Source: Mizuhopecten yessoensis
Taxonomy: Eukaryota
DNA: 64,000 nucleotides
Assembly (NCBI RefSeq): GCF_002113885.1
Contig: NW_018405900.1
Span: forward strand, 1,234,142 to 1,298,141
Direction of reading: 5' to 3'
The notes beneath the pieces were generated by a model. It was not told the origin of the DNA, made no database searches, and saw only the letters and a list, made by a program, of their open reading frames with translations. Of this stretch, positions 1 to 64,000 are shown piece after piece (position 1 is the stretch's first letter; each line of letters opens with the position of its first letter). The position numbers were made by a program, and so were the translations under genes.

Positions 1-745
1 AAACAGGTACACGGCACACAGCTGTAAATACAAACAGGTACACAGCACACAGCTGTAAATACAAACAGGTACACGGCACACAGCTGTAAATACAAACAGG
101 TACATAGCACACAGCTGTAAATACAAACAGGTACACAGCACACAGCTGTTAATACAAACAGGTACACAGCACACAGCTGTAAATACAAACAGGTACATGG
201 TACACAGCTATAAATACAAACAGGATATGGTACACAGCTATAAATACAAACAGGTACATAGCACACAATTATAAATACAAACAGGTACATAGCACACAGC
301 TATAAATACAAACAGGTACATAGCACACAGCTTTAAATACAAACAAGTACATAGCACACAGTTATAAATACAAACAGGTACACAGCACACAGCTGTAAAT
401 ATAAACAGGTACATGACACACAGCTATAAATACAAACAGGTACATAGCACACAGCTGTAAATACAAACAGGTACACAGCACACAGTTATAAAAACAAACA
501 GGTAAACAGCACACAGCTGTAAATACAAACAGGTACATGGTACACAGCTATAAATACAAACAGGTACATAGCACACAGCTGTAAATACATGTACAAACAG
601 GTACATAGCACACAGCTGTAAATACAAACAGGTACATGGTACACAGCTATAAATACATACAGGTACATAACACACAGCTTTTAATACAAACAGTTACACA
701 TCAAACAGTTATAAATACAAACAGGTACATAGTACACAGCTTCGA
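1..745 (-). repeat. 31-bp minisatellite (minus-strand unit GTATTTACAG|CTGTGTGCYGTGTACCTGTTT) in a CLN3-like intron
   Basis: More than 20 tandem copies, running off the left edge. Confidence 0.95.
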
Positions 746-903
746 ATACAAAAGATACACATATGAACACGAACAAATACCAAACCCATCAAAATGATTT
801 CAAACTTATACTACATACCACTGTATAGGAACATAAAAACAAGTGGATAGTAACAAAGAGGGACATTGAGGCTGTCATAGCAGTGTACTAGAGTTATACC
901 TAC

Positions 904-3900
904 ATTGAAGGACAGCCAGGTCGTTAACTTGAAGCACCTGATGATCCGTCTACACATGGTCTCTTCATACATCCTTAGTCGTTCTGCTGGGGCTGTAATA
1001 TATATATCAAAACACATTTAAATATCACTGATGACATCTTCATACTAGTTAAATTATCTTGAAATAAACCGCCATGTTGATAGAAGTGTGTGTATTAGAT
1101 TTTCACACAGCAAGTCAAAACTTTTTAAGTTGAACAAATGCAGCATATTTATCATTTGAAATATAAAACCTTTTTTTTTCTCCAATTTAAATTGATTTTG
1201 ACGCTGGACATAAGACTGTTCATGTACAGGCATTTACCTATCACTAGCATTTACAGATGAAATAATATAATTTACATACTGTATACTATTAGATGTACTA
1301 ATATTGTAGAAATACCCAGTATACTCAGATTTGTACGGACTACAGTCATTATAGAGGGTGTGAAGGTCAAATGTACATCTGTGTTAACTCGCCTTCAAAA
1401 ACTTGTTCCTCCCCACTGACCGCATCATGCAACAGCGGTTTGTGAACCTCATCTTCCTCCTCCTCTGCCTGGACATTCCCAACTGACCTTGCTGACCCTT
1501 GGTCAGATGTTTCTTCTGGAAGTGGTGGTTTAATGATGAAGAAGTAGCTGATCATATACAGAGCTACGAACGGGGTTGTCAACAGGAATGCATATCTAAG
1601 TGTAAATCAATCTGTTTAGTTACATGTATATCAATCATTATACATAATGTATAGTTTACTTGGAAAGAAGATCAATTAATAAAAGATTGGCTTCTAACAT
1701 TTTATAGATAAATAATTACTTTCCTCAGGTTATATCACTTTCAAACTGTCTACAGATACAATGTACATAAAAATAACAAACATCTAATTTTAAGAAACTT
1801 TACTTTTTTGGTTATGAATTTAACATCCAAAATTGGTACCAGAATGAAGAGAACATTGGGTTGCTTATAGCCTAAGTCACCATTTAGGTTGAAATAGTTT
1901 CAATTTTAAGTAAAAAGATTTTATTAATTGATTTATAACTATGAATTGATAAGTTGATGTAGTAGAGCACTTTCCAGTATCACATATATGTAACTTACTT
2001 TGTCAGACTTTTGAGCTGGGCTGTGTTATGTCCACCCGCTCCTACCACACATCCTGTTATGTATCAAAACACACGTGTCTTTGTCAGTTTAATTATAATA
2101 TCATATAATTATAACAATTATTGGTATTTCTCTTCTTTAAGGAATCCTCAAAATGATGTATATTAAATAGGATTATTGTATTTGTTAACTCTGTAGTTTT
2201 TAGTTCACTACAAATATTCTTGATTAAGAATTAGAGACCTGTAAATACCAGCTCCTAGGACCTCGGCCATACCTGAACTAAGACTTACCAAATATGATGT
2301 AAATACCAGCGCCAAGGACCCCGGCCATGCCTGTACCACTGGACCAGGCGTTCACTAAAGTACTAGGAAACAGGCGCAGATATCCAAGGGCAACACTGCA
2401 AAACATGATCTTTGAATATTGATACTAAAGATCAAAACATCACAGCAGAAATGTTTTTGACATGTGGAGAAAGGACCTTGTTTGTGTGAAATGACCTTGA
2501 CACTGTGAAATGAATTTGATATTATGAAGTGACCTTGAGAAATGATATTGATACTGTAAGATGACCTTGACACTGTCTGATGACACTGACACTGTGATAT
2601 GACCTTGACACTGTCTGATGACACTGACACTATGACATGACCTTGGTATGATAACCTTGACACTGTCTGATGACACGGATACTGTGACATGACCTTGGTA
2701 TGATGACCTTGACACTGTGACATGACCTTGGTATGATGAACAACCTAGAAACTTGGATATTTTAAAGGTAAAATTGAACTTGACACAATAATGTTCAAAA
2801 TACTGTTAGATTATGACCTTGATCTGTCAAATGGCCTTGATATGTTACATGACCTTCAAACCACAACATGGCATACAATTGTATATATTTTTAGATGACC
2901 TTGATAATTTTGAGTTAACCAAACACTGCTAGATGATCTCCATAACCTGCACATTGTGAGGTGACCTTAGTAATGTGACATGACCTTGATGTGGGAAATG
3001 ATCCATGATATACTCCAAGATTGAATATTTATGCTTTTAGTGTATTCAATGGGATAAGGTGTATGGAGAAGAATCCCTTTACAGAAACCTGTACAATACT
3101 GTACACTACAGGTTGTTATGTCAACCTCTCTTACAACATTGAGTTTTGTAGCTCAAGTCCTTTTACAAGTCAATTAATGGAGTAAATCATACAGCTTAGT
3201 AAAATTAAATACAATACTAAATGTCCATGATTATCAGATATGTAATAAGAAACTCACTTTTCTCCAAACGCTGCACTAGCTCCAACAAAAACCTGTAGAA
3301 TAGAGTAAGTAAACCAGTTATTACCACTCATCAACACCCCAACAAACACCTGTAGGATAGAGTAAGTATACCAGTTATTACCACTCATCAACACCCCAAC
3401 AAACACCTGTAGGATAGAGTAAGTATACCAGTTATTACCCCTCATCAACACCCCAACAAACACCTGTAGGATAGAGTAAGTATACCAGTTATTACCCCTC
3501 ATCAACACCCCAACAAACACCTGTAGGATAGAGTAAGTATACCAGTTATTACCCCTCATCAACACCCCAACAAACACCTGTAGGATAGAGTAAGTATACC
3601 AGTTATTACCCCTCATCAACACCCCAACAAACACCTGTAGGATAGAGTAAGTATACCAGTTATTACCCCTCATCAACACCCCAACAAACACCTGTAGGAT
3701 AGAGTAAGTATACCAGTTATTACCCCTCATCAACACCCCAACAAACACCTGTAGGATAGAGTAAGTATACCAGTTATTACCACTCATCAACACCCCAACA
3801 AACACCTGTAGGATAGAGTAAGTATACCAGTTATTACCCCTCATCAACACCCCAACAAACACCTGTAGGATAGAGTAAGTATACCAGTTATTACCCCTCA

Positions 3901-6900
3901 TCAACACCCCAACAAACACCTGTAGGATAGAGTAAGTATACCAGTTATTACCCCTCATCAACACCCCAACAAACACCTGTAGGATAGAGTAAGTATACCA
4001 GTTATTACCACTCATCAACACCCCAACAAACACCTGTAGGATAGAGTAAGTATACCAGTTATTACCACTCATCAACACCCCAACAAACACCTGTAGGATA
4101 GAGTAAGTATACCAGTTATTACCACTCATCAACACCCCAACAAACACCTGTAGGATAGAGTAAGTATACCAGTTATTACCACTCATCAACACCCCAACAA
4201 ACACCTGTAGGATAGAGTAAGTATACCAGTTATTACCACTCATCAACACCCCAACAAACACCTGTAGGATAGAGTAAGTATACCAGTTATTACCACTCAT
4301 CAACACCCCAACAAACACCTGTAGGATAGAGTAAGTATACCAGTTATTACCACTCATCAACACCCCAACAAACACCTGTAGGATAGAGTAAGTATACCAG
4401 TTATTACCACTCATCAACACCCCAACAAACACCTGTAGGATAGAGTAAGTATACCAGTTATTACCACTCATCAACACCCCAACAAACACCTGTAGGATAG
4501 AGTAAGTATACCAGTTATTACCACTCATCAACACCCCAACAAACACCTGTAGGATAGAGTAAGTATACCAGTTATTACCACTCATCAACACCCCAACAAA
4601 CACCTGTAGGATAGAGTAAGTATACCAGTTATTACCACTCATCAACACCCCAACAAACACCTGTAGGATAGAGTAAGTATACCAGTTATTACCACTCATC
4701 AACACCCCAACAAACACCTGTAGGATAGAGTAAGTATACCAGTTATTACCACTCATCAACACCCCAACAAACACCTGTAGGATAGAGTAAGTATACCAGT
4801 TATTACCACTCATCAACACCCCAACAAACACCTGTAGGATAGAGTAAGTATACCAGTTATTACCACTCATCAACACCCCAACAAACACCTGTAGGATAGA
4901 GTAAGTATACCAGTTATTACCACTCATCAACACCCCAACAAACACCTGTAGGATAGAGTAAGTATACCAGTTATTACCCCTCATCAACACCCCAACAAAC
5001 ACCTGTAGGATAGAGTAAGTATACCAGTTATTACCACTCATCAACACCCCAACAAACACCTGTAGGATAGAGTAAGTATACCAGTTATTACCACTCATCA
5101 ACACCCCAACAAACACCTGTAGGATAGAGTAAGTATACCAGTTATTACCACTCATCAACACCCCAACAAACACCTGTAGGATAGAGTAAGTATACCAGTT
5201 ATTACCACTCATCAACACCCCAACAAACACCTGTAGGATAGAGTAAGTATACCAGTTATTACCACTCATCAACACCCCAACAAACACCTGTAGGATAGAG
5301 TAAGTATACCAGTTATTACCACTCATCAACACCCCAACAAACACCTGTAGGATAGAGTAAGTATACCAGTTATTACCACTCATCAACACCCCAACAAACA
5401 CCTGTAGGATAGAGTAAGTATACCAGTTATTACCACTCATCAACACCCCAACAAACACCTGTAGGATAGAGTAAGTATACCAGTTATTACCACTCATCAA
5501 CACCCCAACAAACACCTGTAGGATAGAGTAAGTATACCAGTTATTACCACTCATCAACACCCCAACAAACACCTGTAGGATAGAGTAAGTATACCAGTTA
5601 TTACCACTCATCAACACCCCAACAAACACCTGTAGGATAGAGTAAGTATACCAGTTATTACCACTCATCAACACCCCAACAAACACCTGTAGGATAGAGT
5701 AAGTATACCAGTTATTACCACTCATCAACACCCCAACAAACACCTGTAGGATAGAGTAAGTATACCAGTTATTACCACTCATCAACACCCCAACAAACAC
5801 CTGTAGGATAGAGTAAGTATACCAGTTATTACCACTCATCAACACCCCAACAAACACCTGTAGGATAGAGTAAGTATACCAGTTATTACCCCTCATCAAC
5901 ACCCCAACAAACACCTGTAGGATAGAGTAAGTATACCAGTTATTACCACTCATCAACACCCCAACAAACACCTGTAGGATAGAGTAAGTATACCAGTTAT
6001 TACCACTCATCAACACCCCAACAAACACCTGTAGGATAGAGTAAGTATACCAGTTATTACCCCTCATCAACACCCCAACAAACACCTGTAGGATAGAGTA
6101 AGTATACCAGTTATTACCCCTCATCAACACCCCAACAAACACCTGTAGGATAGAGTAAGTATACCAGTTATTACCCCTCATCAACACCCCAACAAACACC
6201 TGTAGGATAGAGTAAGTATACCAGTTATTACCCCTCATCAACACCCCAACAAACACCTGTAGGATAGAGTAAGTATACCAGTTATTACCCCTCATCAACA
6301 CCCCAACAAACACCTGTAGGATAGAGTAAGTATACCAGTTATTACCCCTCATCAACACCCCAACAAACACCTGTAGGATAGAGTAAGTATACCAGTTATT
6401 ACCCCTCATCAACACCCCAACAAACACCTGTAGGATAGAGTAAGTATACCAGTTATTACCACTCATCAACACCCCAACAAACACCTGTAGGATAGAGTAA
6501 GTATACCAGTTATTACCCCTCATCAACACCCCAACAAACACCTGTAGGATAGAGTAAGTATACCAGTTATTACCACTCATCAACACCCCAACAAACACCT
6601 GTAGGATAGAGTAAGTATACCAGTTATTACCCCTCATCAACACCCCAACAAACACCTGTAGGATAGAGTAAGTATACCAGTTATTACCACTCATCAACAC
6701 CCCAACAAACACCTGTAGGATAGAGTAAGTATACCAGTTATTACCCCTCATCAACACCCCAACAAACACCTGTAGGATAGAGTAAGTATACCAGTTATTA
6801 CCACTCATCAACACCCCAACAAACACCTGTAGGATAGAGTAAGTATACCAGTTATTACCCCTCATCAACACCCCAACAAACACCTGTAGGATAGAGTAAG

Positions 6901-9900
6901 TATACCAGTTATTACCACTCATCAACACCCCAACAAACACCTGTAGGATAGAGTAAGTATACCAGTTATTACCCCTCATCAACACCCCAACAAACACCTG
7001 TAGGATAGAGTAAGTATACCAGTTATTACCACTCATCAACACCCCAACAAACACCTGTAGGATAGAGTAAGTATACCAGTTATTACCCCTCATCAACACC
7101 CCAACAAACACCTGTAGGATAGAGTAAGTATACCAGTTATTACCACTCATCAACACCCCAACAAACACCTGTAGGATAGAGTAAGTATACCAGTTATTAC
7201 CCCTCATCAACACCCCAACAAACACCTGTAGGATAGAGTAAGTATACCAGTTATTACCACTCATCAACACCCCAACAAACACCTGTAGGATAGAGTAAGT
7301 ATACCAGTTATTACCCCTCATCAACACCCCAACAAACACCTGTAGGATAGAGTAAGTATACCAGTTATTACCACTCATCAACACCCCAACAAACACCTGT
7401 AGGATAGAGTAAGTATACCAGTTATTACCACTCATCAACATCCCAACAAACACCTGTAGGATAGAGTAAGTATACCAGTTATTACCACTCATCAACACAC
7501 CAACAAACACCTGTAGGATAGAGTAAGTATACCAGTTATTACCACTCATCAACACCCCAACAAACACATGTAGGATAGAGTATGTATACCAGTTATTACC
7601 TCTCAAGTTTACCCCAATAATTGCATTAACTTAAAATAACCACAATACCAACATCCAAACAATCCTCCAACATTTATCGACATACCCATTCCTGGAGAAG
7701 ATTAAAAAAAAAAATTGCTCTTTGATCTATTTTGGCATTCAAAACGTTTCACCAAATCTAGCTGCTAGTTCAGTTACACATCTTGAAGATAAGTCCAGAT
7801 ATTATATAAGAATTACATTGAACCATTAAAGTATGGTATAGTATTAGGTATCCCACCATTACTCCTTTGGTTATGAGTTTATAATCCCTTCAATCAGCAA
7901 ACTACTTTAGCGATATGATGTATGTTTTAGGTGACATGAGTGATTTTATATTGTGAAAGGGGACATGAATAGATTTGGGATGTATTTTAGAAATATTCAT
8001 AAGGGCTTTCAGTTGACCCTTGATATGTACCAATTTCAGAAGTCAAATAGAATTTTTCTCTGAATTTTGGAGAGTCAAAATATATGTCATATAGACATGA
8101 CCTTTAAAACACCAGAGTCAATGTTCATTTTGAGTGTCAAAAAGATACTCTCAGGGGGCTGATATCAGCCTTAAAATTGTAGAAATGCCCCTGTATGTGT
8201 ATTGACATTCCCTCAGCTCCAATGGGTCAGCCCCTTTTTGAGCATAGATTTTGATTTTCATCATCTAATGATAATTATAGAAAATGCTGATTAAAATTGA
8301 ACAGTAAATTTCAGAGGAGATCTCATCTAAAGGTTTTAAACTATCTTACCCTGTATGCCTCTCCCCCTGAGTGGCAGAATCAGCTCTTTTTTTAATATTA
8401 ATTCTGATCCACATCCTGTATGGATCATGTTATGAGATGTTGGTTAAAATCCACCAGTTACTTTCAGAGGAGATGTCATTTGAAGGTTTTACACTATTGT
8501 GACCCTGTACTGCCTCTTCCCCAAGTTGGAGAAGCAGAATCAGCTCCTTCAGTAACTTTCAGAGGAGATGTCATTTGAACATTTTGCACTTAGTGACCCC
8601 TTTACGCCCTTGTTGTCCAGTCCCTTCTTTGAGTACAGATTATGATCTGATCATCATGTAAGGCTTGTTGTAAGAAATGTTGATGAAAATAAAACATCAC
8701 ATTTCACAGGACATAGTTCCTGAAGGGTTAACATTCTCTGATATTTCATGGTCCCACCCTCAGCTCAGAGGAGGGGGCAATATCGCCTTCTAAAGTAAAA
8801 AAATCTGATCCCAATAGAGGTTGATGATTACCAATAAACCTCATCAAAATCTGACAGAGGTTTTCTGAGGAGAAGACAAATATACAAATGTATGATTGTT
8901 AATTATGGGCATTTGACAGATGACACATGCCAAAGGACAAAAAGTTATTACAAAAGGTCACCTGATGGACTCGGATGACATGAAGATATTGGTAGTAACA
9001 ATACTTACAATACAGATAAGAGCAAACCAAAAGCTGAATGCATAGGCCACACCAAACAGACCTGGAACAAGTACAGTGTTAGTAAACATGTATATATCAA
9101 GCCAAACACAGCTTGAACAAGTTTTATTAAACATATATAGGTTTAGTGTGGATTGTAGATCATCTGATGAAGGTGAATATCACATTACAATGTAGCTAGT
9201 CATCAAAATGTAACAAATAAACACTTTACTGGTTGTGTTATACAAATTTTTCTATAATACAACTGGAACAAGTCTGAAAACAACTTCACCAAAACACACT
9301 CAAAGAAGGTCATGTTTCACCAAAATATAGGCCATGCCACACAGACCTCAAACAAGACAAGGAAGTGGATAAAAAGGAAAGGTCATTGTTAAGGTCATAG
9401 CAATGATGCTATATCAGTATTTCATATATTTAAATACAGCTGTACTTCTCATTGTTTTGGTAGTTTTCAACAGGTTGGCCACAGTAAATGTATCAACAAA
9501 CAGAACGCTTTACCTGATGGCTAATTACAATGTTACAGTTTCATAACATTAAACTGTAATACATTTACTATCAAATTTTTTCATTTTTTTTCTACCCATT
9601 TTCTATAAATGATAAATAAGAAACAACCTCCTTACCTATGAGCATGAGGACAGCATTTACGACATAGCGGATCCAGTATCTTGTCTTCAGCAAGAAAAAT
9701 GTATTGCCAACTGTAAAATATATATTAATAAAGAATGTTAAAGTTTTAACATGAACTAAAATTTTGGAAATCTGGTGACTCCAAAATGTTCAAAATGTTC
9801 ATCATGGAAAAGATACAAAATTTGACCGTAACCTTTGACACATTGACCTTGACCTTTGGTCATTTGACTCCTTGTTTAATTCTGACCAACATTGCTGCAT

Positions 9901-12213
9901 AATGCCATAACAAAATGTTCATCAGTGAAAAGATACAAAATTTAACCTTCACTGTTGACCCAGTGACCTTGACCTTTGGTCAATTGACTCCTTGTTTAAT
10001 TCTGAGCAACATTGCTTCAAAGTGTCATACCAAAATGTTCACCAGTGAAAAGATACAAAATTTAACCTTCACCTTTGACCCAATGACCTTGAAATTTGGT
10101 CAGGTTGACACCTTGTTTAATTCTGATCAACTTTGCTTCATCATGTCATAACAAAATGTTCACCAGTGAAAAGATACAAAATTTAACCTTGACCTTTGAA
10201 TCTAATGACCTTAACCTTTGACCTCAACTTTTTACCTCAGTGTGTCTCTTTGTTTAATTCCGAACAACTTTGCATCATAATGTCATAAAATGCTCATTAG
10301 TGAAAAGCTACAAAATTTGACCTTGACCCCTGACCCGATGACCTTGACCTTTGGTCAGTTGACTCCTAGTTTAATTCTGAGCATCATTGCTTCAAAGTGT
10401 CATACCAAAATGTTCACCAGTGAAAAGATACAAATTTTAACCTTGACCTTTGATCCAATGACCTTGACATTTGGTCAGGTTGACTCCTTGTTTAATTCTG
10501 ATCAACTTTGCTTCATCATGTCATAACAAAATGTTCATCAGTGAAAAGATGCAAAATTTGACCTTGACATTTGAACCTAATGACCTTGACCTATGACCTT
10601 GACTTTTTACCTCAATGTGTATTTTTGTGAACTGAACATCTTGACTAGGTTTCATGTACATCGGTCAATAAATACCAAAGTTATCAGCCAGTAACAAAAT
10701 TTGTGGACGGACAGACAGACAGACAGAGTGATTACTATAGGGCACCCGTATCTCCGATACGGGGCCCTAATGATGCAATTACAACAACACTTTCTTAGAC
10801 TTTAGCTGAATGATATATAGAACCAGGGACGTATATACTGTCCCTGATAGAACCCCTTGATTACAATTATATAGATATTTAAAAAATGAAGTTATCTGTA
10901 ATGACTTAAAGTTAAGGGACAATCTACAAGAAAATGTAAAGAAGAGAGATAAACATCAATACATTAGCAAGCTACAACATAATGTATTGTTACAAATGGA
11001 CAAGCTATTGTAATAATTGTAGGCATAGTCCACTGTTCAAACCATGGTGAAATTACTGGATAATTTCAGTTGAAGGAAATTAAAATTAAAAGCCATGATA
11101 CATAGCTACATGTACCCTGATGTTACTCACATTTGACAACAACAGACAGTGCCACATTGGCTCCTACCACCAGACCAACCTGATTCCTTTCATCAAAACT
11201 GAAACAAATATCAAATCAATGATGCTTCGGAAACAACACTTTAGACATGTTTATTATACATTTGTTTTTTAATTTCATGTCATGTTTGAGAACTATCTAG
11301 GTACTTGTTGCTGACAAGTCTAGAGACAATCACCCTAAAGCTCAATGTGACTAGTAAAATATAATATGTAGTCGTGAGTTCGACTCATACTAGAGGTAAT
11401 TGGAAAAGCAACATCCAGGTCACAATGATTTGCAATTTGCAGTCAATAATACATAATTACATACAAATATCATGAGAAAGGGAGACAATGATTGTATTCC
11501 ATATACTACAAAAGGGAGATAATCTTGACATTATTAGATAAGGCAGGTAATCGTCACATCATTAGATAAGGGAGATAATTACCACATTATGAGATAAGGG
11601 AGATGGTAAATAAGACATTACAATATATGGAGGTTATCATCATATCATGAGTTAAGGGAGGTAATTATCACATTTTGAAATAAGGGAGGTAATTATAGAG
11701 GGAGGTACATGAAAATAATCACAGGATAAGGGAGGTAATTGTGATATTGTGTAATCTTACCTGTCAGCTATGGTTTTGGCTGCCGACACAACTATAACAT
11801 ATGGCAGGTTGTTTATGGCTCCCAAAATAAACAAACCAATCTGTAAACAAGTCAACAAAAACACTTCTACTCTGGATTTGATTTTTATCAACATTTTATT
11901 ATGATTATCAATTTATGATGACATTTTAATTCTTATCAATAAGGTCATTAGTATAATACAGAAGTACATTGTACTCGTTGGTCTTTCAATAATAATGCAG
12001 GTTAAAATGCTGCAATTGAAATCTATGGTAAAACTTGCATTTATATTTGGGATTAAGTAATGTAACTATGCATACAGCAAATTACTTACAACAAGCGTAC
12101 ATGTTTAAATTACAAGTGTGTTATTTCCCAGGTCTAGCAGACATTTTATAAAACTATATTTCTATGTTTATATCAATAGCATGTTTTACCCAATTTCTGG
12201 TATAGTTGTCCAT
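904..12213 (-). CDS. CLN3: CLN3/battenin (Btn1)-like lysosomal membrane protein, 5' part; gene continues beyond the left edge
   Basis: Hand-spliced exons (minus strand): 12213-12190 MDNYTRNW; 11840-11761 IGLFILGAINNLPYVIVVSAAKTIAD; 11198-11131; 9710-9636; 9061-9009; 3292-3258 VFVGASAAFGE; 2395-2289 ALGYLRLFPSTLVNAWSSGTGMAG; 2053-1999; 1595-1393; 992-904. Phases are consistent and total 789 nt (263 codons). The G..NN..YV...SAA, GE and WSSGTG.AG motifs are CLN3/Btn1 family signatures. Confidence 0.9.
2490..2990. repeat. Degenerate TGACCTTGA/TGACAC-based tandem repeats
   Basis: Recurring atgaccttgacactgt motifs, best conserved at 2560-2740. Confidence 0.75.
3293..7606 (-). repeat. 57-bp minisatellite, about 76 near-identical copies, abutting CLN3-like exon 3292-3258
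   Basis: Minus-strand unit GTGTTTGTTGGGGTGTTGATGAG(T/G)GGTAATAACTGGTATACTTACTCTATCCTACAG; source of the 1450-aa repeat ORF. Confidence 0.98.
8170..8985 (+). mobile_element. Degenerate Helentron-associated (HINE-like) non-autonomous element
   Basis: Internal diverged repeats (ttcagaggagatgtc), GACA-like tract and terminal ggtcacctga..ggatgac stem, similar in layout to the element at 54479-55592. Confidence 0.4.
9760..10770 (+). mobile_element. Helentron-associated (HINE/Helitron-N-like) element with internal ~121-bp tandem repeats
   Basis: ~121-bp units rich in TGACCTTGACCTT, then a (GACA)n microsatellite at ~10705-10725 and a 3' hairpin CCGTATC-tcc-GATACGG. Confidence 0.7.
10824..10846. mobile_element. 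23-bp TIR remnant with 7-bp target-site duplication
   Basis: ATAGAAC|CAGGGACGTATATACTGTCCCTG|ATAGAAC. Confidence 0.65.
11470..11745. repeat. Degenerate ~30-bp tandem repeat (gataagggag.taatt)
   Basis: About 8 diverged copies next to the donor of exon 11840-11761. Confidence 0.65.
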
Positions 12214-12969
12214 GTTGTTAGTCAGAAGAACCCAATGATGGATTACTCGCCTTGTATCCTAAACTGCATCACTGATCCCGAACCTGTAAGAGCACAGACA
12301 TGACATGACATCATTTTTGGACATTTTTCCCTAATAACTGGATAAACAACATTTCAGGCTCGGATTAAAAATAAATCTTAACTCACATCAGTTAACAGTT
12401 TGACTCAAGCCTTGTGTGCACAACATTTTTGGTACGAATATTACCTTCCATGTCTACGGCAATCTAATATTAGATTTAAGACTGATTGTTAGTTACAAGT
12501 CGGTCAGCTGTCCAACGTTATCACACTGACACTGTCGCCCACCTGCTAAGTGCGGTGTGCAGTTTGTACTGTTAGTGTTTAGGTACAGCGCGCGATGAAT
12601 CACGCTTCATAAACTGAACGTGTATATTTATTACGATCGATATTGGTTCACAATCAATAACAAGATACCACTTAAAATGAAACAAAGAACAAAATCAAAA
12701 TGCCGACATATAAATGAATTTACCTGTGGACAAATTAAAGCTTCGCAAAGGATGACATCAACCAGTTGTAAACATGACCCTTGAACTTGTGAACCGGATA
12801 TTGGGTATGAAAGAACGATAACTGAAAATCTCAATATTTATTGGGCGCGATAATATGAATTCATGTAAACAAAGTAGCAGAGTTTACACTTTCTGGTCTT
12901 TTTATCTGTTTTATTAAGTAAAGCCTTCATCTTTTATAGTTTCGAATATAAGTTTATGCACGTATTTAA

Positions 12970-13906
12970 AGGGACATCACGTGAAGAGTCATATGCTTTT
13001 ATTGTGCCAATAACGTCACCTGACGGTTTTGAAACGAGGCAGTAAACACAGGTGGTCTGACCGAGATGCAAAGTTTCCAAAGGGGCCCCCAGAGATCTAG
13101 AGGGGCCGTTAGACAACTATAACTTCTTACCGCACTATGAAACCAAGGACTAACTGATGGCATATCTGGAAATGTAATTGGTATACTAACTATATTATTG
13201 CCTCTGTTTATAATACAATATACGGGTAGACTACATACCTCACTTCCGAGTATAATTCCAGGGTTGGAGGAGTGCTTTTCGGGGTGAATTTGTTTAGTTA
13301 TCAGTCGTGAGTTTTCGCCGATACCAGGCGGTGTGTTTGCAAGTTTAGAAGAAATAATGACCCATATAAGAATGTTCTCTGTGGTTTAATCTATTGCTGA
13401 AAATGTGAGGAATTGATCCAAAAAGCCCCAAGAACATACACGCCTTTGAAGTAAGGAAAATATTAAAAAAATCACCGATCACCGCCTGCCTTTTAGCAAT
13501 ATCCGGTGTCGTTAACACAGTGTTAGAGACATAGAAGAGTATTTAGATATGGTTTGGAATATGCGTTAGATTCAAAATAAATGCATGTGCTTGTATTCAG
13601 AGACGTACATATTACATAACATACTAATGTAATATATACGTCTCTGTTGTATTTCAAAGAAGCTTGGTGAATAAAGGAATAATTTACCTTTCCACCTTGG
13701 CTGGAAGGACATTTAATTCACCGACAGCCGCCGCTAAAACGTACAGCTATACAGTTAAAGATTTCTTCATTACTGTTTTAAACGTCAAGAAAACATTGAC
13801 CCTTGTAAATTTCTTTACATGAATTGTTCATAAGTAGTATCAAACTATTATTGTGAAGACTATTGTATCAAGATTAAAAAAAAAAACACTTAACTAAACT
13901 GTCCCT
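12970..13906. mobile_element. Non-autonomous TIR element with TTAA target duplication (Kolobok-like)
   Basis: TTAA|AGGGACA ... TGTCCCT|TTAA. TTAA TSD with AG termini fits the Kolobok superfamily. Confidence 0.55.
13598..13646. mobile_element. 49-bp TIR remnant with 7-bp target-site duplication
   Basis: TTGTATT|CAGAGACGTA...TACGTCTCTG|TTGTATT. Confidence 0.7.
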
Positions 13907-14254
13907 TTAAGGTTTTTGTCAAACCTTTTATTCCTAAAGTAGTCTTGGCATAGCAATAAAAGAATATATACGAAAGTAGGAAGACGGATATATGATTCCT
14001 AGGAGAATGAAGACAATGTTATTGTTTGTACAAACTTTGACATTTGCTTTACTTTCAATTGTTCCTCATGCGAACACATGATAAGCATAGTGACGTCATA
14101 TACTTAATGCATTGTCCTTTTGTTGATGACGTCATGTGACTTCTACCGTAGTAACAATATATCAGACATCATCCTGTTCGCCGATAAGTGATCCTGTACA
14201 TTCCCACACCGTAGTATCTCGTGAAGTCGACGCGAGGTTGTACCCCAGGCGAAA

Positions 14255-17200
14255 ATGGATGTCCTGCCCTTCCTACTCGTCGAGGAGGCCATCAAGAAAA
14301 ACAAAGCTTCTGTGAAGTAGGTCACCATTAGCTTATTCTATCACTTGTATCGCTATTCATACATGTAGCTAATATTAAGATTCGTAGGCATCGTTTTGTG
14401 CTGCGCTATCTCGAAATAATGAGGTTCTTCTTTGCTCTGTTCTGTCTTGATGCCCTTGAGTTCTTTTGTCACTTGCTGTGTAGAATACTTCTACTTCTAC
14501 CATTTTATTACCTACTTCCGCATAGTGAAGATCATGTCATATAAAGGTGTAGCGCTATGAAAGAAAAGGAACAGGACTTAATATTGATGAACAGAGATAT
14601 ATGATTTGAAGGGCAGTAGTGAATCAGAAGAAATAATTTGAGAAGAGAGTTTGTTCCAATCTTTGATAGTCCGAGGAAAGAATGATTCCTTCCTTACAGA
14701 CGTCCTGCATGAGATAGTTTGAAATGAGGTTCGATGACTATGCCTTGTTTGTCTGGTTATAGGGGTGAGCTGTTTAGTAATAATGGCAACTTTATTATGG
14801 TGGATTTTATAGAACATGGACAGCCTCGCGTCTTTCCTGCGATCTGAAAGACTACGCCATTTTAGGTGTTCTAACATGTTGCCAACGCTGGAGGTGTTAC
14901 AATAGCGGTTGGCAACGAAGCCGGCAGTCCTGCGCTGTACCATCTCTAGCTTGTCTATTTTTAAGTAAGGGTCCCATACTGGCTAGCGTATTCAACCTGA
15001 GGGCGGTCCAGGGACTTATAGGCCATTTGTTTGATGTTAGAGGATGACATTTTGAGATTGCGCCTCAGGAAACCCAGAGTTGAATTGGCCTTTTTTGTGA
15101 TGTTATTGATATGAGTACTCCACTTCAGATCAGAAGAATTGAATAGAATTGATGAATACTGCTGGATGATGTTGGCTTTTACAACATTTTGTAAATGTTT
15201 GTTTCCATCGACGATGTTGTAACGATTCCCACTGCAGTCTTGGGTGAGGCCTGGTTCCGTGCACACGCCTAAAAAAAAACCAAAACAATCTTTTAAAACA
15301 GTTTAACTGGCGATGTCTCGATTGCTCTCGCAGCAGGACAATTGAGATGATGGATATAAAACAATTCAATTCAAGTCAAATTTATTTGGTAAAAAGGTAC
15401 AACTTAACAATTTCATACAGTACCCAATACATTTTTTGGCACTAATAATTTATATAACTGGTTACATTATAAAACATATGAATGTAAAATTATATACGTC
15501 TCTAAAAAAAGTTATCACAATTTTATAAATTACCAGATAGGTAATGGCTATTCCTACGAAAAATAAAATAACTAAAATATATGTCGCCCTTAAAACCAGG
15601 AATACCCAGAAAGCCCTGAAGCTTATTTCCACTGGGGTCCATTAAAAGACACATACACACTACTTAAGTAAAAAATACTATAGTTATTATATTTGAAGAT
15701 AACTCAATTTTTATGTTGAAACTGATGTTAAGGATCCCCGTCCCTCCACCTAAAAACGTAATGAGGCATTTTTTTTTTGGTCTACAGCATCTCTATTGCA
15801 TAAGCAAATTATTTCTGAACAATAACCCATACCTTGCGAGATTTTCTTCAGATTTTTTGGGAAATCATGAAATTTCGATTTTTTTCCAATTGAACAAAAT
15901 GAAACAAAATATATATTATTCGATGCAAAAATGGTTTATTACAAATATAACACATAAAATCCTTAATATATAGGTTATAACTTAAAACACGTTGCATTGA
16001 AGTACAGCACCCATATTGTGAACACACTCACACACACATACACAAAACTATATATAAAACATATTACGTCAATAAAATACAAATACCTGATCCTGTTCTC
16101 TATTCAGTTTTTCAAAAAGATGTTTTTTGATCGCAACTTTGAATGATCTTTCTGGTAAAGAATTCCAATCTTTAGCAGCATTGCAATAAAACATGGTAGA
16201 TTCTGCCCCACTCACAATTTGGAATATAAAAATTGTATTCACTAGATTTTGTATAGTGTTGCTGCAGTTCTGTTAGGCTTTTGAAGTCAGTTTTTAAATA
16301 GGAGAGGCATTTGTCATTAAAGATATTAAAAGCATGGTTTACTCTGACTTGTTTTACTCTGTTACTAACATTAATCATATTTAGACTAGATAATTCATTG
16401 TAACCAATTATTGACCTGGAATCTAATTTAAGAAAAAATCTAATAACTTTATTTCGTGAAATCTGCAGTCTTTGTTTTAGTTTTTTTAGTTAAACCAGAG
16501 TACCAGGATGAGCAAGAGTAATCAAATTGACATTGTATTATGGCTGAGCATAAGATTTTCCTGGTGGACAGTGGAAGAGAACTTGTTTGCCTATATAGAA
16601 ATTTAAGTCTACTACTAGTTGAAGAGAACTTGTCTGCCTATATAGAAATTTAAGTCTACTACTTGTGGAAGAGAACTTGTCTGCCTATATAGAAATTTAA
16701 GTCTACTACTAGTGGAAGAGAACTTGTTTGCCTATATAGAAATTTAAGTCTACTACTTACTTTTTTACAATGCTGTTGACTATACATTCACCAGATAAAA
16801 AAGCAATCAATGGACAAACCAAGATAGTTGACGAAGGCTGCATCAGAATAGCATGACCATTACAAATAATTTTAAACTGTTCAACATTTTTTAGCTTTCT
16901 CTTAGTTCCAAAGAGGATGCATTCCCTAGATGTATAATGGCAGTTTATTATCAACTAGCCAATCTGAGCATGATTCTAGAACCTGGCCCAATTTGGTTGA
17001 TATACATTTTGGGTCAGAGTGAGAAAAAGGAATTGTACTGTCATCAGCATAAAAAATAGGTTTGCAAGCAGGATCTATACTGATTAGCATGTCATTACAG
17101 TATTTCAACACGTATGTTGTTTAATGTTCCTTCCTGTTTAAAATGTACGTACTGTTTTGGAGTGGTTGATGTTGTATGTAAAGTTTTGGAGTGGTATATC

Positions 17201-20200
17201 TGTATGTTTTACATCCAGTTGTGGAGTGGTATATCTGTATGTTTTACATCCAGTTGTGGAGTAGTATATCTGTCTGCTAAGCATGTAGTTGAAAATTGGT
17301 ATACCTGCCTGTATAATACACAGTTGTGGAGTGGTAAATCTGTCTGTATAATACACAGTTGTGGAGTGGTAAATCTGTCTGTATAATGTACAGTTGTGGA
17401 GTGGTATACCTGTCTGTATAATACACAGTTGTGGAGTGGTAAATCTGTCTGTATAATACACAGTTGTGGAGTGGTAAATATGTCTGTATAATACACAGTT
17501 GTGGAGTGGTACACCTGTCTGTATAATACACAGTTGTGGAGTGGTATACCTGTCTGTATAATACACAGTTGTGGAGTGGTAAATTTGTCTGTATAATGTA
17601 CAGTTGTGGAGTGGTAAATCTGTCTGTATAATGTACAGTTGTGGAGTGGTAAATCTGTCTGTATAATGTACAGTTGTGGAGTGGTATACCTGTCTGTATA
17701 ATACACAGTTGTGGAGTGGTAAATCTGTCTGTATAATACACAGTTGTGGAGTGGTAAATATGTCTGTATAATACACAGTTGTGGAGTGGTACACCTGTCT
17801 GTATAATACACAGTTGTGGAGTGGTATACCTGTCTGTATAATACACAGTTGTGGAGTGGTAAATTTGTCTGTATAATGTACAGTTGTGGAGTGGTAAATC
17901 TGTCTGTATAATGTACAGTTGTGGAGTGGTAAATCTGTCTGTATAATGTACAGTTGTGGAGTGGTATACCTGTCTGTATAATACACAGTTGTGGAGTGGT
18001 AAATCTGTCTGTATAATACACAGTTGTGGAGTGGTAAATCTGTCTGTATAATGTACAGTTGTGGAGTGGTAAATCTGTCTGTATAATGTACAGTTGTGGA
18101 GTGGTATACCTGTCTGTATAATACACAGTTGTGGAGTGGTAAATCTGTCTGTATAATACACAGTTGTGGAGTGGTAAATATGTCTGTATAATACACAGTT
18201 GTGGAGTGGTACACCTGTCTGTATAATACACAGTTGTGGAGTGGTATACCTGTCTGTATAATACACAGTTGTGGAGTGGTAAATTTGTCTGTATAATGTA
18301 CAGTTGTGGAGTGGTAAATCTGTCTGTATAATGTACAGTTGTGGAGTGGTAAATCTGTCTGTATAATGTACAGTTGTGGAGTGGTATACCTGTCTGTATA
18401 ATACACAGTTGTGGAGTGGTAAATCTGTCTGTATAATACACAGTTGTGGAGTGGTAAATATGTCTGTATAATACACAGTTGTGGAGTGGTACACCTGTCT
18501 GTATAATACACAGTTGTGGAGTGGTATACCTGTCTGTATAATACACAGTTGTGGAGTGGTAAATTTGTCTGTATAATGTACAGTTGTGGAGTGGTAAATC
18601 TGTCTGTATAATGTACAGTTGTGGAGTGGTAAATCTGTCTGTATAATGTACAGTTGTGGAGTGGTATACCTGTCTGTATAATACACAGTTGTGGAGTGGT
18701 AAATCTGTCTGTATAATACACAGTTGTGGAGTGGTAAATATGTCTGTATAATACACAGTTGTGGAGTGGTACACCTGTCTGTATAATACACAGTTGTGGA
18801 GTGGTATACCTGTCTGTATAATACACAGTTGTGGAGTGGTAAATTTGTCTGTATAATGTACAGTTGTGGAGTGGTAAATCTGTCTGTATAATGTACAGTT
18901 GTGGAGTGGTAAATCTGTCTGTATAATGTACAGTTGTGGAGTGGTATACCTGTCTGTATAATACACAGTTGTGGAGTGGTAAATCTGTCTGTATAATACA
19001 CAGTTGTGGAGTGGTAAATATGTCTGTATAATACACAGTTGTGGAGTGGTACACCTGTCTGTATAATACACAGTTGTGGAGTGGTATACCTGTCTGTATA
19101 ATACACAGTTGTGGAGTGGTAAATTTGTCTGTATAATGTACAGTTGTGGAGTGGTAAATCTGTCTGTATAATGTACAGTTGTGGAGTGGTAAATCTGTCT
19201 GTATAATGTACAGTTGTGGAGTGGTATACCTGTCTGTATAATACACAGTTGTGGAGTGGTAAATCTGTCTGTATAATACACAGTTGTGGAGTGGTAAATA
19301 TGTCTGTATAATACACAGTTGTGGAGTGGTACACCTGTCTGTATAATACACAGTTGTGGAGTGGTATACCTGTCTGTATAATACACAGTTGTGGAGTGGT
19401 AAATTTGTCTGTATAATGTACAGTTGTGGAGTGGTAAATCTGTCTGTATAATGTACAGTTGTGGAGTGGTAAATCTGTCTGTATAATGTACAGTTGTGGA
19501 GTGGTATACCTGTCTGTATAATACACAGTTGTGGAGTGGTAAATCTGTCTGTATAATACACAGTTGTGGAGTGGTAAATATGTCTGTATAATACACAGTT
19601 GTGGAGTGGTACACCTGTCTGTATAATACACAGTTGTGGAGTGGTATACCTGTCTGTATAATACACAGTTGTGGAGTGGTAAATTTGTCTGTATAATGTA
19701 CAGTTGTGGAGTGGTAAATCTGTCTGTATAATGTACAGTTGTGGAGTGGTAAATCTGTCTGTATAATGTACAGTTGTGGAGTGGTATACCTGTCTGTATA
19801 ATACACAGTTGTGGAGTGGTAAATCTGTCTGTATAATACACAGTTGTGGAGTGGTAAATATGTCTGTATAATACACAGTTGTGGAGTGGTACACCTGTCT
19901 GTATAATACACAGTTGTGGAGTGGTATACCTGTCTGTATAATACACAGTTGTGGAGTGGTAAATTTGTCTGTATAATGTACAGTTGTGGAGTGGTAAATC
20001 TGTCTGTATAATGTACAGTTGTGGAGTGGTAAATCTGTCTGTATAATGTACAGTTGTGGAGTGGTATACCTGTCTGTATAATACACAGTTGTGGAGTGGT
20101 AAATCTGTCTGTATAATACACAGTTGTGGAGTGGTAAATATGTCTGTATAATACACAGTTGTGGAGTGGTACACCTGTCTGTATAATACACAGTTGTGGA

Positions 20201-23200
20201 GTGGTATACCTGTCTGTATAATACACAGTTGTGGAGTGGTAAATTTGTCTGTATAATGTACAGTTGTGGAGTGGTAAATCTGTCTGTATAATGTACAGTT
20301 GTGGAGTGGTAAATCTGTCTGTATAATGTACAGTTGTGGAGTGGTATACCTGTCTGTATAATACACAGTTGTGGAGTGGTAAATCTGTCTGTATAATACA
20401 CAGTTGTGGAGTGGTAAATATGTCTGTATAATACACAGTTGTGGAGTGGTACACCTGTCTGTATAATACACAGTTGTGGAGTGGTATACCTGTCTGTATA
20501 ATACACAGTTGTGGAGTGGTAAATTTGTCTGTATAATGTACAGTTGTGGAGTGGTAAATCTGTCTGTATAATGTACAGTTGTGAAGTGGTATACTTGTCT
20601 GTATAATACACAGTTTTGGAGTGGTATATCTGTCTGCTAAGCATGTAGTTGCAGATTGGTAAATCTGTCTGTATAATACACAGTTGTGGAGTGGTGGGGG
20701 TGGCATACCTGTCTGTATAATACACAGTTGTGGAGTGGTATATCATTCTGTATAATGTACAGTTGTGGAGTGGTATACTTGTCTGTATAATACACAGTTG
20801 CGGAGTGCTATAGTTGTCTGTATAATGTACAGTTGTCGAGTGGTTTACCTGTCTGTATAATGTACAATTGTTGTGGAGTGGTATACCTGTCTGGTTAATG
20901 TTCAATTGTAGAGTGATATATTTGTTTGTATTACCTGTCTGTCTAATGTACAAATGTGGAGTGGTATACTTGTCTATTATATTTACAGTTATTGGGGGTA
21001 AATAAATTTTCATTTCTGAATTTTTAAGCTCTTATCATCGCCAAATTACAGGTAATTGATGACCCAGCCTGGATCAAATTAATGTAGATATGAGAGGTAA
21101 TATTTGTATGCTGGTTGATTTTCAGGTTACAGGAATATGTTGCCCTGATGGTATGGGAGCGAGCACGTGTGGAGCAGACCTACATCAAGAACCTCAATGG
21201 GTGGGCGGACAAAATAGTAAAGGAGGGCAAAGGTACGTTCTCAAAATTAACCTGCTTAGGTATTCCAGGCTTGTCATTTTTTTCCGTTTGTACAGAGCAA
21301 TGTTACAAAAAGATTTAGGGATTTAAAGTGTGTTCAACTTAGTGTTCTTGTCCGACTTTCAAGGTCACAAAGGTCAAATGTGTTTTAATCTTGTATCATG
21401 TTCGTTTGAATAACTTAATATATACTGATAGTTTGCCTATAGGTATATTTTAGTCCACTTTTAAGGTTACAAGAGTGTGATATTAATACAAGGTGAGCGA
21501 TGCAGTCACATTGCGCCTCTTGTTTCTTAAATATTGGCATAACCTGAGCATATTTGAGACTGGAAAAGTATATTTTTGTATGAAAAAATACATGATCTGC
21601 AAAAACTGTACGGACAGGAGGAATGGCGCTTGACTTCATAACACTGATAGAGATACATAAATACATTGTACCATCAATGATTTGTATGTGAAGCATGTAT
21701 GGTACTGATGAATAGTTACAATTACCACAGAGTGCGTAGGATGTGTTCAGAAGTTTTGCACAATTTTGATAATTATAAAAAGTATTTGATGGACAAAATG
21801 TAAAGTACACAGTAAATAATACAGCAACACAATGTTTCGCGTGTTCCCTCGGCAACAGATTTCCGGGACAATGAGGTGTTCCAGATGATAGCCGACATTT
21901 TGCCCGGAGAGGCTGAACTGACCGCCGCTGCCCATCAGCGCGTGTACAACCAAATCTTAGAGGACAGTGGGCCTTACAACATCCTATATAGGTATAGTCC
22001 CTATAAACAACTCTATTTATCAAAGAAAACTATATCAAATATTTAAATTGATGTTGTTAAAACGAACCTTGTAGGACGTTGTTTTTGTTTTGTTTTTCGT
22101 TTTTGTCTTTTGTTTGTATGTTTGTTTACTAATTTAAACTTCTTTATTTTTTGTTTAATTTAATTTTTGTTCTGCTTTTGTTATCGCTGTAATGGGTACT
22201 TACATTTCTTGTACAGTCTGACAATCTTTACTACTTTTTCCCTAGTTCATATAAATGTAGTGAACTCTACCGACGTGATGATACATGTACGTATTTACAC
22301 TGACAGGGACATGGGATTGACGGAAGGAATCTTCCATCGGAACTGCCGAGGGGTCGCGGGTATCGAGGAAGACTTCGTCAAGGACAACAGGAATAGGGTT
22401 AATTTGGAGTCGGTGCATTCCCATAGGAAGAAGGTATCGATAGTTACTGCTATATTTGTTCTCGTTCAACTTGTGCCAAAAACACAGCGGACGGATGCTG
22501 GCAATGGGACTTCGGATATACTGTAAATAAAGTGATTGCTATTCAGTTGCTCACCACGGGTTCAGCGATTAGATCGCTTCAAAACGAGTCCTACTGTAAA
22601 GTTTTCTTGTGTTTTCATACTAATTTTATAACGTAAAAAGCTACCCAAGGAGTGCAAAAATTGGGACTCCATCTAGAATCCATAAAATATACAATAGTAT
22701 TGTTTCCATTTCTACAGTGTCACATCCAAAATCAATATAGAAAAAAAAATCGATTTCACGCGTAAATAATAATCATTCGCAAACAACACATTACAGGCAA
22801 TGCAGGATTGTAAGGTAAAATTGGACCTGCTCGAGTCACAGATGACCTCCAGAAGTCGTCTGGCCACTAGACGGTCATCGAAGGGGCGCCGAGTGGACAG
22901 TCTGATGAACAAGATGATAGACCAGAAGCGCAAGCATGACTTGGAAGAGGAGGGGTCAGAGGTAGCAGAACGGGAACTCGAGTCACTTTGTCAAGGCAAA
23001 AAAATGGTATGTTTAGAATAAATTTAAATCCATATTGAATACACACCACCATGAAATGTTCGCCGACATGCATAACTGGGATGACATAATACACGAAGAT
23101 GTTTGGCGCGGCAAGTTCTTCCCCAAAATCGAGGGGGTGGAGGGGACACTTTTCTTTCTTTGTAACTTCTGATTTTAATGTTGCAGTTGTGTGTTTTACT

Positions 23201-26200
23201 TTAAATGCCTTGATTCCGTTCTATCATGTTGACGGCCATGTGTTCCCCTTTAAAGGACCAAGATGTGATCATTTTCAATATTTTCTACACCAACGAATCT
23301 GTATAATTTGTTTGCTTAAGTGGTGTTCAGTAATGTCATAATCTAAAGGTTAGAGTAGTCGGAGTTACCTCCCCTACTACGTAGTGTGCCATTAATCATA
23401 AAATTCAAATTCGCGTTGTAAAGTTGACACATTATTATTATTGTTTTCTGTATCTGCCATATTGACAAGACTTGATTTACCTTAGGTGGCACCTCATTTT
23501 ATTTTCGGTTTTTCCATGTTTTTGTTGCAGACACTTCTAGAAATGTTGAAGGATTTAAATGTGTTGGAAAAAGATAGAGTTCGGCTAATGTTTGCACAGC
23601 TTATAGAATTCATGACCAGACTTCGTCATATCGAGATGCCGGAAGAGAGGTAACCACATACAAAAACATTTAAATATTTGATCATGACTTTACAAAATTA
23701 ATGCGGAGTTCCTATTAATTATGCAAACTTTATTGTAAACATATTGCATATCCTTATGATTTAAATTAAATGAGTCTTGAAATATGCCATTTCTTTAAAA
23801 CAAAATCTTCTTCAACTGCGTCCCGTTCAGCGTTTGGGTAATGGTTACAACTGGTTATCCTGTTGTCGGTATTATGTGACCGGGCGGAGTGGTAGCTGGT
23901 GTCTTCGGCATGGTATTTCAGTGAGAACTGTATCAGATCCGCGCTATCACACCAATATACCCTCTCCGACACACATACACACATGCACGCTTACACAGCA
24001 CACATTGAGGCACGTTATTCAATGACCTTAGCTGTTAATAGGAGGCTAAACACAGTGGCGGATCCAGAGGTTTTTTTGGGCTTCAGGAAACCCCCCCACC
24101 CTAAATTTTTTCTTTAAAAATCATGTATTTTCACCATTTTCCTCAATTTTTCCCCACGTGGAAACCCCCCCAGGAAATTTGGAACCCCCCTCCCCCCCAA
24201 ATAAGTCTCTGGATCCGCCACTGAAACAATATAAAACCAAACTATTTGAGTTACAGCGCCACTAGACGGCGCGCGATGGATGACATGCTGAAGGCGCTGT
24301 CTAACGTGGATGCGCTCAGTGTGGCCGACGCCGCCTGGCAGAAGATGGAGCGAGCTGCAAAGGCCCGCAAAGTTGGGACCGTCTTTTCCCTACAGGTCAG
24401 TTCAGTAAAAGAGTTCAAAATAGAATGACAGTGTATCTTTAGAAGAGAGATTTTCCCCTGGTACTTTAGCTTTTCATTTTCGAATTACACCCTGTAGATC
24501 CATTGTTTAGAAAAAATAAATGTTCGGCTATATTATGACCCAAAAAGGACGTCTTGCAGGTACAAAATGACATGCAGACACATTTTCTGATGGGCATTTA
24601 CAATTTAATGAGCATTTATCCTTAACTTTTTTATGACGTCATAATAGACTTAATGACCTCACAACAAACTTTATGACGTCACAATGCGAAAATTCGTCGG
24701 CATTGGAAACGAAGACTCATATGTTAGAAAGAGGTGTTATTTTTGTATTCTCACAGGCCTTGTTGACGTGCTGAGACAATGTAAACGGTTTATCAATGAG
24801 TAGGACATGCTACATCGAAATGTTGATGTTTAATCTACTAATACACACATGAAGCATGCGAATGAAAATTACCGTACCTTTTTGTCCTGTGTTTTACCAG
24901 GATCTGATAACCCCGAGTGCGATTCCTGGCAATGTTCGGCCATCAATGGCCCCGTCTCTCGTGCGGACGTCACCCTCCGGGACCCCTGGTATTGTCTTGC
25001 CCCCCGCCGGTGGAACACCAATTCCTCCTAGTGATGCTAGAGAACGGAAGAGGTAGGGATGCTTATTTTGTTTCCTAGGGGTACATCTAAAGTCAAATGA
25101 TGATTCCTGGACGGTCCCTAATTGTTTGACGAAATGATAATATTGGTGGAAAATAACATCGGAATTCGGATAATTGTCCAGCTGCATGTCTTTTCGAATA
25201 TCATTGGTAAAATAAATCTACCAAATTTATTTTTTGAGAAGTTAATTATTAACAATGCCCATCATCACAAATATCGCATGATATTTCAACATTTCTCCTT
25301 TTCAAATCCTGCTAACATTCACCCTTCAGCAGCAGGCCATTTGGCGGAAGGATTCGCCCTCGAGATCGCGATACACGGAGAAATCCCCCCAGGAGCAACA
25401 AAAGTCCAGTAACATTCACAAGTGTGCACGTGTTTGAGCCACCGACCAGTTCGTCGTCAGAAGAGTCAGTGACCAGGGTGATGGAACTGGCAAAGCGGCA
25501 TCAGCATCGTCAAGAGGAGGAACCAGAACGTGTGATTCTGTTTACCAGGCCTGATATCTCGGACACTTCGGGTTGGTATTATTATCTATGGCTCGAGGGG
25601 AATAGGGGGGATTGCCTTCCTGTTTATATATTATGTTCGTAAAGGCGACTTAACTGAGAAAAACGTCACGTGTAATCCATGATGCTCCGTAAGACACATA
25701 TATATCTAGTTTTTTAACTTTGTGCCTGATGGCACATGTATATCAAATGATCCAACTATGCACCTGGATGCTCACATATATCTAGCGCCCCATATATGCG
25801 GCTGATGGCAAACTTATATCTCGTGTTCCAACAACGCTCCTAATAGCACACCTACACGCCATTTCCCTACTTTGCTAAAGATGACAAACATACATGTTCG
25901 GCTGATGACACCTAGGTATCTGTTCGGCTGATATCACACAGGTATCTGTTCGGCTGATACCACACAGGTAACTGTTCGGCTGATGACACCCAGGTATCTG
26001 TTCGGCTGATATCACACAGGTATCTGTTCAGCTGATATCACACAGGTATCTGTTCGGCTGATGACAAACATGCCAATATCACATTCGTAGCTGCACAAGC
26101 TTGCTTTTGTTACTTTATATACTCTTATGTAAGCATGCCTTTAGATGATAATACTCCATTCGTTGCCTTGATAGTAAGAGGTTCTTGAAACCACCTGTTT

Positions 26201-29200
26201 ATAATAATATATGTCCGTTTTAATAATATATGTCCGTTTATAATAATATATGTCCAACCTGGCCTATAACTATAAACCACCTGTCTATAATAATATTATA
26301 CAGTTATAGAATGGATATGAGGGAAATAGCAAAGTTATGGTCCTCCGAGGTGAAAATCTATTTCCAGAGTCGGCAAAGCCGCCGAGGGAAATATTGGTTT
26401 TTTTTACCAGGGGTAACCATAAATTTGGTATTTCCCGAATTACCCATTTTTTAACTGTTTTATTATAACGAAAATATTAACAAATGAAATTATAATTCAT
26501 CATGATTCAAAGAGAGAAAAAATATTACAATTTGACTCAAGTGCTGTATGCATCGTCGTTGATGATATCTTCATTTCTAGCATTCAATAAGTGTTTTGTA
26601 GACCGTATCTAATGGTCACCATTGCTTTCCTAATATATTTAGTCCCAGCCACTGATTTAAGTTCTTTCTGCGTGGATTTAATGTGTCCCCTAGTGTGTTT
26701 TGTTTAAATTGACTTGTTGTTTCGTACTTAGTGAGATCAGACGACATAGAGACGATCTACCTGCCCGAAGAAGACATCCCGGCCTACCGACCACCCGCTC
26801 CATTCCCTCCCCGTCCATTTTGTCCTAGTCTGTCTGATGACGACGAGGACAGAGACGACGATTTTGTTGACGAACCTATCATTGAGGCCCATGCCGCCAC
26901 CAGGTTTGGATTTGGTATGTACATGTATATGAAGAGCAGCAGATTATGTTAATATTTTAATAATTCAATATAAAGATTGCTAATAAGCGTTAAAAAGTTG
27001 AATAGATATATGTGAATTATTCAGTAAAGTACCACATAGTTGTGGGAATCGACAAGATATGTTTCTTAATTACCTGACAAGTTTTCATAATGATTAGTTC
27101 AATAAAACACAACAGCGAAACAACACATGCTTTCGAGGTATGATTAAAAATGAGTTATTTCCGTAGATGCCAGCAATGTCCGGTTGTATGCTAAACCCTT
27201 AGACAGTGAGCCAGAGGAGGAGGAGGAGGAGAAGGAAGGGGACAGCGATAATATTGCTTTGATGCGTGGAGTCCGAGTGATAGCCCTCCATCCGTACAGC
27301 GCGCGCACGACGGATCAACTATCCTTCAAACAAAGTGAGACTCCCTTTCTAGAACACATCTCACCTTTGTCACCCATTTCAACCGTGAAATATATTTATA
27401 CAATAGTAGCCTTAATGATCTGACAACATCGCTGACCTAATGTATGTAAGGAGGCTCTTGGTCATTCTTCTAGAGGTTCAAAATAAGGGAAATATGACCG
27501 GGAAACTCGAGCGCGTAAGGTCATCATGATGTTTTATTTCCCTGTGATGTGATTAATTTATTCCAATCAGACACGGTGTTATATAGATGGGGTATAATAA
27601 TAAACACCACTGACCTGACATAAACCAATCACCTAATCCATGCTAAACGCTAGTGAATGGATATGAGGCATTCCTGTTAGAAACAGGGATGAGCAAGTGG
27701 TTATGTCAGATGTGTGGGAGATGTTGCTTAAGTAAGGGGAATTCCCCAACACGACCGGAAGTTCCGCGTAATGATGGAGTGTTTTACTCTTGAGGATAAC
27801 TTGTAAACACTTAAAAACGTGAGGATAAACAAACTTAGTCCGATTTCGTCAATCGATGGCAAAGTAATCAGCACTCAATTCAACAGAAAACCCCTTTGTT
27901 TAGAAATAAGCTAACATTTGTCGACTGTTAACCTTCCGTTAGTCAGCTATACATGTTAGTAAGCTATTAATCCTAGGTTGTATCGTGAAGTGGATACATA
28001 CATCTCAGTGACCTGATAAGCTTTAATTTATTGGCAATACGACGTACTGATACATATATATATATATTTGGTGGCATGATATTGCATTGAAATACATGTA
28101 TTTTGCTGTAATATGTAAAGTTTAAGGCATGAAATTGCATCATAAAGTTATTGGCTTGACATGGCAGTATTATGTAAGTGGCTTGACATGGCAGTATAAC
28201 GTAAGTGGCTTGACATGGCAGTATAATATAAGTGGCATGTTCGTGATAAGCTAAATTAGTGACATAACATTACTATAATATGTAAAATTGCTAAGTGGCA
28301 TGACGTTGGTGTTATGTTACAACATAATGAAAGACAATGCAATGGTTTGGTGTAATCTGTAAAGTCAATAGCATGACATTGCTGTTATATATAAAGTTAG
28401 TGATATGACATTGCAGCAGATACATAAAGCTAATGGCTTGACTTTGCTGAAAAATAGTGATGTGACATTGCAACATAATATCAACGGCAAATTCTTATAT
28501 GCTAAGTTAGTGAAATTATATTGCTATGCTATAATACATAAAATTATTGACGTGACATTGCTGTAATTTGTAAAATTTCTGACATTGCTGTAATGCATAC
28601 CGTTATTGACGTCAAATTGCTGTAATTTGTAAAATTCCTGACATTGTTGTAATATATAGTTATTTTCGTGACATTGCTGTAGTTTGTAAAATTACTGACA
28701 TTGCTGTAATAGATACAATTATTGACGTAACATTGCTGTAATTTGTAAAATTGCTGACATTACTGTAATACTTACAGGTATTGACGTAACATTGCTGTAG
28801 TTTGTAAAATTGCTGACAAGAAATTGAAGCATGAAGTTATTGGCATGAAATGTCAGTCAACAAAAATAGTGACATGAAATTAAATATAATTACAGCATAG
28901 TGCTAGTGGTCTGACATTTTAGCTGAAATGTATGGACATGATATCGCAGCAAACACAAAGTAACACAAAGTTATGAACATGACATTGAAATTCAAAGTTA
29001 GGGGCATGACATTGAAATTCAAAGTTAGGGGCATGACATTGAAATACAAAGTTAGGGACATGACATTGTAACACAAAGTTAGGGATATGACATTGTAACA
29101 CAAAGTTAGGGCATGACATTGTAACACAAAGTTAGGGATATGACATTGTAGCACAACGTTAAGGACATGCCATTGTAACACAAAATAAGGGACATGACAT

Positions 29201-31887
29201 TGAAATTCAAAGCTAGGGGCATGACATTGAAATTCAAAGTTAGGGGCATGACATTGAAATTCAAAGTTAGGGGCATGACATTGTAACACAAGGTTATGGA
29301 TATGACATTGTAACACAAAGTTAGGGGCATGACATTGTAACACAAGGTTATGGATATGACATTGTAACACAAAGTTAGGGATATGACATTGTAACACAAA
29401 GTTAGGGCATGACATTGTAACACAAAGTTAGGGATATGACATTGTAGCACAACGTTAAGGACATGCCATTGTAACACAAAATAAGGGACATGACATTGAA
29501 ATTCAAAGTTAGGGGCATGACATTGTAACACAAAGTTAGGGGCATGACATTGTAACACAAAGTTAGGGGCATGACATTGTAACACAAAGTTAGGGGCATG
29601 ACATTGTAACACAAAGTTAGGGGCATGACATTGTAACACAAAGTTAGGGGCATGACATTGTAACACAAAGTTAGGGGCATGACATTGTAACACAAAGTTA
29701 GGGGCATGACATTGTAACACAAAGTTAGGGGCATGACATTGTAACACAAAGTTAGGGGCATGACATTGTAACACAAAGTTAGGGGCATGACATTGTAACA
29801 CAAAGTTAGGGACATGACATTGTAACACAAAGTTAGGGGCATGACATTGTAACACAAAGTTAGGGATATGACATTGTAACACAAAGTTAGGGGCATGACA
29901 TTGTAACACAAAGTTAGGAGCATGACATTGTAACACAAAGTTAGGGACATGACATTGAAATTCAAAGTTAGGGACATGACATTGTAACACAAAGCTATGG
30001 AAATGCCATTGTATCACAAAGTTAGGGACATGACATTGTAACACAAAGTAAGGGACATGACATTGAAATTCAAAGTTAGGGACATGACATTGAAATTCAA
30101 AGTTATGGGCATGACATTGTAACACATAGTTAGGGGCATGACATTGTAACACAAAGTAAGGATCATGATATTGTAACACAAAGTTAGGGGAATGACATGG
30201 TAACACAAAGTTAGGGGCATGACATTGAAATTCAAAGTAAGGGGAATGACATTGTAACACAAAGTTATGGACATGACATTGTAGCACAAAGTTAGGGGCA
30301 TGACATTGTAACACACAGTTAGAGTCATGACATTGTAACACAAAGTTAGGGGAATGACATTGTAACACAAAGTTAGGGGCATGACATTGAAATTCAAAGT
30401 TAGGGGAATGACATTGTAACACAAAGTTATGGACATGACATTGTAACACAAAGTTAGGGTCATGACATTGTAACACAAAGTCAGGGACATGACATTGAAA
30501 TTCAAAGTTATGGGCATGACATTGTAACACAAAGTAAGGATCATGATATTGTAACACAAAGTTAGGGGAATGACATTGTAACACAAAGTTAGGGGCATGA
30601 CATTGAAATTCAAAGTTAGGGGAATGACAATGTAACACAAAGTTATGGACATGACATTGTAACACAAAGTTAGGGACATGACATTGTAACACACAGTTAG
30701 GGTCATGACATTGTAACACAAAGTTAGGGGAATGACATTGTAACACAAAGTTAGGGGCATGACATTGTAACATAAAGTTAGGGGAGTGACATTGTAACAC
30801 AAAGTTAGGGGAGTGACATTGTGACACATAGTTAGGGGAATGACATTGTAACACAAAGTAAGGGGAATGACATTGCAAGGAGAGTGTATTAAGATATTGG
30901 CATGTCATAGATATTAGATATGATTTAGTGACATGGTATTCTAACATGGCATTGTAGTGGTTTAGGATATAGCACTTTATAGTTTGCAGCAATGCATAAC
31001 AACCAGTCGAGTTGATCCAGCTCCAAAGTAAATATTAGTATATCGGATAGTAGTAGCCCTAATACATTAGAAATTGGTGTAATCTATAATGTCAGTATAA
31101 CAGATAGCAACAACCCCCAATTCATTACAGATTGATGTAATCGATAATGTCAGTAATACGGATAGCAACAACCCCAATACATTACAGATTGATGTAATCG
31201 ATAATGTCAGTATAACGGATAGCAACAACCACAATACATTACAGATTGATGTAATCGATAATGTCAGTAATACGGATAGTAACAACCCCAATACATTACA
31301 GATTGATGTAATCGATAATGTCAGTATAACGGATAGCAACAACCACAATACATTACAGATTGATGTAATCTATAATGTCAGTATAACAGATAGCAACAAC
31401 CCCAATACATTACAGATTGATGTAAGTCAGTAAAACGGATAGTAACAACCCCAATACATTACAGATGGATGTAATCTATAATGTCAGTATAACAGATAGC
31501 AACAACCTCCAATACATTACAGATTGATGTAATCTATAAGGTCAGTATAACGGATAGCAACAACCCCTAATACATTACAGATTGATGTAATCTATAATGT
31601 CAGTATAACGGATAGCAACAACCACAATACATTACAGATTGATGTAATATATAATGCCAATATAACAGACATAAACAAGCCCCAATACATTACAGATTAT
31701 TATTTTTATCTTTCCAGATCAAGTAATCAAGCAGAAGTTTGGTGCAAACGACGAAGGTTTTGCATATGGCTGGACAAAGGAAACAAAGCTGAGTCAGAAA
31801 CAGCATGGCTATTACCCACAGGCATTGGTCAAACTGATGGTCCCACAGCCGGGGCGGTCGAACAAACGGTCTGAGAAGGGGAGCTAA
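14255..31887 (+). CDS. Divergent F-BAR + SH3 protein (PACSIN/syndapin-like architecture), 603 aa
   Basis: Exons 14255-14316, 21126-21232 (MVWERARVEQTYIKNLNGWA, FCH/F-BAR ERA.IE..Y...L..W motif), 21859-21991, 22307-22433, 22797-23006, 23531-23649, 24257-24395, 24901-25052, 25330-25571, 26732-26914, 27167-27334 (GVRVIALHPY..DQLSFK), 31718-31887 (..GYYP..LV, TAA). All introns are GT-AG, phases are consistent, and the total is 1812 nt. AATAAA at 31996. Confidence 0.82.
14540..15135 (-). mobile_element. 5'-truncated CR1/L2-group LINE, ORF2 C-terminal relic
   Basis: LKWSTHINNITKKANSTLGFLRRNLK..AYKSL.RP.VEYAS, then a frameshift, then VQRRTAGFV..LKWRSLSDRRK..RLSMFYKI..SFFPRTIKDWNKL. Confidence 0.88.
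15362..17110 (-). mobile_element. 5'-truncated L2/Crack/Daphne-type LINE relic (RT C-terminus plus 3' UTR)
   Basis: FYADDSTI..SCSDWLVDNKL..ECILFGTKRKL with frameshifts. The 3' end reads aataaatttgacttgaattgaattg on the minus strand. Internal ~46-bp tandem expansion at 16570-16757. Confidence 0.82.
17185..20980. repeat. 35-bp satellite with a 280-bp (8-mer) higher-order repeat, in intron 1 of the F-BAR gene
   Basis: Unit CAGTTGTGGAGTGGTAWAYCTGTCTGTATAATRYA; diagnostic variants recur every 280 bp. Confidence 0.97.
23830..24050 (+). mobile_element. SINE fragment (Nin-domain-like)
   Basis: tgtcggtattatgtgaccgggcgg...gtcttcggcatggtatttcagtgag core and a tgaccttagctgttaataggag tail. Reverse-oriented relative at ~49060-49215. 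Family assignment from recall. Confidence 0.5.
24053..24223. mobile_element. MITE with 17-bp TIR CAGTGGCGGATCCAGAG (hAT-like termini)
   Basis: Perfect TIR at both ends, with AAACA on both flanks. Confidence 0.8.
25895..26066. repeat. 26-bp tandem repeat (tgttcggctgatatcacacaggtatc)
   Basis: About 6 copies. Confidence 0.9.
26300..26458. repeat. Imperfect ~160-bp palindrome, probably a transposon-terminal hairpin
   Basis: acagtta..gaaatagcaaagttatgg..cggcAAAgccg..ccataaatttggtatttc..taactgt. Confidence 0.55.
28060..30880. repeat. 27-bp satellite (GGGGCATGACATTGTAACACAAAGTTA); homogeneous at 28960-30875, degenerate to the left
   Basis: About 70 core copies; source of the CHAPNFVLQ repeat ORFs. 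Confidence 0.96.
31060..31697. repeat. 57-bp minisatellite, about 11 copies, ending 20 nt before the last F-BAR/SH3 exon
   Basis: Unit ccccaatacattacagattgatgtaatcgataatgtcagtataacggatagcaacaa. Confidence 0.93.
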
Positions 31888-32419
31888 GGTCAAACTATAT
31901 ACTTATATGGAGTGACTGGAACACCACAACATCTGCATTTAGTCTTTTTATCGATCTTGTAATGATTAACCATCAAAATGTGTATTAAAGATTGTAATAA
32001 AACGTGAAACTATATTCGTCATTTAATGATATTTTACATATCAGTTTAAGCTTATACATAATTAAATATTCTATTGAATTTTCAGAGTTTTTCATTTCAA
32101 CACATATTCAATATATTTTTATTTAAATACGACTAAATCTTTGAGCGGTTTTTTTTCGTTACTTAAACAAAAATCCAATAAAATGACAAAGTAGAAGCCA
32201 GGGAGTTCTCGGTGACAGAACCTGTAAACAGCTATCTCCTCAATATAACTTCATGTACATCATTGGACACCTTAACATGTAACCGGCAACCACTCCAAAT
32301 TATAAAGCGGATATGAACGCGCGTTATCTAAAACAAAAATTAGGTGAAGGTCATAACCCATCCTTACAATAATTAATAATATAGATTAAGATCAAATAAC
32401 TAACCCCCCCCCCGTAGAT

Positions 32420-35025
32420 ATGTATAGTAAGTCTCTCATTACTACACGTCCCGTACATCAGTCAGTATAGTTACAATCTCATTACTACACGTCTCGTACA
32501 TATAACAGTATATACATGTAGAAATACTCTAATTACTACACACCCAGTAAATATAACAGTATAGACACACTCTAATGACTACACATCACGTACATATAAC
32601 AGTAAAGAAACACTAATTACTACACGTCCCGTGCATATAACAGTATAGACACACTCTAATTACTACACATCCCGTACATATAACGGTATAAATACACTCT
32701 AATTACTACACATCCAGTAAATATAACAGTATAGATACACTCCAATTACTGCACGTCCCGTACATTTAACGGTATAGACACACTCTAATTACTACACATC
32801 CCGTACATTTAACGGTATAGACACACTCTAATTACTACACGTCCCGTACATATAACAGTATAGATACACTCCAATTACTACACATCCCGTACATATAACA
32901 GTATAGATACACTCCAATTACTGCACGTCCCGTACATTTAACGGTATAGACACACTCTAATTACTACACGTCCCGTACATTTAACAGTATAGATAAACTC
33001 TAATTACTACACATCCCGTACATATAACAGTATAGATACACTCCAATTACTGCACGTCCCGTACATTTAACGGTATAGACACACTCTAATTACTACACGT
33101 CCCGTACATTTAACAGTATAGATAAACTCTAATTACTACACATCCCGTACATATAACAGTATAGATACACTCCAATTACTGCACGTCCCGTACATTTAAC
33201 GGTATAGACACACTCTAATTACTACACATCCCGTACATTTAACGGTATAGACACACTCTAATTACTACACGTCCCGTACATTTAACAGTATAGATACACT
33301 CCAATTACTACACATCCCGTACATATAACAGTATAGATACACTCCAATTACTGCACGTCCCGTACATTTAACGGTATAGACACACTCTAATTACTACACG
33401 TCCCGTACATTTAACAGTATAGATAAACTCTAATTACTACACATCCCGTACATATAACAGTATAGATACACTCCAATTACTGCACGTCCCGTACATTTAA
33501 CGGTATAGACACACTCTAATTACTACACGTCCCGTACATTTAACAGTATAGATAAACTCTAATTACTACACATCCCGTACATATGAAAGTTCTGAGTATA
33601 GAGTGTTATTATTACTACACGTCCCTTACATACATTTCTATAACTGTACAGATACACTCTAATTACTGCACATTCCGTACATATAACAGTATAGATACAC
33701 TCTAATTACTACGCCTTCCGTACATATAAAAGTACAGATACACTCTAATTACTGCACGTCCCGTACATTTAACGGTATAGACACACTCTAATTACTACAC
33801 GTCCCGTACATATAACAGTATAGATACACTCCAATTACTGCACGTCCCGTACTTTTAACAGTATAGACACACTCTAATTACTACACGTCCCGTACATATA
33901 ACAGTATAGATACATGTACACTCCAATTACTACACGTCCCGTACATATTACGGTATAGACACACTCTAATCACTAAAGGTCCCGTACATATGACAGTATA
34001 GATACACTCTAATTACTACACGTCCTGTACATATGACAGTATATGTACACTCTAATTACTACACGTCCCGTACATATAACAGTATAGATTCACTCCAATT
34101 ACTACACGTCCCGTACATATAACAGTATAGATACACTCCAATTACTACACGTCCCGTACATTTAACGGTATAGACACACTCTAATTACTACACGTCCCGT
34201 ACATATAACAGTATAGATACACTCCAATTACTGCACGTCCCGTACATTTAACGGTATAGACACACTCTAATTACTACACGTCCCGTACATTTAACAGTAT
34301 AGATACACTCCAATTACTGCACGTCCCGTACATTTAACGGTATAGACACACTCTAATTACTACACATCCCGTACATTTAACGGTATAGACACACTCTAAT
34401 TACTACACGTCCCGTACATTTAACAGTATAGATACACTCCAATTACTACACATCCCGTACATATAACAGTATAGATACACTCCAATTACTGCACGTCCCG
34501 TACATTTAACGGTATAGACACACTCTAATTACTACACGTCCCGTACATTTAACAGTATAGATACACTCTAATTACTACACATCCCGTACATATAACAGTA
34601 TAGATACACTCCAATTACTGCACGTCCCGTACATATAACAGTATAGATACACTCTAATTACTACACGTCCCGTACATTTAACAGTATAGATAAACTCTAA
34701 TTACTACACATCCCGTACATATAACAGTATAGATACATGTACACTCCAATTAATACACGTCCCGTACATATTACGGTATAGACACACTCTAATCACTAAA
34801 GGTCCCGTACATATGACAGTGTAGATACACTCTAATTACTACACGTCCTGTACATATGACAGTATATGTCCACTCTAATTCCTACACGTCCCGTACATAT
34901 AACAGTATAGATACACTCCAATTACTACACGTCCTGTGCATATAACAATATAGACACACTCTAATTATTACACGTCCTGTACATATAACAGTATAGACAC
35001 ACTCTAATTACTACACATCCAGTAA
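32420..35025. repeat. 43-bp satellite, about 60 copies, with local 129-bp trimer structure
   Basis: Unit tactacacgtcccgtacatttaacggtatagacacactctaat; the gataaactct variant recurs at 129-bp spacing. Confidence 0.96.
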
Positions 35026-35905
35026 ATATTTAAGCATTGAACTGCTTTTGTATGGTATTTATGATCTATTTGAATGACACAGCTTTGCAAGCAAACAACA
35101 TAATGCGCGCTATCATAATTTGAGATGTTGTTGTAAGTCTGAATAACTAAGCTTCTAGTCCTGAAAGCTTTCCTTAGTCCGATATGGACACCAGGTCTTA
35201 TTGTTACAGAAAACCCATCTGTTAATAATCTCTTATTGTTGTATTTCACATCACCATACAAGAATTTCATCTAGATAGTACAGTAGACTTATGTCGCGAG
35301 TCTGTAAATTACCGATATACGTGTGTTTAAATATCAGTTGATCACTGTGTATATTGAACCCACGTGTACGAGCAGACGACAAGTTTACCGCCAAGCATTT
35401 CTTGAGCACAAGGTTTCATCTGGCTATTGTTGTACCGTTCATGATGTCGTTACTACTGTGAGTTTTTGACAATGGAGCAATACATTCTAGAGGAGTAGTT
35501 TTTTCTCTTTTTCTGCAATACGTATGCTGTATAAGCAGATATTGCCAGACGATAATCATATCGCTACACATCCATTTCAATAAATGTTATGGTCTTAATT
35601 TTTCATTGGAATAACCCAAGCACTAACAACAAAAGACATCAGCAAGTTATACAAGTTTATTTGCGGAAAGTAAATAATTTGCACTATTTATTGGGGTTTT
35701 GCTTGCGAATGAAATTGGAAGGTTCCCATCGATACTGTCTGTGTGCTGCAGTATCTTCTGACGATTGCCATATGTACAGTATCGCTTGGAACCGTTGTAG
35801 TAGTTTTGAACAGCAAATATCCAACTTTATTCAGATAGTCAGGAATTTCATGCTGCAATGAGTAAAAATTATATATACAAACTGCTTGTTCTAGTGGACC
35901 GATAC

Positions 35906-36304
35906 ATGATTGGCTATTTATGATAAGCCATCCTCGATACTGAAGGAGTTATACTCACCTTCGCTTACTGCACCCTGTGAATATGTAATAGTAAAAATTG
36001 AAGGCTCAGTGTGCACCACCTTGTTAATGAGACGAAAAGACTAGTTTGATATTTTGGTGTACATCAACAGAATCTCGCGGTCGCGTAACGGTAAAATTTG
36101 TCCAGTTTTGAAGTCAGGTGTCGATCCTTTATAATCTTCAAAGGACAGGTATCAGGCTAGCGATTGGTCAGTTTGTTTTACCTGAGACCAATTAAATAAC
36201 CATCTTTCCGCCTTTAATTTTGCTATGGCCTATTCCAGGGGTGCAGTGAGCAAATGTGATCGTAACCTCTGGAGTAACGAGGATGGCCTAGCATAGCCAA
36301 TCAT
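35906..36304. mobile_element. MITE-like element with ~75-bp imperfect TIRs
   Basis: atgattggcta..gccatcctcg..ctgcaccc / gggtgcag..cgaggatggc..tagccaatcat. Confidence 0.65.
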
Positions 36305-38057
36305 TAATTACTTGATTTAAGTACAAAACCACATGACATAGCGTTGGCAAAACGTATGAAAGACAGACATTTATTTTATCCGCGATTCAATGTGTTACCT
36401 ATTAACAATATAAAGTATAAGCTGAGTCGGAACAGACGCAGATAAATTAACTGTTTGATATAATTTATTTGTAGATATGACACATATTTCTCCTCTCGTT
36501 TGTACGATAGTTTAGATATATTAGGATAGCCAATTATTTCGCCCCTAGCATCACTGATGATTTTATAGAAGGACGAAGTACGGCTGTATGATGCTGTACA
36601 ATTAATTTCTGGCATTCTACAGCTATTTAAAAAATCACAGTTGTCACAATCACACCTTTATGAAATCACACATGAAATATATCAAAATGGGCGAAAAGAA
36701 ACGCGATCATTATCTTCAGATTATTCATATACACATCTGAATGGAATGGCTCGCCAACGAGTCTAACAATGTCCAAACTCAGCACATGTTCTTTGCACCA
36801 AATTTATGTGTCATTAGCATATCAAAATCGTAAGCCTGAATACGCTACGCAGAATAGCAAGACAAGGGCAGATAACTCCTACGAGCTTACAACACCTCAT
36901 TTGAAACTCAACACCTAAAGCTATTCATTAGACTGAACATAGTGACACAGCCTTCTCACAAAACTTTAGTAGGACATGAAATGTCGTCATCCTCTCTTTC
37001 ACTTCCAATTTTACATACACATAATGACACCACCCTCTCAAAAACCTTAGTATTACATGTAGTGACGTCATCCTCTCTCTCACTTTCAGTATTGCGTACA
37101 CAGTGACACCACCCTCTCACAAAGCTTTTAGTATCACATTTAGTGACGTCAACTTCTCACTTTCAGTATCGCTTACACAGTGTGACGTCATCCTCTCACA
37201 TGTGTCCAGTATTGCATACATAAAGCGACACCATCCTCTTATCACAAATCGTTTGGTAACAAAGTACGTGACGTCATCACATTTTGTTACCATCACCTCA
37301 CAAATCCTCAAGTATAACCTGTAGTGAAGCCATCCCCTAACATACTCCCAGTAGTCGCACAACGTTACACGATGTTTGGTTTGCGCACGACTAAAACAAT
37401 GTACCACACTTCAACCATATTTTAGTTCTATCACCAGGGGCGGATCCAGAATGTTTTCAGGGTGGTGTCACCATTCTAAATTTTCAGATTTTTTCTGCTC
37501 CGACGCATGTGGTTTGAACCATGTCATATGTTGCACAAACTACAGTAGGATACCAGTTTTGGCCTTTTTCAAGGGTGCCTTCTGACTTCTGTTTGTTAAT
37601 TCGTGCGCACGGATTGGTAAATGTTTTACCATGTCCCTTGAAATGAAAAAAATGTATGTTACTAACATTTTGTTAATTTATTTATTTCAATTTTTCTTAA
37701 AGCTGCGATGTGCATTGTCCTGTTTGAAAATGTCTTTGAAGAAAAAACCATGTTGATAGTCAAAACTGTAACACATGTGCCCTGTAGCTACTACGGACCA
37801 CTGACCATACAGGTACAAAAGTCTCTGATCATGGTTCGCTGACTAATTAATTGATGATGAGGTGTGATATCAATTAACCTGCTGGAGGGGGAGGAGGGAG
37901 TGGCGTTGGCAAGATAAACTCAATTCAGGTAAGCTTGTTACAATTTTATAGACCATAAAATATTGATGTGAATATTAGGCCCTAAGGTTACAATGGGCGC
38001 ACAAACGGAGCTTTGGGGTGTCACACAATAGATGCAGTATATGTATATTATTATTAC

Positions 38058-38397
38058 ACGTCGACTGTTTACTAATTAAAGATCAACGTCGATGGTTTAC
38101 TAATAATATATCAACGTCGACTGTTAACTAATCATATATCAACGTTGATGGTTTACTAATTATAGATCAACGTCGACTGTTCACTAATTATACATCAACG
38201 TCGACTGTTTACTAATTATAGATCAACGTCGACTGTTAACTAATCATATATCAACGTTGATGGTTTACTAATTATACATCAACGTCGACTGTTTACTAAT
38301 TATATATCAACGTCGATTGTTTACTAATTATATATCAACGTCGATTGTTTACTAATTATATATCAACGTTGGTTGTTTACAAATCATAAATCAACGT
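38058..38397. repeat. 28-bp minisatellite (tcaacgtcgactgtttactaattatata), about 12 copies
   Basis: Direct inspection. Confidence 0.93.
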
Positions 38398-39399
38398 CTT
38401 TTAGTCTTTTTTCTAACTGATCAAGGCCTTAAGAGGCATCTTTATAAAAGTTGCCCGCCTTACTTCATCAATGAAAATGCCACATTTTAATATTTTATTT
38501 CACGGCTTATTGATAAATACTGTATGATAATGTGACAAGTAGTTGATTGACCAGGTAGCAGTATACAGTAGAGGGTTGTGGCCATGGGTGATATTTTTGT
38601 TAAATGGCTAACACCTGTATAATGATATGTAAAAAAATATAAAAATAAAACTGTACTAAAATTGGTGTAAGCATGATGAAGTGGGCTATGTGAGCTTCAC
38701 ATTTGTAAAAAAAAAAAGAAGATTTTTTTGGTTCGAGGATAAAATTTTGGCCATAATCTGAAAGGGTGCCTACACATGAAAAGCTAGCTTTACAGGAGGT
38801 AAAACGACGCAAAATTGCAAAAACAAAACAAGTTTTACAACTTTACTGGGACCCAGATAATTCTGCAACCAGGTAGGTAATCTTTAATTTCATACAGAAC
38901 TTATGAAAATAATTACTAGTTGCGGGGGTCAAATTTTGGGTCAAAAATAGCAATTTTTGGCATTTTTTGGTAATTTTTGATGTGGTAACCAATGTTTTCA
39001 CACAAGTGACATACATAGAAAAAAGAGGTTTATACACTTCTCAGTACTTTATATGTATTGTAAATGTAATGCAGTTTACAAATATATATACATGTATACA
39101 TGTGTTGTGTAGGGTAAATCCGCTGTGTTTACATTTCCTCGACATGTGCCTTGTTTATCAGAGTCGGGTCATTTCTACTGTATACTGCTACCCCAACAAC
39201 TGTACACGGAAACTGCTTACTTGCAAAAACAACGTCGATCAATTTAACCCATGTAATAAGGACATGTATACAATGTATAACTCACGTGTTTCTTGCCTGT
39301 GATGTAATAGATGATCAGTTAGTTAGTAGCGCCATTGTTCACGGATAGGTCTATGGTGTCGAGACCGGTATCATAATATATTTAAGCAGGATACGTATC

Positions 39400-39490
39400 A
39401 TGGTGCTACAAGGTAGATATTTTGCCGTTATTGAGCTAAAATGTAGTCAAGAAGAATTTTGCTTCTATAAGATAAACCAGTTTTCAGTAG
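39400..39490 (+). pseudogene. Possible degenerate FABP-like first coding exon
   Basis: ttaagcag-gatacgtatc-ATG GTG CTA CAA GGT AGA resembles the start of copy C (ttaaacag-gatatacg-ATG TCT GTG TTT CAA GGC AAA). It contains GAAGAATTTTG and ends at a phase-1 G|GTAGGT donor. No exon 2 found. Confidence 0.3.
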
Positions 39491-40510
39491 GTAGGTTATG
39501 TACAAATATGTAAGGACATAAACATCTGCATACAATATATTTTAAGGATATTGATTCAACAATCTATACATAACAGATGTAAATTTAACAAAGTTTATAG
39601 AGCCCTATATAGTTTCATATTGATAAATCTTGAATATATTCTATATAAATATAATTGTATGTATATATTTCTACCACAATACGCTGTGTTATTCCACACA
39701 CAGATCATTGTATAAACACGCAGACTGTTAGATAAATATGAGTTATATATACCACACGTGGTATATATGACCTGCAAGAGTTTTGATTGGTCAAGAAGTT
39801 GAACTTTGACCGGGATGACTTTTTCCACTTGCTTTTTGCCACATGCTGTTTTGTTTACGTCGTCTGCTTTCAACATCCGACAAATGTTGGTGACTTTGTG
39901 AGGTTATGCGGAAAATGGGGTTATTAAGGCAATATTAAAAGAAGATGATACTTCAAGATTTGATAGCTAGTTTCAGGCAAAATTGCTACAGACGATCGGT
40001 ATCGTTTCGACGTCACACCGTCGCGTGTCCAGGTCGTGAAACCAAAACAAATTAAGATCTGTCACAGTGTCGGAAAATATTTCGTTTTCCCAACGTCCCG
40101 TTATCGTTATTTGACTATGGCTGAACTTTCACTATAAACGTCATAGATCTAGAACCGTCAAGAAGAAACGTAGGCCTCTGGTTTTGGACATTGACAGCGA
40201 TAAGTTCGTCACTTGGCGGGAGGCAGACTTCATACGATATGCTTACGCGCATATAGTCAGTGGTTAATTTATATAAATCAATGAAATACGGCTACTTTCA
40301 ATATTTAAAGTCGTTCATCTATTATATTTTTTCATGAAGTTGTTGCCGAAACATAAATTTTGACAATTATTGAATTTGTAAAAAAGAAGTTGTTTTTGAA
40401 TATTAATGAGTGACTTTTTACATATGGGTCATATCACTACGCCAGCCTTGTCAACAAATACACGTGTGTATGTTTTTTCCGACTGATCATGAGATTGTGG
40501 TAGAAACAGA

Positions 40511-40675
40511 TCACACGACTCATGGTTGTTGAGTATGGTATTTATTTCACTCTCGTTAGTTAATTTTCAAAAGTTACAAAAAGACACTCGCTAAAGCCCG
40601 TGTCTTTTGTAACTTTTGAAAATTAACTAACTCGAGTGAAATAAATACCATATTCAACAACCACTCGTTGTGTAA
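40511..40675. repeat. Near-perfect ~165-bp palindrome, probably the end of a non-autonomous DNA element
   Basis: tggttgttgagtatggtatttatttcactc..gacactcgctAAAgcccgtgtc..gagtgaaataaataccatattcaacaacca. Confidence 0.85.
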
Positions 40676-41255
40676 CCTCTATTTCTATACATTGTCTACT
40701 GATGTAATATTAATATTATAAGAAGAGGTTATAAGGGCTCATACAAGGTCGAAAAGACACGTTAAATATATCGATAGAATCCTGTAAAGCCCTATAGGCA
40801 TATTCCATATGTCTACAATCTTACATATATTCTGTATTGATAAAATCCTTTAAATATTTACATAATATGCATTGATTAAATCAGATCTTTATTATATTGA
40901 TTGAAATCTTTAAATAGACTATTTAAAAGTCTGCGTATTTATATTATTTAAATATAATGGTATTTTAATAATATTATATATTTATAAAACTTGTACTCTT
41001 TATTGATAAAATCCTATAAATGAAATACATACCCTTACATGACTAGCCAACTGAAGTCCAGTCAAACAGCAAAATAGGAATATTCGTACCGTAATGGATG
41101 TATTGATGCCCAGGTCGATTTGCCAACTTATAAGTTTAACTAGTGTCTTTATAGCCTAGCCTATGACCGCTTATCTAACGGAACAGGAATATAGCACTAT
41201 GTCCTGTTCCTTTTCAGAACAGCATCTGTTCGAGGTTATTCATGTACCTTACATG

Positions 41256-41444
41256 TATTCCGTCTTTGCTTATTGCAGAGTTATCTTCTCGTGGGAGCAG
41301 GTATTGATTGTTACGTCACTTGTTAGTGAGAGTAACGTCATCAATTTTTGAGCAAACGCGTGATTTTCTCACACAAACCAATGACGTAACAATCAATACC
41401 TGCTCCCAAGAGAAGATAACTCTGCAATACGCAAAGACGGAATA
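41256..41444. mobile_element. ~190-bp foldback MITE, copy 1
   Basis: Long TIR TATTCCGTCTTTGC.TATTGCAGAGTTATCTTCTC; second copy at 46810-46999. Confidence 0.88.
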
Positions 41445-43599
41445 CCTGATGTAAAATATTCATTTCAAATTAATTAATCGAAACAAAAACATTATATGGT
41501 CATTTTGTAATATCGAACTCATCAGCTGAACTCAAAGTAAAAAAAAAGAACATTTATGTCCTAAATGGTCCAATATATATCTATAGATATAGCAAAATGT
41601 TAGGGTTGGTTTTATATGGTTTAACAACCTAATAATGGCTGAGAACATTAAAAACCGTGTCTCCATGTGCGTCACCCCTACAGGTCGGTGATAGAAAAAA
41701 GAATATATCTAATGTAACCAACTTAATGCTGTAGAAAACAACTGATGTTGGAGCCCAACAATGTATGCAAAAATGGTGATTTGCTTTTGTGGCCTTTACT
41801 TATAAACATTGACGAAAGCATCTACGATCTCTTTTATCTCTCTCTGTCTCTTCCTCCTACGCCAGTTTAGTTTCCTAGCGCCATACCTCACTTTTAGCCC
41901 TAGTGTTGAAGTTCGCCAAGGTTGGGAAGATGATGACTTTGTCTCCCGCCGAGACATACCAAAGTCCTAAAATGGCCGATGTTATTCCAGTATATTGGGT
42001 TATCGTAACGACTGTGTCTTCTGCATGGCATATCATGAGGTAGCAATCTAAAGTCATCATCAGATCCACACAAGGAGGTAAATAAATCAACATACATATA
42101 CCATGATAAACAATTTAGATGATATGTTAGGGTGAGGGTACCCAAAAATGGAACAAAATTGTTATATATGAATCAGCATTTTTATTTCGTAATGTGCATG
42201 AATTAAATATGTTATTCCTAATCCAAATGTATATAGCTTCTATCTCTTGAAATATCAAACAAGAATTCCACGGGAGTGGATGTGTCGTCTGCTCAGCGCT
42301 TTTAGTAAGAAAAGTGTTTTGGCTTGAGTTATCGCGTAAACAGATATGGCAAAGTCCGGAAAGTTGAAACTCGACAGACAAACTCGTAATATATGTTGAA
42401 CATTATTGCTTCTAGCATTATCGTAGGCTACGTATTGTACGTGTACTTGTAGTATAGTACAGATTAAGGTCAGCATACTTGTGTACCCTTCTCTGGACAG
42501 TGACCAGTTCGAATTGCGCCCAAACTTTTAACCATGGTTATGCATACAGGGTGAGTGTGACGTTTTATGTCTGTACCTGGACAGCGCAAGTACTTATTGT
42601 TGCTGAGTTTCAACTTATTTAAACTTAACGATTTTTTAACGTGATGTAACACTGTTCACAATGCTGGAATCCTGACTGTCTAATTACAGTCGGCGAGTTG
42701 TAAATTAATTGTTGCTTTCGACATTAAATATTCTATTCTCTCTTTCTGACAAGCTAGGTGTAAATCATTAATATTCAAATGTGCTTTAAGATTTAAAAAC
42801 AAAACACAAATAAAGAAAGAAAGATAGATAGCCTTTATCAATAAGGTTATATGCGGCTACCGGGCAAAATCACTTGCTGGAAGTCGGTCCGTTTTTATGA
42901 GAGAGAAAAATACGTAAGTCTAAATAGTCTATAGTATACCTCATAATATACCACTAAAGAGGTTATTCAATTTTAAAATTAATCGATACTCCTCTAATGT
43001 TCATGAATTAAGCATTCGTCCCTCTGTTTCGTTGGTACTTTAGACCATTTGAATTTCCACTTCTTTTTGCCCCTAGCAACACCAAAGAGTACTGGAAGGA
43101 AGGGACAGGTAAATGATACAGCCTTAATTAATGTGTAATACCAATTTTGTAAAGATGCAGTCACCTGTGTGTTACTTTCATCTTTAATATCAATAGGTTA
43201 TTATTATATTATCTATTTTAACAAACTTTCCAGCAAGGAATACACAATCTATTGACATTCAGAAACACACTTTCCACAGGTGAACTACACGGGCTTAACT
43301 ATCACTGATAAGTCGACATAACGAGATGCTTATTACAATAAGTCGACATAGCGGAGCAGTTGTAGTCCATGGTGACATGATTTTTTTTCGCATTATCTGG
43401 TAAACTCCCACATTAATTCTTGACTATGTCAGTAAGTTGACATAGTAAAAGTGACTTCCGCGAAATCTCACTGGTAACTTCGTGCCAACATACCTATGTA
43501 TAGGGTGATACTGATGGGGTATGTGTGTGTCTTTATCAGGTGTAAAAGTCAGTGCGGACAACGTGTATTTTCGACTATAACTGGACGGGTGTTCAGTCC

Positions 43600-43900
43600 A
43601 GGCTACGTGTACATGTACTTGTAGTATAGTAAAGATTAAGGTCAACATACAATGTACTTGTGTACCCTTCTCCAGACAGTGACCAGTTCGTATTGAACGC
43701 GCTTTATATTTAAGTTTAATCAGGAATCAATTCAAATTTCGACCTTCCTTTTAACCCTAGTTATGCATACAGGGTGAGTGTGACGTTTTATGTCTGCACC
43801 TGGATATCGCAATTTTTTTGTTGTCGTTGCTGAGTTTCACTTCATTTGAACTTATCGATTTCTTTATATTATGTCATACAGTACACAAATCTGAAATCCT
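43600..43900 (+). promoter_or_regulatory. Probable FABP-A proximal promoter and non-coding first exon
   Basis: Conserved with 42424-42720 (direct copy) and with the upstream region of FABP-B (~60930-61170, inverted). Contains TAAGGTCA (43637), TTTATATTTAA (~43703) and a CAGG|GTGAGT donor (~43773). Confidence 0.5.
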
Positions 43901-44062
43901 GCTCTAGTGACAGTGGGCGAGCTGAAAGTTGCCATCAGTATATATTTGTTACTTTATGTGTACAGTTTAATTCGTCCGATTATCACGCTTACCTATTCTG
44001 TGCATTACTTTACCGACTTTCGGGAGATATAGCAGCAGACATCGTTTGAATTAACTTCCACC

Positions 44063-47000
44063 ATGTCAAAATTCTTAGGAGCATGGGATATGGACGATCT
44101 TTGTGAGAAATCGGAAAATTTTCTCAACTTCTGCAAAGCTGTGGGTAAGTAAACCAGCAGGGTTTTTCAAAAAATGATTTCCTAAAAGAAGATTGCTTTG
44201 ATTTGTAACTGGCGTTACCATGCTATGTTGGGGTAAACAAATGTATGTACCTGGACTAGTGGTGTAGCTGAAATCATAATGTAATTTAAAAAAAGGTTGT
44301 TTTTTCATTTTTAGTAATTTTTAGTAATTTTCTTGTGAATTTTGATGAGGTTTAGTTAATGGAACACAGTGATGAAAAGTCACACTGATTTCATTTGTTA
44401 TCACAACATGTAAAACCAGTAACTACTTCAGTATTGTGCTGAGGTTTAGGAATATCCCTAAGGCCGGTGGGTATCTTAAGATGGCGAGAAAACGGGCGGT
44501 CAAATGGATATGCCTAACATCAATATAGATGGTTTTCTGTATTTTTTACTGTTTCAATGTAGATATATTCTGTGCATTACTGTCCGGATACTTAAAACAT
44601 CAATATGTCACTATCGTCAATGTGCAACATCAAAGAGTCTGTTTGAGAGATACAATAATGGAATGCATGTGGCGGTAGAGTAGTGCTTCGACTTGCTGGT
44701 ATCATCGACAAGGCAATGTGTTACCGAAGATCGAGAGTTTATATTGCATAAATAATATATAGACACACACACATGTATAAACGTACATATACGTACTTCC
44801 CCTTAACCTTCCTCGTCCTCCTACCCCATTATTTTTACATTTCTGCCTGTGAATGTGTATTATTTTGTTGCATTTTTATTTCTTGAAGCCATGAAGCCAG
44901 AAGAGATAGAATACTACAAAAAGATGAAAGAAACAATCTCTTACTCCGGTCAAGGTGACCAATGGGTGTGCGAAATCTCAATGGGAGAAAACAAAAGCAG
45001 GCACGAATTTAAACTTGGAATAAAAAATCCACCGGAAAAGGGAATTGACGGTTCAACATTCTGTGTAAGACAACTTGCTTAATTACTGTGACGGTTAAAT
45101 GTTTTGTGTTTTGTGTTTTGCCTACACTTTCCTTTTTAACTGTAACAACTTATTGAATTACATTGATGATTCAACTTTTAAAAAAACCTGCAAACACGAT
45201 CCTTTTATTTGATGCACTGGCGTCCTCTAGTAAGGTCGTTGTAAAAGAGGATAAAATGTGACCGGGTGGAGTGTCAAGCTAAACTTGTAAGGTCAATGCA
45301 AATTCCGCTTTATACTTTAAATTTACATATTTATCAAAACAATTAATTGCTTTTCAAATGATTCAGTTGTTTTAATATTCCTAATAATTCGCTATTCATG
45401 TTTTTGTACAATAAAATATTTGGTTAAATGTGGGGGGTTTTCATCATGAAAATAACACATCTATAAAAGCCACATATAGATTGAGTAGGATCCGTCCTCC
45501 GTCAGTCAATAACAATAAGTACAACGTGAAGGGTCATGATGGTTTGCCTATCGCATAACAGACAGAAGGGCTATCAAGTTTATCCAAATTAAGACCCTGA
45601 CCTAAATTTGGAGATCACATGGATGAAATGAGTAAATATGTTTGATTGCCTAATTATGAAAAACAAAGAGGGGTAGGTTCTTCATATTTTGCCTGAGGCA
45701 TGTTTAAATATAACAGTGCAAGTGCCAACGCCTTCAGTCGATTTATAGGGAAGTAAAAGCTATTGCCAGCTACTGAGATGTTTCCCAGTTACTATACTTA
45801 CTATAGTATCTAAGGAGGCACCGACATTTAAGTTCGTACGTGCTAAATAGTACGCACGCCCGGGCCTCCCTGTGTATGCATACAACAGCATATCATGTCA
45901 ACCCGCTATTATTTGTTCAACATGTGCGAAAGGTGACACATCTATACAATAGTACACTTTCTCGATTTCAAACCGAGATTATCAGATTATTAGAAGAATA
46001 TGAATATTGAAGACATCATCAAAATAATTTACAAAAATAAACCCGATTCAGGTACAGTATTAAATACACCTGTCTCCTTCCCCCATCCCGCGACAAAAAT
46101 GTCAACCCTGAAAAAAACATGTACCTACCTTAGAGACATCCTGCTGAATTGGTTTGCGACAAGTTATATTTAAATCTCCATGACAAATTTACAAGGTCGC
46201 AGGAGTGAAATTTGTTGATTTGAAAAATATATAAATTACCATGACAATTTCACAAGGTCGCAGGAGTGAAATTTGTTGAAAAGAAATCTGAATAACAAAG
46301 GGTCATAGATTCACGATGTTTGGCCAGTGGCTTGGTCGGGGAAATACTAAATTTAATCCAAAAAAAAGGTTCTCATTGTTATTTTGGGGATGGAGGAGTC
46401 AAATAAATTGAAGCATTTCAACTAAATTTTGTGAGCGACCAAAAACCTAGATGCGTTATAAGGAAAATGCGATTATTTGATATTATATTATTAAGTTTAA
46501 AAGAAAAGCCTTAATCATTCTCTATTGTCACAGGGGTAGAATATGTCAAAAGATTTAAAAAAAACCACACCTTCCTAATACTTGACCTGCAGTATGAGGA
46601 GATGGAACGCTATACCGTTCGTCCAAATTATTAATCTTCTCCTAAAGGTTATGATTGACAAATGTGTCTTAAAATCTTGTAACGGCTTCTGCTGTATGCC
46701 ACTACACGCTGGAAGGAAGCAACTGATGGTTTCTTTCTTGTCTTTTGTTTAGCAGACATTGAAAACAAAGCCAAGAATAGCCCCGCTGTATCCCACTGAA
46801 TGTGTATCGTATTCCGTCTTTGCGTATTGCAGAGTTATCTTCTCTTGAGAGCAGGTATTGATTGTTACGTCATTGGGTTGTGAGATTAACGTCATCAATT
46901 TTTGAGAAAACGACGTAATTTTCTCCCACAAACCAATGACGTAACAATCAATACCTGCTCACAAGAGAAGACAACTTTGCAATACGCAAAGACGGAATAA

Positions 47001-48614
47001 GGCAACTAATGTTGCACCCCCTCTATCTCCTGTAGAATCAGGATTGTATTTCTTTGTCTTCTACTTAGACGAACTTTGATCTACAACAATTAGGATCATT
47101 TTCGTTACCTAACTTTCCAGCATACTTTCTCTCCTATATGCATTCTCTTTTAAGCGGTGGACATTTACATGTCTCCCTAGTAACCGCCGTCCTCAAATTA
47201 CCATAGCTGTCGATAGGACGTTAAACAATACTAAACCATCCAAACCCTAGGTAACCGTCCGTACATGATCTTGACTGTTGCGAGGACGTTTAACATCAAA
47301 CAATCAAGAGGCATAGGTAGATTAGCTGTTGCCAGTAGAAAGATGATAAACAGTGTTTTAAATTTCGTTTAAATAAACAGCATTGACAAACTTTCAACGA
47401 TGCAGGGAACAATTTACGGCTATATAGTTTGTTATTTAAAGTAGACTGCGTAAATTGACAAATTTGAAAACCTACAATTACTTGAGCGAGTCTGCATTGA
47501 TTCCAAATGCATTCAAATCCCTACCAAAATGCACTGCGGTACCCTCAATTAATCTCTATAGATTCCTAATGCCATTTCAAGACTTTTGAAAATCTTACTT
47601 GGAACACATTATATGTTAAAATTAAGAATTAATTTTCTGCACCTTCTTACATCTTTTAGTGGTTATGTACGTTATACATGTAAGACTGTTCATTCTGCTA
47701 AAGGAAATTTATGTAACGATGTTAGCCGTAGTACATAAATCTCGGAGAAAGTTTGGATGTTTAATACAGGAAGATTTTAAAGCTATATTTATAGATGAGA
47801 AATAAAATAAAAATAAAATGTAAATATTTGATTTCATTTGTATTAAATAACGTTGTTGAAAAAATATCAACATTATAAATAAGATCGGCAATACTTGTTG
47901 ATCTACGTTAAGCCAGATTGATACATGCTTTACCAGGTATTTCTGTTGTAGATTGAGCCTACGTTAGAATCTGAGGACAAACTTGTGGAAATAGCTACCA
48001 CAATGCTGGTTGGACACGATAAGGAGGTTGTCACTAGGACCGAGAGGTTTTTGACCGCTCCCAATAAAATGAAATCAGTAAGTAATGTGTGTAAAGGTCG
48101 CTATTAAATTGAACAATGTCCGGTTCGAATGCTCTGAACCGTATCGCAGTTTTCAAATTAAAGATAAATTGTTTTTTACTTAATATTTGCGATCTTCATT
48201 TTCACCATTGGGCAAAAAGTGTATGCATAAATCATGTACATTTCAACTCATGATTTAATGACAATAACGATTAATTGAAAGAACAACAAAGTAGATTGTA
48301 TTTTCATGTTATGCACTATTTTGCACACTATGTAACTTGAACGCATTGTGAAGGAAATGCCCCTGCCAATAACTAACAGGTGTTGTTTGCTACAAGGAGA
48401 GTACAACTTCATTAACACCTTTGTTGTATAACGTAAATATATATTCAACGATGCATAACTGATTGATTGTGTATCTTTATTGATCGTAATGTTTGCTTTT
48501 AACTTCAAGTAGAAAAAATATACAGGATGAACGAAGGATATGGCCTTTATATTGCAGATTGTGACTGACGTAGCATCGGGTGTCAGCATGACGTTTTATG
48601 CAACCCGGAAGTGA
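44063..48614 (+). CDS. Fatty-acid-binding protein (iLBP/FABP)-like, copy A, 146 aa
   Basis: Exons 44063-44144 (MSKFLGAW..SENFLNFCKAV), 44889-45064, 47952-48077, 48558-48614. Canonical 4-exon FABP layout with phases 1,0,0, the F.G.W and SENF..F.KA motifs, GT-AG sites, and AATAAA at 48793. Confidence 0.88.
46810..46999. mobile_element. ~190-bp foldback MITE, copy 2 (FABP-A intron 2)
   Basis: Same TIR family as 41256-41444. Confidence 0.88.
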
Positions 48615-50029
48615 TGTTATAATCTTCATTCGAGATTTGTACGCATGACAGAAATCAGGGCTGTGGAACAACCTTACAAACTATGTGACGTTAAGTCCGA
48701 AATCACCTAAGTGTACTTTCATATTATTGGCAAGTGTTTTCCTACACTCGTTTTTGTGTGCGTAAACATGATTTTGTAAATGTCGGTCAAACAATAAAAA
48801 GAAATTGTTAATGCTTGGTGGACGAATTGTTTTGGTTTGTGAATTAGTATGACACGTCTCTTAATATGAAGCAGATGTGACCGTATCAATGACTTTACAT
48901 ACGTGAATAATTTCAGAAGTGTATTGCTAAAGTCTTATACAGCAGAAAGTGTAAAACTTTTTAGAAATGCGAGTCCGGTCCAGAAGACAGCTATCGCGCT
49001 TTTCTCGGTTTGGTTAGGAAGTATATTGTAATTTTTTTTTAAATTTAAAACTAAGGTCATGTATTTAGAAGTGTCTCCATGTGTGTAATGTATGTGTGTT
49101 CATGTTATATGAACATGCTCGTGTAGTATGTTGGCGTATTTTCCTCCTTGTGATAGCGCGGATCTCATGAGAACCTTATAGTTCTACCTCACTGAAATAT
49201 CAAGCCGAATGCTCATAACAAAATATATATCCTCTATATCCTCTCCCTCTGCCCCTTTTTATGTCCTTTGAACAAATCTTATGTCATGATTTATTGATCT
49301 TTAAGATATATCTAAATAGAATTAATTTCTTTCAAACGGAATTGTTCAATTATGAGCACACGATGTGGGCCCTGAAAAGGTTTAATTCTCCCGTGAAATA
49401 CTGCTTCCTCTATTTTTTCATGAATTTCGAATGAATTTGAAATGACGTTCAACTCTGGGATATGTCAAAAACTTGCCTACTTTGTTTATTATTATTTTCA
49501 CGGAAAGGCTATGAAATAGTGTGACTATGAAATGTTGGGAAATAACACTACCTTTATACACGAGCTATATTCCCCACATTATTTGTCCTTTCCTTCCAAT
49601 ACTTCATCATATTTTGTTTGATCAATTACTATGGAAGAAATATGTGAAAGAAACTAGCGACATCGTTTCGAATTGAATTTATGACTGTAATTAACGATGG
49701 TGGAGCTGCAAGAATCCTTAATAACATCTTTGTTATGTCATGCGTAAAGATATTTATAGCAAATAACTGTTGATACGATGACGGAACACCCATTGTTTAG
49801 CCCACGTAATACGACACCCATACAGCTTTGGAAAATTAAAGACCTGCTGTGTCCCACTGCATAAGATCGTAAGAGGCACCTAATGTGGGGGATCCTGCAG
49901 TGTCAGGGCTTTCCCTGCCTTGTATTTTGTTTGGAGCATTAAAGATATTAAGAATAGACCTGCTGTATCTAACTGCATGTGTATCGTTACAGATGGGTAC
50001 AGTTGGGCCCTCTGAAGACTTCGGTGTTT

Positions 50030-53000
50030 CTTATTTGTCTTCCACTAGGGTGACATTGAAGTTCTTTGTCTTCCACTAGGGTGACATTGAAGTTCTTTTT
50101 CCTCCATAAGGGTGACATTGAAGTTCTTTGTCTTCCATTAGGGTGACATTGAAGGTTTTTTTCTTCCACCAAGGTGACATTGAAGTTCTTTGTCTTCCCC
50201 TAGAGTGACATTGAAGTTCTTTGTCTTCCACTAGGGTGACATTGACGTGTTTTGTCTTCCACTAGGGTGACATTGACGTTCTTTGTCTTCCACTAGGATG
50301 ACATTGAAGTTTTTTGTCTTCCACTAGGGTGACATTGAAGTTCTTTGTCTTCCACTAGGGTGACATTGAATTTCTTTTTCCTCCATTAGGGTGACATTGA
50401 AGTTCTTTGTCTTCCATTAGGGTGACATTGAAGGTTTTTTTCTTCCACCAAGGTGACATTAAAGTTCTTTGTCTTCCCCTAGAGTGACATTGAAGTTCTT
50501 TGTCTTCCACTAGGGTGACATTGACGTGTTTTGTCTTCCACTAGGGTGACATTGACGTTCTTTGTCTTCCACTAGGATGACATTGAAGTTTTTTGTCTTC
50601 CAGTAGGATGACATTGAAGTTATTTGTCTTCCACTGGGGTGACATTGAAGTTCTTTGTCCTCCACTAGGATGACATTGAAGTTCTTTGTCTTCCACTAGG
50701 ATGACATTGAAGTTATTTGTCTTCCAGTAGGATGACATGGAAGTTATTTGTCTTCCACTGGGGTGACATTGAAATTCTTTGTCCTCCACTAGGATGAAAT
50801 TGAAGTTCTTTGTCTTCCACGAGGATGACATTGAAGTTGGTTGTCTTCCACTAGGGTGACATTGAAGTTATTTGTCTTCCACTAGGATGATATTGACGTT
50901 CTTTGTCTTCCACTAGGATGACATTGAAGTTCTTTGTCTTCCACTGGGATGACATTGAAGTTCTTTGTTTTCCACTAGGATGACATTGAAGTTATTTGTC
51001 ATCCTAGTGGAAGACAAAGAACGTCAATATCATCCTAGAGGAAGACAAATAACTTCAATGGCATCCTAGTGGAAGACAAAGACCTTCAATGTCATCCTAG
51101 TGGAAAACAAAGAACTTCAATGTCATCCTCGTGGAAGACAAAGAACTTCAAAGTCATCCTAGTGGAAGTCAAAGAACTTCAATGTCATCCCAGTGGAAGA
51201 CAAAGAACTTCAAAGTCATCCTAGTGGAAGTCAAAGAACTTCAATGTCACCCTAGCGGAAGACAAAGAACTTCAATGTCGACGACAAAGAACTTCAATGT
51301 CATCCTATTGGAAGACAAAGAACGTCAATATCATCCTACTGGAAGACAAATAACTTTAATGTCATCCTAGTGGAAGACAAAGATCTTCAATGTCATCCTA
51401 GTTGAAGACAAACAACTTCAATGACACCCGAGGGGAAGACAAAGAACGTCAATGTCACCCTAGTGGAAGTCAATGTCATCCTAGTGGAAGAAAAATAATT
51501 TCAATGTCGTCCTAGTGGAATACAAAGAACTTCAATGTCACCCTAGCGGAAGACAAAGAACTTCAATGGCATCCTAGTGGAAGACAAAGAAATTCAATGT
51601 CATCCTAGTGGAAAACAAAGAACTTCAATGTCATCCTATTGGAAGACAAAGAACGTCAATATCATCCTACTGGAAGACAAATAACTTTAATGTCACCCTA
51701 GTGGAAGACAAAACACGTCAATCTCACCCTAGTGGAAGGCAAATATCTTCAATGTCATCCTAGTGGAAAACAAAGAACTTCAATGTCATCCTATTGGAAG
51801 ACAAAGAACGTCAATATCATCCTAGTGGAAGGCAAATAACTTCAATGTCACCCTAGGGGAAGACAAAGAACTTCAATGTCACCCTAGTGAAAGACAAATA
51901 ACTTCAATGTCAACCTAGTGGAAGACAAAGACCTTCAATGTCATCCTAGTGGAAAACAAAGAACTTCAATGTCATCCTAGTGTAAGACAAAGAACTTCAA
52001 TGTCATGGTAGTGGAAGACAAAGAACTTCGATGTCATCCTAGTGGAAGACAAAGAAATTCAATGTCATCCTAGTGGAAAACAAAGAACTTCAATGTCATC
52101 CTATTGGAAGACAAAGAACGTCAATATAATCCTAGTTGAAGACAAATAACTTCAATGGCATCCTAGTGGAAGACAAAGATCTTCAATGTCATCCTAGTTG
52201 AAGACAAAGAACTTCAATGTTATCCTAGTGGAAGACAAAGAAATTCAATGTCATCCTAGTGGAAAACAAAGAACTTCAATGTCATCCTAGTTGAAGACAA
52301 AGAACTTCAATGTCATCCTATTGGAAGACAAAGAACGTCAATGTCATCCTACTGGAAGACAAATAACTTTAATGTCACCCTAGTGGAAGACAAGTAACTT
52401 CAATGTCATCCTAGTGTAAGACAAAGAACTTCAATGTCATCCTAGTGTAAGACAAAGAACTTCAATGTCGACGACAAAGAACTTCAATGTCATCCTATTG
52501 GAAGACAAAGAACGTCAATATCATCCTAGTGAAAGACAAATAACTTCAATGTCAACCTAGTGGAAGACAAAGAACTGCAATGTCATCCTAGTGGAAGAAA
52601 ACGAACTTCAATGTCATCCTAGTAGAAGACAAAGAACTTCAATGTTATCCTAGTGGAAGACAAAGAAATTCAATGTCATCCTAGTGGAAAACAAAGAACT
52701 TCAATGTCATCCCAGTGGAAGACAAAGAACTTCAAAGTCATCCTAGTGGAAGTCAAAGAACTTCAATGTCATCCTAGTGGAGGACAAAGAACTTCAATGT
52801 CTCCCTAGCGGAAGACAAATAACTTCAATGGCATCCTAGTGGAAGACAAAGAAATTCAATGTCATCCTAGTGGAAAACAAAGAACTTCAATGTCATCCTA
52901 GTGTAAGACAAAGAACTTCAATGTCACCCTAGTGAAAGACAAATAACTTCAATGTCAACCTAGTGGAAGACAAAGAACGTCAATATCATCCTAGTGAAAG

Positions 53001-53815
53001 ACAAATAACTTCAATGTCAACCTAGTGGAAGACAAAGAACTGCAATGTCATCCTAGTGGAAGAAAAATAACTTCAATGTCACCCTAGTGGAAGACAAGTA
53101 ACTTCAATGTCATCCTAGTTGAAGACAAAGAACTTCAATGTTATCCTAGTGGAAGACAAAGAAATTCAATGTCATCCTAGTGGAAGTCAAAGAACTTCAA
53201 TGTCATCCTAGTAGAAGACAAAGAACTTCAATGTTATCCTAGTGGAAGACAAAGAAATTCAATGTCATCCTAGTGGAAGTCAAAGAACTTCAATGTCACC
53301 CTAGCGGAAGACAAATAACTTCAATGTCAACCTAGTGGAAGACAAAGACCTTCAATGTCGTCCTAGTGGAGGACAAAGAACTTCAATGTCATTCTAGTGG
53401 AAGACAAATAACTTTAATGTCATCCTAGTGGAAGACATTGAAGTTCTTTGTCTTACACTAGGATGACATTGAAGTTTTTTGTCTTCCACTAGGATGCCAT
53501 TGAAGTTATTTGTCTTCCGCTAGGGAGACATTGAAGTTCTTTGTCCTCCACTAGGACGACATTGAAGTTATTTGTCCTCCACTAGGATGACATTGAAGTT
53601 ATTCGTCTTCCACTAGGGTGACAATGAAGTTATTTGTCTTCCACTAGGGTGACATTGACGTTCTTTGTCTTCCACTATGGTGACATTGAAGTTCTTTGTC
53701 TTCCACTAGGACGACATTGAAGTTCTTTGTCTTCCACTAGGACGACATTGAAGTTATTTGTCTTCCTCTAGGGTGACATTGAAGTTATTTGTCTTCCACT
53801 AGGGTGACATTGAAG
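50030..53815. repeat. 31-bp satellite, about 120 copies, with an internally inverted block (51001-53433)
   Basis: Unit GTCTTCCACTAGGRTGACATTGAAGTTCTTT; strand switches at 51000 and 53437. Confidence 0.97.
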
Positions 53816-54269
53816 AGACAAAAAATTATCTCCATCTCCTATTGCAACAATTTGAATATTTTTGTGTTTCCTATCTTTCATGTCTTCCCTCTTTTCTTTT
53901 TACTTTCTCTTTCCGGCGATGTCTATTTAGACACTCGTACACCTGGCTATTACAGGGATGTTAAGCCACAATCAAACTGCATTTCATATGATCGTAATCA
54001 TTGATAATTCAAGGTTCAATTCAAAAGTATTTTGTGCAGAACTTCGGACATGTAAGTTAGAATACTCAGCAATGCTATGTTCGTGCAAAAGTAATTCTGT
54101 TGGTCTCATCGCCTTGCTTACTTACCAGGGAGGAGGACGTTGCCGTCTTAACCTGGACGAACGCTCAACATTAAAGCCGCAAGTGAGGCATTGCCAAGAA
54201 AGGCTCTAGGATATAAAAGGTGTCTCCAAATAGAGGGCACTAAAGCAAATCCCCAATTCTGCTGGGAGT

Positions 54270-54350
54270 TCACTCATTAGTCGCCTCCTACGATAATGCA
54301 GTGGGTAACAGTAGATGTATTATTTTCTCGATCCCCGACCTGCAGGGGTG
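54270..54350 (+). mobile_element. SINE 3'-end fragment (RUDI-like)
   Basis: attagtcgcctcctacgat..gcagtggg..ccccgacc. An inverted relative lies at ~49840-49900 and another copy at ~62125-62185. Family name from recall. Confidence 0.4.
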
Positions 54351-54478
54351 GAGTAATTGATAACTACACTATGTTGTTTCTACTGAATGCTAAAGAACAG
54401 TCCTTTTAAGCGGATGAAAGGCATAGTTTGCAAAACAATTTCATGAAATATAATAAAAACAGTTAGATATTAAGTAAG

Positions 54479-55592
54479 AGCAAGAGGCCCAGAGGGCATG
54501 TATCGCTCACCTGAATATTTAAGCAGTCATAGCAAAATATTCTCATTAAATATTATATTGCACTACAAATATGTCCCACGCAAACTTTGTCATCTCCGTC
54601 TGTTGAAACTACCATCCAAATATTATTATAAGATTCTATGCTTTTTTATTCTTCTTGACATATTTTCCCCTGTGACCTTGTCATGTTCCTCCTCAAATTG
54701 GTTAGCTCTATTTAAAAAAGCTACCAGCCAAATATTATAATTTTATGCCTTTCGATTATTCAGAAGAAGTCATTTGATGTTTTTGACATATTTGACCCCA
54801 GTGACCATAAAAGAAGGTCAAGGTCATTTTCATTCTCAATCTTTGCCGGGCTCTATCTCAGGAAACCATCAGTCAAATATGAAGATTATATACCTTTTAG
54901 TTCTTCAGAAGACGTCGTTTAAAGAGTTTGACATATTTGACCGATGTGACCTTGAAAGAAAGTCAGGGTCATTTCCATTCTCAAAGTTTGTTTGGCTCTA
55001 TCCCAGGAAGCCACCAGCCAAATATAAAGATTCTATACCTTTCAGTTCTTCTTCAGAAGTCGTTTGAAGCGTTTGACACATTTGACCCTTGTGACCTTGA
55101 AAGTACATCAATGTAGGTCAAGGTCATTTTCATTCTCAAACTTTGTCGGGCTCTATCTCATGAAACCAACAGCCAAATATGAAGGTTATATACCTTTTAG
55201 TTCTTCAGAAGAAGTCGTTTAAAGAGTTTGACATACTTGACAGCTGTGACCTTGAAAGTAGGTCCAGGTCATTTTCATTCACAAACTTTGTCGGGCTTGA
55301 TCCAATGAAGCCACCAGCCAAATATGAAGATTATATACCTTTTAGTTCTTTAGAAGAAATCGTTTGAAGTTTTTGACATATTTGACCCCTGTGACCTTCA
55401 AGGTCATTTTCATTCACAAACTTTGTCAGGCTTCTACCACCGAAGCTTTTAGCCAAATATGATGACTCTAGGCTTGTCCGTTCTTCATAAAAATTGCTTA
55501 AAGGAAAAGTTGACGGACGACAACGGACGACGGACGATGGACGCCCTACCATGACATAAGCTCACTCGCCCTTCGGGCAGGTGAGCTAAAAA
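54479..55592 (+). mobile_element. Helentron-associated (HINE/Helitron-N-like) element
   Basis: 5' caagaggccc..gctcacctg, internal ~140-bp repeats with tgaccttga, a (GGAC/GAC)n tract, and a 3' stem-loop agctcac..gccc-ttc-gggc..gtgagct followed by an A-run. Confidence 0.8.
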
Positions 55593-57220
55593 TCAGCTTT
55601 GCAAACTTAATTAATTACTATTCCTTAAATAACTGGGAAACTATTCCACACATCATTATCATTCGAGGTGTAACTATCTAAAATGTCCTTGTCTGAAACT
55701 GTAATTAGATGTTTACCACTGGGTGTTGCTCTAGGGAGAGGACATAAATAGACAATATCTGATGTTCATTCCTATTGACTTCATTTTGCCAATAAAATAT
55801 TTTGATATCGAACTTGAGCTGTGTTGATATACATTCTTATTGATACTCTATGTCGATATAGTGAAAACACAGTCAGTAATAATTTGTTGTCTCAGATATG
55901 TCTTAATATTCGATTTACCTTATTCTTTGTTCCATATACTTCACTGTTTCGTATGTTTATGTCTTGGATTTTGATTTAATTTTATATTTCTTGATAAAAC
56001 AGCATCGAGTTGCTTTATGTTCAACTTAAAACGTGTTCGTTGAGTTTCATGTATCAAGTATTTTAATACATATATCTCCTTAAATTTTATCAGGTTTCGG
56101 TTAAACGAGGAAACGCATATGGTTATTTGTTCGTTACATTGCACCTAATGCTCTTTGGAATCCAAAAGCATGGTATTTGGAGTTGAACACGATCCTAGAA
56201 TTATCAAGGCTATCATGATACATAATAAAGCATGGTTTTTGGAGTTGAACACGATCCTAGAATTATCAAGGCTATCATGATACATAATAAAACATGGTGT
56301 TTGCCTGTATCTCTCGGGCCGGACGAATTCAAAATTTAAGCTTCTTCCGAACTTCTGCCTCCATACCAGGTTTCATGTAGTAAAAGTAAGAGAAGAAACA
56401 GGGCTGATAGGATGTATGATATTAGATAGAGATATAAGAACCATATCAATTGAAGTTGATTTTTTTTATTTGGTCAACTTATTTCAACATAGAAATACCT
56501 GAGGTTAGCTGGTCAGGCAGATTTGGTAGCTTTTCTCTGCATTTTTTGGAAACTTGATTTCTCCGTGTGTGTTAATTGTAGTAGGGTTTGTAATTAAACA
56601 GGTCGATAATGCATAATATGATATAAACTTTATTTATTTTACAACAATAACGTAGCAAGTTATGTAAACTTATATTAATCACTCCTGTGGCCCCCAATGT
56701 TAGCGCGCAGGAGGTCTGATCTGGGAACCGAGCCAAAGCCGCCTATCAAGTGTTCCACCCGACCAGTCAATTTCGATTATGAAAGAACTAGTCGATATAA
56801 ATATCCAACTGAGTTATTGGTAGTTTCGCCGTTCTAGGTAGTTCAACGCATTTTCTGCTGGTTAGAGATATGCCTTTGAAAGACATTTCCTAAATCATTG
56901 AAGTAAGAAAGTCCGCTTATCAGGTCACACCTACTTCATATTGAGATATATTTCATATACTAACAATTGAATAACAAAATCATAAAACACAGAAAGTCAA
57001 TCAAACAGAGCTTTATTTATTTTTTGTCGTCAACGTTTAAAAACATTACTCGTTTACATATATTTCACGAGAGGTACGAACAAGTGTAGAAAATACACAT
57101 TTCAATAACAAGAATGTACACTGTTTATTGCGTTTATGGTGTTAGCATCAGCTGATCATCACTAATTCTCTGCCCTGAGTTGTATGTGAGGACTACTCAT
57201 TCCGGATGAACATTATAACG

Positions 57221-60200
57221 TCACTTCCGTGTTGCATCAAACGACATGCAGACCCCCGATGCTACGTCAGTCACAATCTGTAATAAAGGTTACCTCCCTT
57301 GATCAATCTGTATATAACTATTTTCCACTTGGAAAATTAAGTCAGTTCATTCACAATAAATCACTCCTATATCGCGGAACATGTATTTGAGTTATACAAT
57401 TTTGTACTCGAGCAGAAATAGCACTAATGCGCAAAGTTGACATAATGTGCAAAACTTGCATAGCATGAAAATACAAGGTACTTTGTTGATCAACGCAATG
57501 AATTGATCTTCCTCTGTGTATATGATGCCAGCACATAATTTCTACTTAATCGAGAAAGGAATATAAGTTAAGTTAACTACAACATACTATTGTTTGTGTC
57601 TTTTGATACCTACTGATTTCATTTTATTTGGAGCGGTCAGGATCCTCTCGGTCCTAGTGACAATCTCTTTGTCTTTTCCTAGCAACATTGTTGTGGCTAT
57701 TTCCACGAGTCTATCCTCAGATTCTAATGTCGGCTCAATCTACAACAGAAATAGTTGGTATAAAATTTATCAATTTGAAGAAAAAAACCCGGATATCAAC
57801 AATAATTACCAACTTTGGTATAACGTTGAAATGTTATTCAACCTATTTGTTATTTTTGCATGTTTATGTTTTCTTTTCTCTTAATGAACTGTTAAAACCC
57901 TATTGTCATAAATACAATAAATCGCTACCTCTGTTTCCTGCGCTACTCTCCATTTACCTTTATAAACGGTCCATGGACTAAATCATTTGACCTCTCGAGA
58001 TCATTGCTATCTATCTCATAACAAGATTACGGGTCATTGTGCGGAAAGCTACACAGTTGCAAAGAGTTGTATAATATAAATAGTTGATCATCTCTTAGAA
58101 CTGGCAACAATAAAACAACGGCAGTTATTCGTCGACTTAAAGTAGTTGAGATGACCAAAAGTCAACAATTTACACGATGCGTTCACAAAGATAAAAGAAG
58201 ACGTCAAGTCTAAGTAATGTCACGTTCTCACATCGCGAATGTGGGTACATTTGTAGTGACAACAAAACCACAATGCACTCTAATGAGCTTAGCCAAAAGC
58301 ATCGACCTTCATATAGCAAAACGAAATAGTATTATTCACTGCGAGATCCTGACGGCGACCGTGAAACTATCCAAGGTTTCATCAACCTGCATCTTTGGAA
58401 ACCCTGCATGCGTTGTAATTCTGTCCGTCAGTAGTTGACCTCTATCACGGAAGTCGTGACATTTGGAGCAATGCTCTTTTAAACAGTGTGAATGTTGTCT
58501 TACACAGAATGTTGAACCGTCAATTCCCTTTTCCGGTGGGTTTTTAATTCCAAGTTTGAATTCGTGCTTGCTTTTGTTTTCCCCCATCGATATTTCGCAA
58601 ACCCATTGTTCACCTTGACCGGAGTAGGTAATCGTCTCTTGCATCTTTTTGTAGTATTCTATCTCTTCAGGCTTCATGGCTTCAAACAAAATGAAAAATA
58701 CGACATAATGATAATGTACGGAAATGAAGTAGGGGTGATATGTAAGAGGGCACGAAGTACACGTTTGTACATTTATATGTGTTTATATTATATTTATGGA
58801 GCAGGCAAACGAAGGTGTAAGGAGGTGCGTATACAGTACCTAGGAGAACATAACAAGTGTGAGTGGTGTGTGTGTACGTGTATGTGTATGTGTATGATCA
58901 ATAACATTAAAATTAATTTATTTAACGAATTAACGAAGTCAATAATAACATAATTCGTAATATATCACTCTCATGACATAAAATCATGTGCTGCTCTTCT
59001 GTGAAATAAGGCGAAGGTTTGAGCGGTGGTACATTGTCCTTAAGACTCAACAAGCCCACTGAAAGAGACTATAGTCACCCTATAACTTAACTCCATGATA
59101 GGTCATATTCAAAGACTTCAATTAAAAATGTGTTCCATAGCGAGGTTTTATGAAGTTAAATTTTTCACCAAGGTCATGCGGAGCTTAAATTCTCTTTAAC
59201 TAGTTGTGGAGGGGCATGCCGGCCTCAAAAGTAGATGATTGTTGCTGTGGCAATACGCAAAAATCATAGTAAAATGCCCGAGTTACATATTTTACCGGTA
59301 TGTATATAAAACCAAGGGCCCTGTGACCGTTATGAAGACATCAACTTTATATAAAGTGTCCTTTCGTAACATTTAATGTTGTTATAGAAAAGCTAGACAT
59401 GTAAACTTTAAAGCACTTTCAGTTTCAATGTTTATAACATGACTAGCGCATGCATAACATCACAGGCAGTTATGAAATGGCACATCCTCTAAAGTTCATT
59501 TGTCGATTTAGGAAACATAGCATGTTTTTGTTTTCTGCTCAAAAATATTACCAGGGATTTTTATAATGATTTAAGTCGTCTCGCATGGAACCATCTGTCT
59601 TATTTTGAGGCTAGTAAGCCTGTCTACAGCTAAGAGAAATTCAGCTGTGGATGACCTAGGTATATATATATGAACTTCAGATTGTATGTCATTTCATAAA
59701 ATATATTTTTGTCGCTTAAGGGAATGACATGTTATAAGTCCGGTGAACTATTTTTATGAAGACATCAGCCTTAATGTCTTGTTATTGACTACGTTACTCA
59801 CTCTATGGGACATTTTAATAGCCAATGTGCAAGTTCAATATATCCAAACTACATATATAAGTTCTGATCTTTACTTGTGGTGTTTGAATATAACCTGATT
59901 GTGATGGGCTTACAAATAGAAGAATACTTGATGATGTGCATATTTTTATTGGAAAATCCCGTCGTTTTAATTTTTATATGACTTAAAGCCATGATGTTAA
60001 ACACAAATATACTATATATTCTATATTTCATCCAGGAGATTCTAGTTGAGCATGACTAATGTCTATTACGTGTACTTATCTTGACATTGTAAATAATTAC
60101 ACTCTAAATGTATTAAATGAATTTATTATTTTTAATTGTAACAGTTGTTGGTAGCAGTGACCTGTGCAATATATGCACATGGACTTTTGGTCTAAGCCTG

Positions 60201-60682
60201 CCAATATCTGTCTATGATAGTGTATATATATGCTGAAATAAATGTATTTGTACATGTACTTGTATGTGTGTGTAAGTGTGTATGAGGTGTGTGAGATGTT
60301 TCCTTCATGAGTTACTTCCCCTTAGCCTTGTGTTAATATGAATCATTTTGTGTTATTTTTTTCATTTGCAACATGTCTAAAATATTATGTCTCCTTGTTT
60401 ATTCCACTTTGGCCATTTGACGGAGAAAATTTATATAGGCTTTGCCTGTTATTCAACGACATCTTGTCAATAAAAATTGATGAAATGAAAAAAGATGAAT
60501 ATAACCTATCAATGGGTTGCCATCTAGGGCGACTAGAGCCACTTCCGGGGGGCTTGTTGAACCTTACGCAAATCGATAAAACATTCAAAGAGTTACTTAC
60601 CCACAGCTTTGCAGAAGTTGAGAAAATTCTCTGATTTCTCACAACGATCGTTCATCTCCCATGATCCGAAGAATTTTGTCAT
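57221..60682 (-). CDS. FABP-like, copy B (inverted paralog of A), 146 aa
   Basis: Exons 60682-60601, 58679-58504, 57739-57614, 57277-57221. Exon sizes match A (82/176/126/57). 18 amino-acid differences from A by manual count; ORF intact. Confidence 0.88.
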
Positions 60683-63177
60683 GGTGGCAGTTAATTCAAA
60701 TGATGTCTACTACTATAGGACCAGTGTTGTAGAGGCCCGTTTAGTTGATACCAGTCGAAAGTTTTCGGTTAAAACAAACAGTATAGAGTATTCACACATG
60801 TGTCATGCCTCCGATTTCGACAGTACAATTTACTGTTGATAATTTTCAGCTCGAATGTAGGCTGTAGACAATGGGGATTTCAGATATGTGAACTGTATTA
60901 TATCAGGTCAAGAAATCGATAAGTTTGAATAGGTTTAAGCTCAGTAATGACAAAGATTATTAGTGTGTGTGTGATTAGGTATACGGCCATAACCCGTCAC
61001 AGTGACCATGTACATGTATACATAGCCTCGGTTAAAATATGGGACGTAATTTGAAGCTATTCACGATAAAATTTAAATATAGAACGTGTTCAATATGAGC
61101 TACTAGCAGTCTGGAGAAGTGAATACAGATATATTAACCTTAATCTGTAGTACAAGTGTCTGTACGTGCAGTAGTGCTTGGGTAGACGGTCTTGAACACC
61201 CGCTCGTGTTGTAATGACCGAACTATTTAAAAACCTTTACCGCTGACAAAGACGCACACACATACAGTATATACATGTTATAAAACAGGTATCAACTTGA
61301 TGACATATACACATGTTTGAATCGTGATATGTCTATGTCACGTTATAATTCTCAGGATTTTTTTATTCAAATGGTTTCTTTAATTCACATGAAGTTACCC
61401 TTAATTGACCAGCCTTTTACAGCTGGAAATTTGGGAAAAATACGTTTAGTTTCGCTTTTTTCTGAATTTTTCCGTTTTCAATCATCACAATACCACTTCT
61501 CGCCATAAATAAATCTTCAGATATACCTTAGAATCAAAATTGATCTGCTTCAAACATTGCAAAATTTTGAGTCTACATCTTTTCTTTTTTCACTTACATA
61601 ATATACCTTTGGTGGTGTATTCCTACCAATTTTATACATGTATATGCAATGGCTGTTTCAAGGAAGGTATTCCAAAAACAAGTACAAAATGAAATTAAAT
61701 ACATATATGTTCAAAGATTGCTAAAAATACATGAAAATTTGATTTAAAAAACACTCGGAGATGTTTAAAATAGGATAAAAATATACATTTTCTATAAAAT
61801 TTTTTACTGCCAACGGGTGAACCAATTGTTGCCATTACCCTAAATGCTGAACGCAAAATAACAACTACCATTTTATGGACTTTTGTATTTCGCGGCCTAA
61901 GGACAGAACCCATTGCCTTCCTCACCTGGGCAAAAGTTCAACAAAAAAGCCAAAAGTAAGGTATTGCCAATTAAGGCTCTAGTACATAAAAGGTACATTA
62001 GTTAGAGGTAGAGAGAAATATCTGATCCAAAATATTGCAAACGATGCAGCAGATCGATTTGTGACTTTTGCGTTCCGAAGTAGAGGTCACAAAATGCAAT
62101 CCCAAATTTTGCAAAGAGTTCCCTCATTACTCGCCTCATACGACACATGCAGGTTTATTCTTCTCCCCATCCCCGACCCCCAGGGGTATGTAGCAGGTGG
62201 AATATGCCTTCATGTATAAAACCCTTCATAACTACAACGATATCTTTTGTTAACGCTGTAATTTCTGCAAATCGTGCCAAATATGTAGTTTTCCCTCAAC
62301 ACGGCTGGCGCTGCGAATGAGTCCCGAACATTTGCAATGAGTAAATTTCTATGTTATTTCTTAAACAATGTTCTGAGTACAAAAATGCAAAGGTTAATTT
62401 ACTGCTGATCTAATCAATAAAGCTACCTGGTCAGTTGTGTTCACAAAACTCATTCGCGCAGCAGTTATGCAATACATCCAACAATAAAGCTGTTCATCTA
62501 TGTAAAAAAACCTACGTAGTAGGAAGTATCTAGCGTTTTAACCACAGTGGGACAAAGATTTTAAACAGAATGTGTCATTTTAACGTTCATTTACTTTATT
62601 ATATCAATTTCTTTTTACAAAATTCTTAAATCGGTATCGCTTTGGAAAAATAACATGATAAAAGACGCGGCAAAACTAATTTTGATATCAGAAATAATGT
62701 TTCAGAGTGAATGAAAGTATTAAAATCAATCGTATAGAAATAATAACAAAGCGTGTATGCGTACTATTGTGACGCTGTATATGTATTAACGGATGTAGAG
62801 GATTAGGTCTAGATCCGTGTAGGATTAGGATCCTTTAATTCACCCAGGGGTAAACGAGTCTTGATTTTGTTCCAGTATACCGACATTTAAGTGCTAATGA
62901 CAATGGATAAATGACGTGCTAATGACAATGGATAAATGACGTGCTAATGACAATGGATAAATTACTCTAGACAAACTGTGAAACTATTTATGTCACAAAG
63001 ATTGCATATGCTCGCTGATATCGTTTGTTTATCACAGAAATTCTTTGGAGAACTCATTCAGTATATTTATCTATGGAATAAACACTCCGTTGTGGGTATG
63101 CATCTGTGACAAAGTCGGGTTCCTCCTCTGGATTTGTGTATAAACTGCTGAAGTGTGTGTATTAAACAGGATATACG

Positions 63178-63919
63178 ATGTCTGTGTTTCAAGGCAAATG
63201 GATTGATGACAAAACAACAGGAGAATCAGAGAATTTTGATGGATTTTGCGATGCTATGGGTAAGCCTAAATCATGTACATTAAAAGCTTCGATTTAATGC
63301 CCTTGTTTTATTGCCACTTCGCCTACCGTTAGCACATATCAACGTCCCTCTTCTTCTGTATACATTTTCCCTCATTTTATTGTCGAACATCTGTATAACG
63401 CGAACATTTCTCTGGACAAAGTATAACGAGGTTTTATTAGTATTATAGTTCAATGTCCCGTTTACCTTTCCTTCGGAACTCCTTTATACAACATTTTCTT
63501 CCCCCGATTAATTATCAAATTTTGTTTTAAAACAGCAAATTTTCTCTAGACAATAAATGGCAGTATAACGCCAAAGCTTCTCCGGACAAAATTACTGTAT
63601 TGATATACTCCAAAGTCCATACAAATTCCCTTATACGTTTCCCTCGATTTATTGTCAACCTACTTTATAACGCCACAATTTTATCTGGACAAACGGTGGC
63701 AGTATAACGAGGTTTTAATGTAAATATTTCGTGGTTGACATAGGCGTAACATCGGATGGGAAGAACATGTATAAGGACGTGAAGATGGGTATTCAATACA
63801 TTGTGGAAGGGGACACGTGGACATATGACCTCACAATTGGAGACACTGCGCAGGCGTATACACTACGAATTGGCGTCACCAATCAGGAAGATGTTGACAT
63901 GGAAGGAAACAGAATCGTT
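63178..63919 (+). CDS. FABP-like, copy C, exons 1-2; continues beyond the right edge
   Basis: Exon 63178-63259 MSVFQGKW..SENFDGFCDAM(G) and exon 63744-63919. Same 82/176-nt sizes and phases as A and B, with GT-AG sites. Confidence 0.85.
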
Positions 63920-64000
63920 GTATGTATAAGTGCTTTGTAAACTTTTGATATCTACAAATGTACTACCGAAATCAAAGGGGCCTGTAAAACCAATAACAGG

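What the first reader, a model, noticed from the sequence alone, without database searches (positions are those of the whole stretch)
3258..7606. About 75 tandem, in-frame decoy splice acceptors stacked in front of a 35-nt CLN3 exon
Seen in sequence: the 57-bp unit is a copy of this exon's own 3' splice site (CTTAC branch-like motif, pyrimidine tract, CTACAG) plus its first codons (GTG TTT GTT GG vs real GTT TTT GTT GG). The upstream exon (9061-9009) ends in phase 0, the unit length is a multiple of 3, and the frame has no stop. Splicing to any copy would therefore give an open mRNA adding n x VFVGVLM(S/R)GNNWYTYSILQ inside the transmembrane region. The true acceptor differs from the decoys by only two intronic changes, both to T (GGTTTAC vs GGTATAC; ATTCTACAG vs ATCCTACAG). 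Each unit also has AG|GT and an internal G|GTAATA. Inference: either the spliceosome picks the last of about 76 near-identical acceptors (exon definition or recursive splicing), or the array acts as a VNTR-encoded variable-length exon.
Basis: partly seen in the sequence, partly recalled or inferred. Interest (0 to 1): 0.8.

Follow-up and report, generated by a model that had tools for sequence, protein, structure and literature searches.

The report
Splice-acceptor minisatellite in CLN3 intron
One intron of a mollusc's CLN3 gene ends in about 75 near-identical tandem copies of its own intron-exon junction, but assembled transcripts from two RNA data sets skip them all and use the last, true junction, so this is a large example of a known repeat type ("mirage" minisatellite) that is common in this genome.

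Summary
Window 3282-7605 holds a 57-bp unit repeated 75.9 times at 99% identity. On the gene's minus strand each unit is 46 nt of intron tail (branch-like motif, pyrimidine tract, CAG) plus the first 11 nt of the 35-nt CLN3 exon 3292-3258. There are 74 intact decoy acceptors plus the true one. The reading frame through the array is open.

The functional reading is not supported. Transcript contigs from two RNA runs of different studies join exon 9061-9009 to letters identical to window 3290-3261, which is the true exon. No run shows a joint from donor 9009 to a unit, and one RNA run holds no array words at all. Minor decoy use is not excluded, because only 5 raw RNA reads could be laid.

A DNA run from a sample not flagged as the assembly's possible source gives about 80 copies by word depth, so this is not an assembly artefact.

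The kind is already described: "mirage" minisatellites in amphioxus, and on the donor side human F7 intron 7, where splicing also stays normal. A third of this window is tandem repeat. This scan has already logged 33 notes of the same kind on other DNA of this genome.

Verdict: a tolerated intronic VNTR; new member of a known kind; low interest.

The parts
3350..7567 (-). Units 2-75 of the 57-bp array: 74 decoy copies of the intron tail (TAATAAC and CTTAC branch-like motifs, pyrimidine tract, CTACAG) plus the first 11 exon-like nt (GTGTTTGTTGG).
   Evidence: 46 units match the consensus, 26 are G-type at position 24 and 2 carry private changes. The 5'-to-3' pattern includes a (TG)x9 block and long T and G runs.
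3293..3349 (-). Unit 1: the last unit, carrying the authentic branch region, pyrimidine tract and acceptor AG (3294-3293). It differs from the consensus by A>T (-20) and C>T (-7).
   Evidence: Use of this acceptor is shown by the RNA contigs.
3258..3292 (-). True 35-nt CLN3 exon (VFVGASAAFGE, then 2 nt), followed by the donor AAAA|GTGAGT.
   Evidence: Sequence. The loose-end consensus of the X16 and X19 contigs equals window 3261-3290.
7568..7624 (-). Unit 76: degenerate edge copy (45/57 matches), ending in CAT, so it has no acceptor.
   Evidence: The unique DNA contig of independent run X10 reaches 7571, which gives the same 5' boundary.
9009..9061 (-). Upstream 53-nt exon (LFGVAYAFSFWFALICI), ending in phase 0, with donor ATT|GTAAGT.
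   Evidence: RNA pieces of X16 and X19 lie at 9007-9059, with a joint to 9634.
9635..9711 (-). 77-nt CLN3 exon (GNTFFLLKTRYWIRYVVNAVLMLI..).
   Evidence: The joint 9059/9634 (skips 574, cut +2) is seen in X23, X19 and X16.
2289..2395 (-). 107-nt CLN3 exon (VALGYLRLFPSTLVNAWSSGTGMAGVLGAGIYIIF).
   Evidence: Pfam PF02487 at E 1.8e-7, profile positions 104-135.
11761..11840 (-). CLN3 exon encoding IGLFILGAINNLPYVIVVSAAKTIAD.
   Evidence: Pfam PF02487 at E 2.4e-4, profile positions 3-24.

Best explanation
This is a "mirage" minisatellite. A 57-bp segment spanning the intron-exon boundary (46 nt of intron tail plus 11 nt of exon) was duplicated in tandem. It was then amplified, by slippage or unequal exchange, to about 75-80 copies inside the intron upstream of a 35-nt CLN3 exon.

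Shown: the array is real. It is present at about the same size in a second sample not flagged as the assembly's source. The assembled mRNA uses only the last, exon-proximal acceptor.

Inferred: the array is a tolerated, probably neutral VNTR. The last acceptor would win because it alone lies next to the rest of the exon (purine-rich GGAGAAAA) and to a strong donor (GTGAGT) 35 nt downstream. That is exon definition, or exon-proximal site choice, and it mirrors the choice of the exon-proximal donor in human F7 intron 7. The decoys are followed instead by a G-run and by only weak donor-like motifs.

The private changes sit in the first and last units, as expected when array edges escape homogenisation.
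For: Array anatomy.

RNA: the X16 contig (2406 nt, depth 28.3) and the X19 contig (414 nt, depth 8.8) come from different studies. Both run 9711-9635, then 9061-9009, then letters identical to 3290-3261. No joint to any unit appears in four runs, and X19 and X23 have zero depth on units.

DNA: run X10, from a sample not flagged as the possible source of the assembly, has unit word depth 920 against 11.2 for unique sequence. That gives about 80 copies. Its unique contig ends at 7571.

Background: 33.6% of the window and 54% of the CLN3 part is tandem repeat.

Literature: tandem repeats spanning exon-intron boundaries, including acceptor-side ones, are described in amphioxus and do not disturb splicing (PMC3087553; PMC3902484). 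In F7 IVS7, identical pseudo-sites stay silent and the exon-proximal site is chosen (PMC1557585).
Against: The evidence for exclusive use of the true site rests on assembled contigs, which drop rare variants. Only 5 raw RNA reads could be laid.

Run X16, which is only guessed to be RNA, holds unit words at a total depth of about 136. That is 4.8 times its exon depth, or about 1.7 per copy, while its unique intron shows depth 0. Pre-mRNA or genomic carry-over multiplied by about 80 copies can explain this, but I did not prove it.

The last decoys would define exons of 92, 149 nt and so on, using the same strong donor. Exon definition alone therefore does not explain why they lose.

The array itself could not be sent to the reads tool.
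Confidence: 0.8

Rival explanations
1. Some decoy acceptors are used at a low level, or in particular tissues or alleles. This would give stable in-frame CLN3 mRNAs with n x 19 extra residues (VFVGVLM(S/R)GNNWYTYSILQ), that is, a VNTR-encoded variable-length exon.
For: The frame is open and the unit is 19 codons, so such mRNAs would escape nonsense-mediated decay. The decoy and true acceptors are nearly identical. X16 holds array words at 4.8 times exon depth with no unique-intron coverage. Contigs and 5 raw reads cannot exclude minor isoforms.
Against: Both transcript contigs use the true junction. No joint from 9009 to a unit is reported in any run at a 3% reporting threshold. X19 has no array words, which bounds the mean number of units per transcript below about 0.2 if words seen fewer than twice are dropped; that cut-off is my assumption, not stated by the tool. 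Other mirage arrays described in the literature are silent.
Confidence: 0.08
2. The array is functional at the RNA level without being coding. It might allow stepwise (recursive) removal of the intron through the AG|GT junctions, or act as a GU-rich, G-run platform for splicing factors that tunes CLN3 splicing speed or efficiency.
For: Every unit boundary reads CAG|GTG. Each unit has a GU-rich stretch (GUGUUUGUUGGGGUGUUGAUGAG) and a GGGG run. The true exon starts GTT, which would end any recursion.
Against: The donor regenerated after joining exon 53 would be ATT|GTGTTT, without +4A and +5G; this is read from the sequence. Steps of 57 nt are shorter than usual animal introns. No intermediate junction was seen. 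There is no significant RNA structure, and predicted accessibility does not differ between true and decoy sites. Similar arrays occur in many unrelated genes of this genome, which fits a mutational by-product better.
Confidence: 0.05
3. The array is an assembly artefact, with an inflated copy number.
For: Near-perfect 4.3-kb tandem arrays are hard to assemble. I could not lay long reads across it.
Against: DNA run X10, from a sample not flagged as the assembly's source, gives about 80 copies by word depth and the same 5' boundary. The aperiodic order of T- and G-type units is what a real long-read assembly shows.
Confidence: 0.03

Closest known systems
Amphioxus "mirage" minisatellites (Adh3, globin BflGb6/BflGb9, troponin C, PGBD5)
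   Same: They are tandem repeats whose unit spans an exon-intron boundary. BflGb6 is acceptor-side: the 3' end of the intron plus the 5' part of exon 2. Many copies keep AG/GT signals, yet mRNA splicing is regular. Length varies between haplotypes, and the edge units escape homogenisation (PMC3087553; PMC3902484).
   Different: This one is in a mollusc, not a cephalochordate. It has about 75 copies at 99% identity, against 3-6 copies at 81-100% identity for BflGb6. The unit is 57 bp, within the Adh3 range of 10-72 bp. All decoys are in frame with no stop.
Human F7 intron 7 37-bp VNTR
   Same: It is a minisatellite whose terminal element spans the exon-intron boundary, so the authentic site is flanked by identical pseudo-sites. 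These stay silent, and the exon-proximal site is selected (PMC1557585).
   Different: It is donor-side (5' splice sites downstream of the exon), with far fewer copies. Its selection mechanism was tested with 50 constructs. Nothing has been tested experimentally here.
Recursive splice sites (ratchet points)
   Same: Both have a juxtaposed acceptor and donor motif, AG|GT, inside a long intron.
   Different: Known ratchet points regenerate a strong donor (GTAAGT-like; stated from general knowledge). Here the motif is GTGTTT and the upstream exon ends in ATT. No RNA intermediates were seen.

Membership tests
Mirage minisatellite (tandem repeat of an exon-intron boundary) | Head-to-tail tandem array | tested here: met
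   TRF: period 57, 75.9 copies, 99% matches.
Mirage minisatellite (tandem repeat of an exon-intron boundary) | The unit contains the splice signal plus adjacent exon sequence, and the terminal unit is the authentic junction. | tested here: met
   The unit is 46 nt of intron tail ending in CAG plus 11 exon nt. Unit 1 abuts exon 3292-3258.
Mirage minisatellite (tandem repeat of an exon-intron boundary) | Regular splicing is kept and the copies stay silent in mRNA. | tested here: met
   The X16 and X19 transcript contigs join 9009 to the true exon letters 3290-3261, and there is no joint to units. Minor use is not excluded.
Mirage minisatellite (tandem repeat of an exon-intron boundary) | Length or composition instability between individuals | tested here: inconclusive
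   X10 gives about 80 copies by word depth, against 76 in the assembly. Its two variant unitigs have depths 466 and 435, while the assembly has 49 T-type and 26 G-type units; assigning those unitigs to T and G is my inference from their mismatch counts. X16 shows extra unit variants. Depth ratios are rough, and no allele sizing was done.
Mirage minisatellite (tandem repeat of an exon-intron boundary) | Edge units are excluded from homogenisation. | tested here: met
   All private changes lie in units 1, 73, 74 and 76. The interior units differ only at position 24.
Coding VNTR / variable-length exon | Array sequence is present in mature mRNA, joined to the flanking exons. | tested here: not met
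   No joint from 9009 to a unit. X19 and X23 have zero depth on units. The contigs bypass the array.
Recursive splice site | A strong 5' splice site is regenerated after the first step. | tested here: not met
   The sequence would give ATT|GTGTTT. RNA intermediates cannot be tested with the data at hand.
CLN3 / battenin (Pfam PF02487) | Significant match of the exon translations to the family profile | tested here: met
   Exon 2394-2290: E 1.8e-7, 31.0 bits, at the cut-off, profile positions 104-135. Exon 11840-11763: E 2.4e-4, profile positions 3-24. Exons were searched one by one. The joined model was not built.

The most novel reading that the evidence does not exclude
Decoy acceptors are used at a low level or in specific tissues or alleles. 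CLN3 would then be made with a variable number of 19-residue in-frame insertions that escape nonsense-mediated decay. Alternatively, array length tunes CLN3 splicing efficiency. The excess of array-derived words in run X16, with no unique-intron coverage, would be the first hint.
Probability: 0.06. Interest if true: 0.6.

Novelty: new member of a known kind. Interest (0 to 1): 0.22.

Why it matters
As it stands, this is an ordinary by-product of a very repeat-rich genome.

Its one use is as a natural test-bed for 3' splice-site choice. It offers 74 complete, nearly identical acceptors, each with its own branch region and pyrimidine tract. They lie in frame, ahead of a 35-nt exon, and the most distal one (the exon-proximal one) wins. 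This is the acceptor-side counterpart of the F7 intron 7 model for donors. It argues that the splicing commitment waits for the downstream exon instead of going to the first acceptor transcribed.

It is also a warning for gene prediction. The array reads as a 1450-aa open frame fused to a real exon.

Tried and rejected
RNA structure as the selector. Folding two decoy units, or the last unit plus the exon, gave energies no better than shuffles (z = 0.29, 0.94 and -0.88). Predicted unpaired probability of the branch-to-AG region is the same for the true site (0.09) and the decoys (0.10-0.12). Rejected.

Open frame as a sign of coding. It is expected by chance in about 1 case in 8. The only common variant is non-synonymous (S/R). 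This is no evidence for coding.

Raw RNA reads (X23). Only 5 reads landed on the stretch. They confirm the 9059/9634 joint and the upstream exon near 11131. None crosses the 9009 donor in reportable numbers.

Laying reads on the array itself. I sent 7340-9760, which holds about 4.5 units.

Full-length protein search. The joined spliced model was not built or searched. Exons were searched singly. The large protein searches were not used, because the claim does not rest on them.

Organism. The runs are coded "organism A". Earlier scan notes call the genome Yesso scallop. I did not test this.
Full report
**Observation.** Tandem Repeats Finder reports one array at 3282-7605 with period 57, 75.9 copies, 99% matches, no indels and score 8410. 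I cut the minus strand in register with the acceptor of the exon that starts at 3292. Units 1-75 (3293-7567) all end in CTACAG. Unit 76 (7568-7624) is a degenerate edge copy (45/57 matches) that ends in CAT. The sequence before it is unique. There are therefore 74 decoy acceptors plus the true one.

Forty-six units equal the consensus. Twenty-six differ only at unit position 24 (AGT to AGG). Units 73 and 74 carry one private change each. Unit 1, the true junction, carries exactly two: A>T at -20 and C>T at -7. From 5' to 3', the T- and G-type units form a (TG)x9 block followed by long G and T runs. This is the footprint of repeated unequal exchange or slippage, some of it in 114-bp steps.

**Gene model.** On the minus strand the exons are:

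| Exon | Note |
|---|---|
| 11840-11761 | matches Pfam CLN3 (below) |
| ends near 11131 | upstream end not mapped |
| 9711-9635 | |
| 9061-9009 | ends in phase 0, ..ALICI |
| 3292-3258 | 35 nt, VFVGASAAFGE |
| 2395-2289 | matches Pfam CLN3 (below) |

Searched singly against Pfam, exon 2394-2290 matches CLN3 (PF02487) at E 1.8e-7, 31.0 bits, exactly the curated cut-off, on profile positions 104-135. Exon 11840-11763 matches at E 2.4e-4 on positions 3-24. I did not build or search the joined model.

The frame set by exon 9061-9009 runs open through the whole array (ORF 3254-7606, 1450 aa). The other two frames have two stops per unit. A unit length divisible by 3 with 19 stop-free codons is expected in about one random case in eight, so the open frame is not evidence of coding.

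**RNA evidence.** The run search returned runs of one coded organism: many DNA runs, several RNA or probable RNA runs kept as contigs, and one RNA run kept as raw reads. The reads tool turns away long repeats, so I did not send the array. I laid four runs on 7340-9760. That stretch holds exons 9711-9635 and 9061-9009, the unique intron and the first 4.5 units, so a decoy junction from any unit could align as a joint.

- Two transcript contigs from different studies, X16 (2406 nt, depth 28.3) and X19 (414 nt, depth 8.8), cover 9710-9634 and 9059-9007 with the intron removed.
- Both then continue into letters off the stretch. The 30-letter consensus occurs once in the window, at 3261-3290, inside the true 35-nt exon. 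The first GT of the exon is absorbed into the alignment at 9008-9007.
- A decoy would read GTGTTTGTTGGGGTGTTGATG instead.
- No joint from 9009 to a unit was reported in any run at a 3% threshold.
- X19 has zero depth on the units. If words seen fewer than twice are dropped (my assumption about the contig build, not stated by the tool), this bounds the mean number of units per transcript below about 0.2.
- The raw-read run X23 gave only 5 reads. They confirm the 9059/9634 joint and the link to the exon near 11131, with none on units. That is too few to bound minor isoforms.

One point is not fully explained. X16 holds unit words at a total depth of about 136, against 28 for its exon contig, while its unique intron shows 0. 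Per copy that is about 1.7, or 6% of exon depth. This is what unspliced RNA or genomic carry-over would give once multiplied by about 80 copies. Low-depth unique words may simply be filtered out. I could not prove this.

**DNA evidence.** X10 comes from a sample that is not flagged as the possible source of the assembly. It has unit word depth 920 against 11.2 for the flanking unique contig, which gives about 80 copies. Its unique contig ends at 7571, the same 5' boundary. Its two variant unitigs have depths 466 and 435, while the assembly has 49 T-type and 26 G-type units. Reading those unitigs as the T and G types is my inference from their mismatch counts. The array is therefore real and large in a second sample, and probably polymorphic in composition.

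**Background.** TRF covers 33.6% of the window (24 merged arrays, ten of 300 bp or more) and 54% of the CLN3 part. That part holds about 16 exon boundaries in roughly 5.5 kb of non-repeat sequence. A random 57-bp seed would span a boundary in roughly 14% of cases. With five or six arrays in the gene, one boundary-spanning array is about what chance gives.

**What is known.** Tandem repeats spanning exon-intron boundaries were named "mirages" in amphioxus Adh3. They were found again in globin genes; BflGb6 is acceptor-side, with 3-6 copies of 150-160 bp. Troponin C and PGBD5 also have them. Splicing stays regular although many copies keep AG/GT signals, arrays differ between haplotypes, and edge units escape homogenisation (PMC3087553; PMC3902484). 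Human F7 intron 7 carries a 37-bp VNTR whose first element spans the exon 7 donor. Its identical pseudo-sites are competent but silent, and the exon-proximal site is chosen (PMC1557585).

This scan already holds 33 notes of the same kind on other pieces of this genome, which those notes call Yesso scallop. Several report that RNA uses only the true junction. I took the "mirage" lead from those notes and checked it in the papers. I did not test the species name or their enrichment claims.

**How it most likely works.**
- Shown: the last, exon-proximal acceptor is the one in assembled mRNA.
- Inferred: the choice is made by exon definition. Only the last acceptor is followed by the rest of the exon (purine-rich GGAGAAAA) and a strong donor (AAAA|GTGAGT) at +35.
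- Each decoy is followed instead by a GGGG run and only weak donor-like motifs: CAG|GTGTTT, and G|GTAATA at +25, which lies 32 nt before the next AG.
- First-come-first-served use of the earliest transcribed acceptor is clearly not what happens.
- The last decoys would still make exons of 92, 149 nt and so on with the same donor. Proximity or the exon's own sequence must therefore add to the choice, as in F7.
- RNA structure does not explain it. Folds are no better than shuffles, and predicted accessibility is equal for true and decoy sites.
- The two U-gaining changes in unit 1 may strengthen the true tract, or may be plain edge divergence. Unit 76 shares the array's A and C at those positions, which hints that the T's are derived. 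Two changes prove nothing.

**Verdict.** The "variable-length exon" half is not. The feature is a large, very homogeneous new member of a known kind, and its interest is low.

Noticed in passing
window 1-759: A second array in the same gene: a 31-bp unit, 24.4+ copies, 87% matches. On the minus strand each unit carries an acceptor-like TTTGTATTTACAG|CTGTGTGC. It runs off the window start, so I cannot tell whether it abuts the next CLN3 exon.
   Followed up: partly
window 2240-2336: A relic two-copy duplication across the donor of exon 2395-2289. Exon letters 2336-2298 recur at 2278-2240 in the intron (35/39 identical, offset 58 nt), ending in a pseudo-donor CAG|GTCTCT. It looks like a decayed donor-side mirage.
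   Followed up: partly
window 50034-53815: A 31-bp minisatellite of about 120 copies flips orientation twice. The block 50034-51004 and the block 53430-53815 lie in one orientation. The block 50997-53437 is the reverse complement of the same unit.
   Followed up: no
window 17182-20893, 28960-30875, 32433-35029: Three more large minisatellites: 35 bp x 106, 27 bp x 71 and 43 bp x 60. The first gives open frames of over 1000 aa on the minus strand, which are repeat artefacts. Tandem repeats make up 33.6% of the window.
   Followed up: no
window 7625-7681: The unique flank just 5' of the array is GT-rich and contains TGTTGGAG, the same 8-mer as the true exon start (3286-3279), plus further TGTTGG motifs. 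This could be microhomology that seeded the first duplication, or a very old decayed copy.
   Followed up: no
window 7340-7440 (run X16): A probable RNA run holds array-unit words at 4.8 times the depth of the CLN3 exon contig, but nothing on the unique intron. It also shows extra unit variants not present in the assembly.
   Followed up: partly
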